Positions 1 to 32,000 of a stretch of DNA of 32,000 bases are shown here, piece by piece. The notes under the pieces are model-generated. The model was not told where the DNA came from, ran no database searches, and saw only the letters and a list, made by a program, of their open reading frames with translations. The translations under genes were made by a program, and so were the position numbers. Source of the DNA: Acidothermus cellulolyticus 11B (GTDB lineage: Bacteria > Actinomycetota > Actinomycetes > Acidothermales > Acidothermaceae); contig NC_008578.1 of assembly GCF_000015025.1 (NCBI RefSeq), positions 1,740,001 to 1,772,000 of the forward strand. Direction: 5' to 3'. How positions within the stretch are numbered: position 1 is the stretch's first letter; each line of letters opens with the position of its first letter.

Positions 1-225
1 CTGCTTCTTCGTCCCCACGAACAACACCGTGCCGCCGCGGGCGACGGTGTCTTTCACGAATTCGTACGCTCGTTCGATGTACGACAGCGACTGCTGAAGA
101 TCAATGATGTAAATGCCGTTGCGTTCGGTGAAGATGAAACGCTTCATCTTCGGGTTCCACCGGCGCGTTTGATGCCCGAAATGCACCCCGCCGGCAAGGA
201 GTTCTTTCATTGTGACGACGGCCAT
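1..225 (-). CDS. rpsB: 30S ribosomal protein S2, first 75 codons only (gene runs off the left edge)
   Basis: Reverse-complement translation from ATG 225..223 reads [75 protein letters not shown], the canonical S2 N-terminus. An AAGGGAG Shine-Dalgarno lies at 235..241, 9 nt upstream. It is absent from the ORF track because no stop lies inside the window. Confidence 0.93.
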
Positions 226-629
226 CGCCGTTGCTCCCTTCTCGACGCCGTTCCGGCGTCCACCTCGGTTCCTCGGACCGTCGGTCGACGGTCACCCTGA
301 CGCCCGTGCCACCGTGTTCGCTGCGCGAACACACCGAGGCAGGCGGTGCCGAGCACCCCAGGCGTGCGATGTGATCTCCGCGCCCGAGCCTGGTACGCGG
401 GGACCCGGGCGCAGTCTACGCGACGAACAGCCGGCTCGGTCCGCAGGCCCGAGGAGTCCCGGAGGCACGGCTGGCCGACCAGGAGACGGCTGGCGGTTTG
501 CGCCCGAGTTCAGCGGGTTCCCACCCCGGGCCGGCGGTCCGCGTCGAAGTCAGGGGGCTCCCGCCCTGGGCCGGCGGTCCGCGCCGTCCACAGGCCGCTG
601 ACATTCGATCCACAGACGCGGCAACCGCG
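226..629. promoter_or_regulatory. Divergent rpsB / M23-peptidase intergenic region (about 400 nt), holding both promoters and a long GC-rich leader for the peptidase gene
   Basis: The ORFs listed here (101..334, 212..601, 346..990) are Arg/Pro/Gly-rich GC-frame artefacts. The 40-nt-period duplication at 511..583 is not a multiple of 3, so its two copies fall in different frames, which argues that the stretch is non-coding. Confidence 0.5.
511..583. repeat. Imperfect tandem duplication: 33-nt unit, 40-nt period, 2 copies
   Basis: Copy 1 (511..543) is cagcgggttcccaccccgggccggcggtccgcg. Copy 2 (551..583) is cagggggctcccgccctgggccggcggtccgcg. A hand alignment gives 29 of 33 identical positions. 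Confidence 0.85.
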
Positions 630-1556
630 ATGGCGCGGCGCGGGTCAGACGGCCAGCCTGGACGCATGCGACGAGCAATGGCGCGGTGGCGGGCGACCCG
701 ACGTGCGCTTATGGCTGTCGCCTCGGTGGTCGGATGGTTTGTTTGCGGACCCCCGGTGCTCACCGCGACCCCGGCTGGGGCCAGCGAGCCAGTGCCCGCG
801 GCTACGACACCGTCGACGTCCAGCCAGGTGCGCGCCGTACCGCCCGTGGCGCCGCTGCGGGTCCTCCGCCGGTTTGACCCACCGACCCAGCCGTGGCTGG
901 CCGGTCACCGGGGAGTTGATCTCGCGGCGAGCGCGGGCGAACCCGTTGCAGCGGCCGGATACGGACATGTCGTCTTCAGCGGACGGATAGCCGGCCGAGG
1001 CGTCGTCTCGATCAGCGTCGGATCGATCCGTTTCACCTACGAGCCGATCGAACCGGCGGTCGCCGTCGGAGAGATCGTGCGGCCTGGTATGCCGCTGGGC
1101 ACGGTGGCTCGACAGCCGGACCACTGCGGGCCGCCGGGCAGCTGCCTGCACTGGGGAGCAATCCGCGACGGACGCTACGTGGACCCGCTGCTGTTCCTCC
1201 GCCACGTGCGGCTGCTGCCCCTCGCGGCGACGCCGCCGGCCGCCTCCGACGCACTCGATCTCACCTCCGATGCGATCGGTCCGTTCTCCGACACGCTCGG
1301 TCGTGCTTCCGACCCGCTCGGCCGCCCGTTGTCCGGCCATCCGGTGCCTGCGGAGGGACCCACGCCGCTGAGCCGCGCGCGCCCGGCGACAAGCCGATCC
1401 CCCACCGAACCGGACGTCGCGCCGCGAGCGACCCGAGCAGGCGGGACACCGCTGTCACCCGACACATTCGTCCCCACCCTTTTTGCGACCGCGGGACTTG
1501 CCGTCGCAGCCGCCACGATCTCGAGACGGCGGTTTCGACCGCACCACCGCGGATGA
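630..1556 (+). CDS. M23 (LytM-type) peptidase-domain protein, secreted or membrane-anchored; start is ATG 630 or ATG 666
   Basis: The frame is that of ORF 498..1556. It has an HxxxD motif GHRGVD (codons 906..920) and a later SCLHWG (1143..1151). An N-terminal hydrophobic segment MAVASVVGWFVCGPPVL follows the ATGs at 630 and 666. The position next to rpsB matches other actinobacteria. The TTG 498 start is rejected because it would read through the non-coding-looking repeat. Confidence 0.8.
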   Translation: MARRGSDGQPGRMRRAMARWRATRRALMAVASVVGWFVCGPPVLTATPAGASEPVPAATTPSTSSQVRAVPPVAPLRVLRRFDPPTQPWLAGHRGVDLAASAGEPVAAAGYGHVVFSGRIAGRGVVSISVGSIRFTYEPIEPAVAVGEIVRPGMPLGTVARQPDHCGPPGSCLHWGAIRDGRYVDPLLFLRHVRLLPLAATPPAASDALDLTSDAIGPFSDTLGRASDPLGRPLSGHPVPAEGPTPLSRARPATSRSPTEPDVAPRATRAGGTPLSPDTFVPTLFATAGLAVAAATISRRRFRPHHRG

Positions 1557-1586
1557 CGAGCGTGAAACGTGATCAGGCCCCGCCGA

Positions 1587-1684
1587 CCGTCCGCTGCCGG
1601 CGGGCGCCGCGGATTCCCCGGCGAAGTGCCCGGCATGCGCGGCGACGCCGTCCGCTGCCGCCGGGCGCAGCGGATTCCTCGGCG
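1587..1684. repeat. Imperfect direct repeat: 37-nt unit, 61-nt period, 2 copies, in the spacer between the M23 and ATPase genes
   Basis: Copy 1 (1587..1623) is ccgtccgctgccggcgggcgccgcggattccccggcg. Copy 2 (1648..1684) is ccgtccgctgccgccgggcgcagcggattcctcggcg. About 33 of 37 positions are identical by hand alignment. Confidence 0.8.
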
Positions 1685-1839
1685 GCGCAATCGATAGCCG
1701 ACCAGACGTTTGCGATCAGCGGCGCGGAGGGGAAGCGGACGGCCCGCGGCGGTCGACAATTACGCGCCGTGATGGCCGTGGCGCAATCTCTCGATACGCT
1801 GCAGGAGACACCGTGCGCCCTAGACGTGTAGGGACGGCG

Positions 1840-4539
1840 ATGATGACTGGCCATCCGACCCCACCGTCGAGCGAGGACGCGGAGACGATCGTGCTGACTC
1901 GCGATGCAGCGCTCGCCAGGGTGTCTCGGCTGCAAGGGTTGACTGCGGCCGAGGTTGCGGCCCGGCGAGCTCGCGGGCTTGTCAACAGTAGTGCCATCCC
2001 GCCGAGCCGAACCGTTCTGGAAATCCTGCGGGCGAACGTCTTCACACGCTTCAACGCGCTGCTCGGAGGACTCTTCGCCGTCATCCTCGTCGTCGGCCCC
2101 ATTCAGGACGGTCTCTTCGGACTGGTTCTCGTCTTCAATACAGCCATCGGCGTCGTTCAGGAATTACGTGCGAAACGCACCCTTGACCGCCTCGCCGTCA
2201 TCACCGCGCCACACGCCATCGTCCGCCGAGACGGATCGACACAGACGATCCCAGCGAGCGAGGTCGTCATCGACGATGTCATTGAGCTTCGGCCCGGCGA
2301 GCAGGTGGTCGTCGACGGCGAAATTCTTGCCGCGGACGGCTTGGAAATCGACGAGTCGCTGCTGACCGGCGAGTCTGATCCGATTACCAAGAGGCCGGCG
2401 GATGCCGTGTTGTCGGGGAGCTTCGTCGTTGCCGGATCCGGGTTGATGCGAGCCACCCGTGTCGGGACGTCGTCGTACGGAGCCCAGCTCGCGGCCGAAG
2501 CCCGGCGTTTCACGTTGGTCCGCTCGGAATTGCGCGACGGCATCAACCAGATTCTGCGGGTCATCACGTGGATTCTCATTCCCGTCGCGGCGCTCCTCGC
2601 GTGGAGCCAACTCGCACACAACCACAACCTTTCCGACGCGATCCGCGGTTCCGTCGCCGGTACCGTCACGATGGTTCCCGAGGGACTCGTTCTCCTGACC
2701 AGCATCGCCTTTGCGGTAGGGGTTGTCCGGCTGGCCACGCAACGCGTCGTCGTCCGGGAACTGCCCGCCATTGAGGGCCTGGCACGGGTCGACGTTCTGT
2801 GTATTGACAAGACCGGAACGCTCACCACAGGACGCTTGACGTTTGACGAATTGCGCCCGGTCGGCACGGCCACGGCGCAGGCGGCGTGGACGGCGTTAGC
2901 CGCCCTGGTCCGCAGCGAGGAGACGCCGAACGCCACCATCAGCGCCATTCGCGCCGCCGTCGACCAGCGTCCCGAACGGGCCGAAGCATCGCAGTGGACG
3001 CCGGTCGCAAAACTCGCCTTCTCCTCGGCTCGGAAATTCTCCGGGGCCGACTTTGGCTCCAACGGCATTTGGTTACTCGGTGCACCGGAGGTCCTGCTCG
3101 CCCGGCAGCCGGCGGACGCGGCACCACCCCCACCCGCCGACGACAACGCCGATCACCGACCGGACGGCTCCAATGGTGAGCCTTTCGCCGCTGCCGCGTG
3201 GACGCAGGCCGGTGACGCGATTGACGCCATTACCCGCTCCGGACGTCGCGTCCTTCTTCTCGCCCGCGCCCAGTATCTCCCGGAAGCGGCGGCGGACGAG
3301 GGCGCCCGCCGGTATCCGGATCCCGGTCGAGTTGAGCCGACGGCACTTGTCGTCCTTCGCGATGAATTACGGCCGGATGCGGCAGAGACCTTGCACTTCC
3401 TAGCCGCTGAAGGCGTCCAGGTCAAGGTGATCTCTGGCGATCATCCGCAGACCGTGGGATCCATCGCTGCGCAACTCGGCCTCGCACAGTTAGGCAATCC
3501 CGTGGATGCGCGCCGGCTGCCCACCGGCGACAGCGAGGAACTACGGGCCGCCATGGAAGCCAACTCGGTCTTCGGACGGGTGACGCCCCATCAGAAACGG
3601 GCGATGGTTGCCGCGCTCCGTGCCCAGGGACATGTGGTCGCCATGACCGGCGACGGAGTCAACGACGTGCTCGCGCTGAAGGACGCGGACCTCGGCATTG
3701 CGATGGGATCGGGAACCACCGCAGCCCGAGGCGTCGCCCAGCTCGTGCTGCTCGATGACGCGTTCCGCGCAGTACCTGCTGTCGTCGGTGAGGGCCGGCG
3801 CGTTATCGCCAACGTGGAGCGGGTGGCGAACCTTTTCCTCACGAAAACCGTTTACGCCACGGTCCTCGCGTTGACCGTCGGAGTCGCGCAACTCCCGTTT
3901 CCGTTTCTGCCGCGACACTTGACGCTGGTAAGCGGCTTGACCATTGGCATTCCGGCGTTCTTCCTGGCACTCGCCCCCAACGCGGCGCGGGCCCGTCCGG
4001 GGTTCGTCGGACGCGTGCTGCGCTTCGCCGTCCCCGCCGGTGTGGTCGCCGCGGCGGCAACGTTCGGGGCTTACACGCTCGCCCGTTCGGATCCGACGAC
4101 GTCGTTGGCAGAGGCACGAACGGTTGCGACCCTCGTCCTCGCCGGCATCGGGCTGTGGATTTTATCGATTTTGGCGCGGCCCGCGACTCGCCCGAAGCAG
4201 TGGCTCGTCGCATCGATGATCACACTGCTCGTATTGGCTCTCATCGTTCCGTGGAGCCGCTCATTCTTCGCCCTGGAACTGCCGCGGCCGGTTCTCTGGC
4301 TGGCCGGAGTCGGTGTCGCCGGACTGGCCGGACTCGTCCTTGAGGCCGGCTGGCTCGCCGCTGATTCCATCCGGATTGTGGCGCGGCCCGAGTCATGGCA
4401 CTGGGCTCGGTCAAAGACCCGATCGTTGCCGGGCGTCAGTCGGCTGATTGAGGCCGCGCATCGTTGGCGCACGTACCGCGTGACGTGGGTCGATACCCCC
4501 AGTGGCGATCGCGACAGGCGCAAGACCGACAAGCCGTGA
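1840..4539 (+). CDS. Cation-translocating P-type ATPase (PEGL-type, P2/P3-like; substrate not assignable)
   Basis: All hallmark motifs are present: TGES (LLTGESDPITK), the phosphorylation site CIDKTGTLT, the M4 motif MVPEGLV, and the hinge TGDGVNDVLALKDADLGIAMG. There are multiple C-terminal TM helices. The ORF track starts at GTG 1813. I prefer ATG 1840 because gtagggacgg lies just upstream. The stop at 4537..4539 is secure. Confidence 0.9.
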   Translation: MMTGHPTPPSSEDAETIVLTRDAALARVSRLQGLTAAEVAARRARGLVNSSAIPPSRTVLEILRANVFTRFNALLGGLFAVILVVGPIQDGLFGLVLVFNTAIGVVQELRAKRTLDRLAVITAPHAIVRRDGSTQTIPASEVVIDDVIELRPGEQVVVDGEILAADGLEIDESLLTGESDPITKRPADAVLSGSFVVAGSGLMRATRVGTSSYGAQLAAEARRFTLVRSELRDGINQILRVITWILIPVAALLAWSQLAHNHNLSDAIRGSVAGTVTMVPEGLVLLTSIAFAVGVVRLATQRVVVRELPAIEGLARVDVLCIDKTGTLTTGRLTFDELRPVGTATAQAAWTALAALVRSEETPNATISAIRAAVDQRPERAEASQWTPVAKLAFSSARKFSGADFGSNGIWLLGAPEVLLARQPADAAPPPPADDNADHRPDGSNGEPFAAAAWTQAGDAIDAITRSGRRVLLLARAQYLPEAAADEGARRYPDPGRVEPTALVVLRDELRPDAAETLHFLAAEGVQVKVISGDHPQTVGSIAAQLGLAQLGNPVDARRLPTGDSEELRAAMEANSVFGRVTPHQKRAMVAALRAQGHVVAMTGDGVNDVLALKDADLGIAMGSGTTAARGVAQLVLLDDAFRAVPAVVGEGRRVIANVERVANLFLTKTVYATVLALTVGVAQLPFPFLPRHLTLVSGLTIGIPAFFLALAPNAARARPGFVGRVLRFAVPAGVVAAAATFGAYTLARSDPTTSLAEARTVATLVLAGIGLWILSILARPATRPKQWLVASMITLLVLALIVPWSRSFFALELPRPVLWLAGVGVAGLAGLVLEAGWLAADSIRIVARPESWHWARSKTRSLPGVSRLIEAAHRWRTYRVTWVDTPSGDRDRRKTDKP

Positions 4540-4543
4540 CCGT

Positions 4544-4570
4544 CTGCCTCTGCCGGGATGACCGAGGCAG
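4544..4570. terminator. Weak hairpin between the convergent ATPase and whiG genes
   Basis: CTGCCTC (4544..4550) pairs with GAGGCAG (4564..4570), giving a 7-bp stem and 13-nt loop that starts 5 nt after the ATPase stop. No U-tract follows, so function as a terminator is uncertain. Confidence 0.2.
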
Positions 4571-4627
4571 GTTCCCGGGTCAGCGGCAGGCGGCCCGCCG
4601 GGAGCTGAACGAGCTCAGGCTCTGGCG

Positions 4628-5527
4628 CTACCCCCCGGTCTGCTCCGCCAATTTCGCCCGCAGCTGCAGCACCGCCTTGGTGTGCATTTGACAGATCCGG
4701 CTCTCGGTGACGCCGAGAACCTGGCCGATTTCCGCAAGCGTCAGCCCTTCGTAGTAATACAACGTGATAACGATTTTCTCGCGCTCAGGAAGAGCGTTGA
4801 TCGCGCGCGACAGAAGGTACTTCGTCTCCTCGGTCTCGAATGCTTCGACGGGATCCTCAGCTTTGGTGTCTTCGAGCGTGTCGACCAGAGAGAGCCGATC
4901 GCCGCGGTCCCCGCCGACGTTGAGCAATTCATCAAGCGCAATCACATTGACGAAGGATACCTGGCTGAAAATGGCGTGCAGTTCATCGAGACTAATGCCG
5001 AGTTCTGCAGCAACCTCCGCCTCGGTAGGCGTCCGGTGCAGCTTGTGTTCGAGTGCGGCGTACGCTTTCTCGACTTCACGGGCCTTATAGCGGACCGAGC
5101 GGGGAATCCAGTCGATGGCCCGCAATTCATCGATAATCGCGCCCTTAATGCGATTGATGGCATACGTCTCGAACTTGATGGCGCGGTCGAGATCGAACTT
5201 TTCGATCGCGTCAATGAGACCGAAGATCCCATAGGAGACCAAGTCGGCCTGCTCGATATTGGGCGGCAGGCCGACACCGACCCGGCCGGCGACGTACTTG
5301 ACCAGGGGCGAGTAATGCAGGATGAGACGCTCACGCAGCTCGGGGTCGCCGGTCTCCTTGAACCGCCGCCACAGGTCACGGAGCGCCGCCTCGGCGTCCT
5401 CGCGGGAGGTCACCTCCTCCGGTGGGGTTTCGCCGAGTCCTGCCGTCACCTCATCCGGTCCTGCCTGCTCGGTGACCGCGTCAATGTTCTGTCCCACGCC
5501 GTCAGGCTCTGGGATGCGCGCGGTCAT
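4628..5527 (-). CDS. whiG: FliA/WhiG-family (sigma-28 type) RNA polymerase sigma factor
   Basis: Region 2 reads [16 protein letters not shown]...[18 protein letters not shown]...[18 protein letters not shown]. The region 4.2 HTH reads [29 protein letters not shown]. The ATG at 5527 overlaps the xerC end by 26 nt. An in-frame GTG at 5497 is an alternative start. Confidence 0.9.
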
Positions 5528-6554
5528 AGGTTGCCCTCAAACGTTCGATCGATACGTGCGTGTACAGCTGCGTTGTAGCGAGCGTAGCGTGACCAAGTAT
5601 CTCTTGAACGCTGCGCAGATCGGCGCCACCCTCAAGGAGGTGTGTCGCGGCGCTATGGCGCAGCCCGTGTGGACCCAGACGCGGGGCGTCCGGAAGATCA
5701 CGAGTCGCGGCGTACACCACGCGTCGTACCTCCCGCGGGTCGATGCGTCGGCCGCGTACACCAAGAAAGATCGCAGATCCGCTGGCGCCGGTCTGGAACG
5801 CTGGGCGGCCATGCCTCAGCCACTGCTCAACCGCGCGCAGGGCTGGTTGGCCGATCGGCACCGTCCGCTCCTTGTTGCCTTTACCGATCACGTGGATGAC
5901 GGCCCGCACCCAGGCGATGTCATCCGTCTCTAAAGCAACGAGCTCACCAACGCGAATTCCCGTCGCGTAGAGCACCTCAAGAATCGCACGATCACGCAAC
6001 CGGCGGGCCAAGGAGATCGTGTCGACATCTTGCGCGGCGTTTGCCGCCCCGGCGTCCTCGCGGGCGTCCTCGGGTACGCCTATCGCCCCGGCATCCGCTT
6101 CGGCATCCGGGCCGGCACGTTGTTCGGCCCGCTCAAGAACCGCGCGAGCCTGGGCCTGCGTGAGAACATCCGGCAGCGGACGCACCACTTTCGGCGTACC
6201 GAGCCGACGCCCCGGATCGTGGGACATCCACCCCTTCTTGCTGCAGTACGCCGTGAAGACGCGCGCGGCGGCGGCACGTCGGGCGATCGTCGTTCGTGCT
6301 CGACCAACGGTGTCAAGCTTCGCAAGATAGCTGCGCAGCACGGCGACCGTGAGGTCCGCTGGCTCACGGCACCCCAACCGCTCGGCATGATCAACAAGGT
6401 CGCGCAGATCGGTCAGGTACGCCCGAACCGTGTGCGACGAAAGGCTGCGCTCGTACTGAAGGTGGCGCGCGAACAGCTCAACGGCGGTGCCGAGACTCGG
6501 CGTCGTCGCCACATCCGTCACACCCGCTGAAGATACTCTTCGAGTGCCTGGCAC
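5502..6554 (-). CDS. xerC: Tyrosine recombinase XerC (chromosome dimer resolution)
   Basis: The C-terminal catalytic region reads [40 protein letters not shown], and [17 protein letters not shown] lies earlier. Synteny with dprA/yifB/yraN matches M. tuberculosis. The start is GTG at 6554..6552. Confidence 0.9.
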
Positions 6555-6572
6555 ACCGGGGGATTTGGCAAT

Positions 6573-6640
6573 CCGGCGGCATGGCGGCGGTCGGCCCGCC
6601 GTGAACCCGGCGGCATGGCGGCGGTCGGCACCGGGGTCGT
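6573..6640. repeat. Tandem duplication: 34-nt period, 2 copies, first 23 nt identical
   Basis: ccggcggcatggcggcggtcggc occurs at 6573..6595 and again at 6607..6629, in the dprA-xerC spacer. Confidence 0.9.
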
Positions 6641-6756
6641 CGGCCCTCGCGCGAACTCGGCGGAACGGGTCCTTGGCCCGGCTGCGAATCGACTAACCCG
6701 CCACCAGAAAGAGCGAAGCGCATTCTGCCCCGAGGGAAACCCCGTTCCCGGCGGAG

Positions 6757-7932
6757 TTAGCCCGCCACCCGCCAGCCGGCATCGGTGCGCTCCACGAGGC
6801 CGTCGGCGGCAAGCCGGCCCAGGGCAGCGAGCACGTCCGGGAGCGCCAACCCGGCTGCGAGCGCGATGCCGGCCGGACCAGCTGACCGCCGTGCCGGCAC
6901 CGCGTCGAGCACCCTGCGGGTCACCCCGTCGAGCCGGTCGCGGGCGCTGCTCGGCGGCGCACCGGGCGTCGGGGCAATGGACGGGTCGAGGCGACCGACA
7001 ATCTCGACGACGTCATCCGCGCGTGTGATGCAGCAGACATCCGGTTCCCGGAGCAGCTGATTGCTGCCAGCCGACAGCGGCGAGGTTACCGGTCCGGGGA
7101 CGGCCATCACGTGCCTTCCTAGGTCGCGCGCCCGGTTCGCCGTATTCAACGCACCGCTGCGTGCCGCGGCCTCAACGACGATCGTGCCGCTCGCTAGTGC
7201 TGCAATTACCCGATTGCGGACGAGAAACCGATGCCGCATTGGTGCGCACCCTGGCGGCCACTCGCTCAGCAAAAGGCCCGTCGACAGGATGCGGTGAAAC
7301 AGCGTCGCGTTGCCGCGTGGATAACAGACGTCAACACCGCACGCAAGCACGGCCACCGTCGCGCCGCCACCCGCCAACGCGCCCCGATGTGCGGCCGCGT
7401 CGATCCCGTAGGCGCCGCCACTTACCACGAGGAAACCCCGCTCGGCGAGCCCGATAGCGAACTCGGCGGCGACGTACTCACCGTAACCGGTGGCGGCTCG
7501 GGAACCGACGACGGCGATCGTGCGATCGGCATCGGCAAGTTTTCCCGCACCGCGCAGCCAGAGCCCGACCGGCGGCACGCTGTATTCGCCAGGCACCCGA
7601 CCGAGATCGTCGAGCTGGGCGGGCCACTCGGAGTCGCCGGGGACAACAAAGCAACCGCCAAGCCGTTCCACGGCGTGCAGATCTGCTTCAGGCCGTGCCG
7701 TCGACAGCCGCGTTCGCCAGTGCCGGGCGTTCGTCACGGGCAACCGATCACGCCGCAGATCACGGACAATCTCCGTCGCGGCATAGCGGGTCAGCAACGC
7801 AGCGAGCTCCCGATCACCTGGTTCCGTCACACGGGACAGCAATGCTCGGGCTAATCGCTCCGTTGCATCAGCCCTGGCCGGCCTGCTGATGGTCGACGCC
7901 GGTTGTTCCTTGCCCGCGTTCCCGGTTGTCAT
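6757..7932 (-). CDS. dprA: DNA-processing protein DprA (Smf)
   Basis: The Rossmann-like core reads VGSRAATGYGEYVAAEFAIGLAERGFLVVSGGAYGIDAAAHRGAL...RHRFLVRNRVIAALASGTIVVEAAARSGALNTA, followed by a C-terminal winged-helix tail. I place the start at ATG 7932..7930, which forms an ATGA overlap with the upstream stop (7929..7931). The ORF-track start at 8400 would overlap the yifB-like gene by 470 nt. Confidence 0.9.
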   Translation of the reverse strand: MTTGNAGKEQPASTISRPARADATERLARALLSRVTEPGDRELAALLTRYAATEIVRDLRRDRLPVTNARHWRTRLSTARPEADLHAVERLGGCFVVPGDSEWPAQLDDLGRVPGEYSVPPVGLWLRGAGKLADADRTIAVVGSRAATGYGEYVAAEFAIGLAERGFLVVSGGAYGIDAAAHRGALAGGGATVAVLACGVDVCYPRGNATLFHRILSTGLLLSEWPPGCAPMRHRFLVRNRVIAALASGTIVVEAAARSGALNTANRARDLGRHVMAVPGPVTSPLSAGSNQLLREPDVCCITRADDVVEIVGRLDPSIAPTPGAPPSSARDRLDGVTRRVLDAVPARRSAGPAGIALAAGLALPDVLAALGRLAADGLVERTDAGWRVAG

Positions 7933-9476
7933 GCCGGAATCCCGGTACGGAGGTACAGCGCCTCGTCCACGTGTTCGCGACCAGGTCGATCGACATCGGC
8001 GAGATCGGCGAGGGTCCATGCGACCCGCAGCACCCGATCCAAACCTCTCGCCGAGAGCAAACCGGTGTCCAAGGCGCGTTCGACCCCGGCAAGCGCCGAG
8101 CGTGAAAGCGGCCACTGTGACCGCAAATACGGCCCAGGAATTTCCGCATTCGTGCGCCACGGCGTGCCGGACCACCGTTCCGCCGCCCGCTGCTGTGCCA
8201 ACGCAACCCTTTTGGCGACGACTGCTCCCGGCTCGGTATGGCGACGATCCGCCAGCAATTCCGCCCGGCTGACGGGGTCCATGCGCACCTGGAGATCGAC
8301 CCGATCGAGCAGCGGGCCGGACAGTCGGCTGAGATATCGACGTCGCATCATCGGTGAACACGTGCACTCCCGATTTCGGCCGGCCGCAGCGCACGGACAC
8401 GGATTCGCGGCCAAGACGAGAAGAAATCGCGCCGGGTAGCTCGTCGTACCACCGGACCGCGCAATCGTGACCCGGCCGGATTCCAACGGTTGGCGCAGGG
8501 CATCGAGAACAGTCGGGCTGAATTCCGGCGCTTCGTCGAGAAATAACACGCCACGATGCGCCAACGACACCTGACCGGGCCGAGCGAGCCCGCTGCCACC
8601 GCCGATCAGCGCAGCGACGGATGTTGAATGGTGCGGGTCCCGAAATGGCGGCCGCTTAATGATGGGGGTCTCCGCGGGAAGCGCACCAGCCACCGAGTAC
8701 ACAGCCGTCACCTCGAGCGCCTCGGCGTGACTCAAGTCGGGCAGCAGACTGGGAAGCCGGGAAGCAAGCATGGTTTTGCCCGTCCCCGGATCGCCGACCA
8801 GAAACAGGTGATGCCCACCCGCTGCCGCGACCTCGATTGCCCGACGGCCGGTCGGTTGACCAAGAACATCCGCGAGATCACCGTGAGGTGCCGTCAGCAC
8901 AGCGGACGCAGGCACGTCGGTGTCCACACTGCCCTCGGCACCGGGGTCATCCGGCGGTGGCCGGCCCTCGCGCAGGGCGGTGAGAAGGTCACCGAGTCGG
9001 GCGGCTGCCCAGATCTCGACGTCGGGCACGAGACGCGCCTCCCGCGCGTTCGCCGCCGGGACCACGACCCGCCCCCTGCCCGCAGCAGACGCGGCAAGTA
9101 CAGCGGGTAGAACGCCGCGCGTAGGCCGCAGGCCACCGTCAAGGCCGAGCTCGCCGAGAAAGACCATTTCGGCGACGGGCGCAGCTGGCACAGCGCCGGC
9201 CGCAGCGAGAATGGCGACCGCCATGGCCACATCAAGACGTGAGCCGTGTTTCGGCAAATCGGCCGGTGACAGACCAAGGGTGATGCGTCGAGACGGCCAG
9301 CTTTCGCCGGAGTTGAGGATGGCGGCCCTGATCCGATCCCGGGCTTCGGAGAGTGCAGCATCCGGGAGCCCCACGAGCGTACAGCCCGGCAGTCCGGGTG
9401 CCAGATCCGCCTCAACCTCAACCAGGTGACCGATGATGCCCGTGAGGGTGATCGACCACGTCCGTGCAAGGCCCAT
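7929..9476 (-). CDS. YifB/ComM-family Mg-chelatase-like AAA+ ATPase
   Basis: It has an N-terminal Lon-protease-like domain, a Walker A motif in LFLVGDPGTGKTMLASRL, Walker B in GVLFLDEAPEF, and a C-terminal Mg-chelatase subunit ChlI-like tail. Its position between yraN and dprA is the conserved one. Confidence 0.9.
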   Translation of the reverse strand: MGLARTWSITLTGIIGHLVEVEADLAPGLPGCTLVGLPDAALSEARDRIRAAILNSGESWPSRRITLGLSPADLPKHGSRLDVAMAVAILAAAGAVPAAPVAEMVFLGELGLDGGLRPTRGVLPAVLAASAAGRGRVVVPAANAREARLVPDVEIWAAARLGDLLTALREGRPPPDDPGAEGSVDTDVPASAVLTAPHGDLADVLGQPTGRRAIEVAAAGGHHLFLVGDPGTGKTMLASRLPSLLPDLSHAEALEVTAVYSVAGALPAETPIIKRPPFRDPHHSTSVAALIGGGSGLARPGQVSLAHRGVLFLDEAPEFSPTVLDALRQPLESGRVTIARSGGTTSYPARFLLVLAANPCPCAAAGRNRECTCSPMMRRRYLSRLSGPLLDRVDLQVRMDPVSRAELLADRRHTEPGAVVAKRVALAQQRAAERWSGTPWRTNAEIPGPYLRSQWPLSRSALAGVERALDTGLLSARGLDRVLRVAWTLADLADVDRPGREHVDEALYLRTGIPA

Positions 9477-9892
9477 CAGAATGCCCCGCGCACATACTCA
9501 ATCGTCGGACCGTCCTCCTTGCGGTGCAGAATCGCGACGACGTCGAACCGAACGGCGGTGTAGCCGTGCGTGCCTTCCGTTGTGTCAACCCTCGTCGCCG
9601 CGTGCTCGGTCAACCAGGCAACGGCAAGCTGGCGCAGCCGCGCCGCCTTGCGCGGAGTGACCGACTCCAGTGGTTCGCCGAATCCAACGCCGCGACGGGT
9701 CTTGACTTCACACACGACAAGGGTGTAGCCGTCGCGTGCGACGATATCGAGTTCGCCGCTGCGGCACCGCCAATTGCGCGCCAGTATCGTCATGCCGAGT
9801 GTCTGAAGATGCTGCGCAGCCAGCTCTTCGCCGAACCTACCAAGCGCTTCCCGCGCCGACGCCGTCCCTGCCATGCCGCTCACCTCCGCCAT
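9476..9892 (-). CDS. YraN-family (UPF0102) predicted endonuclease
   Basis: The sequence GEELAAQHLQTLGMTILARNWRCRSGELDIVARDGYTLVVCEVKTRRG shows the typical YraN D..E.K core. Its stop shares one base with the start of the next gene (TGATG at 9474..9478). Confidence 0.85.
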   Translation of the reverse strand: MAEVSGMAGTASAREALGRFGEELAAQHLQTLGMTILARNWRCRSGELDIVARDGYTLVVCEVKTRRGVGFGEPLESVTPRKAARLRQLAVAWLTEHAATRVDTTEGTHGYTAVRFDVVAILHRKEDGPTIEYVRGAF

Positions 9893-9924
9893 ACGACCGT
9901 GCGGTCAAGCGTGCCAGCAACGGG

Positions 9925-9954
9925 CAGACCGGCGCGGCGGTTGACGCCGGTCTG
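9925..9954. repeat. Perfect 10-bp inverted repeat (hairpin, 10-nt loop)
   Basis: CAGACCGGCG at 9925..9934 pairs with CGCCGGTCTG at 9945..9954. It lies 33 nt upstream of the yraN start and about 320 nt downstream of the methyltransferase stop. No U-tract is present on either strand. Confidence 0.7.
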
Positions 9955-9971
9955 TGGACGCCGGTGGGCGG

Positions 9972-10014
9972 GGCTGGGGACATTCCTCGAAGTGGCCAGG
10001 CTGGGGGCATTCCT
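9972..10014. repeat. Direct repeat: 16-nt core, 27-nt period, 2 copies
   Basis: Copy 1 (9972..9987) is ggctggggacattcct. Copy 2 (9999..10014) is ggctgggggcattcct. Confidence 0.8.
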
Positions 10015-10108
10015 GCGAGCGGTGCTACCGGACGGCGTTCGACCTGGCCGCTGGTTGGCGGCGTATGCGGGTCGGGCACACTCCTCCGAGCGGAGACACC
10101 GCAAGCGA

Positions 10109-10162
10109 CGCACCTTCAGGTTGAGCCACACCCGCAGGGTGAGACGCACCCTCGGGTTGAGA
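10109..10162. repeat. Imperfect tandem repeat: 18-nt unit, 3 copies
   Basis: The units are cgcaccttcaggttgagc (10109..10126), cacacccgcagggtgaga (10127..10144) and cgcaccctcgggttgaga (10145..10162). Confidence 0.8.
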
Positions 10163-10275
10163 TGACAAAGCCGTGTCGGCAGCGGATTCGGGTCAGCCGA
10201 TGCCACGCCGGAAAGCCGCCGTGTTCTGACGACGGCTCTCCGGGTTGCATCGAGGAAGAGGCGTCAAACCGCGGT

Positions 10276-11328
10276 CTAGGGTTTCGCCTCAAACACAAGA
10301 TTGAACGGGGTCCGGGCGGCCTCCCGGAATTCCGAAAAGCCGGCGTCGACAACTACCTGACGAATAGCCTGCGGCCCCGCTTGCGCGCCAAGCGCATATC
10401 GACCCCCTTGTGCCTTTGCGTTCGGCACACAGAGGAATGTTGAGAAGTTGTAATACACTCGGCCGACGGGATTGAGATTCTCCGCGATACCGTCACCCGC
10501 AAGCGGCTCTACGATCAACCATGTTCCGTCCGGTGTCAGGACGTCGCGAATATGGCGTGCTGCTGCGAATGGATCGCCCATGTCGTGCAAGCAATCGAAC
10601 GTCGCCACCAGATCGTATCCCGATCCCGGGAAGGACTGCGCCGTGTTGACGTCGAACGTCGTGCGGTCGGCGACGCCGGCGTCGGCCGCACGCTTGCGCG
10701 CCAAGGCGATCGAACCATCGTGGTAGTCGAATCCGGCGAACCGCGACCGCGGAAAAGCCTTCGCCATCAGGATGGTTGACGCACCAAGGCCGCATCCCAC
10801 GTCGGCAACCGTGCCGCCGTCCTGCAGTTTCGCCTCGACGCCGTCCAGCGCCGGAATCCAGCTCGTCACCAAGTTGCCTGCGTAATTCGGGCGGAAGAAC
10901 TGCTCGCAGCCGACGAAGACATCGGCGTCATGTTCATGCCACCCGACACCAGCGCCGGTGAGGAACGCTTCGCGGATACGGGAAATGGCACGCAATGCTC
11001 CAAGCGCGAGAACGAACGCACCGGGGAAATACAAGGCGCCGTCGGGATTCGTGAGAGCGAATGCTTGTTCTTCGTTGAGCGAATACTGCTCGGTTTGGGG
11101 ATCCACGTCGACGTAGCCGCCCGCTGCCTGTCCGCGCAGCCATTCGGTGAGATACCGAACGTCGGTCCGCGTGCGCTGGGCAAGCTCCGCCGGCGTGGCT
11201 GGACCGGATGCAAGGGCCTGATAGAGGCCCAACTCGTGACCGAGGACGACGTTGCCCGCCGCCATCGTCGCCCCAAGGTCTCCTGCGAAGCGACCCACGA
11301 ATTCCATGAGTTTGTCGTGATTGACCAT
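10276..11328 (-). CDS. Class I SAM-dependent methyltransferase with N-terminal winged-helix domain (Rv2258c-like architecture)
   Basis: SAM-binding motif I reads VADVGCGLGASTILMA, the post-I acidic residue lies in FAGFDYH, and later motifs read YDLVATFDCLHDMGDP and DGTWLIVEP. The N-terminal ~100 aa resemble the wHTH dimerisation domain of this family. GGGAG lies just upstream of ATG 11328. Confidence 0.85.
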   Translation of the reverse strand: MVNHDKLMEFVGRFAGDLGATMAAGNVVLGHELGLYQALASGPATPAELAQRTRTDVRYLTEWLRGQAAGGYVDVDPQTEQYSLNEEQAFALTNPDGALYFPGAFVLALGALRAISRIREAFLTGAGVGWHEHDADVFVGCEQFFRPNYAGNLVTSWIPALDGVEAKLQDGGTVADVGCGLGASTILMAKAFPRSRFAGFDYHDGSIALARKRAADAGVADRTTFDVNTAQSFPGSGYDLVATFDCLHDMGDPFAAARHIRDVLTPDGTWLIVEPLAGDGIAENLNPVGRVYYNFSTFLCVPNAKAQGGRYALGAQAGPQAIRQVVVDAGFSEFREAARTPFNLVFEAKP

Positions 11329-11609
11329 GAGCTCCCGCCCCCCTTTCGCATGCGGCTCACGTCCCTTCTGGACGAAGCCTCGAGAACCTCAAGCGCCCGG
11401 TCGGACGTTCCGCGGGCCACTATCGCGCGTCTGTATGGCGTGATGGTCACAACCCCCGACCGACCACTCGACACGGTCAGCCTCGACCACACGCTTTGCA
11501 GAATTCTTGCAGCCGGCTTGCACATGACGGACGGACGCGCCGCAACGCGTTCCCGTGCGCCCTGGCGTTTCGATACGGAGCGGACCAGCCCGCCCCCAAC
11601 GTGCGATCG

Positions 11610-12479
11610 TCAGTCAACACCGGCCGACGGAAACGCTGACACAACTGACTGCGTCTCGCTGCCGATCGCATCCCGCATCTGACCAACGTCCTCCCGGAGC
11701 AGGGCGGTGTACAGCATCCGCGTACGGACCGACGGTTCGACGCCAAGCTCTTCGGTCAGCCGATCCCGCAACCGCAGGTAGACGGATATTGCGCGCGGAA
11801 TTTCGCCAAGCGCCCAGCATACGAGAATCAACAGGCGATGGAGAGATTCATTCCAGGGCTCGGCGGCCGTCAAATATTCCAATGCCCCTACCGCTCGGCC
11901 GGGCTGTTCTGATCGCAGCGCGGCGACGCTGAGAATCCGCCCAGCCTGCTGCCAGAGCAGACGTCGCTGCTCCTCAAGGCCGGTGATCCACGGCGCTGGA
12001 GGTTCATCCTCCAACGCCCGGCCCACGCCCGCGAGCTGGAACGCCTGCGCCGCACGGATCGTTGCGAGGCGCACATCTCCGGCGTACACCAGTCGCTCCG
12101 CGTCGTCCGTAAGGTACGCAACATCGTCGAAATCAAGGTGGACAAGGGGCGCCTCGGCCAACCGGTAACCGCCCGCGAATCGCTCAATGTAAGGCGCGCC
12201 CAGTAAGGCCCGGAGCCGGCTCACCAGAGTAGCGACGCTGCCCGCGGTGTCACGCGGCATCTCCTCGCCCCAGAGCAGCTCGGCAATACGATCCGCCGAG
12301 AGAATACGACCGCGTTCGGCGGCCAGCAGTTTGAGCAAGGTGCGCGCCTTCCGCCCGGCGAGCTGCGAGAGGTCCATGACCTGGCCGCCAACGCGGGCCG
12401 TGAACGGACCTATCAGCGTCAACGACAACGGCGGCGGTTGGGCGCTGACCGTCGCCGACGGCGTACTGTGCCGATACAC
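11610..12479 (-). CDS. SARP/AfsR-family transcriptional regulator (OmpR-type winged helix plus BTAD)
   Basis: The sequence LTLIGPFTARVGGQVMDL..RKARTLLKLLAAERGRILSADRIAELLWGEE....ATLVSRLRALLG...GYRL is the SARP DNA-binding domain. The C-terminal helical part, ending in YLRLRDRLTEELGVEPSVRTRMLYTALL, is a BTAD signature. The start is ambiguous: GTG 12479, or TTG 12428 / 12422. Confidence 0.8.
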   Translation of the reverse strand: MYRHSTPSATVSAQPPPLSLTLIGPFTARVGGQVMDLSQLAGRKARTLLKLLAAERGRILSADRIAELLWGEEMPRDTAGSVATLVSRLRALLGAPYIERFAGGYRLAEAPLVHLDFDDVAYLTDDAERLVYAGDVRLATIRAAQAFQLAGVGRALEDEPPAPWITGLEEQRRLLWQQAGRILSVAALRSEQPGRAVGALEYLTAAEPWNESLHRLLILVCWALGEIPRAISVYLRLRDRLTEELGVEPSVRTRMLYTALLREDVGQMRDAIGSETQSVVSAFPSAGVD

Positions 12480-12520
12480 CGCTCTCCCCCCTGATCCGAG
12501 GCGGCTGTCTGAAAGACGGT

Positions 12521-12544
12521 GACCGCGCGTTGGACGCCGCGGTC
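12521..12544 (-). terminator. Candidate hairpin downstream of the rnhB-DUF2469 unit
   Basis: GACCGCG (12521..12527) pairs with CGCGGTC (12538..12544), giving a 7-bp stem and 10-nt loop about 30 nt past the DUF2469 stop. On the minus strand only a short CUUUC follows. Confidence 0.25.
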
Positions 12545-12575
12545 TCCCGCACGGCTGGCGCCGTTGACCGACGGT

Positions 12576-12887
12576 TCAGCCCCCGCTGGGAATCTGGAGA
12601 TCGCTCTTGGCCAATTCCTCGATGTTGACGTCCTTGAACGTTACGACTTTCACATTCTTCACCAAACGCTGCGGGCGGTACATATCCCAGACCCAGGCGT
12701 CCGACATGGTGATTTCGAAGAAAACATCACCGCCTGCATTGCGCACTTCGAGGTTGTACTCGTTGGTGAGGTAGAAGCGCCGCTCAGTCTCGATCACGTA
12801 GCGGAACAAGCCGACGACGTCCCGATACTCCCGGTAGAGCTGGAGCTCCATGTCGGTTTCGTAGTTTTCGAGATCCTCGGCACTCAT
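12576..12887 (-). CDS. DUF2469-family conserved actinobacterial protein (Rv2901c-like)
   Basis: The sequence [42 protein letters not shown]...[28 protein letters not shown] matches my memory of this family, which always sits just downstream of rnhB. There is an ATGA overlap with rnhB at 12884..12887. Confidence 0.88.
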
Positions 12888-13807
12888 GGGATCTCCAGCA
12901 GCTCGGCGGGACGGGACACGTCCCCATTGTCGCGCAGGTCAGCCGCACGATTCTGATCGACAAGCCGGCCAGCCGGCCCCGCCGCCGCGGGACGAGCCGC
13001 CGCGGACGCGGCCCCGGCCGAGCCCGCCGGGCCGGGCACTGCCTCAGCCGGGCCGGATGCGAAGCCAGGAGAGTCGTCGGAGTCGGCCAGCTCGGTGATT
13101 CGCAGCTCCATCCGGCCCCCAGCCCGGCGGACGGTCACGAACGAGCGCCGGTGTTCCGGGCACGGTCCGTGGCGGGCGAGCGCAGCGCGGTGTCCCGCGG
13201 TCACATACCCCTTATGGGTAGCGAACTCGTACATCGGGAACTTTTCGTGCAATTCCACCATGAGTCGATCCCGGGTCACCTTCGCCACGACGGACGCGGC
13301 TGCAATGCACGCGACGGCCTCGTCACCCTTGCAGACCGCTAGGCCGGGAGCGTTCAATCCCGCGATGGAGAAGCCGTCCGTGAGAACGTACGCGGGCCGG
13401 ACCGCAAGGCCGGCGACCGCCCGGCGCATCCCGGTGATGTTGGCTGCGTGCACCCCCAACTCGTCGACTTCGGAGGAGGGAATCACCACAACCGACCACG
13501 CTAGTGCCCGGGAGATGATCTCGTTGTAGATCGACTCGCGTGCAGCGGGAGTGAGCTGCTTGGAGTCCGCCAACCCGGCGATGCGGTTCCGCCGATCGCT
13601 CCCCAGAATCACGGCCGCGACGACGAGGGGACCGGCGCACGCGCCTCTGCCGGCTTCGTCCACCCCGGCGACCGGTTCGAGACCAAGCCGAGCCAGCCGT
13701 CGCTCGTAGCGGTAGAGATCGACAAGTCGGTGACGCTCAGCTGCGCAGGATCGACGCTCGCTGCGCACCCGCGCAGGCCCAAGCCGCGCAGTCGTCGACG
13801 CTCCCAT
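12884..13807 (-). CDS. rnhB: Ribonuclease HII with Ala/Pro/Gly-rich C-terminal tail
   Basis: The sequence [23 protein letters not shown]...DSKQLT...VLTDG...KGD....[13 protein letters not shown]...YEFATHKGY carries the RNase HII catalytic motifs. I prefer ATG 13807. The ORF-track start at 13939 would overlap the upstream ORF by 49 nt. Confidence 0.9.
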
Positions 13808-13882
13808 CGGATACACCCTAGGCGACGCGGTCCCGGGCGTGCTCACGGTCGGCGCGGACGGAGCGGCGTCCAGTCGGCGCGC

Positions 13883-13892
13883 AAAGCGCCCT
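13883..13892. repeat. Right-hand-gene-proximal copy of the 10-bp direct repeat AAAGCGCCCT that flanks the 475-aa ORF cassette
   Basis: The exact decamer aaagcgccct occurs at 13883..13892 (overlapping the ORF stop) and again at 15380..15389. Confidence 0.6.
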
Positions 13893-15318
13893 ACGCCATC
13901 GGCAGGACAAGTTCGAACCGCCACCGCGTCCCCGTCCATGGATACAACGCCACCACGACCTGTCCCGGCGGGGCCGCGGAACGCGAGGTGACCTCATCGT
14001 GGACGATACGTGGATAAATACTCGTCCAATTTTCCAGAATGTGCCGGAGAACCACATCGAGACCGTCACCGCAGGTGCGCAGCTCATACGTCAGCCAATC
14101 GAAAATCTCTTGGGCGAGGTCCTTGGTGCGCGTCGGCTTCCACCACTCAAAGTCAAGGCCGCAGTACATAAAGTCAGTGCCTAAAACGTAGGAAGCCGCT
14201 AAAATACTGACGGAATCGTTAGAGCCGACGCCTGACACACGCCCAAGTTGCAGCCCACTGCCCTGCCCCGCCGCATTGCCGGCACCAACAGCAGCTGGAA
14301 CTTCTTTATAACCCAGAACGCCGCAGAGAAAATCACGAAATTCAGCACGTGCGGTCTGCAGATCCACGCGACGTCCTGCGAGGGTATTCAGCAACGAACC
14401 CAGTTCCCAGGTAGCAAAATGCCCGTACCGCGCGCTGAACACTCCAACCTCGGTCAGCCGAAAGCGGTCGTCAAAGTCGAGGAGCACATAGCCCACCAGT
14501 TGCAACAGAGTTCTCATCGTGATCGTCGATTCCGCGGAGGTCTTGAGTTCAAGCAGCAGCCCGGCCGCGATGAGATCTGCGTCGGCGGCAAGAAGTTGGG
14601 AGCCGGTAAAGACCGGTCCAAGTGCCCACTCGCCGACACGATCCGAAAGCCGGGGGAGGAGCACGGTGTCGAAAAGGTGTCGGAAGGCGATCAGCTGCTC
14701 GATACCCGCAGGAGGTGCCAGCAACAAAAGGTCCGCTGCAGTAGGGAGCTGGCCGCGCAGTTGAGCAAGCGGACCGCTGCGCGCTACCGTCGGACCAGCA
14801 CGGTACACCTCGGTCAGGAGGGCCAACGCCCAGCACGCTCGGGCCAACACCTCCGCGTCGACCACACTCCCCGGGATAGGTCCTGCGAACACAGCCGCGT
14901 GGTCGCCGTTCGCACCCACGAATGGAACATCGAGGCGCCGAGCCAGGTCAATCAGAGCCGGGCAGAGAATGAGTCCCCCGTTTCCGGCAATGACAGCACC
15001 GCCGCGCGCCACCGAAAGATCCGGCTGTGGATGGATGAGAAACCGCAGGAGCCAGTCAGCGGCGGTCCCCACCGTGCCGGGATTGACCGCGGCGGCGGGT
15101 GCTGGCGGAACGACGATGTCTCGAGGCCGGGTCGCTCGAATAGCTCGCTGCACCTGCGGCACCCCAGCGCCATACCGCTCCTGGAGAAAGCGCCGCACCG
15201 GCGAACCGGTCGTCTTGAGCTCTTGCGTCAGTGACCGAAACATCTCGGGCCTTTCGTCGGTAGCACACCAAGAACGCACCGCCGAAGTAAAGGAATCGGC
15301 TGCTGATTTCTCCGTCAT
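13891..15318 (-). CDS. Hypothetical 475-aa protein with a RecB/Cas4-like PD-(D/E)XK nuclease signature; accessory insertion
   Basis: It is a long ORF on the operon strand with an ATG start at 15318. Numbered from M1, the motifs are D246-A-D248-LI, LLL-E257-L-K259-T and Q273-LVG-Y277 (codons 14488..14583). A Gly-rich linker covers residues 341-367, followed by a Trp-rich C-terminal module. G+C is lower than in the neighbours and many codons end in A/T. No clear SD is visible. Confidence 0.7.
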
Positions 15319-15379
15319 TAGGCTGGTCGGCTACGCCTGTCACCGCAGGTACCCGTCTCATGCGTCCGCCACACCGCGG

Positions 15380-15389
15380 AAAGCGCCCT
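15380..15389. repeat. Second copy of the 10-bp direct repeat AAAGCGCCCT
   Basis: The exact decamer lies between the lepB stop (15413) and the 475-aa ORF start (15318). Confidence 0.6.
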
Positions 15390-15412
15390 GCTCAGCACCG
15401 GCATTGCCAGCC

Positions 15413-16570
15413 TCAGCGGCTGCCCCGTCGGTGTACCCGAGGATGCGCGCATCGGCGCCGCAGCCGCAGGACGCCGACCGGTGTGACCGCGAGGACGCCG
15501 ATGGCCAGGGGCAGTGCCGACGGCATCGGCCGAACCTCACCAGCCGCCACCGCAGCCGCATTCGGAATCGCGTGATAGCCCGGCGGAATCGAGAGCAGCC
15601 GCCAATGGCTCGGGGGCCAGACGACGACAAACGCCCTGCCAATGATCTTGCTCTCTGGGATGGTTCCGCCGCCGGGATCGCCGCGATGCGCTCGGGAATC
15701 GGCGGAATTGTCCCGGTGATCACCTTCCACCCAGACCCGCCCGGGTGGTACGACGATGTCGAACCGGCTGCCCGGCCCGCTCAAATTCACCTGCGTCGTC
15801 GCGGGCTGCGCCGGCTCGCCCGACGACAAGTAGTTCTCCTGCAGCGGAACACCGTTCACCAGCAGGTGCCCGACCGCATCGCAACACTGGATGTGGTCAC
15901 CCGGCACACCGATCACCCGTTTGATGAAATCCCGTTCCCCGGGGGGCGCAAAGCCGAGAAAACCGCCGATGTCGCGAATAACACGCGCCACCGGATTGCT
16001 CGGAGTCGCTGTGGAAACCTCCGGCGTCCAGGAATCCTCGCCGTTGAAGACGATGATTTGCCCACGCTGCACGTGACCGACCTTGTACGAAAGGAGGTTC
16101 ACGATGACGCGATCGCCGACGTGCAGGGTGTTCTCCATCGACCCGGACGGAATGTAAAAGGCCTGAAAGAAAAATGTGTGAACGACCACCGCAATGACAA
16201 GGGCGACCACGAACAGCAGCCCGGTCTCCGCCCACCACGGCAGCCGGTTCTTCTTCGCCGCCCGTCGGCGACGTCGGTCCGACGCCGGCCGTTGACTGAA
16301 CCCTGTCAGCCGCCCGCCACCGGATGCCGGCGGTTGACTGCTCGACACCGCTCGTGCTCCACCGGCCGCCGTCCGATCGGCATCGACACCGGAGTGTCGG
16401 TCACCGACAACAGCTCCCCCGCCATCGGGAAGCCCGCCATCGGGAAGGGATTGCGCGGTGCCGTGAATGGATCCCGTGTCGCTGGGGAAGGAACGTGCGC
16501 TGTCGGGAGCGGACGGCGACGCCGGCCAGGGCGGCGGGGGGACGTCCCGTCCTGGCATCTCCTCGACCAC
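15413..16570 (-). CDS. lepB: Signal peptidase I
   Basis: The catalytic Ser box is IPSGSMENTL. Other conserved boxes are GDRVIVN, RGQIIVF, FIKRVIGVPGD and GDHRDNSADSR. A TM anchor LLFVVALVIAVVVH follows a long Pro/Gly/Ser-rich N-terminus. The start is GTG 16570 (ATG 16558 is an alternative). Confidence 0.9.
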   Translation of the reverse strand: MVEEMPGRDVPPPPWPASPSAPDSARSFPSDTGSIHGTAQSLPDGGLPDGGGAVVGDRHSGVDADRTAAGGARAVSSSQPPASGGGRLTGFSQRPASDRRRRRAAKKNRLPWWAETGLLFVVALVIAVVVHTFFFQAFYIPSGSMENTLHVGDRVIVNLLSYKVGHVQRGQIIVFNGEDSWTPEVSTATPSNPVARVIRDIGGFLGFAPPGERDFIKRVIGVPGDHIQCCDAVGHLLVNGVPLQENYLSSGEPAQPATTQVNLSGPGSRFDIVVPPGRVWVEGDHRDNSADSRAHRGDPGGGTIPESKIIGRAFVVVWPPSHWRLLSIPPGYHAIPNAAAVAAGEVRPMPSALPLAIGVLAVTPVGVLRLRRRCAHPRVHRRGSR

Positions 16571-16593
16571 GCGAACCTACCCGACCACCCTCG

Positions 16594-16959
16594 TCAGGCT
16601 TCGGTGGTCTCGCGGTTCTCCCGCTTCTCGCGAATCTTGGCTGCCTTGCCCCGCAGGTCGCGCAGATAGTACAGCTTGGCCCGCCGGACATGACCACGGG
16701 TGACGACTTCGATCTTCTCGATCACCGGGGTGTGCACCGGAAACGTGCGCTCGACCCCGACACCGAAACTCACCTTCCGCACGGTGAAGGTCTCCCGCAC
16801 CCCGCTGCCTTGGCGGCGGATCACCACACCCTGGAAGACCTGCACCCGCGACCGGTTGCCTTCCACCACACGGACGTGCACCTTCAGCGTGTCGCCCGGC
16901 CGAAAATCGGGGATGTCGGTGCGCAACGACGAAGCGTCGACGGTATCGAGCGTGTGCAT
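16594..16959 (-). CDS. rplS: 50S ribosomal protein L19
   Basis: The sequence is [87 protein letters not shown] use ATG 16959. The 14 extra codons of the ORF-track start at 17001 are not L19-like. Confidence 0.93.
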
Positions 16960-17013
16960 CTCGTCCTGCCTGATCTCGGGCTGCCGTAGCGCCGGAAACA
17001 AACGATGGCCGCT

Positions 17014-17874
17014 CTAGTGTGCCACAGCGGCATCCGATGGCGATGTCCCGGGCGGCCCTTCCGCCTGTGAACCCGCGGCGCCGGCCGGTGGCGGCGTCTC
17101 GGCACTCCGTCCGGCATGCAGTCGCGCCTCGGCCGCCAACGCCTCCTCGTGCGGCGTCAGACTCCCCGGTGGCAGTGCGTCGAGCAACTCGGGTCGCCGG
17201 ACCGCTGTCCGGCGGATCGCTTGCTCGCGTCGCCACCGCGCAATCGCGGCATGGTTCCCGGACAGGAGCACCTCCGGAACCTCGAGTCCGCGCCACACCG
17301 CCGGTTTGGTGTACGCCGGACCCTCGAGGAGCCCCTGCGCGTGGGAGTCGTCGAGCACGGACGCCTGGTTGCCGACGACGCCGGGGAGAAGCCGGGCGAC
17401 CGCCTCAACGATGACGAGGGTGGCGGCTTCGCCGCCGGCGAGCACGTAATCGCCGATGGACACTTCCTCGACGCGCATGTGCCGACGTGCATCGAGGAGC
17501 ACCCGCTCGTCGATCCCCTCGTACCGGCCGCAGGCGAATGCCAGCCACGGCTCAGCCGCGTACCGCTCCGCAGCCCGTTGCGTGAGCAATTCGCCCGCCG
17601 GGGTCGGGACGATCAGGAGCGGCGCGTCAACACCAAGCCGGGCCGCCTCGGCGCGAACGGCGTCCAGCGTCTCGCCCCACGGTTCAGGCCGCATCACCAT
17701 CCCCGGGCCGCCGCCGTACGGGGTGTCATCGACCGTGCGATGCGGGTCATGGGTGAAGTCACGCAAGTCCCACAGGTGGACGTCGAGGACGCCGCGGGCG
17801 CGGGCCTTGCCGATCAGGGAGAGCTCAAGCGGCCGGAAGTACTCCGGAAAGATCGAGACGATGTCGACGTGCAT
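17014..17874 (-). CDS. trmD: tRNA (guanine37-N1)-methyltransferase
   Basis: [61 protein letters not shown] is the TrmD N-terminus. ATG 17874 lies 5 nt after the rimM stop. The 119-codon extension in the ORF track (to 18231) is Arg/Gly/Pro junk that overlaps rimM. Confidence 0.9.
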
Positions 17875-17879
17875 TGCCG

Positions 17880-18410
17880 TCACAACTCGAGGAGGCCGGG
17901 CGGCGGGTCGATCCGCAACCGGCGTTGGTCGACGTCCACCTCGGGAACCAGCGCGGCGACAAATGGCACGAACGCGTCGCCGTCCGCCGATCGCTCGATC
18001 GCCAGGACGTCTTGTCCCGGCAGGTGCAGGACCTCGCGGACGACCCCAATCTCTTGGCCGGTCACCGTTTCGACCCGCATGCCGATGAGCTGGTAGTCGT
18101 AGTACTCCTCCGGATCCTCCGGTCGCACCCGCTCGTCGACCTCGGCAAAGAGGACCCGGCCGCGCAAGTCCTCGGCCGTCGTCCGGTCGTCGATCCCGGC
18201 GAATCGGACGAGCAGCCGGCCGGAGTGCCACCGGGTTCGCTGGACGGTCAGCGTCACACCGGTGTCGGTCGTCAGGACCGCCCCGGCGGCAAACCGGCGG
18301 TCGGGATCGTCGGTACGCACCTGGACCCCCACCTCACCGTGGACGCCGTGCGCGCGAGTGATCCTTCCGACGGCGACCCGCACGGTGGTCTCCTCCGGCG
18401 AATCCGTCAC
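17880..18410 (-). CDS. rimM: 16S rRNA processing protein RimM
   Basis: The sequence [29 protein letters not shown]...[31 protein letters not shown] is followed by a PRC-barrel C-terminus. The GTG start forms a GTGA overlap at 18407..18410. Confidence 0.9.
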
Positions 18411-18697
18411 TCGTCCCCGGCGTCCACGACCTCAACCCGCGCGCCGGGACCACCCAACGCCGCCATCACGGTCCGCAGCGCACGGGCGGTCCGGCCGGCC
18501 CGGCCGATCACCTTGCCGAGGTCGTCTGGGTGCACGTGCACCTCGAGTGTCGGGCCGCGACGGCCAGGCCGTCCGTGGACGTCGACGGCATCCGGATGAG
18601 CGACGATCCCGCGGACAAGGTGGGCCAACGCCTGCTCGAGAACCTCCGGCGCGACGGGCGACGCGGCGCGCGGCTGGCTACGCGGACGGGGTGGCAT
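18407..18697 (-). CDS. KH-domain RNA-binding protein (YlqC / Rv2908c-like)
   Basis: The conserved core is [22 protein letters not shown]......[31 protein letters not shown]. The start is uncertain. ATG 18697 overlaps the rpsP end by 20 nt. The ORF-track start at 18862 lies deep inside rpsP and is rejected. Confidence 0.72.
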
Positions 18698-19202
18698 CGG
18701 TGGTGGCGTCCTGCGACTCGGCGGCCGTCGAGGCGCCGCCCGCCGGTTCGTCGGCGGAGGCTGCCGCGTCAGGCGCAGCCTCAGCGGCCGGGGTGGTCTC
18801 CGCACCCTTGTCGTGCTTGCCCGACCGCTTCCGCGACGTCGTCGCCTCAGCCCGCGGCTCACCCGCCGCCTCCTTAGCCGCAGCTTCGAAAAGCGCCTTC
18901 TTGTCCGGTTTCGGCGGCGCAGTCTTCATCGGCGGCGGAGCTGGTTCGCCGGTGAACCGCTGCCAATCGCCAGTCACCTTCAGCAACGCCTTGACCGGCT
19001 CAGTCGGCTGGGCGCCGACCGAGAGCCAGTACGCCACCCGCTCACTGTTCACCCGGATCAGGGAGGGTTCCTGCTTCGGGTCGTACTGGCCGATCTCTTC
19101 GATAGCGCGGCCGTCCCGTTTGGTCCGGGCGTCAGCCACGACGATGCGGTAGTAGGGTGCGCGGATTTTGCCCATCCGGGTCAGTCTGATCTTTACTGCC
19201 AC
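18678..19202 (-). CDS. rpsP: 30S ribosomal protein S16 with Ala/Pro/Lys-rich C-terminal extension
   Basis: GTG 19202 gives (M)[45 protein letters not shown], the canonical S16 N-terminus. The TTG at 19220 adds 6 residues that are not conserved. Confidence 0.9.
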
Positions 19203-19325
19203 GGCTCTCGCCTGCTCCAAATCTCTTCGTCGGGACGAATGCCTCGTGGGGGAAGGCGGGGACGACGACCCGGGCGAGGAGAGGGCTCGCGCGGATCCGG
19301 CGCCTCATTCTGCCAGACGCGGGCG

Positions 19326-20414
19326 TCAGCGGATGAGGGTGCCACGGACGACGATCCGCCGCGGGTATCGCAGGACGCCCAGGTCCCGGCGTGGATCGTC
19401 CTCGTACACGACCAGGTCGGCCGGGCCGCCCTCAACGACGCCGGGCAGACCCAGCCACTCGCGGGCAGCCCACGAACCCGCCGCCAGGACCTCCTGGGTG
19501 GTGAGCCCGATCTCGCGAAGGGCGAGCATCTCGTCAACAACGAGACCGTGCGGGAGCACGCCCCCAGCGTCGGTGCCGACGTACAGCGGGATTCCGGCGT
19601 CCCGGGCGGCCCGGAGCCGCTCGGCGGCCGACCGTTTCAGCGCGCGCATCCGTGCGGCGTACACCGGGTACTTCGTTGCCCGGTCAGCGATCGCATCGAA
19701 GGTGGCGATGTTGACGAGGGTGGGGACGACGGCGATCGGACGGCGTGCCACCTCGTCGATCACCTCAGCGGTCAGGCCGGTGCCGTGTTCGATGGAGTCG
19801 ACGCCGGCGGCAACGACGTCCGGGAGAACCTCCTCCCCGAACGCGTGCACCGCAACCCGCGCGCCCAACTCATGCGCCCGGCGCACCGCAGCGGCCAACA
19901 CGTCCGCGGGCCAACACGGCGCCAAATCGCCGACACTGCGGTCGATCCAATCGACGACGATCTTCACCCAGCCGGGCCCGTGGCCGCCCCCGCGCTGCGC
20001 TTGGGCTTCGACGGTGGCGACGAGCTGCTCCGGCTCCACCTCGACGGCGTACCCCTTGAGATAGCGGCGGGTTCGGGCGATGTGCCGGCCGGCATGGATG
20101 ATCCGCGGCAGGGTGGGATCGTCGTCCAGTTCGGCGTACCGGACCGGCGAGCCGGCGTCCCGGAGGAGAAGAGCCCCTCGGTCTCGATCCGCAACCGCCT
20201 GGGCCCGGCTGGTCGCCAGGTCAACCGGCCCGTTGGCGTCCAGCCCGACATGGCAGTGCGCGTCGACCAAGCCCGGGAGGGCGTAACCGCCGTCAGCGAT
20301 GGTGGTGACGTCGAGATGGGAGGGCCGGGTGAAGGTGAATCGGCCGTCGACGACATAGAGGTCACGCACGTCACCACCGGGCAGGACGGTCACCCGCAGG
20401 TGATATGCGGTCAA
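19326..20414 (-). CDS. Amidohydrolase-superfamily metal-dependent hydrolase
   Basis: The HxH metal motif lies in GLVDAHCHVG. Later ligands lie in VAVHAFG and SIEHG, and the Asp in YVGTDAG. Amidohydrolases sit next to ffh in mycobacteria too. The start is TTG 20414 (TTGA overlap with ffh) or GTG 20393. Confidence 0.82.
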   Translation of the reverse strand: MTAYHLRVTVLPGGDVRDLYVVDGRFTFTRPSHLDVTTIADGGYALPGLVDAHCHVGLDANGPVDLATSRAQAVADRDRGALLLRDAGSPVRYAELDDDPTLPRIIHAGRHIARTRRYLKGYAVEVEPEQLVATVEAQAQRGGGHGPGWVKIVVDWIDRSVGDLAPCWPADVLAAAVRRAHELGARVAVHAFGEEVLPDVVAAGVDSIEHGTGLTAEVIDEVARRPIAVVPTLVNIATFDAIADRATKYPVYAARMRALKRSAAERLRAARDAGIPLYVGTDAGGVLPHGLVVDEMLALREIGLTTQEVLAAGSWAAREWLGLPGVVEGGPADLVVYEDDPRRDLGVLRYPRRIVVRGTLIR

Positions 20415-22066
20415 TCGGCGTCCTCCGAATCGCGCCGGATCGGCGGCTTGCGGGTCGACGCTTCCGGCGACGCCGCCCCGTCGGAAGGTCCTGAACCGCC
20501 AGGAAGGGTGAGGCCGGGAAGGCCCGAGCCGCCGGGAAGACCGAAACCACCCGGGATTCCGGGGCGGCCGGGAAATCCAAGACCGCCGGGAAATCCAAGA
20601 CCGCCGAGACCGCCGGGCACGCCGCCTGGCAAACCGCCGAGGCCGCTGGGCAGGCCCTGCGCCGTGCCCGGCCTGGCTGCGACCGGACGGCCGCCCTTTT
20701 TCTTGCCGCCCTTCTTGTTCTTTGAGGATTTCGTCGCCTTCGTCGTCCGGCGCATGCCGGGAATACCCATGCCGGCGAATTGCTTCATCATTTTTCGGGC
20801 CTCGAAGAAACGCTCCACGAGGCTGTTGACCTCGGCCACGGTCGTTCCGGAACCGCGTGCGATTCGAGCCCGCCGTGAACCGTTGAGAATTTTCGGATCC
20901 GCGCGCTCCTCAGGAGTCATCGACCGGATAATCGCGGTGACCCGGTCGAGATCCCGGTCGTCAATGTGGGCGATCGCGTCTTTGAATTGACCCATTCCGG
21001 GAAGCATGCCGAGGATATTGGCGATCGGCCCCATTTTCCGCACGGCGGTCATCTGCTCGAGAAAATCGTCGAGGGTCAGCTCGCCGGCGGTGATTCTCTG
21101 CGCCGCCCGTTCGGCTTGTTCGGCATCGAAGGCGGCCTGCGCCTGCTCGATAAGAGTGAGGACGTCGCCCATGCCGAGGATGCGGGAAGCCATCCGCTCC
21201 GGATGAAAGACGTCGAAATCGTCGAGCTTTTCACCCGTGCTGGCGAAAAGGATTTGTTTTCCGGTCACGGACGCCACGGAGAGCGCCGCACCGCCGCGGG
21301 CGTCGCCGTCCAGTTTGGTGAGGATGACGCCGTCGAAACCGACGCCGTCGAGGAACGCCCGGGCGGTGGTGACGGCGTCCTGACCCACCATCGCATCGAC
21401 GACAAAGAGAATTTCGTCCGGCTCGGTCGCGTCGCGGATCTCCATTGCTTGGCGCATCATGTCCTCGTCGACACCGAGCCGGCCGGCGGTGTCAATGACG
21501 ACAATGTCGTGCAGGCGGCGGCGGGCGAATTCCACGCCGCGGCGGGCGACGTCCACCGGATCGCCGACCCCGCTGCCGGGTTCCGGTGCGAACACCGGCA
21601 CCTCGGCACGGGCGCCGAGCACCTGCAGCTGCTCGACGGCATTCGGTCGCTGCAGGTCGGCGGCGACAAGAACCGGTGTGTGACCCTGCTTGGCAAGCCA
21701 GCGCCCGAGCTTGGCGGCAACGGTGGTTTTCCCTGAGCCCTGCAGACCAGCCAGCAGGATCACGCTCGGCGGGTTCTTCGCGAACCGCAGGCGCCGGGCC
21801 TGACCGCCGAGAATCCGGATCAGCTCTTCGTTGACGATGGAAATGACCTGCTGCGCGGGGTTGAGCGCCCGGGAAAGCTCGGCGCTCCGGGCCCGTTCCC
21901 GCACCCCGGACAGGAAATCCCGGACGACCGGCAGGGCGACGTCGGCCTCCAACAGCGCGAGGCGGATCTCACGCAACGTGGCGTCGATATCGGCCTCAGA
22001 AAGGCGGCCTTTGCCACGAAGGGTCTTGAAGACGGCTTCCAGTCTGTCGGCCAGTGCCTCGAACAC
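20411..22066 (-). CDS. ffh: Signal recognition particle protein Ffh with Gly/Pro-rich C-terminal tail
   Basis: The N domain begins MFEALADRLEAVFKTLRGKGRLSE. The G domain shows GLQGSGKTTVAAKL, DTAGR and TKLDGDARGGAALS, followed by a Met-rich M domain. Confidence 0.95.
   Translation of the reverse strand: MFEALADRLEAVFKTLRGKGRLSEADIDATLREIRLALLEADVALPVVRDFLSGVRERARSAELSRALNPAQQVISIVNEELIRILGGQARRLRFAKNPPSVILLAGLQGSGKTTVAAKLGRWLAKQGHTPVLVAADLQRPNAVEQLQVLGARAEVPVFAPEPGSGVGDPVDVARRGVEFARRRLHDIVVIDTAGRLGVDEDMMRQAMEIRDATEPDEILFVVDAMVGQDAVTTARAFLDGVGFDGVILTKLDGDARGGAALSVASVTGKQILFASTGEKLDDFDVFHPERMASRILGMGDVLTLIEQAQAAFDAEQAERAAQRITAGELTLDDFLEQMTAVRKMGPIANILGMLPGMGQFKDAIAHIDDRDLDRVTAIIRSMTPEERADPKILNGSRRARIARGSGTTVAEVNSLVERFFEARKMMKQFAGMGIPGMRRTTKATKSSKNKKGGKKKGGRPVAARPGTAQGLPSGLGGLPGGVPGGLGGLGFPGGLGFPGRPGIPGGFGLPGGSGLPGLTLPGGSGPSDGAASPEASTRKPPIRRDSEDAD
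20568..20603. repeat. Perfect 18-nt tandem duplication inside the ffh tail
   Basis: ccgggaaatccaagaccg occurs at 20568..20585 and again at 20586..20603. On the minus strand this encodes the duplicated GLGFPG. Confidence 0.9.
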
Positions 22067-22075
22067 GGGTCGAGC

Positions 22076-26021
<3,946 letters not shown>

Positions 26022-26137
26022 CGTTCTCCCGTCGTGTCGGTTGTGGCTGTGGCGGATAGGCTCGGCGCGGCGGTGATCCGGGGACGCCGGGCACCGGCCG
26101 CGCGATGGAATCGTCAGCACAACCGTGTCGGAGGCTC

Positions 26138-26175
26138 GTTACCGGCGGCAGCCGTGCGTGTTTCGAACAGGTCAA
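26138..26175 (-). promoter_or_regulatory. Candidate GlnR box upstream of amtB
   Basis: The minus strand reads TTGAC-ctgttc-GAAAC-acgcac-GGCTG-ccgccg-GTAAC. The published Streptomyces consensus is gTnAc-n6-GaAAc-n6-GtnAC-n6-GAAAc. Sites a1 and b1 match well, b2 matches 4 of 5, and a2 is poor. The site lies 117-154 nt upstream of the amtB ATG. Confidence 0.35.
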
Positions 26176-26191
26176 AGGATCCGGCGCGGCG

Positions 26192-27433
26192 TTACGGGGA
26201 GGTAAACGCCTCCGGGACACCGAGCAAGGCGTCCACGAAGGCCGCCGGATCGAACGGCGCAAGGTCGTCCGGGCCTTCGCCGAGACCGACAAGCTTGACC
26301 GGGATGCCTAACTCACGCTGCACGGAAATGACGATGCCGCCCTTGGCGGTGCCGTCCAGTTTTGTCAGCACAACACCGGTGACGGCGACGACGTCGGTGA
26401 AGACACGCGCTTGCGTGAGACCGTTCTGGCCGGTGGTGGCGTCGAGAACGAGGAGAACTTCACTGACCGGACACCGCCGTTCCACGACGCGCTTGACCTT
26501 GCCGAGCTCATCCATGAGACCCGTCTTGGTGTGCAGCCGCCCGGCGGTGTCAATGACGACGACGTCCGCCTCCTGCTCGATCGCCACCCGGACGGCGTCG
26601 AAAGCGACCGATGCCGGGTCGGCCCGTTCCGCACCCCGCACGACGGGGACCCCTACCCGCCGTCCCCAGGTCTCGAGTTGATCCGCGGCGGCGGCCCGGA
26701 AGGTGTCGGCAGCCCCGAGAACGACGCTCCGTCCGTCGGCGACGAGGAGCCGCGCGAGCTTGCCGACGGTCGTCGTCTTCCCGGTTCCGTTGACCCCGAC
26801 GACCAAAACGACGGCGGGTCCTGCGGCGGTCCGCGTCGTCGCCAAGGATCGGTCCAGCCCGGCGTCGACGGTATCAAGCAGGCTGCGACGCAGCATGGCG
26901 CGGACGTCGTCCGGTGACCGGACACCCATGACCTTCGCCTCAGTGCGCAACCGCTCGACAAGTTCGGTGGTCGCGGCGACGCCGACATCGGCGGTGAGCA
27001 GCAGGTCTTCGATCTCCTGCCACGTTGCGTCGTCCAGCCGTTCCCGGCTCAGCAAGGCGAAAAGGCCGCGACCGAGCACGGATTCGGAGCGCGCCAGGCG
27101 GGATCGAAGCCGAATCATCCGGCCGGCTGCGACGGCGGGGACGTCCCGCTCGTCGCCCGCCGCGGCAGCGGATTCCGCCACTGCAGCTGCGGATTCCGCC
27201 TCCGGCGCCGCGGCCGGCGCCACGGCCGGCTCGGCCTGCTGGGCCTGCTGGACGGCCGGCGCGGCCTCCTGGGCGACCGGCTCAGCCTGCCGGGTGGCAG
27301 GCGTGGCCGGCGTGGCCGGCGGTGCGCCGGCGCCGGCGCCCCGCGGGCGACGCCCGGCGCGTACGCCGAGGTAAACCGCCCCAGCCGCGAGGAGGACGAC
27401 AATCCCGATCAACGCTGCAATGAGCCACACCAC
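26192..27433 (-). CDS. ftsY: Signal recognition particle receptor FtsY
   Basis: An N-terminal TM segment (VWLIAALIGIVVLLAAGAVYL) is followed by an Ala/Pro/Glu-rich linker. The NG domain shows VVGVNGTGKTTTVGKLA, DTAGRL and TKLDGTAKGG. Confidence 0.95.
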   Translation of the reverse strand: MVWLIAALIGIVVLLAAGAVYLGVRAGRRPRGAGAGAPPATPATPATRQAEPVAQEAAPAVQQAQQAEPAVAPAAAPEAESAAAVAESAAAAGDERDVPAVAAGRMIRLRSRLARSESVLGRGLFALLSRERLDDATWQEIEDLLLTADVGVAATTELVERLRTEAKVMGVRSPDDVRAMLRRSLLDTVDAGLDRSLATTRTAAGPAVVLVVGVNGTGKTTTVGKLARLLVADGRSVVLGAADTFRAAAADQLETWGRRVGVPVVRGAERADPASVAFDAVRVAIEQEADVVVIDTAGRLHTKTGLMDELGKVKRVVERRCPVSEVLLVLDATTGQNGLTQARVFTDVVAVTGVVLTKLDGTAKGGIVISVQRELGIPVKLVGLGEGPDDLAPFDPAAFVDALLGVPEAFTSP

Positions 27434-27507
27434 GGACGAAGTCTCCCATGCCGGACTGTCGGTGCCGTGCCATTGTCCGCCCGGCTATGCCATCCGGCAG
27501 GGCGCGC

Positions 27508-27621
27508 GTTGGGCACCGTGCCGCCCGGTTGAGCCCTTGCGGCAGCTCGCATTCCCTGCCGCCCGGTTGCGGCTGTCCAGCACCTCGCATTCCCTGCCGC
27601 CCGGTTGTCCACAAGCGGCGG
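27508..27621. repeat. Three tandem units of 38 nt sharing the core TGCCGCCCGGTTG; units 2 and 3 share 24 identical nt
   Basis: ctcgcattccctgccgcccggttg occurs at 27546..27569 and at 27584..27607. The 13-nt core also occurs at 27519..27531, so the cores are spaced 38 and 38 nt apart. The array lies in the divergent spacer between ftsY and the toxin-like ORF. Confidence 0.85.
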
Positions 27622-27667
27622 TTGCGTGAACTGCAGCACAACCGTTCTGCCACTACCGTTCCGCGAC

Positions 27668-29098
27668 ATGACCGACAATCCGCCGCCCATTTCCGGCGAC
27701 CCGCACGCCATCGCCGAAACCGCCCGTCGCCTCATCGCGGCCGCGACCGGCGTGTCCGACGTCGGGCAACGCCTGCATTTCCTTGCTGCGACAGACAATT
27801 TCTGGTGGGGTACCGCGGCGGAGCGTGCGCACGATCGGACGCTTCACCTCGCCGCACCGCTGACCGTCGTTGCGGAGGCGTATCGCGCCGGCGGGAAGGT
27901 GCTGCGGCGCTACGCCATCCAATTGGACGACCTCCAGCACGAAGCCGAACGCGCCCAGCGTCGGGTCAGCCAGGCGGAAAGCGACGTGGCGGCGGCCCGC
28001 CACGCGCTCACGAGTGCCCTCGCGCACGATGCCGCAACCCGATCCGTCGCATGGGGACTGGGGGTTCCACCGCCGCCGGCCACCGCGCCGCGGTACAGCG
28101 CAGCCGTGACGGACGCCGAACACCAGCTCGCCGCCGCGAAAGAGCAGTTCACGTCCTGTCAAGAGAAATTTGCAGAATTGGCGCGGTCCACCGCACGCCG
28201 ATTGGACAACCTCCAACCGCCGGCACGCGACCACCGTCCGTGGTGGCACACCGTCACTCACCCGATGGCCCACTGGATTTCCCATCACTGGGCACACTTT
28301 CTCCGGCAGACCGCGCGGCTTGCCCAGAGCATCGGCACGGTCGCCGGTGTTGTCGCCCTGCTTCTCGCGGCGGTGGCCATCGCCTTTCCACCGCTGGAAA
28401 TCGCAGCCGGCGCCACGGAAGCCCTTGCCGCCGTCAGTAACACAACAGCGGGCGTCGCCCGGGCCGCTGTCGAGCTCTCCGAACCCACCGGCCGAACGGC
28501 GGGACTGGTGGACCTGGCGACCGTCAGTCTTCCCGGCCCGGCGCGGCGCATCGTCGCGAAAACCGGCGTCGGCCGGCTGGAAGCACCGACGCATCTCGCC
28601 ATCAGGCGGCCGCCACCGCCGTCGCGGGACATCCCCCTCGGGTTCCGCAATCGAGACGAATTCGCCGCATTTGGCGAGAGATTACAACGCGGATTAGCTG
28701 AGGCCGGGTATCCTAACGCGGTGGCAATCATGCAAGGGAGTTCGGTGACCGGCGTCAGCTTCCGGACGAAGGAGCCGTTCGACGTCGGACGCCGCAGCGA
28801 TTTCGATATCGCGTTGTGCGACGAGTCGCTGTTCCGCGCAGCAAAACATCACGGTGTTGATCTGCGCGCCTATGAGCGGACCGCTCCATTGAAAGCCCGA
28901 AAGAAAGAGAGCGTCGAGATCGCCCGACAGCTTGGCCTTGACGGACTCCAGCGCGAGCTCAGCGCCCGGGCCCGCCGCGACGTGGACTTCATGATTTTCC
29001 GGTATACCGGGACGGCGCTCATTCGGGCGCAGAGTATTCCTTTTCCGCCGTGGCGGGACCGGGTGCTCGGCCCGTCGCAACCGACACGATTCCAGTGA
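27668..29098 (+). CDS. Putative polymorphic-toxin-like protein: WXG100/T7SS-type N-terminal helical domain, one TM-like segment, and a C-terminal nucleotidyltransferase-fold-like domain
   Basis: Third-codon positions are G/C-biased in this frame. The N-terminus reads GDPHAIAETARRL....FWWGTAAERAHDR...AYRAGGKVLRRYAIQLDDLQHEAERAQRR, with the WxG at 27803..27811. A hydrophobic segment IGTVAGVVALLLAAVAIAFP spans 28331..28390. The C-terminus has QGSS (from 28736), SDFDIAL (28799..28807) and DVDFMIF. I prefer the ATG 27668 start to TTG 27605 or GTG 27626. Confidence 0.68.
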   Translation: MTDNPPPISGDPHAIAETARRLIAAATGVSDVGQRLHFLAATDNFWWGTAAERAHDRTLHLAAPLTVVAEAYRAGGKVLRRYAIQLDDLQHEAERAQRRVSQAESDVAAARHALTSALAHDAATRSVAWGLGVPPPPATAPRYSAAVTDAEHQLAAAKEQFTSCQEKFAELARSTARRLDNLQPPARDHRPWWHTVTHPMAHWISHHWAHFLRQTARLAQSIGTVAGVVALLLAAVAIAFPPLEIAAGATEALAAVSNTTAGVARAAVELSEPTGRTAGLVDLATVSLPGPARRIVAKTGVGRLEAPTHLAIRRPPPPSRDIPLGFRNRDEFAAFGERLQRGLAEAGYPNAVAIMQGSSVTGVSFRTKEPFDVGRRSDFDIALCDESLFRAAKHHGVDLRAYERTAPLKARKKESVEIARQLGLDGLQRELSARARRDVDFMIFRYTGTALIRAQSIPFPPWRDRVLGPSQPTRFQ

Positions 29099-29107
29099 GG
29101 ACGACGC

Positions 29108-29548
29108 ATGACCACACGGACTTCGCGCCGGACGCATCTCGCCGACGTGTACGGCGCATTCGGCGACGCATCGGGAGCATGGGATCTCGCCCTGGTCGGC
29201 ATGGGACGGGTGCTGCAGATCCTGGAGACCCAACTTGGCCTCAGCTTCGAGGCGCATGACAGCTCGTACTGCAACGGCCTGTACTTTGCGCAGTGCGGAC
29301 CGGACGAATCGTTCTCCGTGACGGTCTACAACAATGCGCCCTTCGACGACCTCGAGGAGATCGTGCATCTCCAATTCGCCGACTTTCCGGTCGTTATCAA
29401 CGTGTCCGGAGATCCCGCGGCGGTCGAACGGATTCGCCACCATTTCCGCGAACTCGGATACACGCTGCTGACACGCACGACCGTCGTAGAGTCCGATGAC
29501 CCGCCGCAGGACGCCTCCGACGACGACCGCTCTCGGACGCCGCAGTGA
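29108..29548 (+). CDS. Small acidic protein (146 aa), candidate cognate immunity protein
   Basis: The ATG at 29108 lies 9 nt after the upstream stop, and GAGGA (29097..29101) overlaps that stop. Codon bias is good. The C-terminus is acidic (ESDDPPQDASDDD). No family was recognised. The LETQLGLSF....NGLYF stretch is only loosely SUKH/SMI1-like. Confidence 0.6.
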   Translation: MTTRTSRRTHLADVYGAFGDASGAWDLALVGMGRVLQILETQLGLSFEAHDSSYCNGLYFAQCGPDESFSVTVYNNAPFDDLEEIVHLQFADFPVVINVSGDPAAVERIRHHFRELGYTLLTRTTVVESDDPPQDASDDDRSRTPQ

Positions 29549-29565
29549 GGCGGAGCGACGGACGC

Positions 29566-32000
29566 CTACGCCGGCTGCGGTTCGAGGTCCCGGTCCCGCA
29601 ACCGCTGACTGATGACCGTTGAGACACCGTCGCCGCGCATCGAAATACCGTACAACGCGTCGGCGATTTCCATCGTCGGTTGCTGGTGCGTGACGATGAT
29701 GAGTTGACTGCTCTCCCGCAACTCTTCGAAAATGTCCAACATCCGACGAAGATTCGTCTCGTCGAGGGCGGCTTCCACCTCATCGACGACGTAGAACGGG
29801 CTGGGCCGTGCCTTGAAGAGCGCGACCAGGAATGCGAGTGCGGTCAGTGACCGTTCGCCGCCGGAGAGCAGCGACAGACGCTTCACTTTCTTCCCCGCCG
29901 GCCGGGCTTCAATGTCGATACCGGTGGCGAGCAGGTCATTCGGCTCGGTGAGCACCAGGCGTCCCTCACCGCCGGGGAACAATCGTGCAAACACCTGCTC
30001 GAATTCCCGCGCGGTGTCCGCAAACGCCGACGCAAAGACCTCCTGCACCCGCTCATCCACCTCACGGACGATTTCCAGCAAATCACGCCTGCTCTTCTTC
30101 AGGTCTTCGAGCTGCTCGCTGAGAAAACGGTGGCGTTCCTCGAGCGCTGCGAATTCCTCCAAGGCCAGCGGATTCACCTTGCCGAGCGCAGCGAGGGCGC
30201 GTTCGGCCGACCGGGCCCGCTTTTCTTGTTCGGCCCGCACGTACGGGACAGTCTCGACGGCGTCCGTCTCACCGTCGGTTGCATCGGTCTCGGCCGCGAC
30301 CGGCACCGGAACATGCGGACCATATTCCGCGACCAGCGTGTCCGCGTCGACGCCGAATTCCTCCATTGCCCGCCCGGTGACCTGCTCCATCCGCAGCCGC
30401 AGTTCGGCGCGGGCCACCTCGTCACGGTGCACGGCATCCGTCAACTTCTCGAGTTCGTCACCGACTGCACGCAACTCGTCCCGGACCCGGGCAAGCTCCG
30501 CCTCCCGGGCGGCACGGTCATCATCCGCGACGCGCCGCTCGGCGTCCGCCTCGGTCAACGACCGCTCCAGCCGGCGCAGAATCACCCGCGAAGCCTGGGC
30601 CACCGCGGCTGCGACGACCGCCTCACGTCGCCGCACTTCCCGCTGCCGGGCCGCCCGAATCCGAGCCGCCCGTTCCGCCTGTGCTGCAGCGGACAGCTCC
30701 TCAGCCCGCTGCAACGCCGCCCGATAGCGTTCGTTCGCCGTGCCAACGGCAAGCCGTGCCTCAGTTTCTTCGGCGCGTGCGTCCGCGACAAGCTCTGCCA
30801 GCCGATCCCGCTCCTCCGCCGAGGGTTCTTCGGGGACGTCGTCCGCCTCTTGGGCGGCCGCAAGGGCGCGCTCCAATTCGGCAAGCCGCTCCCGATCCCG
30901 CTCGTTGGCCTCCCGGGCCTGCGCAATGGAACCGGCAAGCCGATCCGCTTCGGCCATTGCGGCCCGCGCCTGCGCTCCGAGGTGGCCAAGCTGCTCGGCA
31001 ATAGCGGCCATGGCGGCGTCCGACTCGTGGAGTTGGGCAAGCGCGGCGTCCGCCGCAGCCGCGGCCTGTTCACGGGCCTGTTCCGCCGCGGCTATCTCGA
31101 ACCGAAGCTGGTGCTGGCGTGCGACCACCTCGTCCAGCTGGCGGCGTGCATCGTCCAGGGCGGCCTGGACCTCCAAGAGGGACGGCGCTGTCGCTGACCC
31201 ACCGGCAGCCTCGGCGGCGGCCAGCAGGTCACCGTCCCGCGTGACGACGCGAAGGCCGGGGTGCCGGGTCACGAGCGCGTGCGCAGTCTGCAGGTCGTCG
31301 ACGACGACAACGTTGCGGAGCAGAACGTCCAGCGTGCCGCGGAATTCGGGTGCGGCATCGACGAGATCCCGTAACCAGCGGCCATCCGGCGGTGCTGTAC
31401 CGGCATGCCCGGATTCGGGCAATCCTCCGATCAATAGGGAGGTACGACCCGCGTCCTCTTCCTTGAGCCGCCGCATGCCGGCGAGTGCTGCGTCGACCGA
31501 GGTGACAGCGACGCCGTTGGCGACATCCCCAAGGACGGCGGCCAACGCGGCCTCGTAGCCGGCCTCGATCCGCAGCGTGCGGGCGACGGCACCCACCGTC
31601 CCCGGTACGGCGGCATCAAGCAGCGCCGCGGCACCGTCCTTGCGAGTCGCACTCAGCGCAAGCGCATCCACCCGAGCCGCGAGCGAGGCGCGCGCCCGCT
31701 CAAGCTCCCGTTCGCGCTCTCGAAGCGCCGCCAGCCGTTCCTCCGCCGCGGTCAGCGCCTCCGCCGCCCGTTCGTAGTCGGCATCCAGTCCGACTTCCCC
31801 TTCGTCGAGACCGGCGATCTGGCTTTCCAGTGCCTGAAATTCCTGCTGCGCCCGGTCCGCACGGGCCCGCGCCTCAGCAGCGGCGGCGGCAAGCCGGCCG
31901 ATCTCCTCCTCACCGGCCGCGACCCGAGTCCGCTGCGCAGCGACCTGGCCGGCCAGCCGGGCCAGCGTCTCCCGCCGATCCGCAGCCGCCCGCAGCGCGA
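29566..32000 (-). CDS. smc: Chromosome segregation protein SMC, C-terminal ~810 codons (continues beyond the right edge)
   Basis: The C-terminal ABC head shows the signature LSGGERSLTALAFLVALFKARPSPFYVVDEVEAALD. A long Ala/Glu/Arg/Leu coiled coil and a hinge (GTVGAVARTLRIEAGYEAALAAVLG) lie upstream. I checked by hand that the frame stays open from 31671 to at least 31860. The GTG at 31671 in the ORF track is internal. Confidence 0.95.
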   Translation of the reverse strand, partial: ALRAAADRRETLARLAGQVAAQRTRVAAGEEEIGRLAAAAAEARARADRAQQEFQALESQIAGLDEGEVGLDADYERAAEALTAAEERLAALRERERELERARASLAARVDALALSATRKDGAAALLDAAVPGTVGAVARTLRIEAGYEAALAAVLGDVANGVAVTSVDAALAGMRRLKEEDAGRTSLLIGGLPESGHAGTAPPDGRWLRDLVDAAPEFRGTLDVLLRNVVVVDDLQTAHALVTRHPGLRVVTRDGDLLAAAEAAGGSATAPSLLEVQAALDDARRQLDEVVARQHQLRFEIAAAEQAREQAAAAADAALAQLHESDAAMAAIAEQLGHLGAQARAAMAEADRLAGSIAQAREANERDRERLAELERALAAAQEADDVPEEPSAEERDRLAELVADARAEETEARLAVGTANERYRAALQRAEELSAAAQAERAARIRAARQREVRRREAVVAAAVAQASRVILRRLERSLTEADAERRVADDDRAAREAELARVRDELRAVGDELEKLTDAVHRDEVARAELRLRMEQVTGRAMEEFGVDADTLVAEYGPHVPVPVAAETDATDGETDAVETVPYVRAEQEKRARSAERALAALGKVNPLALEEFAALEERHRFLSEQLEDLKKSRRDLLEIVREVDERVQEVFASAFADTAREFEQVFARLFPGGEGRLVLTEPNDLLATGIDIEARPAGKKVKRLSLLSGGERSLTALAFLVALFKARPSPFYVVDEVEAALDETNLRRMLDIFEELRESSQLIIVTHQQPTMEIADALYGISMRGDGVSTVISQRLRDRDLEPQPA

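Follow-up and report, generated by a model that had tools for sequence, protein, structure and literature searches.

The spacer between the lepB and rnhB genes of Acidothermus cellulolyticus 11B contains a 1477-nt insertion (positions 13898-15374) that is polymorphic in natural Acidothermus populations. The insertion was analyzed in a 32-kb stretch of DNA matching this strain, herein referred to as the window; all positions are those of the window, and the features of the locus are on its minus strand. The insert contains a single open reading frame (ORF) and no mobility gene. This ORF is Acel_1555, annotated as a hypothetical protein, and its product is predicted, from conserved residues and a structural model, to be a DNA nuclease with a helical N-terminal region packed on a RecB-like PD-(D/E)xK core in which the catalytic residues are all present. 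On balance, and with slightly better than even confidence, the insert is interpreted here as a non-autonomous islet that carries this predicted nuclease gene, was inserted by a trans-acting recombinase, and later spread by homologous recombination. The cargo of the islet is probably a defence or selfish nuclease.

The upstream flank of the insertion is lepB, encoding signal peptidase I (15413-16570; Pfam: PF10502), which is found in occupied and empty alleles alike, and the downstream flank is rnhB, encoding RNase HII (12884-13807; Pfam: PF01351). The start of rnhB is most likely the ATG at 13807 rather than 13939. An earlier note on this DNA, made from the sequence alone, placed an ORF at 13891-15318 between these two genes; this ORF exists, with 475 aa at its longest, and the domain matches confirm the flanks. 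The same note stated that rnhB comes directly after lepB in M. tuberculosis and in the conserved actinobacterial layout. Indeed, lepB is directly followed by rnhB, without Acel_1555, in about 26 genomes of Propionibacteriales/Nocardioides. The initial genome scan yielded only relatives at 62-68% RnhB identity (Nocardioides), that is, order-level synteny and no close empty site. The insertion is located within the rplS-lepB-rnhB housekeeping cluster.

Close empty and occupied alleles were found by exact-protein look-ups, followed by blastn and junction alignment. In total, six empty alleles from five sequencing sources were found (L134/L143, L141, L142, L149, L151, and L152). The flanks in all six independent contigs are 98-99% identical to the window, and exactly 1497 nt are missing, which corresponds to the insert and one copy of a 20-nt repeat. 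These contigs contain lepB, a 108-nt spacer, and rnhB, with a single repeat copy in the spacer. Both the length of the spacer remaining after loss of one repeat copy with the interval and the question of a single copy at empty sites had been raised in the earlier note, and both are answered here as it foresaw. In the blastn alignments of the empty contigs with the window, the left block extends to 15375 and the right block begins at 13897, and the two blocks share 20 nt of the query. Occupied alleles have flanks of two kinds, those of the window and those of L004.

Comparison with the empty sites shows that the repeat unit is 20 nt long, GGCG-Y-AGGGCGCTTTCCGCG, and is present in one copy in the empty alleles and in two copies in the occupied ones. 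The lepB-side copy (15375-15394) reads, in gene orientation, TGAGC-AGGGCGCTTTCCGCG in the window and GGCGC-AGGGCGCTTTCCGCG in L004; an empty allele of the window type would be expected to have ...GGTGCTGAGC before the core. The rnhB-side copy (13878-13897) reads GGCGT-AGGGCGCTTT[G/C]CGCG and the ORF ends within it, with its final codon and TAG stop. The two copies are identical at 19/20 positions in L004 and at 14/15 in the window. The decamer AAAGCGCCCT, initially described as a 10-bp direct repeat, is exact at both reported positions (13883-13892 and 15380-15389) and has no further copy in the window, but the full repeat extends beyond this decamer. The significance of the bare 10-mer is marginal: at least 10 nt are shared in 2.1% of placements of equal-sized segments 1.5 kb apart, and in 10% of placements of 200-nt segments at this distance.

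The repeats also bear on the direction of the change. If the gene were ancestral at the lepB-rnhB position, the empty alleles would be deletions between the repeat copies. Recombination of the 20-nt repeats would restore the exact empty site, and some of the empty alleles may be secondary losses of this kind; as an account of the locus, however, an ancestral gene is extremely improbable. The two repeat copies themselves demand an insertion event, the gene is missing from this position in the about 26 related genomes, its composition is atypical, and its closest relative (62% identity) is located in an unrelated genomic context.

Another repeat, D1, was found within the insert. Its leader copy (15339-15371) lies 3 nt inside the left insert end and is identical at 27/33 positions to the second copy (14065-14097), which lies within the region coding for the C-terminal extension, 167 nt from the right insert end. 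The local score of D1 is 36, compared with a maximum of 34 for shuffled sequences (n = 500) and of 31 for window controls (n = 296).

No integrase, transposase, terminal inverted repeats, or tRNA were found in the insert, and the best terminal inverted-repeat alignment has a score of 11, which is at the level of noise. No transposase domain was found in the window protein with Pfam, NCBIfam, or PADLOC, a tblastn search with the integrase linked to other members of the protein family yielded nothing at 13800-15400 below an E-value of about 8, and no recombinase gene lies inside or adjoining the cassette. Searches of the window for tRNA genes and with Rfam yielded no match. The sole recombinase-like ORF in the window, at about 5556-6062, is 8 kb away from the cassette and probably corresponds to the conserved recombinase gene at the matching position of the empty-site contig L150. 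The earlier statement that no integrase, transposase, or tRNA is adjacent thus stands. A transposon, insertion sequence, or MITE was ruled out by the lack of terminal inverted repeats and transposase and by the absence of the 20-nt core from 610 kb of other family loci, and an integron gene cassette by the lack of attC and of an adjacent integrase; because the ORF extends to the final base of the insert, there is no room for attC.

Under insertion by a trans-acting recombinase, the islet would enter as a circle through conservative site-specific recombination between the 20-nt core of the element and the identical chromosomal core, with the recombinase for this reaction supplied in trans. After entry, it would spread among Acidothermus strains through homologous recombination of the flanks. 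The attP-type junction of the excised circle would be expected to read ...CTGCCGATGGCGTAGGGCGCTTTCCGCGGTGTGGCGGACGC.... Cis-mobilizable, att-flanked elements without an integrase behave in this way, with core-by-core recombination by a trans-acting recombinase. No candidate recombinase for the 20-nt core is linked to the cassette. With CIMEs and integrase-less att-flanked islets, the insert shares its short length, direct repeats identical to a single-copy chromosomal site, the lack of a recombinase of its own, and presence or absence among close strains. CIMEs, however, are known beside the att sites of ICEs or IMEs, usually at tRNA genes or the ends of conserved genes, and have a recognisable parent element, whereas the Acel_1555 islet has one gene only and no known parent element, integrase, or excised form.

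Alternatively, a staggered double-strand break with ends about 20 nt apart could have captured a linear fragment by end joining, with the fill-in duplicating the 20 nt; the encoded nuclease itself may have made the break. This explanation is possible, though on the present evidence not probable. The 20-nt duplication fits a staggered-break target-site duplication and site-specific recombination equally well. Insertions with long target duplication were found by intraspecific genome comparison as restriction-modification (R-M) units without mobility genes (Furuta, Abe & Kobayashi 2010, PMC2853133), and exactly this class is described there for type I-IV R-M genes, one 26/26-bp case included; a break of this kind was proposed for such units. 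The islet resembles these units in its nuclease gene of defence type, its direct target duplication, and its lack of mobility genes; a lone nuclease gene between direct repeats, without integrase, transposase, or terminal inverted repeats, agrees with a break. The ORF also reaches the insert edge, and its stop codon lies in the duplicated target; a captured fragment would be expected to look like this. The 20-nt core was sought in 610 kb of other family loci and is absent there, a further point in favour of a break; because no other family locus shares the core, nothing points to a dedicated att site. On the other hand, the class is defined by R plus M genes, a duplication of >30 bp, an insert of <20 kb, and no mobility genes (PMC2853133). 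The islet is below 20 kb and free of mobility genes, but it has no methyltransferase, and its 20-bp duplication is shorter than the >30 bp that separates the class from site-specific recombination (PMC2853133). The break mechanism is also hypothetical. The two flank backgrounds demand an extra step of homologous recombination under this explanation, as they do under insertion by a trans-acting recombinase.

A more specific proposal, that the nuclease is its own mobility function and makes a staggered cut of about 20 nt at GGCG-Y-AGGGCGCTTTCCGCG, where its own gene is captured, is considered improbable. If the nuclease does insert itself, the locus would represent a one-gene element and would explain mechanistically how defence genes undergo "insertion with long target duplication", which has long been observed without an explanation. 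Single-gene cassettes bracketed by direct repeats were rejected as a family-wide form: the repeats that bracket family genes reach 11 nt at most, which is the 95th percentile of the null, and no bracketing repeats were found around pairs of a family gene and an integrase gene.

The composition of the insert differs from that of its surroundings. Its GC content of 61.7% is the lowest among all 1477-nt stretches of the 32-kb window, and the GC3 of the ORF is 0.66, vs. 0.71-0.86 in the neighbouring genes, with a minimum of 0.40 at residues 301-360. The lower GC of the cassette had been proposed from hand counts of 52, 77, and 62 G+C per 100 nt, all of which are exact on recount. The longest form of the ORF extends to 15318 (475 aa), but the likely translation start is the ATG at 15243 (Met26), because it is preceded, at a distance of 6 nt, by a Shine-Dalgarno sequence (GAAAGG), family homology begins there, and the RefSeq protein WP_049751452.1 has 450 aa; the coding sequence would thus be 13891-15243 (450 aa). 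Since this is the likely start, the codons ending in A/T noted at the beginning of the ORF belong mostly to the 5' leader, and the codon string quoted for them skips intervening codons. The proposal of the earlier note as a whole, an acquired single-gene cassette, is supported: the gene is not present at this position throughout the family with host-like GC3, and the empty sites do not lack the decamer. No mention of Acel_1555 was found in a literature search by locus tag.

The predicted protein begins with a mainly alpha-helical region (residues 26-225; 14644-15243) that is conserved in the family and modelled with pLDDT mostly >90. The N-terminal invariants in the family alignment include T82, G84, AADWL 86-90, and W163, among others. 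The PD-(D/E)xK nuclease core follows (residues 226-335; 14314-14643), with D246, E257-x-K259, Q273-xxx-Y277, and D281. In this alignment, D246, K259, Y277, and D281 do not vary, and D248 and Q273 vary hardly at all; at position 257, the window protein has E and most family members have D. In the AF2 model, the core has pLDDT >90, with strands at 229-233, 249-251, 254-259, 290-295, and 300-305 and a helix at 268-279. D246 lies just before strand 2 and E257/K259 in strand 3, and both residues of the QxxxY motif, Q273 and Y277, lie in the helix after the ExK strand; this strand-strand-strand-helix-strand-strand order is as expected for the PD-(D/E)xK fold. When modelled on its own (residues 200-340), the nuclease region gives a poor fold, with pLDDT 63.

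The family and the window protein were compared with known nucleases by sequence and by structure. The PADLOC model RTasPDDEXK is matched by 24/55 family members, with a best E-value of 4.7e-12; the window protein is not among them and yielded no match to Pfam, NCBIfam, or PADLOC. RTasPDDEXK is the reverse-transcriptase-associated nuclease of DRT systems. A Foldseek search of BFVD found PD-(D/E)XK/RecB-type exonucleases at E-values of 3e-4 to 8e-3, with TM about 0.2, and a search of the PDB found nothing significant (best E-value 0.048), the top entries being the Dna2 nuclease, a restriction-endonuclease-like protein, and Cas4. Neither the protein nor the family profile found anything meaningful in PDB sequence searches. 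The family shares with RecB/Cas4-like nucleases, including RTasPDDEXK, the D...(D/E)xK...QxxxY residues on a strand-strand-helix. Acel_1555 differs from them in a distinct helical N-terminal region of about 200 residues and in the lack of a reverse-transcriptase partner and of the four-cysteine Fe-S cluster of Cas4, AddB, and Dna2, C162 being the sole conserved cysteine in the family alignment; the window protein is below the threshold of every RecB/Cas4-like library model.

The core is followed by a Gly/Ala/Ser-rich linker (residues 336-368; 14215-14313), with GC3 of about 0.40-0.45 and pLDDT <50, and by a C-terminal extension (residues 369-475; 13894-14214), with pLDDT 44-64, which was found in Acidothermus alleles only. 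No family matches extend past about residue 360. With the extension as query, tblastn against 85 family loci and against plasmids yielded no match, and local phmmer found four Acidothermus entries only. Word-index searches with the tail also found nothing, which is weak evidence, as the known 96%-identical protein P0001 was missed too. At some other loci, the family gene is followed by a tyrosine recombinase gene; an origin of the tail as a remnant of this gene was rejected, since no similarity between the two was found. The tail of about 140 residues appears to be a lineage-specific addition of uncertain function.

The two occupied alleles, those of the window and L004, differ unevenly. A hyper-divergent patch (13968-14032) has 10 mismatches in 65 nt, leading to 6 amino-acid changes (P = 4.5e-9 under the flank rate), whereas only 4/1412 nt differ in the cassette outside this hot spot, vs. 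15.4 expected from the flanks (P = 6.5e-4), which supports a recent spread of the cassette. A second divergent patch (15392-15452) abuts the left junction. The ORF alleles have 13 nucleotide differences, 8 of which are non-synonymous. Because of these non-synonymous differences and of a tail that is poorly modelled and has no detected homologue, Acel_1555 could be decaying. In that case the insertion would be real and the gene a non-functional passenger, and, once the original stop codon was lost, translation would have continued through formerly non-coding or scrambled DNA to give the C-terminal 140 residues; the ORF that stops only at the target repeat, the changes in the hyper-divergent patch, and the GC3 and low pLDDT of the linker agree with this. 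Such decay is nevertheless rather unlikely, since both diverged alleles retain an uninterrupted frame of 450 codons and every catalytic residue, GC3 at residues 361-475 is 0.69 and exceeds GC1 and GC2, as in the core, and other family members have variable C-terminal extensions as well, e.g., Zn-ribbon-like repeats.

The Acel_1555 family is large (1765 clusters), actinobacterial, and unannotated, with no Pfam or NCBIfam model. Its members occupy unrelated genomic contexts, as the earlier note suggested checking: some lie in defence islands, others at positions linked to an integrase or close to R-M genes. No other family member was found at the lepB-rnhB position. A UvrD-like gene is located at position -1 in 12/85 loci, with a DruE-like helicase upstream (PADLOC DruE, E-value 2e-42), and a tyrosine recombinase (PF00589, 3e-24) at position +1 in 8 loci; the neighbours at other loci include type I R-M, Vsr, McrBC, and TraG. 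No family member was found in phages, and the plasmid search yielded only two weak matches, on Streptomyces plasmids. Because other family members are carried on defence islands and mobile elements, the role of Acel_1555 is most likely the cutting of invading DNA, alone or with partners encoded elsewhere. This role is assigned by association, from a minority of loci, and the Acidothermus copy has no partner genes.

The family resembles Druantia and other systems with YprA/DruE helicases in that its gene is third in about 14% of the sampled loci, after a DruE-like DEAD/MZB helicase of about 2150 aa and a GajB/UvrD-like helicase. This three-gene layout differs from those of Druantia, ARMADA, BRIGADE, and TALON as described in the available part of PMC12458937. 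The Acidothermus copy has neither an adjacent DruE nor any other helicase partner and is flanked by lepB and rnhB instead.

A solitary, predicted nuclease gene between two highly conserved genes, present or absent among relatives 98-99% identical, also resembles a free-standing homing endonuclease gene. Such a selfish gene would cut empty lepB-rnhB alleles and be copied by repair from the occupied allele; divergence is lower in the cassette than in its flanks, and the mosaic patch at the junction resembles a co-conversion tract. Homing, however, leaves no target duplication and would not produce the 20-nt one seen here, and occupied alleles still have two intact copies of the core. Family members occupy many different, unrelated loci as well as helicase operons and share no conserved homing site, and no similarity to known homing-endonuclease families was found in Pfam, NCBIfam, PADLOC, or PDB sequence searches. 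Homing therefore seems improbable.

The mobility of defence-type genes that lack a mobility gene is still poorly understood. In this respect, the locus is an exceptionally clear-cut natural experiment, in a type strain that can be cultivated and has been sequenced, with a single-gene insert, base-exact junctions, six empty alleles, and two occupied haplotypes. It also draws attention to a large actinobacterial nuclease family with recurrent ties to DruE-like and UvrD-like helicases and to tyrosine recombinases.

The insertion bears as well on the expression of rnhB in strain 11B. No terminator-like site was found in the lepB-rnhB interval, and the folding of the empty-site spacer is not better than that of shuffled sequence (z = 0.48). 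Acel_1555 is probably transcribed via read-through from lepB into rnhB.

A 1477-nt insert (13898-15374, minus strand) carrying the single gene Acel_1555 interrupts the spacer between lepB and rnhB, and 20 nt of chromosomal sequence are duplicated at its ends (13878-13897 and 15375-15394). Close relatives were found as contigs whose RplS and DUF2469 protein are identical to those of the window. Occupied alleles were found in several Logan assemblies at 100% identity to the window and in an ENA metagenome contig, L004, at 98.8% identity. Empty alleles with flanks 98-99% identical to the window were found in L134/L143, L141, L142, L151, L149 (NCBI MAG GCA_023512095.1), and L152 (JGI). When aligned to the window, each empty allele matches as far as 15375 and again from 13897 on, with a 20-nt overlap. 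In gene orientation, the empty junction reads ...CCCGGTGC / GGCG[T/C]AGGGCGCTTTCCGCG / CCGACTG..., the occupied left junction (L004) reads ...GGTGC / GGCGCAGGGCGCTTTCCGCG / GTGTGGCGGACGC..., and the occupied right junction reads ...CTGCCGAT / GGCGTAGGGCGCTTT[C/G]CGCG / CCGACTGG... Thus, the 20-nt sequence is present in one copy in empty alleles and in two copies bracketing the insert in occupied ones. A search for a single copy at empty sites had been put forward as a check in the earlier note, which also gave about 108 nt for the spacer after removal of the cassette; the empty alleles have exactly 108 nt from the lepB stop to the rnhB ATG. The decamer on which that check was built, AAAGCGCCCT, does occur at 13883-13892 and 15380-15389. 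Taken by itself it is marginal, since at least 10 nt are common to equal-sized segments 1.5 kb apart in 2.1% of window placements; within the window the repeat reaches 14/15 identity. The assembly of MAG GCA_023512095.1 (L139, L149) is broken inside the 3' end of lepB, next to the insertion site, with contig ends overlapping at window 15478-15554; strain heterogeneity at this site in the sample would fit such a break.

The inserted ORF occupies 13891-15318 on the minus strand (475 aa in its longest form) between genes whose assignments were borne out by Pfam matches (lepB, PF10502; rnhB, PF01351). Exact-sequence look-ups assigned the window's RplS, its DUF2469 protein, and the 450-aa form of the ORF to Acidothermus cellulolyticus 11B, the last as Acel_1555 (WP_049751452.1), a "hypothetical protein." The probable start of the ORF is ATG 15243 (Met26), which has an upstream GAAAGG Shine-Dalgarno sequence, coincides with the beginning of family homology, and agrees with the 450-aa RefSeq model. 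Because of this start, the A/T-ending codons previously described as the first of the ORF are mostly leader. The most likely start of rnhB is ATG 13807. The earlier G+C hand counts were exact on recount, and the ORF has a GC3 of 0.66, below the 0.71-0.86 of neighboring genes, falling to 0.40 in residues 301-360. The insert is the lowest-GC 1477-nt stretch of the window (61.7% vs. a median of 67%). The sole other stretch with insert-like GC (about 62%) contains a 249-aa ORF without a Pfam match (28694-29443, minus strand), adjoining the smc gene (29566-31671). The ORF is missing in all of about 26 Nocardioides-level relatives covered by a genome scan (RnhB identity 62-68%), where rnhB directly follows lepB. 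Ancestral presence of the gene at this site with later loss from the empty alleles is contradicted by both synteny and composition.

Besides its one gene, the insert contains nothing resembling a mobility function. No terminal inverted repeats were found at its ends, no transposase or integrase domain within it, no terminator-like sites from lepB to rnhB, and no tRNA or Rfam RNA across the whole 32-kb window. The sole recombinase-like ORF of the window (about 5556-6062) lies 8 kb from the insert and is probably a conserved neighbor outside the cassette, because an empty-site contig has a recombinase gene at the matching position. The last base of the insert still belongs to the Acel_1555 ORF, whose final codon and TAG stop are supplied by the duplicated target. 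The insert also contains a 33-nt imperfect direct repeat (15339-15371 and 14065-14097; 27/33 identical, 28/33 in L004), which outscores all 796 controls (500 shuffles and 296 window controls). A gap of 3 nt separates one copy from the left end of the insert; the other, in the C-terminal coding part, is 167 nt away from the right end. These copies could be arm-type sites of a recombinase, the remains of a coding-segment duplication, or a chance match. A partial third copy (CCGCGGAACGCG) is located at 13974-13985, inside a patch divergent between haplotypes (13968-14032).

As to how the insertion came about, we infer that a circular, non-autonomous element would have been integrated by a recombinase acting in trans, by analogy with cis-mobilizable elements. 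An identical 20-nt core is typical of att sites. This route is favored because the core is att-like and shorter than the duplications of its main rival, because tyrosine recombinase genes are linked to family members elsewhere, and because the 33-nt repeat near both insert ends could provide arm-type binding sites. The less probable rival, a staggered break followed by insertion with target duplication, as proposed for R-M units, would account for the exact coincidence of ORF end and insert edge; however, the "long target duplication" class was defined with a >30-bp range (PMC2853133), and the 20-nt core lies below it. Homing of the nuclease gene into lepB-rnhB leaves the 20-nt duplication unaccounted for. 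A more novel reading, in which the encoded nuclease would bring about the insertion of its own gene, is very unlikely.

Homologs of Acel_1555 are abundant and unannotated: more than 336 were found by word-index search and 1765 representative clusters by exhaustive search. Their matches are confined to residues ~26-340, and their typical length is 305-365 aa. The closest relative outside Acidothermus has 62% identity across residues 22-331. In the family alignment, D246, K259, G276, Y277, and D281 are invariant, D248 and Q273 nearly so, and position 257 is E or D, giving a D...(D/E)xK...QxxxY signature. The PADLOC model RTasPDDEXK matches 24 of 55 family members (best 4.7e-12) and PDC-S61 matches 11; the window protein is matched by neither. 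In the AlphaFold2 model built with the family alignment, residues 30-335 mostly have pLDDT >90, and the motif residues lie on the expected strands and helix. The nuclease region modeled alone folds poorly (pLDDT 63), suggesting that it needs the helical N-terminal region. A Foldseek search against PDB gave nothing significant, the top match being the Dna2 nuclease (E 0.048), followed by a restriction-endonuclease-like protein and Cas4. Against BFVD, helicase-nuclease fusions, an Exo VIII PDDEXK-like protein, PD-(D/E)XK proteins, and RecB-family exonucleases were matched (E 3e-4 to 8e-3). Cas4 proper was ruled out, since the conserved four-cysteine cluster is absent from the family alignment. 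Acel_1555 is thus quite probably a new family-level branch of predicted RecB-like PD-(D/E)xK nucleases.

The genomic neighborhoods of 85 family loci were surveyed. In 12 of them, a GajB/UvrD-like helicase lies directly upstream, itself preceded by a ~2150-aa helicase matching PADLOC DruE (E 2e-42). The recurrent trio comprises this DEAD/Helicase_C/MZB helicase, the ~740-aa GajB/UvrD-like helicase, and a ~305-aa PD-(D/E)xK family member, as in L050 (1-8915), L053 (1-8927, adjoining McrBC and SNF2 genes), L076, L077, L091, and L133. None of the YprA-helicase system layouts seen in the consulted part of PMC12458937 matches this trio. In eight loci, representing about five distinct elements (L071/L072/L073, L093, L098, L127, and L074/L075), the family gene is followed on the same strand, after 9-24 nt, by a tyrosine recombinase (PF00589 with a SAM-like N-terminal domain); in L071 another recombinase, 45% identical, lies some 5 kb upstream. 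Neighbors at other loci include type I R-M, Vsr, Hypoth_Ymh, McrBC, SNF2, TraG, and RHS genes. Judged by these helicase, recombinase, and R-M-type neighbors, the family travels with defense and mobile DNA. In none of the surveyed loci was lepB or rnhB nearby, and at the other family loci neither a bracketing repeat above background nor the 20-nt core was found. By this comparison, the Acidothermus copy stands apart in its family, being solitary and site-specific. Direct-repeat-flanked acquired islets and PD-(D/E)xK defense nucleases are known kinds already; new are the unannotated family, the DruE-like/UvrD-like/nuclease operon layout, undescribed as far as the consulted part of that source goes, and, in a type strain, a very clean insertion of one gene for which natural empty sites exist.

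The C-terminal extension of Acel_1555 (residues ~336-475) was found in no family member outside Acidothermus, according to the match ranges of homologs, a tblastn search of the 85 loci, and a local phmmer search. A word-index search with the C-terminal 110-140 residues missed the positive control P0001, 96% identical there, so its negatives count little. The extension is modeled with low confidence; its Gly/Ala/Ser linker has a GC3 of 0.40-0.45, and residues 361-475 have a core-like GC3 of 0.69. It may be either a working domain or read-through. Five distant members (P0140, P0256, P0263, P0137, and P0163) have C-terminal extensions of 100-200 residues with repeated CxxC / "GKWH" Zn-ribbon-like modules. 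Since these tails are unrelated to the Acidothermus one, variable C-terminal modules recur in the family.

The flanks of the two occupied haplotypes, the window and L004, differ at 1.09% of positions. Outside one patch, their cassettes differ at 4 of 1412 nt vs. 15.4 expected (P = 6.5e-4), which suggests that the two backgrounds split before the cassette arose and that it has moved between them. The patch (13968-14032, C-terminal coding part) is mismatched at 10 of its 65 nt (P = 4.5e-9) and holds 10 of the 13 ORF differences, changing six residues, with two changes in some codons. A second hyper-divergent patch (15392-15452) runs through the 3' tail of lepB and the spacer, immediately outside the left repeat. 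Both look like recombination tracts. Of the 23 nt before the core, 6 in the window haplotype are unlike those of L004 and all six empty alleles, among which no window-type one was found; the left junction of L004 matches the L141-type empty allele exactly. The stretch 9180-12980 (BTAD regulator, Rv2258c-like methyltransferase), between the DUF2469 and UPF0102 genes, is more diverged from the empty-site contigs than its surroundings, with 96.4% identity and 16 gaps vs. about 98.3%. RNase HII varies in length in its Ala/Gly/Pro-rich C-terminal tail (12964-12980, rnhB 3' end): counted from ATG 13807, empty-site alleles encode 325 aa and the window type 307 aa. The window's LepB continues for ~45 residues (15413-15550) past the part alignable to Nocardioides LepB; this extension, which includes a hydrophobic stretch followed by arginines, may be a C-terminal membrane anchor.

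Follow-up and report, generated by a model that had tools for sequence, protein, structure and literature searches.

Genetic organization of the lepB-rnhB locus

The window, a stretch of 32,000 nucleotides from the genome of Acidothermus cellulolyticus 11B, possesses an additional gene in the spacer between lepB and rnhB. This gene is co-oriented with the surrounding essential genes of the rplS-lepB-rnhB cluster. The following features were located at the site.

15413..16570, minus strand: lepB (signal peptidase I), the upstream flank
15375..15389, minus strand: left copy of a 15-bp direct repeat, AGGGCGCTTTCCGCG
13893..15374, no strand assigned: insert of 1,482 bp, absent from the empty-site relative (L111), holding this open reading frame only and no recombinase
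13891..15318, minus strand: longest open reading frame (475 aa), of which 13891-15243 is probably the gene (450 aa from M26)
13878..13892, minus strand: right copy of the 15-bp direct repeat, AGGGCGCTTTGCGCG, which includes the final two bases of the TAG stop (13893-13891)
12884..13807, minus strand: rnhB (RNase HII), the downstream flank; probable start ATG 13807, 307-aa gene call

The 475-aa reading frame had been described in an earlier sequence-only reading of this DNA, and its translation proved identical to the protein quoted there. The codon positions given for four residues are exact as well, namely gac 14583-14581 (D246), gat 14577-14575 (D248), gaa 14550-14548 (E257) and aag 14544-14542 (K259), with residues numbered from the ATG at 15318. 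The true start of the gene is likely the ATG at 15243 (M26), giving 450 aa. GAAAGG sits 7 nt 5' of this codon, from which the gene is called in all related contigs (P0001/L024 and L112-L116). An exact database look-up of the 475-aa product returned no record, which agrees with a gene call from the shorter start. No terminator was found between lepB and rnhB by a simple scan, a result that is consistent with read-through transcription but does not show it. Co-transcription of the window copy with the operon is probable, and its expression is presumed.

Insertion of a single gene into the core operon

The window copy is a recent single-gene insertion of about 1.5 kb into a core operon. The lepB-rnhB spacer is empty in a near-identical strain (L111) with an identical DUF2469 protein, a presence/absence polymorphism within the species, and the empty site reads GGCGTAGGGCGCTTTCCGCGCCGAC. 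Eight of the 11 left-flank mismatches between the filled and empty sites lie within the 60 nt adjoining the insert. The GC3 of the gene is 0.64-0.67, compared with 0.74-0.79 in its neighbours. Together with the empty site, this lower GC3 bears out the earlier proposal that one gene was acquired horizontally within the cluster. Among the 105 other loci of the family, none lies at lepB-rnhB, and a search for lepB, rnhB or trmD near the homologues found none. The empty and occupied alleles constitute a natural knock-in pair, on which the route of a recombinase-less single-gene cassette into a core operon, and its cost or gain to the host, can be followed.

Domain architecture and conservation of the protein

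The encoded protein is composed of a conserved core, a linker and a C-terminal extension. Its parts, all on the minus strand, are as follows.

14314..15243, minus strand: conserved family core, residues 26-335, equal to the full length of a typical member; AF2 pLDDT >90 over residues 30-335
15184..15231, minus strand: N-terminal conserved helix LTxELxxxxSPVRRFL, residues 30-45; L30, T31, E33, S39, R42 and F44 invariant
15040..15078, minus strand: candidate motif I helix, residues 81-93, with D88 invariant, inside model helix 80-95
14305..14733, minus strand: predicted PD-(D/E)XK nuclease domain, residues 196-338, domain model pLDDT 96.6 and pTM 0.88; elements alpha1 203-224, beta1 229-233, beta2 249-251, beta3 254-259, alpha2 268-280, beta4 290-295 and beta5 300-305
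14542..14583, minus strand: putative catalytic motifs II and III, D246-A-D248 ... L-E257-L-K259-T260, assigned from verified codons and conservation
14488..14502, minus strand: motif IV, Q273-x-x-x-Y277, followed by LLD281, on the helix after beta3
14218..14313, minus strand: low-complexity linker, residues 336-367, pLDDT <50; GC3 dips to 0.45-0.52
13894..14217, minus strand: lineage-specific C-terminal extension, residues 368-475, an orphan with a low-confidence model (pLDDT 55-69)

Typical family members have 305-330 aa, and most of them, like the window copy, are stand-alone proteins. The N-terminal part had been regarded as a variable region of about 220 residues that match nothing, and this has to be revised on both counts: it is conserved family sequence, and residues 26-195 are conserved family-wide with many invariant columns. 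Residues 81-93, suggested before as a possible upstream helix motif, turn out to be a hallmark of the family in which T82, G84, A86, A87, D88, W89, L90 and R92 are invariant. Helix 30-45 may resemble the N-terminal 'CPR' helix of Cas4 and PDDEXK_1 proteins, with Ser replacing the Fe-S cysteine. The residue at this Cas4-like cysteine position, S39, is an invariant serine, and C162 is the sole conserved cysteine. Judging from these columns, the four-cysteine Fe-S cluster is absent from the family.

Residues of the putative active site are highly conserved. D246, K259, T260, Y277 and D281 are invariant, and D248 and Q273 at least 90% conserved, in 86 homologues of 46-62% identity plus one at 98%; position 257 is D or E in 26 of the 26 homologues listed. 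Among 95 divergent representatives with 30-50% identity, D246, D248, K259, Q273, Y277 and D281 are still conserved at 90% or above. The pattern of D246/D248, E257xK259 and Q273xxxY277 picked out in the sequence-only reading is thus a family-wide feature and not a chance occurrence.

The C-terminal 140 or so residues (336-475) are confined to the window and to one relative, P0001 (98% identity over the full-length protein), in which the extension was found by local phmmer (E 2.6e-75). No further relatives of the extension were found in 268 family proteins, 559 neighbour proteins, six reading frames or the rest of the window. The C-terminal stretch of about 110 residues noted before as unmatched is indeed without relatives, but the orphan stretch comprises all of residues 336-475. 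Other aligned family members all stop near residue 335, and extensions of at least 60 aa are present in only 11 of 208 members with a full-length core and are all unrelated. In comparison with the P0001 locus (L024), 10 substitutions, mostly nonsynonymous, were found in the 420 nt of the extension versus three in the 930 nt of the core. The frame in L024 is intact without indels, and gene calls in L112, L113, L115 and L116 give the 450-aa product. The odd extension stays open as far as the target repeat, where its stop lies; the window copy could therefore be a partly crippled fusion.

Fold prediction and nuclease assignment

The core was modelled by AF2 with pLDDT >90, and the motifs fell on beta2, beta3 and the helix that comes next. 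The domain-only model displays the element order H-E-E-E-H-E-E, corresponding to the canonical alpha-beta-beta-beta-alpha-beta scaffold, with D246/D248 at beta2, E257-x-K259 on beta3 and Q273/Y277 on helix 268-280. Nearly all of the best 50 Foldseek matches in the PDB are PD-(D/E)XK nucleases, each of them weak. These include 3ijm (the best, E 6e-3), AdnAB, Dna2, ACE1/Cas4, AddAB, DXO/Rai1, HincII and SfsA, and TMq is at most 0.48. Many PD-(D/E)XK proteins, including RecE-like and Cas4-like ones, were also found among the BFVD fold matches, the best being a RecE-like PDDEXK protein with E 1.2e-3 and probability 0.98. D248, E257 and K259, which had been proposed as active-site residues, fall on the PD-(D/E)XK core of the model. 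The invariant residues, the high-confidence model and the PD-(D/E)XK-dominated fold matches all sustain the PD-(D/E)XK reading with RecB-type motifs II, III and IV.

Sequence-profile methods tied the family to no nuclease model. The 475-aa query was unmatched at E<=10 by the profiles to which the sequence-only reading had pointed (PF12705, PF14082/DUF4263 and Cas4), and no model of Pfam, NCBIfam or PADLOC matched the protein (Pfam and PADLOC at E<=10). A single weak match was obtained in PHROGs, to the unannotated family phrog_34041 (E 7e-4). No match to Pfam nuclease families, PF12705 and PF01930 included, was found at E<=1 among the 95 divergent members. Sequence searches of the PDB with the single query and two profiles yielded nothing relevant. 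With hhalign, comparison to a 58-sequence RecB nuclease alignment gave a probability <1% and P 0.12-0.5, using a shallow template (Neff 3.3) and no secondary-structure term, and the score against a single RecB sequence was not significant. In this low-scoring RecB comparison, the best local segment pairs LLELKTS with LLDYKSN of RecB (D1080/K1082), and the extended alignment, also low-scoring, pairs ADADLI with GFIDLVF (D1067). The protein is a predicted DNA-cutting PD-(D/E)XK enzyme whose catalytic activity we infer.

Relationship to known nuclease families

The family shares with the nuclease domains of RecB, AddA, AddB, AdnA and AdnB the motif order D, h-h-(D/E)-h-K-(S/T) and QxxxY on the next helix, and AdnAB and AddAB are among its fold matches. 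Like the nuclease domains of RecB and AddA, it also occurs C-terminally on a UvrD-type SF1 helicase. However, none of the members tested matches PF12705, the hhalign probability is that given above, and the conserved helical N-terminal half of about 170 residues has invariant motifs of its own. Most members are stand-alone proteins of about 310 aa, and the family is accessory and mobile, unlike a core repair enzyme.

Cas4, DUF83 and ACE1 proteins belong to a similar size class, and Cas4, ACE1 and viral DUF83/Cas4-like proteins appear among the fold matches with TMq 0.40-0.48. Both Cas4 and the present family are tied to defence loci. They differ in that the family has only C162 conserved in place of the four-cysteine Fe-S cluster, has no Cas_Cas4 match in Pfam, and is unlinked to cas1/cas2 or Argonaute genes. 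Shedu (SduA, DUF4263) resembles the family as a single-gene PD-(D/E)XK nuclease of defence islands, whereas the N-terminal region of our family is conserved, unlike the variable sensor domain that Shedu joins to a constant nuclease domain, and the RecB-type QxxxY is present. The link to Shedu suggested in the sequence-only reading is not supported as family membership: no DUF4263/PF14082 or PADLOC SduA match was obtained at E<=10; Shedu structures were not among the best 50 fold matches either.

Family distribution and genomic neighbourhoods

The family comprises 2,947 clusters at 50% identity in Actinomycetota and was not found described in literature searches. These roughly 3,000 clusters are without a Pfam, NCBIfam or PADLOC entry, and the family is unnamed. 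Its predicted fold, catalytic residues and partners turn thousands of 'hypothetical proteins' of Actinomycetota into testable candidate nucleases. A pattern-limited scan found the gene in 16 of 185,579 species genomes. No match was found in phage genomes by tblastn.

Relatives were found on 21 Streptomyces plasmids, and several of them lie near the ends of linear plasmids, adjoining primase or replication genes. One Streptomyces plasmid encodes a UvrD-type helicase with the whole core (HMM positions 7-310, 185 bits) attached at its C-terminal end, and further plasmid matches lie within genes annotated as UvrD-helicase proteins. A UvrD-like gene is directly upstream, and sometimes overlapping, in 8 of the 50 loci with enough upstream sequence (about 16%). 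In loci reaching that far, a YprA/DruE-like helicase gene lies beyond the UvrD-like (GajB-like) gene, and in L106 a PglX-like methylase gene precedes the YprA/DruE-like one.

ARMADA type II is composed of four genes, ArmA-ArmD, encoding a BrxHII-like helicase, a PglX-like methyltransferase, a YprA-like helicase and a GajB-like helicase (PMC12458937). The gene order in the approximately 16% of family loci that follow a GajB-like UvrD gene matches this description, which does not include a downstream RecB-like nuclease (PMC12458937). Up to three of the four ARMADA II genes are upstream of the family gene in L106, L023 and L004, where the DNA examined ends before ArmA. This tie to UvrD-like and ARMADA-II-like genes suggests a DNA-cleaving accessory part for a recently described defence system. 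The window differs from these loci in having none of the four genes, nor any helicase partner near the family gene.

Neighbours across the family include type I R-M, GmrSD, McrBC, CRISPR I-E, HipA, integrases, resolvases and TraG. Annotated defence or mobile-element neighbours are present within 5 kb in 23 of the 54 loci of at least 6 kb, and 6 of 56 loci have a tyrosine integrase within about 0.8 kb downstream, in most cases as the adjoining gene. Some members lie among metabolic genes, and the genomic context varies widely. This survey, for which the sequence-only reading had left a uniform core-genome distribution as one outcome, portrays the homologues as accessory genes with defence and mobile genes around them. 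The assignment of a defence role follows the principle of guilt by association.

Proposed function and alternative explanations

The family most likely represents a helicase-associated defence or mobile-element nuclease. In full, we favour a metal-dependent PD-(D/E)XK DNA nuclease with RecB/Cas4 motifs, from an accessory family, acting in single-gene defence or exclusion against phage or plasmid DNA, and assign this reading a probability of about 0.55. Its observed basis is the predicted fold, the conserved residues, the association with helicases through fusion and operon position, the genomic surroundings and the presence or absence of the insert among strains. By analogy to RecB-family enzymes, D246/D248 and E257 would bind Mg2+, K259 would activate water, and the DNA backbone would be positioned by Q273/Y277 of the next helix. 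The helical N-terminal half (26-195) would belong to the same enzyme, probably as its DNA-binding surface. The recurrent UvrD-type SF1 partners, either fused or directly upstream, suggest degradation of helicase-unwound DNA. The window copy would have reached the lepB-rnhB spacer as a 1.5-kb cassette and may act alone against incoming phage or plasmid DNA. Nuclease activity, substrate, defence role and expression are the deduced parts of this reading. A bolder version seems rather improbable to us: the family would be a plug-in DNA-cleaving effector for SF1-helicase immunity, occurring as a fifth ARMADA-II-like gene, as a plasmid UvrD fusion and as single-gene defence, and spreading as a recombinase-less cassette with a 15-bp target duplication, its own nuclease perhaps helping.

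The insertion could also be explained by a nuclease cassette that is mobile and selfish in the manner of free-standing homing endonuclease genes, cutting the empty spacer or a similar target and being copied in by repair for its own spread and not for host defence. Some homing endonucleases belong to the PD-(D/E)XK enzymes. The insert consists of this gene alone without a recombinase, its site is a spacer between highly conserved genes and is polymorphic among strains with identical DUF2469 protein, and the crowding of left-flank mismatches near the insert is expected from flank co-conversion. However, a 15-bp target duplication is not a normal product of homing, the absence of other family loci from lepB-rnhB indicates no recurrent target, and family members have helicases as fusion partners or operon neighbours and are found in defence islands; we consider this explanation unlikely. 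The downstream tyrosine integrases, the recurring resolvases and TraG coupling proteins, and the Streptomyces plasmids with relatives near linear ends beside primase or replication genes would fit a factor that processes DNA for integrative, conjugative or linear-plasmid elements, in their replication, recombination or transfer and not in defence, with the window copy as a stranded remnant. Integrases and TraG also mark elements bearing defence cargo, though, and family genes adjoin R-M, GmrSD, McrBC and CRISPR, lie inside an ARMADA-like operon and have no tblastn match in phage genomes, which makes such a factor a rather weak candidate.

A core-genome housekeeping nuclease for repair or recombination would agree with the co-oriented position among essential genes. 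It has hardly any probability left given the strain with identical DUF2469 protein that does not have the gene, the few species genomes recovered in the pattern-limited scan and the highly variable genomic context; the empty site effectively rules it out. The last explanation concerns the window copy only, which would be a decaying or non-functional fusion that lost its original stop and is translated through former spacer and foreign sequence to the insertion junction. The ending of other members near residue 335, the rare and unrelated extensions, the low GC3 and pLDDT of the linker, the stop codon inside the target repeat and the mostly nonsynonymous changes in the extension all conform to decay. 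We judge it quite unlikely nonetheless, as the frame is maintained in the related contigs and the core, with its few substitutions against L024, retains every invariant residue.

Genomic location and recent insertion of the gene

The ORF described in the sequence-only reading is present, its translation is identical to the quoted protein, and the codon positions assigned to D246, D248, E257 and K259 are exact. Residues are numbered from the ATG at 15318. The more probable start is the ATG at 15243 (M26), which would give 450 aa; GAAAGG lies 7 nt upstream of it, and it is the start called in every related contig. The gene, hereafter X, is co-oriented with its neighbours in a core actinobacterial cluster, and no terminator-like site was found between lepB and rnhB by scanning the window. 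GC3 of X is 0.64-0.67, against 0.74-0.79 in the neighbouring genes.

Gene order and features of the locus
Cluster order: smc, ftsY, amt, glnB, glnD, ffh, ..., trmD, rplS, lepB, X, rnhB, DUF2469, SARP-family regulator, methyltransferase, ..., yifB, ..., xerC-like integrase
13891-15318, minus strand: X, 475-aa ORF
13893-15374: insert carrying X, 1,482 bp
10276-12479: genes for a SARP/BTAD regulator and an Rv2258c-like winged-helix methyltransferase

Close relatives were located by exact-sequence look-up of the DUF2469 protein of the window. One of them, L111, has rplS, lepB, rnhB and DUF2469 without an intervening gene, while the 450-aa gene is present in L112, L113, L115, L116 and L024. The window flanks are 99.3% and 98.1% identical to L111, where they overlap by 20 bp, and a 15-bp direct repeat, whose copies agree at 14 of 15 positions, flanks the insert. 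The window copy of X is a recent insertion. No recombinase gene was found within the 1,482 bp.

Junctions of the insert
Empty site (L111): ...GGTGCGGCGT AGGGCGCTTTCCGCG CCGACTG...
Window, left junction: ...GGTGCTGAGC AGGGCGCTTTCCGCG GTGTGG(insert)
Window, right junction: (insert)CCGATGGCGT AGGGCGCTTTGCGCG CCGACTGG...

The first base of the TAG stop codon of X is a T also found at the empty site, and the other two open the right repeat copy, so the frame of X is open to the end of the insert. The 1,656-nt left flank contains 11 mismatches, 8 of them within the 60 nt beside the insert (window 15375-15434, L111 4897-4956; lepB 3' end and spacer). This pattern fits transfer of flanking DNA along with the insert, or a spacer that evolves rapidly at this position.

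In annotated relatives, the unnamed positions on either side of yifB are filled by yraN and dprA. Other actinobacteria commonly have DUF2469 next to yraN; here the regulator and methyltransferase genes lie between DUF2469 and the yraN position, and they are outside the X insertion since both also occur in the empty-site relative. Compared with the window, L111 has about 54 nt extra in the 3' part of rnhB (window 12884-13000, L111 5868-5908); rnhB is called at 325 aa in L111 and 307 aa in the window.

Predicted nuclease domain

D246, K259, T260, Y277 and D281 are invariant in 86 close homologues, D248 and Q273 are conserved in 90% or more of them, and residue 257 is Asp or Glu in all 26 displayed sequences. 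Among 95 representatives at 30-50% identity, D246, D248, K259, Q273, Y277 and D281 are still at least 90% conserved. AlphaFold2 run with the family alignment gave pLDDT >90 for residues 30-335, and pLDDT 96.6 with pTM 0.88 for residues 196-338 alone. The predicted order of elements is that of a canonical PD-(D/E)XK core, with the RecB-type motifs II, III and IV where expected.

Predicted elements of the nuclease domain (AlphaFold2)
203-224: helix
229-233: strand
249-251: strand, D248 at its start
254-259: strand, E257-x-K259
268-280: helix, Q273 and Y277
290-295 and 300-305: strands

Three fold searches agree on the fold class, each individual match being weak. The full model matched Dna2, Cas4, 3ijm and cap-snatching endonucleases in the PDB (E>=0.04), and in BFVD a RecE-like protein annotated 'Exodeoxyribonuclease 8 PDDEXK-like' (E 1.2e-3, probability 0.98), besides several phage proteins annotated 'PD-(D/E)XK nuclease', DUF83/Cas4-like proteins and giant-virus helicases, the last taken to be helicase-nuclease fusions. 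The domain model matched 3ijm (E 6e-3, probability 0.97), AdnAB, Dna2, ACE1 (TMq 0.48), Cas4, AddAB, DXO/Rai1, HincII and SfsA in the PDB. Profile searches of the PDB with the family returned nothing relevant, and no Pfam nuclease matched any of 95 divergent members at E<=1. Against a 58-sequence RecB nuclease alignment, hhalign gave a probability below 1%; its best local segment places LLELKTS opposite RecB LLDYKSN (D1080/K1082), and the extended alignment sets ADADLI opposite GFIDLVF (D1067) and the QxxxY helices opposite one another. The Fe-S cysteines of Cas4, AddB and Dna2 are missing from this family. Because the fold searches are consistent and the sequence-profile evidence fails, the putative enzyme is classed as a PD-(D/E)XK nuclease with RecB-type motifs, and membership of PF12705 or Cas4 is not claimed as demonstrated.

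N-terminal half and C-terminal extension

The N-terminal region had been described as variable, which does not hold: residues 26-195, helical in the model, carry their own invariant motifs (LTxEL...SPVRRFL, the segment 81-93, FTGPxPG and CWALALLTE). The proposal that residues 81-93 form the upstream helix motif is plausible from the alignment, because D88 is invariant.

All other aligned family members end near residue 335. Extensions of at least 60 aa occur in 11 of 208 members with a full-length core and are mutually unrelated; that of the window protein is shared only with P0001, a relative 98% identical over the full length. When queried with the C-terminal 115 residues, a word-indexed search gave no match at all, not even P0001, which local phmmer finds at E 2.6e-75, so empty word-indexed results for short queries are not readable as absence. 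Residues 336-367 are of low complexity (pLDDT <50, GC3 0.45-0.52), and residues 368-475 are modelled at pLDDT 55-69. Compared with the carrier relative L024, the gene has no indels; the core differs by 3 substitutions in 930 nt. The extension differs by 10 in 420 nt; most of these are nonsynonymous, and they cluster at residues 429-451. One interpretation is that loss of the original stop lets translation continue through donor sequence as far as the junction.

Two 33-nt segments (window 14065-14097 and 15339-15371, 82% identical, blastn E 0.027) form an imperfect direct repeat, possibly left over from the origin of the insert or of the extension. The former copy encodes an 11-aa stretch inside the extension. 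The latter is situated ahead of the start codon, immediately within the left boundary of the insert; translated, it would give WRTHETGTCGD.

Family distribution and link to helicases

The window protein has no match in Pfam, NCBIfam or PADLOC at E<=10, and the suggested analogy to Shedu is not supported. One weak PHROGs match (E 7e-4, residues 232-297) is to a function-unknown family. More than 336 homologues, every one unannotated, were found by word-indexed search, and an exhaustive profile search found 2,947 clusters at 50% identity with E<=1e-3, 1,641 of them at E<=1e-10. The usual member has 305-330 aa, equivalent to residues 26-335. Named sources are nearly all Actinomycetota, among them Streptosporangiaceae, Amycolatopsis, Sciscionella, Trebonia, Acidimicrobiia, Solirubrobacterales and Streptomyces plasmids; no phage genome encoding the family was found. 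Short cysteine-rich, zinc-ribbon-like extensions (e.g. CPxCG...CPC) are seen at the N-termini of the family proteins P0043, P0045 and P0047 and at the C-termini of P0138, P0156 and H1/L109, and one member matches the Lsr2 dimerisation domain.

Two independent lines, plasmid fusions and an upstream UvrD gene, link the family to helicases. By tblastn, 21 Streptomyces plasmids carry relatives. A 793-aa protein of NZ_CP120984 consists of a complete compact UvrD-type helicase (Pfam domains at residues 7-456) followed by the whole family core (486-791), which scores 185 bits to the family HMM with ADAD...DCK...QQLAGYLLLD intact. More plasmid matches lie inside genes annotated UvrD-helicase, including an 804-aa protein matched at its C-terminus, and a 454-aa protein comprises a UvrD_C remnant and a complete core. 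Independently, among 50 distinct loci whose upstream sequence extends for 2.5 kb or more, 8 have a UvrD/GajB-like gene directly upstream of the family gene, sometimes with a 4-nt overlap. Beyond it stands a 2,150-aa YprA/DruE-like helicase gene in all loci reaching that far, preceded in L106 by a 1,559-aa PglX-like methyltransferase gene. This order is that of ARMADA type II, which the paper describing it (PMC12458937) gives as a four-gene system lacking a RecB-like nuclease downstream.

Many plasmid matches span only the last ~70 core residues and sit 4-10 kb from linear plasmid ends. On the Streptomyces plasmid pS1D4-14.1 (L119 3360-4758, ~5 kb from the record end) two hypothetical genes overlap, possibly a split copy, and the match is in the second. 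A second, distinct DruE-like helicase (296 bits to DruE3) lies on the opposite strand beside the family gene in 3 loci, including L001 7139-12619 and L027 1058-6295, separate from the co-directional YprA-UvrD arrangement.

Neighbourhoods and probable role

No lepB, rnhB or trmD was found near family genes in 105 loci (90 distinct). Single loci place the family gene between type I R-M with GmrSD and a type I-E CRISPR-Cas system, beside type I R-M, HipA and FtsK genes, beside McrBC, or beside TraG and RHS genes; that of Trebonia sits amid metabolic genes. UvrD helicase (7 proteins) and phage integrase (6) are the most frequent Pfam domains among 139 nearest neighbours from 57 loci, all within 1.4 kb, followed by TPR/NB-ARC, HTH_31, N6_Mtase/HsdM, GmrSD, Vsr, NUDIX and ResIII. 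In 28 of 47 well-flanked loci no same-strand partner is tightly linked to the family gene, which is therefore mostly stand-alone.

The central proposal of a stand-alone, horizontally acquired nuclease with RecB-type PD-(D/E)XK motifs stands as a prediction from sequence and model. X is most likely a helicase-associated DNA nuclease that would act in defence or mobile-element conflict. The main rival readings are that X is a selfish homing-like cassette; that it is a DNA-processing factor of mobile elements; or that it is a decaying fusion.

Immediately downstream of the family gene, 3 loci (2 distinct; L025 9086-9994, L094 688-1617) encode a 302-309-aa protein with no Pfam or PADLOC match. Its gene overlaps the family gene by 4 nt in L025, and the two could form a two-gene module.

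Follow-up and report, generated by a model that had tools for sequence, protein, structure and literature searches.

The two plus-strand genes that lie between ftsY and smc of Acidothermus cellulolyticus 11B very probably encode a polymorphic toxin and its immunity protein, as a module of the WXG/type VII secretion (ESX) class. The original prediction had read the pair in this way, and the reading is upheld by a T7SS_signal N-terminus, a C-terminal domain shuffled among carriers and an acidic protein family that always follows this domain. Polymorphic toxin-immunity pairs are a known kind of system; the toxin domain and immunity families found here are catalogued in none of Pfam, NCBIfam and PADLOC. 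The analysis covered a window of 32,000 nucleotides (contig NC_008578.1, positions 1,740,001 to 1,772,000), from whose first letter all positions are counted. The coordinates originally given for the pair were all correct, and the features of the locus are as follows.

26192-27433, minus strand: ftsY (SRP54 domains, E 1e-73)
27434..27667, no strand: divergent intergenic/promoter region between ftsY (minus) and the toxin gene (plus), from the ORF map and sequence
27516..27629, plus strand: 38-nt tandem repeat, 2.3-3 copies (repeat search; TRF score 129)
27605..27613, plus strand: DnaA-box 9-mer TTGTCCACA, 55 nt upstream of the toxin ATG (motif search and orthologues)
27654..27659, plus strand: TACCGT, a -10-like TANNNT hexamer 8 nt before the toxin ATG (three-locus comparison)
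27668..29098, plus strand: predicted toxin gene, 476 aa, pI 10.0 (ORF; start backed by orthologue alignment)
27689..28168, plus strand: predicted N-terminal WXG/T7SS_signal helical domain, aa 8-167 (Pfam PF21725)
27803-27811, plus strand: WxG motif W46-W47-G48 (orthologue alignment)
28310..28417, plus strand: hydrophobic Ala/Gly-rich central segment, about aa 215-250 (Kyte-Doolittle)
28634..29047, plus strand: predicted C-terminal toxin domain, aa 323-460, about 140 aa (homologues; AF2 pLDDT 92.6)
28733-28741, plus strand: QGS motif (conserved residues)
28796-28807, plus strand: SDFD motif (conserved residues)
29097..29101, plus strand: putative GAGGA Shine-Dalgarno of the immunity gene, overlapping the toxin stop codon (read from the sequence)
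29108..29548, plus strand: predicted immunity gene (ORF B), 146 aa, pI 4.5 (HMM and synteny)
29549..29565, no strand: 17-nt gap between the convergent immunity-gene and smc stops (sequence)
29566 to beyond 31671, minus strand: smc (SMC_N and SMC_hinge domains)

The toxin ORF ends with the TGA at 29096-29098, which is followed by the 9 nt GGACGACGC and the ATG of the immunity gene at 29108; the position of the GAGGA is consistent with translational coupling of the two genes. ORF B ends with the TGA at 29546-29548 and smc, on the minus strand, with the TAG at 29566-29568, a 17-nt spacing that had been correctly measured. No terminator-like hairpin was found in or around this gap, as had been supposed, and folding of the region gave z-scores of 0.04 and -0.68, so that its structure is not unusual. 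Because the terminator search came up empty, it is plausible that transcription of the island reads on antisense into smc. The small protein is acidic as described (pI 4.5, against 10.0 for the large one), and recounting positions 28801-28900 gave exactly the 57 G+C reported. The C-terminal domain of the toxin (62.6%) and the immunity gene (63.0%) are indeed below ftsY (70.8%) in G+C, but the dip is modest; the whole window stands at 67.5%, amt at 64% and the 3' end of smc at about 62%.

The large protein had been credited with a secretion-type N-terminus, and what is predicted there is a T7SS domain of the WXG type rather than a signal peptide. The Pfam match to T7SS_signal (PF21725) has an E of 3.1e-7 and, at 31 bits, exceeds its gathering score of 27, and together with the WxG motif it would provide the trafficking/secretion domain of a polymorphic toxin, in the predicted form of a WXG100-superfamily helical hairpin with a WxG turn. 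W46 and G48 do not vary between the proteins of the window and of two orthologous loci, L001 (ERZ25039495 contig_63434) and L008 (contig DASVDW010000120, an Acidothermaceae MAG); the homologue P0003 has WEG at this place and P0004 carries WXG100_2. Y82, in RRYAIQLDD, is also conserved, and in the orthologue alignment its spacing to the acidic residue differs from the canonical +4 of YxxxD/E. The central segment reaches Kyte-Doolittle means of up to 2.6 in 19-residue windows and is possibly membrane-spanning, and FPPLE and adjoining residues of this middle part are kept in the orthologues. The protein could by this segment remain in the membrane of the producer, a point against export. Neither T7SS genes nor a WXG100 partner gene occur within the 32-kb window, and the small helical partners commonly encoded with T7SS toxins are absent beside the toxin gene. 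In MAGs of Kineosporiaceae, the gene for a WXG100-type protein that shares the C-terminal domain is flanked by a WXG100 gene and by a gene for an FtsK_SpoIIIE (EccC-like) ATPase.

The C-terminal domain recombines onto unrelated N-terminal scaffolds. A profile search returned 265 matches, named filamentous haemagglutinin, RHS or PT-HINT, and the domain forms the end of CdiA/filamentous-haemagglutinin, Rhs, PT-HINT, PT-TG and WXG100-type proteins of Actinomycetota and Pseudomonadota, the carrier domains detected among family members being PT-HINT, PT-TG, RHS, TEN_YD-shell, WXG100 and T7SS_signal. CdiA carriers belong to type V secretion, and Rhs carriers to type VI secretion and related systems. 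In the Rhs homologue P0006, the domain begins directly after the end of the Rhs core (DPLGL). Orphan copies are found in the toxin/immunity cassette arrays of Providencia and P. aeruginosa, where they adjoin an RNase/barstar pair and a deamidase/YrhB pair. The toxin-immunity pair as a whole recurs in soil actinomycetes, Streptomyces, Pseudomonas (including a clinical P. aeruginosa plasmid), Providencia and Burkholderia. No model for the C-terminal domain exists in Pfam, NCBIfam or PADLOC, and literature searches on PF21725 and on nucleotidyltransferase-type polymorphic toxins turned up no account of it. Sequence searches of the PDB with the domain, its profile or ORF B gave chance matches only (Top7 designs, a response regulator).

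A predicted cognate immunity gene directly follows the toxin domain and co-varies with it. In 9/9 independent contexts read as DNA (the window, L001, L002, L003/4, L008, L085/6, L087, L088/9 and L090), the toxin domain is followed, after 0-100 nt, by a gene of the immunity family. An HMM built without ORF B detected ORF B at E 2e-9 with 0 false positives among 11,858 ORFs, and recognised the gene of the P. aeruginosa locus, which lay outside the building set, at E 2e-27. In addition, a phmmer search with ORF B against 1.84 billion proteins recovered the downstream gene of L001 (P0132). The immunity domain is duplicated in L008, and L003/4 has a second immunity paralogue. ORF B corresponds to no known immunity family in Pfam, NCBIfam or PADLOC, and its AF2 model (pLDDT 79) gave only generic alpha+beta or ferredoxin-like matches in Foldseek. 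Two proteins with long, multi-stretch matches to ORF B, P0131 and P0135, were considered as polyimmunity proteins and ruled out as eukaryote-type repeat proteins (FAZ1).

The position of the pair is conserved as well. It had been proposed that smc and ftsY are normally adjacent and that the pair is an island inserted between them. Neither proposal was supported: among 69 actinomycete loci the two genes are adjacent in only about a quarter, their median distance is 1.46 kb and 34 loci exceed 1.5 kb, the junction is occupied in most of the actinomycetes surveyed, and the same toxin-immunity pair sits at the same junction in the distant relatives L001 and L008. The junction itself is variable across actinomycetes, and locus L005 is without the toxin. 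The orthologous pairs in L001 and L008 rule out a recent horizontal island. Identity to these loci is 75-79% for SMC and 68-75% for FtsY; since the pair occupies the same junction in both and the toxin is only 36-40% identical, the module is an old resident of the lineage. Scanning metagenomes for further orthologous loci yielded a single 3-kb contig, which matched the 320-residue N-terminal query at 100% identity. It should be noted that weapon cassettes more typically turn over often than stay for long at a single chromosomal site, which counts against the module reading.

The start of the toxin gene is likely the ATG at 27668 (476 aa) rather than the mechanically assigned TTG at 27605, because the L001 and L008 orthologues align from this ATG and a TANNNT hexamer stands just upstream of it in all three loci. 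The hexamer, TACCGT in the window, TAACTT in L001 and TACCTT in L008, is 6-8 nt from the ATG in 3/3 loci, and from this placement the toxin mRNA is predicted to be probably leaderless. Further upstream, TTGTCCACA is identical to the high-affinity DnaA box sequence of Mycobacterium and Streptomyces (PMC4285127, Table 1). TTRTCCACA occurs once in the window against 0.11 expected, and the identical 9-mer is found 53-55 nt upstream of the orthologous toxin ATG in the window, L001 and L008; the toxin-less locus L005 also has it, 40 nt upstream of ftsY. TTGTCC was rejected as a sigma-70 -35 element because 43 nt separate it from the -10-like hexamer. Within the same region, the 21-mer GCATTCCCTGCCGCCCGGTTG occurs exactly twice, at 27549 and 27587, where 0 would be expected, and the 38-nt tandem repeat was not seen upstream of the L001 and L008 orthologues.

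With regard to the activity of the toxin domain, a minimal nucleotidyltransferase is the best, if tentative, lead, because the QGS...SDxD residues are conserved and the fold matches are consistently nucleotidyltransferase-like even if non-significant. The AF2 model (pLDDT 92.6) places in order a helix, a strand, a GS turn, a DxD strand and a helix. Among 107 sequences, S43 and D63 (domain numbering) are invariant and Q41, G42 and D65 are at least 90% conserved, the short list of conserved residues being S43, D57, D63, D65, R60, R85, R89 and R122. In the model, Q41-G42-S43 closes strand 37-41 and would correspond to the hG[GS] motif of pol-beta nucleotidyltransferases (PF01909), and S62-D63-F-D65-I-A lies on strand 64-69 and would correspond to their [DE]h[DE]h motif. 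The third catalytic carboxylate was not found on a third strand, where the candidate strand 124-129 reads V-[N/D]-F-M-I with mostly Asn; the conserved D57 might stand in for it. The top Foldseek matches were pol-beta nucleotidyltransferases in the PDB (TUT7, CCA-adding enzymes, TUT4, Cid1 and CdnB; best E 0.4) and viral NTases in BFVD (best annotated E 0.075), with TM-scores of 0.3-0.44, below significance. NTP_transf_2 (PF01909) was detected by Pfam in 3/107 members (best E 0.039) and is the sole enzyme family that recurs among the weak matches. Using hhalign, GS...SDxD aligned with the GS and SDLDLA of the MNT protein HI0073 at a probability of 4-6%. The ORFs of the collected loci held no MNT homologue for this alignment, and its reference comprised three sequences: HI0073 (confirmed against the PDB), a 5yep MNT fragment copied from a search alignment and an unverified N-terminal part of a kanamycin nucleotidyltransferase. 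Two other assignments were set aside, RelA/SpoT alarmone synthetase, for which there is no RelA_SpoT Pfam match at any threshold and the motifs differ, and Toprim or nuclease, since the first strand is without a following conserved Glu and such folds are missing from the matches.

The module could nevertheless be what we propose and its domain another metal-dependent enzyme that uses the conserved aspartates and arginines, for example a nuclease or phosphodiesterase with DNA or RNA as its target. We consider this unlikely. In its favour, every nucleotidyltransferase match is below significance, the third carboxylate is not conserved, the four conserved arginines would suit nucleic-acid binding as well as NTP binding, and nucleases make up most of the polymorphic toxin domains that have been characterised (Zhang et al. 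2012, PMC3482391). By contrast, the GS...SDxD arrangement is a nucleotidyltransferase signature, and the searches returned neither a nuclease fold in Foldseek nor a nuclease family in Pfam at E up to 10.

Two further explanations would dispense with a secreted weapon. The pair might be a domesticated module, that is, a membrane-anchored or secreted physiological enzyme, possibly tied to ftsY/smc or, through the DnaA box, to replication, with the small protein as its regulator. Three genomes that differ as much as separate genera do carry the pair at this one junction; this, the conserved DnaA-box-like element and promoter geometry and the hydrophobic middle segment all speak for domestication, but we regard it as very improbable, given that the toxin (36-40% identical, its neighbours 68-79%) shows the fast divergence expected of conflict genes, that Proteobacteria carry this domain pair in classical orphan cassette arrays, and that the duplicated immunity domain of L008 and the second paralogue of L003/4 are typical of arms races. 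A cytoplasmic, non-exported toxin-antitoxin-like module (like MenT/AbiEii or HEPN-MNT) that acts on the producer for stress or phage defence is likewise very improbable. Its lead fold, that of minimal nucleotidyltransferases, is present in toxin-antitoxin systems (5yep MNT), the two genes are tightly coupled and T7SS genes are absent nearby; against it, every full-length homologue fuses the domain to a T7SS_signal, WXG100, Rhs, CdiA/FHA or PT-HINT scaffold, the protective gene lies downstream as immunity genes do, and the pair matches no known type II toxin-antitoxin or anti-phage defence family in PADLOC, Pfam or NCBIfam.

Under the preferred reading of an exported toxin with its immunity protein, the toxin would be translated from a leaderless mRNA beginning at ATG 27668, and its WXG/T7SS_signal N-terminus would direct it into a type VII secretion system, the hydrophobic middle segment possibly serving membrane insertion or translocation. 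The C-terminal domain of about 140 aa would be the toxic part. Its QGS, SDxD strand, D57, four arginines and alpha/beta fold would best fit a minimal DNA-polymerase-beta-type nucleotidyltransferase, which may nucleotidylate, or modify in an NTP-dependent manner, a cytosolic protein or RNA target in the recipient cell. In the producer, the acidic 146-aa immunity protein, translationally coupled 9 nt downstream, would bind and block this domain. Of these points, the domain architecture, the carrier shuffling, the strict synteny of toxin and immunity genes and the kept position were shown computationally; T7SS export, toxicity, neutralisation and the nucleotidyltransferase chemistry are inferred. 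The module would have been kept vertically at the ftsY-smc junction as an old resident of the lineage. A broader proposal joins these points: a new family of minimal-nucleotidyltransferase-fold toxins that kills by nucleotidylation, paired with a new immunity fold and delivered by type V, VI and VII systems across phyla, with a chromosomally fixed T7SS version here under a leaderless promoter controlled by DnaA through the conserved high-affinity box. This combination is somewhat doubtful as a whole and is put forward tentatively; if it were true, toxin production would be tied to replication or growth state.

TelA-C and EsaD are characterised WXG/LXG-type T7SS toxins of Firmicutes. The present pair resembles toxins of this type in that its C-terminal domain is exchanged with Rhs and CdiA carriers. 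It differs from LXG toxins in an N-terminal domain of the actinobacterial PF21725 type, and from WXG/LXG toxins generally in the lack of adjoining targeting-factor or WXG100 partner genes, in the hydrophobic middle segment, in toxin domain and immunity families that are without a Pfam or NCBIfam model, and in a locus fixed in a housekeeping block and not beside a T7SS cluster. Zhang et al. 2012 (PMC3482391) had predicted WXG/LXG-type T7SS polymorphic toxins, of which AaEAS, an LXG alarmone synthetase of Amycolatopsis, is a further characterised example (PMC12691689). With Rhs and CdiA cassettes and orphan arrays, including the Providencia and Pseudomonas orphans, it shares the C-terminal family (44-54% identity) and the immunity family; unlike them, it has a T7SS-type carrier in a Gram-positive-type actinomycete, with neither Rhs/YD nor FHA repeats and without an orphan array. 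The toxin domain is like minimal nucleotidyltransferases (NTP_transf_2, HI0073) in its size of about 140 aa, its order of elements and the alignment of GS and DxD with HI0073, and unlike them in giving no significant match, in its non-conserved third carboxylate and in a 9-residue insert (PFDVGRR) between GS and DxD. In HEPN-MNT systems the nucleotidyltransferase is the antitoxin and not the toxin, and MenT belongs to a different family (DUF1814). Secreted RelA/SpoT-type toxins (Tas1, EAS proteins) are members of the nucleotidyltransferase superfamily that are delivered by T6SS or T7SS and have immunity genes (PMC12691689). The toxin-immunity pairing, the delivery by a secretion system (here a predicted T7SS) and the superfamily (here a candidate assignment) are common to both, whereas the RelA_SpoT match and the conserved motifs of those toxins are not.

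Polymorphic toxins shape competition in microbial communities, and new toxic domains have tended to reveal new modes of killing. The confident model and the short list of conserved residues make the nucleotidyltransferase hypothesis directly testable, and the DnaA box at the toxin promoter, if it functions, would subject a toxin gene to an unusual regulatory input. To our knowledge, few antibacterial T7SS toxins have been studied experimentally in Actinomycetota; the compact 476-aa toxin with its immunity gene is therefore a convenient model, and the pair a good experimental target.

To establish the organization of the ftsY-smc region, the sequence was re-read, which returned the layout, the ORF coordinates and the 9-nt and 17-nt spacings of the original prediction:

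26192-27433, minus strand: ftsY (ORF map and domain matches)
27668-29098, plus strand: large ORF (the toxin gene), stop TGA at 29096-29098, between ftsY and smc
29108-29548, plus strand: small ORF (ORF B), between the toxin gene and smc
29566 to beyond 31671, minus strand: smc (ORF map and domain matches)

The toxin gene and ORF B are separated by 9 nt, with a GAGGA ribosome-binding site overlapping the toxin stop codon, and the ORF B stop lies 17 nt from the convergent smc stop. As predicted, this gap carries no detectable terminator-like hairpin and folds no better than shuffled sequence; a recount of 28801-28900 gave exactly the 57 G+C counted by hand. The remainder of the window is a housekeeping block encoding an M23 peptidase, a P-type ATPase, a sigma factor, an XerC-like recombinase, DprA, a ComM/ChlI-type ATPase, RNase HII, LepB, TrmD, Ffh, GlnD, Amt, FtsY and SMC. 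The 5' part of ftsY (27160-27340, minus strand) contains short tandem repeats with periods of 6, 9, 12 and 21 nt, encoding an Ala/Pro-rich low-complexity FtsY N-terminal region (with stretches such as PATPATPAT and AAPAV) that differs in length among relatives, since many FtsY alignments start only near residue 95.

To determine the distribution of the toxin, the full-length protein was compared with 5.8 billion proteins by word-indexed search. Only six relatives were matched: a copy at 97% identity, a full-length relative at 40% identity (P0002), two Kineosporiaceae proteins with the same C-terminus and a WXG100-family annotation, and two Rhs proteins in which the last ~140 residues alone are common (47-49% identity). 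In one of the latter (P0006) the common domain starts directly after the end of the Rhs core (…DPLGL). A profile search with this C-terminal domain (residues 323-460) recovered 265 proteins, many of them named filamentous haemagglutinin (CdiA-type), RHS or PT-HINT proteins, from hosts including Stutzerimonas, Providencia, Burkholderia, Pseudomonas, Rhizobium and Streptomyces. In 107 members all Pfam domains fall outside the shared domain, and the scaffolds are of the delivery type (PT-HINT, PT-TG, RHS, YD-shell, WXG100, T7SS_signal). One C-terminal domain carried on varied delivery scaffolds is the defining trait of polymorphic-toxin C-terminal domains. The domain has no model in Pfam or NCBIfam and no sequence relative in the PDB, and the full-length toxin has no match in PADLOC.

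Used alone as query, ORF B had only one match, at 96% identity, and resembled an orphan. Nevertheless, every toxin-domain locus readable as DNA carries a small homologous gene directly 3' of the domain:

L001, ENA metagenome contig: 116 aa
L002, 8.8-Mb genome, Rhs context: 118 aa
L003/L004, Kineosporiaceae MAGs: 111 aa, plus a 115-aa paralogue
L008, Acidothermaceae MAG: 235 aa, two tandem domains
L085/L086, Streptomyces: 105 aa
L087, Pseudomonas asplenii: 105 aa
L088/L089, Providencia: 106 aa
L090, P. aeruginosa plasmid: 106 aa

An immunity HMM built without the window sequence recovered ORF B at E 2e-9 with no false positives among 11,858 ORFs, and matched the P. aeruginosa locus, fetched after HMM construction, at E 2e-27. 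A phmmer search with ORF B against 1.84 billion representatives returned P0132, the L001 downstream protein, and some two-domain versions. ORF B is acidic as predicted (pI 4.5), as opposed to the basic toxin domain (pI 10.2). Its AlphaFold model (pLDDT 79) is an alpha+beta sandwich without significant PDB match, and the protein has no model in Pfam, NCBIfam or PADLOC. So strict a synteny, kept across phyla and on different carriers, strongly indicates that ORF B belongs to the cognate immunity family of the toxin domain. Taken together with the shuffling of the C-terminal domain among delivery scaffolds, the homologous gene downstream in every readable locus upholds the predicted toxin/immunity character of the two genes, which probably form such a pair.

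Immunity genes are expanded in some relatives: the two-domain gene of L008 lies at 4515-5222 (minus strand), a second, diverged paralogue directly follows the first in L003 (3861-4208, plus strand) and L004 (4319-4666, plus strand), and two-domain versions occur in the database (P0133, P0136). In Providencia (L088/L089, 1-10000) and on the P. aeruginosa plasmid (NZ_CP116719, 3900-8800) the pair is an orphan cassette in arrays, accompanied by RNase/barstar, glutamine deamidase/YrhB and endonuclease/hypothetical pairs. Five small SymE_toxin genes lie between the Providencia cassettes on the opposite strand, and the toxin-domain ORF was left unannotated in the P. aeruginosa record.

Regarding delivery, Pfam PF21725 ("putative T7SS secretion signal domain") aligns to toxin residues 8-167 at E 3e-7, with 31 bits against a gathering score of 27. 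The orthologues all keep the WxG motif (W46-W47-G48), and the middle of the protein (residues about 215-250) is strongly hydrophobic. No T7SS genes were found within the 32-kb window. In the Kineosporiaceae loci, a WXG100 gene and a 98-aa gene directly precede the homologue, which has a WXG100-type N-terminus and is followed by the immunity gene, its paralogue and an FtsK/SpoIIIE (EccC-like) ATPase gene. By analogy, this neighbourhood indirectly supports a T7SS link, and the toxin is likely to be exported by such a system.

To address the activity of the toxin domain, an AlphaFold2 model was built with the 107 sequences (pLDDT 92.6, pTM 0.87). In domain numbering, it consists of a helix (14-30), a strand (37-41), a short helix where the conserved Q41-G42-S43-x-V-T-G lies, a loop F56-D57-V-G59-R60, a strand (64-69) with S62-D63-x-D65, further helices and a strand (124-129); the polar residues conserved across these sequences are Q41, S43, T46, D57, R60, S62, D63, D65, R85, R89, T90 and R122. 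An SDxD-bearing strand after a GS turn is the hallmark of DNA-polymerase-beta-type nucleotidyltransferases; in their minimal forms the motif reads "FGSxxxG…SDxDxxh". The GS turn and SDxD strand thus make a nucleotidyltransferase the lead. Foldseek returned nothing significant with the model; its best-ranked PDB matches were TUT7, CCA-adding enzymes, TUT4, Cid1 and a CD-NTase (E 0.4-4, TM about 0.3), and the annotated BFVD matches were also nucleotidyltransferases (E 0.075 and up). NTP_transf_2 was the only recurring enzyme family among weak Pfam matches (3 of the 107 members, best E 0.039), and hhalign aligned the GS…SDxD region with HI0073 (P about 0.006-0.01, probability only 4-6%). This evidence is consistent, if weak. 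The third catalytic carboxylate of nucleotidyltransferases is not conserved in the domain, and the main rival is another kind of metal-dependent enzyme, for example a nuclease. A nucleotidyltransferase is the best-supported mechanism, which we propose tentatively, as about as likely as not.

The toxin start is most likely the ATG at 27668 (476 aa), because both orthologues, L001 and L008, align from that residue. The TTG at 27605, found mechanically, and the GTG called for the 97% identical P0001 are less likely. A TANNNT hexamer lies 6-8 nt 5' of the ATG in all three loci (sequence spans including the ATG):

Window, 27654-27670
L001, about 5985-6003
L008, about 6604-6587, minus strand

Such a spacing is the geometry of leaderless actinobacterial mRNA. 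The common position of the hexamer supports the ATG at 27668 and suggests that the toxin mRNA may be leaderless. Further upstream, TTGTCCACA at 27605-27613 (plus strand), 55 nt from the ATG, is the sole TTRTCCACA in the 32-kb window (0.11 expected); in Mycobacterium and Streptomyces this sequence is the high-affinity DnaA box (PMC4285127). Each of the three orthologous loci has a perfect 9-mer 53-55 nt 5' of its toxin ATG, in otherwise diverged DNA. The TTRTCCACA motif has only 8 matches across roughly 1.5 Mb of fetched loci, one of them in a toxin-less relative (L005):

L001, 5940-5948, plus strand: TTGTCCACA
L008, 6644-6652, minus strand: TTATCCACA variant
L005, 9917-9925, plus strand: 40 nt upstream of ftsY

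Since the toxin-less relative has a box upstream of ftsY, that of the window may belong to ftsY regulation; the putative DnaA box may serve ftsY, the toxin gene or both. The same intergenic region contains a tandem repeat with a 38-nt unit (27516-27629, 2.3-3 copies, one 21-mer occurring twice without change), the last copy of which extends into the DnaA-box-like site; it was not seen in the corresponding L001 and L008 regions.

The pair had been described as an island inserted between normally adjacent genes. Among 80 actinomycete loci around ftsY homologues, 69 contain both smc and ftsY, at a median (extrapolated) distance of 1.46 kb:

Up to 300 bp: 18 loci
300-1500 bp: 17 loci
1.5-3 kb: 13 loci
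More than 3 kb: 21 loci

Adjacency is therefore not the conserved layout, as only 18 of 69 loci fall within 300 bp, and the junction is often occupied. The two genomes most similar in SMC (75-79%) and FtsY (68-75%), L001 and L008, also have this pair at this junction, divergent from ftsY; the other surveyed loci lack the N-terminal domain, the C-terminal domain and the immunity gene. The insertion claim is not supported. With toxins only 36-40% identical to that of the window at this shared junction, the pair is an old, fast-evolving resident of one lineage and not a recent acquisition. G+C drops from 0.72 to 0.59 within 300 nt (composition profile 28350-28949), around 28650, near the start of the C-terminal domain, and then remains close to 0.62 across the immunity gene and into the smc 3' end; GC3 is 70% versus 77% in the toxin N-terminal part, a moderate difference only. 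As the orthologues bear the same C-terminal family, cassette replacement is not indicated, and the drop probably reflects composition rather than a recent swap.

In L001, a 201-aa gene without Pfam match (5210-5815, minus strand) lies between ftsY and the toxin gene, and NUDIX, AMP-binding enzyme, MDMPI_N, luciferase-like enzyme and glyoxalase genes occupy 7851-12509, so that the junction is variable even within the lineage. Judged by flanking genes, the nearest named relative is the Acidothermaceae MAG (DASVDW010000120). A 3035-bp JGI metagenome contig (Ga0070737_10034810) encodes the first 320 toxin residues at 100% identity, indicating the same or a nearly identical organism in that public metagenome.

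WXG/LXG polymorphic toxins of Firmicutes have been repeatedly validated since their prediction in 2012. That prediction concerned T7SS-linked toxins with downstream immunity genes (PMC3482391), an arrangement that the present pair resembles; an LXG alarmone synthetase toxin was validated in Amycolatopsis (PMC12691689), and new toxin domains still emerge in batches (PMC13483458). No model, structure or literature description of this toxin/immunity domain pair was found. What is new here is this particular domain pair, together with its possible nucleotidyltransferase chemistry and the fixed place that it occupies among housekeeping genes.

Follow-up and report, generated by a model that had tools for sequence, protein, structure and literature searches.

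[quoted passage not shown] Ntox45, a predicted polymorphic-toxin domain of the 2012 list, is of alpha+beta composition with a DxD motif, occurs with HINT and RHS modules in Actinobacteria, Alphaproteobacteria and Bacteroidetes, and was entered with T2SS trafficking only and with no immunity protein (Zhang et al. 2012, PMC3482391). It was later named as a relative of the minimal Pol-beta nucleotidyltransferases (NTases) (Iyer et al. 2017, PMC5512222). The MenT/AbiEii (DUF1814) proteins are intracellular toxin-antitoxin (TA) toxins of approximately 290 amino acids with the extra C-terminal motifs III and IV (PMC7450476).

Here, we describe a locus in a 32,000-nucleotide stretch of Acidothermus cellulolyticus 11B DNA (the window, which is the whole stretch analyzed) that probably encodes a bacterial-warfare toxin whose C-terminal domain resembles minimal nucleotidyltransferases. 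[quoted passage not shown] In contrast to the toxins named above, its C-terminal domain does not read as a nuclease, NADase, lipid II phosphatase or membrane-depolarizing domain, and among the open reading frames scanned in the window the toxin gene has neither T7SS genes nor small WXG/Lap-type partner genes beside it.

Layout of the toxin gene and the predicted immunity gene

The toxin-immunity pair (27668-29548) sits between ftsY and smc. The start of the toxin at ATG 27668 is the one chosen by gene callers on public Logan assemblies; an alternative TTG start at 27605 would give a protein of 497 residues, and the residue numbering used here follows the TTG form. The features of the pair are as follows.

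27668-29098, plus strand: toxin gene (open reading frame of 476 amino acids from ATG 27668; stop codon 29096-29098)
27689-28168, plus strand: N-terminal T7SS_signal domain, residues 29-188 (Pfam PF21725, E 3.1e-7)
27803-27811, plus strand: WxG turn W67-W68-G69 inside the T7SS_signal domain (from the translation)
28313-28417, plus strand: single hydrophobic segment, approximately residues 237-271 (Kyte-Doolittle)
28604-28630, plus strand: proline-rich linker RRPPPPSRD ahead of the toxin domain (from the translation)
28631-29047, plus strand: C-terminal toxin domain, residues 343-481, with a minimal Pol-beta-NTase-like core (family alignment, AF2 model and hhalign)
29048-29095, plus strand: window-specific C-terminal tail of 16 residues (gapped in 102-149 of 153 homologues, depending on the column)
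29097-29101, plus strand: Shine-Dalgarno-like GAGGA, overlapping the toxin stop codon and 6 nt ahead of the immunity ATG
29108-29548, plus strand: predicted cognate immunity gene, 146 amino acids (linkage by blastp and family profile)

In a Pfam search, the toxin protein matched PF21725 at 31 bits, above the gathering score (27); a literature search on 'PF21725' found nothing. The hydrophobic segment was delimited by 19-residue Kyte-Doolittle windows above 1.5 and peaks at 2.59. The earlier note had drawn the C-terminal domain at residues 342-497. A conserved C-terminal domain is indeed present, but the conserved part spans residues 343-481: family conservation begins at I343-P344-x-G346-F347, and the tail (residues 482-497) is common only to the window protein and a relative with 96% identity (P0004). 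KKESVE at residues 434-439 is an insertion specific to the window protein. The nearest syntenic genome, an uncultured Actinomycetes MAG (L031), shows the same architecture. Among the open reading frames scanned, which are part of those in the window, no T7SS (ecc/ess) genes were seen, and the neighbors checked are housekeeping genes.

The open reading frame at 29108-29548 begins 9 nt after the toxin stop codon and is, judged by its linkage, the predicted cognate immunity gene. In blastp searches, its homologues lay directly 3' of the toxin in 41 loci (E<1e-3). With a family profile, a match appeared no more than 400 nt past the toxin in 75 of 80 loci, taken at species level and spanning at least six phyla, with a median gap of 7 nt. 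The immunity family has a core of approximately 107 amino acids with the motifs YDLYG and HDSSYxGGxYY. One tyrosine (Y59 of the open reading frame in the window) is invariant in this family, and an S-x-Y motif is nearly so.

A C-terminal toxin domain family

Residues 343-481 constitute a real C-terminal polymorphic-toxin domain. The family comprises at least 628 representative clusters at 50% identity (E<=1e-3) in at least 147 species, with hosts that include Pseudomonas aeruginosa, Burkholderia, Xanthomonas, Neisseria, Frankia and Streptomyces. The domain is C-terminal throughout, with a median of 0 residues between its end and that of the protein, and the N-terminal modules ahead of it are of at least eight kinds. 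Among 79 members analyzed with Pfam, RHS_repeat was found in 10, T7SS_signal in 9, WXG100 types in 5, PT-HINT in 4 and DUF637/haemagglutinin in 3, and PT-TG, PT-VENN, eCIS_core and SpvB/TcdB were found as well. 'Filamentous hemagglutinin' and 'RHS repeat-associated' are among the source names of family proteins. An orphan cassette array of P. aeruginosa contains the domain beside deaminase, EndoU, glutamine deamidase and endonuclease toxins. The earlier suggestion that the domain supplies the toxic activity of a T7SS-type polymorphic toxin is supported: the protein carries the T7SS_signal domain, the family is exclusively C-terminal and an immunity gene lies downstream in 75 of the 80 genomes.

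The toxin domain and the immunity open reading frame of the window match no family in Pfam, NCBIfam or PADLOC, and the two families have no entry in Pfam, NCBIfam or the PDB. Searches of PDB sequences with phmmer and with profile hmmsearch returned noise only (a response regulator, Top7 designs and quinolinate synthase).

The window family is probably Ntox45 itself or a sister or close relative of it, as compared by published description; no Ntox45 model was found in Pfam. Like Ntox45, the family is alpha+beta in its model with a conserved DxD (153/153), is joined to PT-HINT (4/79) and RHS_repeat (10/79), has loci from Actinobacteria, Alphaproteobacteria and Bacteroidetes, and is read as a minimal Pol-beta NTase. 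It differs from Ntox45 in that it also occurs on T7SS-signal/WXG100, haemagglutinin (T5SS), PT-TG and eCIS-type proteins and in that it has a dedicated immunity family. The earlier note knew of no described T7SS-type toxin with this domain. This holds with a reservation: Ntox45, although linked in its description neither to T7SS nor to an immunity protein, is probably the same or a close family (PMC3482391, PMC5512222).

Resemblance to Pol-beta nucleotidyltransferases

Conservation was counted over 153 aligned family members, which share at most 58% identity with the window protein, the 96% relative excepted. The positions that bear on the NTase reading are given below.

28736-28741, plus strand: G378-S379 (ggg agt), of the GSxVxG motif, an NTP-binding turn in NTases; 153/153
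28781-28783, plus strand: D393, in a 9-residue insertion (PFDxGR); 150/153
28799-28807, plus strand: D399-F-D401 (gat ttc gat), of the SDxDxA strand, predicted metal-binding pair; 153/153
28985-28987, plus strand: D461, on the third strand (460-465) at the canonical third-carboxylate position; variable in the family

G378, S379, T382, D399, D401 and F356 are invariant in all 153 members, S398, D393, R421, R425, T426 and R458 are kept in at least 149, and R396 is kept in 143. Invariance is concentrated in small or polar residues (G, S, T, D, D, R, R, R), and the motif residues are unchanged across phyla. The earlier note had proposed an hG[GS] turn and a [DE]h[DE]h strand and had given codons for both. 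The codons read as it said, and M376-Q-G378-S379 and D399-F-D401-I fit these patterns in 153/153 members, in register with HI0073. Its reading had also been made to depend on the conservation of D399 and D401 among homologues, and both are Asp in 153/153. The third acid that it named, D461, lies on the third strand of the model but is not a family feature: this position is Asn in 94 of the 153 members, Lys in 15, Ser in 13, His in 11, Ala in 5, Arg in 4, Asp in 3 and Thr in 2. NTases that activate a hydroxyl nucleophile by two metals normally have a third carboxylate. Because its loss is unusual for such enzymes, it counts against the NTase reading. D393, the sole other near-invariant carboxylate besides D399 and D401, is a possible substitute.

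We compared the toxin alignment with 120 HI0073-type MNT proteins by hhalign, which gave a score of 28.3 (P 4.3e-4, probability 34%), compared with 14.0 for a reversed control, 15.2 for an unrelated family and at most 20.1 over 100 column shuffles. The alignment pairs beta1-GSxVxG and, after a 9-residue gap, SDxDxA, so that G378-S379 face G34-S35 of HI0073 and D399/D401 face D46/D48; its confident part covers 34 columns, and a greedy extension placed strand 3 unreliably. Since the residues are invariant across phyla and the score exceeds the shuffle maximum, the motif pattern is beyond chance. In Pfam, NTP_transf_2 (PF01909) was the commonest match among family members (7/47, best E 0.0085), at 14-17 bits in all seven and thus under the gathering score of 21; in two members, the match spans profile positions 4-83 of 93. 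The window's own toxin domain had no Pfam match even at E 10. When the family profile was aligned by hhalign with single sequences (an approximate AadA and the NTase domain of the window's GlnD), the probability was below 2%, the aligned piece in GlnD being the SDxDxxL strand.

A first AF2 model from four sequences (pLDDT 74) had no NTase matches in the PDB, and its insignificant top match among viral structures was named as a Pol-beta NTase. It was replaced by a model from 47 sequences with a pLDDT of 91.1 and a pTM of 0.84. This model contains a helix (350-366), a strand (373-377) ending in G378-S379, a short helix, the 9-residue insertion, a strand (400-405) with D399/D401 and a later strand (460-465), in the order alpha-beta-(GS)-alpha-beta(DxD)-alpha...beta-alpha. 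The layout of helix, GS strand, DxD strand and later strand that had been read from the sequence was thus seen in the model, and the order of elements fits an NTase fold, the predicted absence of which had been named as grounds for giving up the reading. The Foldseek comparison proposed in the earlier note gave a divided answer. Ranks 1-28 against the PDB were all Pol-beta-superfamily NTases (among them TENT5B, class II tRNA NTases, Pol mu, Pol beta, TUT1, Cid1 and AadA), but none was significant (best E 0.5, probability <=0.16, TM <=0.30), and the known minimal NTases 1NO5 and 5YEP were absent among the matches listed.

Overall, several weak, concordant signals from sequence and structure point to kinship with the Pol-beta NTases. 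The earlier Pol-beta reading is upheld in its GS and DxD motifs, which are invariant and in register with the minimal NTases, but not in its third carboxylate, and the structural matches do not reach significance. By sequence, we propose that the domain is closest to the MNT/NTP_transf_2 clade (PF01909; HI0073, PDB 1NO5). It shares with this clade the GSxVxG turn, the SDxDxA strand and their order after helix 1 and strand 1, together with a similar size and the sub-threshold Pfam and hhalign similarity. It differs in the 9-residue insertion between the motifs, in two extra helices ahead of strand 3 and in the absence of a conserved third carboxylate. MntA of HepT-MntA is an antitoxin, whereas the window domain is a predicted toxin fused to secretion domains and has, in place of a HEPN partner, the new ~107-aa family downstream.

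The earlier note had also named MenT/AbiEii and RelA-SpoT-like toxins as known toxins of the NTase fold; the domain is a relative of neither, as neither gave a Pfam match. The domain and MenT share Pol-beta-type motifs I and II and, as predicted for the domain, the character of growth-stopping toxins, and tRNA 3'-end nucleotidylation by MenT may serve as a plausible model of mechanism. Membership in MenT/AbiEii was rejected because the window domain, with only 139 amino acids, and sets of 34 and 47 family members showed no DUF1814/AbiEii match in Pfam at E<=10. With the RelA/SpoT-type toxins (Tas1, toxSAS), the domain has in common the NTase fold, delivery between bacteria and an immunity partner (PMC3482391), its own fold, delivery and activity being predicted. 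It differs from them in subfamily and motifs, resembling the MNT clade, and membership was rejected because no RelA_SpoT Pfam match was found in the window domain or in the same 34 and 47 members.

Putative mechanism, alternatives and significance

We consider it fairly likely that the locus is a two-gene polymorphic toxin-immunity module whose toxin is a divergent minimal Pol-beta NTase acting by transfer of a nucleoside monophosphate to a target; how the toxin is secreted, its enzymatic activity, its substrate and target, and the way in which the immunity protein acts are inferred. The toxin would be exported, presumably through a type VII system, and would then enter a competitor. There, the domain would bind NTP-Mg2+ by the G378-S379-x-V-x-G turn and the D399/D401 pair, with R421, R425 and R458 holding the phosphates of the NTP or of the acceptor. 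A nucleoside monophosphate would be moved onto an essential target, most likely an RNA 3' end (compare MenT on tRNA) or a protein side chain (compare MntA on HepT), and this transfer would block growth. The immunity protein, whose gene starts 9 nt downstream, would shield the producer, presumably by binding the toxin domain. A wider and less probable proposal, which we make tentatively, is that of a cross-phylum interbacterial toxin family, with T7SS, T5SS/CDI, Rhs and further routes of delivery, that kills by nucleotidylation without a third carboxylate; its immunity protein might serve as a decoy acceptor instead of a simple plug.

The same fold might instead act on small nucleotides, consuming ATP or yielding a toxic or signaling nucleotide, as Tas1/toxSAS do in making (p)ppApp. 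A domain of only 139 amino acids without a recognizable RNA- or protein-binding module would suit such a role, as would the absence in the family of the carboxylate that normally activates a macromolecular hydroxyl, and polymorphic toxin systems are known to include NTase-fold toxins of the RelA/SpoT type (PMC3482391). We nevertheless regard this as unlikely, given that no Pfam RelA_SpoT or CD-NTase match appeared at any threshold and that the similarity is to the MNT/NTP_transf_2 clade, the characterized members of which modify proteins, antibiotics and RNA ends. Even less likely is a Toprim-like or other fold in which the DxD pair serves a metal-dependent phosphodiesterase or nuclease activity, the likeness to NTases being convergent. 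The insignificance of the structural matches and the several invariant arginines, which recall nucleic-acid-binding toxins, fit this explanation, and nucleases are the commonest polymorphic-toxin activity (PMC3482391). However, an invariant GSxVxG after strand 1 and SDxDxA as strand 2 reproduce the MNT motif residue for residue, NTP_transf_2, but no nuclease family, turns up repeatedly among the weak Pfam matches, and the best 28 Foldseek matches include no nuclease. In Toprim domains, a conserved Glu follows strand 1 and the DxD comes after strand 3, and this difference in motif order led us to reject a Toprim-like nuclease.

The tight coupling of the two genes, with a Shine-Dalgarno site overlapping the toxin stop codon, would also be expected of an intracellular TA module like MenT/MenA or HepT/MntA, and so would the lack of T7SS genes among the open reading frames scanned in the window; the NTase toxins described to date are TA toxins (PMC7450476). 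Yet 320 residues with an above-threshold T7SS_signal domain precede the toxin domain, which elsewhere tips RHS, haemagglutinin/CDI, PT-HINT and PT-TG proteins, that is, export or delivery architectures, and also lies in an orphan cassette array, so that a purely intracellular role is very improbable. Least probable of all is a non-enzymatic domain, such as a binding or membrane-active module. The enzymatic activity is a prediction and no match to a characterized enzyme is significant, but the invariant small and polar residues are laid out as a known catalytic motif, and the domain has no hydrophobic segment by Kyte-Doolittle.

For the NTase reading that we favor, to our knowledge, nucleotidylation has so far been known only from intracellular TA systems (MenT, and MntA as an antitoxin), and we know of no experimental demonstration of it as the toxic chemistry of a secreted polymorphic toxin. 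If the domain is an active NTase, MNT-like nucleotidylation would be added to the chemistries of exported antibacterial toxins. The loss of the third catalytic carboxylate poses a specific mechanistic question. The locus provides a T7SS-type example in the actinomycetes, a group with few characterized antibacterial toxins of the T7SS, and a broad family outside Pfam, NCBIfam and the PDB now has a defined immunity partner, which makes it directly testable.

Toxin gene and its surroundings

The toxin gene and the small ORF behind it are placed among housekeeping-type genes, in the order glnD, glnB, amt, ftsY, toxin gene, small ORF and smc that public assemblies confirmed; the remainder of the window holds housekeeping-type genes too. 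We numbered residues from the TTG at 27605, whereas gene callers, in public Logan assemblies of the same locus, placed the start at ATG 27668.

Features of the locus
26192-27433, minus strand: ftsY, upstream neighbour of the toxin gene
TTG 27605 (497 aa) or ATG 27668 (476 aa) to stop 29096-29098, plus strand: toxin ORF, from translation
Residues 29-188: PF21725, 'Putative T7SS secretion signal domain' (Pfam E 3.1e-7; 31 bits, gathering score 27)
Residues ~237-271: single hydrophobic segment, after the T7SS signal domain
After the hydrophobic segment: linker RRPPPPSRD
Residues 343-481: toxin domain
29108-29548: candidate immunity ORF, beginning 9 nt past the toxin stop
From 29566, minus strand: smc, beyond the small ORF

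A GAGGA site overlaps the toxin stop codon, and the translation places a W67-W68-G69 turn inside the PF21725 region. The neighbours checked in the window included no gene for T7SS machinery, and we therefore infer a T7SS secretion route only from the N-terminal domain. The GC content is 67.5% for the window, 69.5% for the N-terminal part of the toxin gene, 62.0% for the C-terminal domain and 63.2% for the next ORF; the lower values of the last two would fit their having been swapped in as a cassette.

The ftsY-toxin intergenic region carries three tandem 38-nt direct repeats (window 27516-27629; 100, 79 and 63% identity to the first copy), directly 5′ of ATG 27668 and spanning the alternative TTG 27605. 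Each copy holds a CCCTGCCGCCCGGTTG-like core, and the repeats may be a regulatory or recombination element. An insertion site identical to the window's was observed in an uncultured Actinomycetes MAG (L031:3013-12421, CAWALV010000006.1), where ftsY (78% identical) is followed by a T7SS_signal toxin (5038-6432) that shares the C-terminal domain, an immunity gene (6535-6885) and ~4.7 kb of additional genes before smc (79% identical). These include an AMP-binding enzyme, a DinB/MDMPI-like protein and a luciferase-like monooxygenase, and therefore the gene content between ftsY and smc seems to vary in this lineage. Elsewhere, a 474-aa ORF between RNase HII and signal peptidase (13891-15318, minus strand) had no Pfam match at E<=1e-5 and was the sole large scanned ORF of the window without a family.

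The toxin-domain family and its immunity partners

Scanned without a word index against representatives at the 50% identity level, the C-terminal domain was found in 628 clusters at E<=1e-3 and 410 at E<=1e-10. Matches run to the C-terminus of the protein (median tail 0 residues in 152 retrieved proteins). Retrieved members range from 150 to 2795 aa, with 'filamentous hemagglutinin' and 'RHS repeat-associated protein' among the names given to them in their sources.

N-terminal modules in a Pfam scan of 79 full-length members
RHS_repeat: 10
T7SS_signal: 9
PT-HINT: 4
DUF637 (haemagglutinin): 3
WXG100_2: 3
WXG100: 2
PPE: 2 (best E 1.2e-6, family alignment A4)
PT-TG, PT-VENN, eCIS_core, SpvB/TcdB: 1 each

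C-terminal placement behind varied N-terminal modules marks the domain as the C-terminal part of a polymorphic toxin. The PPE, eCIS_core and SpvB/TcdB matches suggest ESX-type PPE carriers, contractile injection systems and Tc-like toxins as further routes of delivery for the same domain.

Scanning one genome per species for the domain's pattern yielded 147 loci, 80 of which were kept. These included Actinomycetota (Frankia, Pseudonocardia, Streptomyces, Amycolatopsis, Actinosynnema, Lentzea, Microbispora), Pseudomonadota (Pseudomonas, Burkholderia, Massilia, Xanthomonas, Neisseria, Shewanella), Planctomycetota, Chloroflexota, Bacteroidia and Turicibacter. In Pseudomonas aeruginosa (L085:8001-8725, NZ_CP116719.1), a toxin domain at 47.9% identity, without annotation in the gene table, precedes a 107-aa 'hypothetical protein' of the immunity family (WP_063891128.1); the pair sits in an orphan-cassette array of deaminase, EndoU, glutamine deamidase and DNA/RNA non-specific endonuclease toxins, interspersed with transposases. 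Tandem immunity genes follow one toxin domain at five loci (L025, L027, L033, L037, L073), and a second, partial toxin-domain match lies upstream at three (L024, L044, L059); both look like orphan or duplicated cassettes. The window domain has a private KKESVE insertion (28904-28921), which separates the conserved RTxPL loop from the LGL helix, and a private 16-residue C-terminal tail, PWRDRVLGPSQPTRFQ (29048-29095), which it has in common only with its 96% identical relative P0004.

With the window ORF alone as blastp query, the directly downstream ORF matched in 41 loci at E<1e-3 and, with weaker scores, in ~20 more. In 75 of 80 loci, the profile of the immunity-family alignment A5 placed a same-strand member within 400 nt 3′ of the toxin domain (median gap 7 nt). 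As this profile was built from these very ORFs, the count to be read as independent is that from blastp. The family, for which no Pfam or PDB relative was found, has a core of ~107 aa with the motifs YDLYG and HDSSYxGGxYY, an invariant Tyr and Asn (Y59 and N76 of the window ORF) and near-invariant Y15, G16, S52, Y54, G57 and E68; the window copy starts with 12 additional residues, carries an internal insertion and ends in an acidic tail. The conservation of polar residues in A5 is unusually high for an immunity family, which raises the idea that the protein might be a decoy acceptor or an enzyme and not a passive binder.

Probable relationship to Pol-beta nucleotidyltransferases

The earlier note had proposed a Pol-beta-type nucleotidyltransferase (NTase) toxin and quoted the codons ggg agt (28736-28741) and gat ttc gat (28799-28807), which we read identically. 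Across 153 aligned sequences, G378, S379, T382, D399 and D401 are invariant, so the DxD pair it singled out is conserved among homologues; no fewer than 149 share G383, F392, D393, S398, R421, R425, T426 and R458, and 143 share R396. The block QGS[SA]VTG-x14-SD[FY]D[IV]A corresponds to the GSxVxG...SDxDxA pattern of the minimal nucleotidyltransferase (MNT)/AadA clade, with a spacer 9 residues longer, the long spacer already remarked upon. In contrast, the proposed third acidic residue, D461, did not hold up as part of the signature. It lies on the third strand at the place of the canonical h[DE]h, and the position is mostly Asn (N 94, K 15, S 13, H 11, A 5, R 4, D 3, T 2 of 153). Judged by this variability, D461 cannot be catalytically essential in the family. 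Apart from the DxD pair, D393 in the insertion (PFDxGR) is the one acid that is nearly invariant. The missing third carboxylate is a real departure from the superfamily definition.

Modelling the structure from 4 sequences gave a poor result (pLDDT 74), whereas the model from 47 sequences reached pLDDT 91.1 and pTM 0.84. It comprises helix 350-366, strand 373-377 leading into G378-S379, short helix 379-382, the insertion, strand 400-405 with D399/D401, helix 407-415, two helices, strand 460-465 and a final helix. Foldseek against the PDB gave nothing significant (best E 0.5, TM at most 0.30), but ranks 1-28 were all Pol-beta-superfamily enzymes from at least 7 distinct families, among them TENT5B, class II tRNA nucleotidyltransferases, Pol mu, Pol beta, TUT1, Cid1 and AadA. 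Entries titled 'tRNA processing enzyme' we take to be tRNA NTases.

Aligned by hhalign to 120 homologues of the MNT HI0073 (sequence identical to PDB 1NO5) carrying PF18765/PF01909, the 153 sequences scored 28.3 (P 4.3e-4, probability 34%), pairing strand 1, GSxVxG, the 9-residue gap and SDxDxA. The controls scored 14.0 (reversed MNT alignment), 15.2 (the unrelated immunity family) and 12.3 on average (100 column shuffles; sd 2.3, max 20.1). PF01909 (NTP_transf_2) was the most frequent Pfam match, below threshold, in 7 of 47 members (best E 0.0085; 16.9 bits, gathering score 21), covering profile positions 4-83 of 93 in two divergent members; no other enzymatic Pfam family recurred among the 47. 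No test singly passes a conventional threshold; taken together, they make homology to the Pol-beta superfamily probable.

Putative mechanism and place among known toxins

Overall, the best-supported reading, to which we give moderately good odds, is an exported toxin that uses NTP to transfer NMP and is paired with a downstream neutraliser. The T7SS-type polymorphic toxin would be exported, its C-terminal domain would bind NTP-Mg2+ via the GS turn and the DxD pair, NMP would be moved onto an essential target in the recipient, and the downstream-encoded protein would neutralise the toxin in the producer. Given the loss of the third carboxylate, standard two-metal nucleotidyl transfer is candidate chemistry only. 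MenT acts on tRNA 3′ ends (PMC7450476) and MntA AMPylates proteins (PMC13000451); by analogy, the toxin would likely modify an RNA end or a protein, neither being favoured. Action on small nucleotides is unlikely, and we consider a phosphodiesterase or nuclease built on the DxD pair slightly less likely still. An intracellular TA module would be very improbable, and a non-enzymatic domain marginally more so.

MenT/AbiEii and RelA/SpoT identities of the domain were ruled out because profile matches to both are absent. The earlier note knew of no described T7SS-type toxin with this domain, and in our literature search no paper reporting experiments on an exported toxin of the MNT-like kind came up; however, Ntox45 had already been predicted. 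It was described as an alpha+beta domain with a DxD motif in Actinobacteria, Alphaproteobacteria and Bacteroidetes, listed with HINT and RHS, T2SS trafficking and no immunity protein (Zhang et al. 2012, PMC3482391), and later as a minimal Pol-beta NTase toxin domain (Iyer et al. 2017, PMC5512222). Since every listed attribute fits, the present family, compared by published description only, is probably Ntox45 or a sister family. What is new with respect to that record is delivery in other contexts, T7SS-signal/WXG100 and haemagglutinin proteins among them, as well as a dedicated immunity family, the toxin family's size and spread, and the absent third carboxylate. The original observation was largely right, and its NTase-toxin interpretation is plausible, though unproven. 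With the window toxin, a predicted but uncharacterised class of polymorphic toxins gains a new member that is linked to T7SS.
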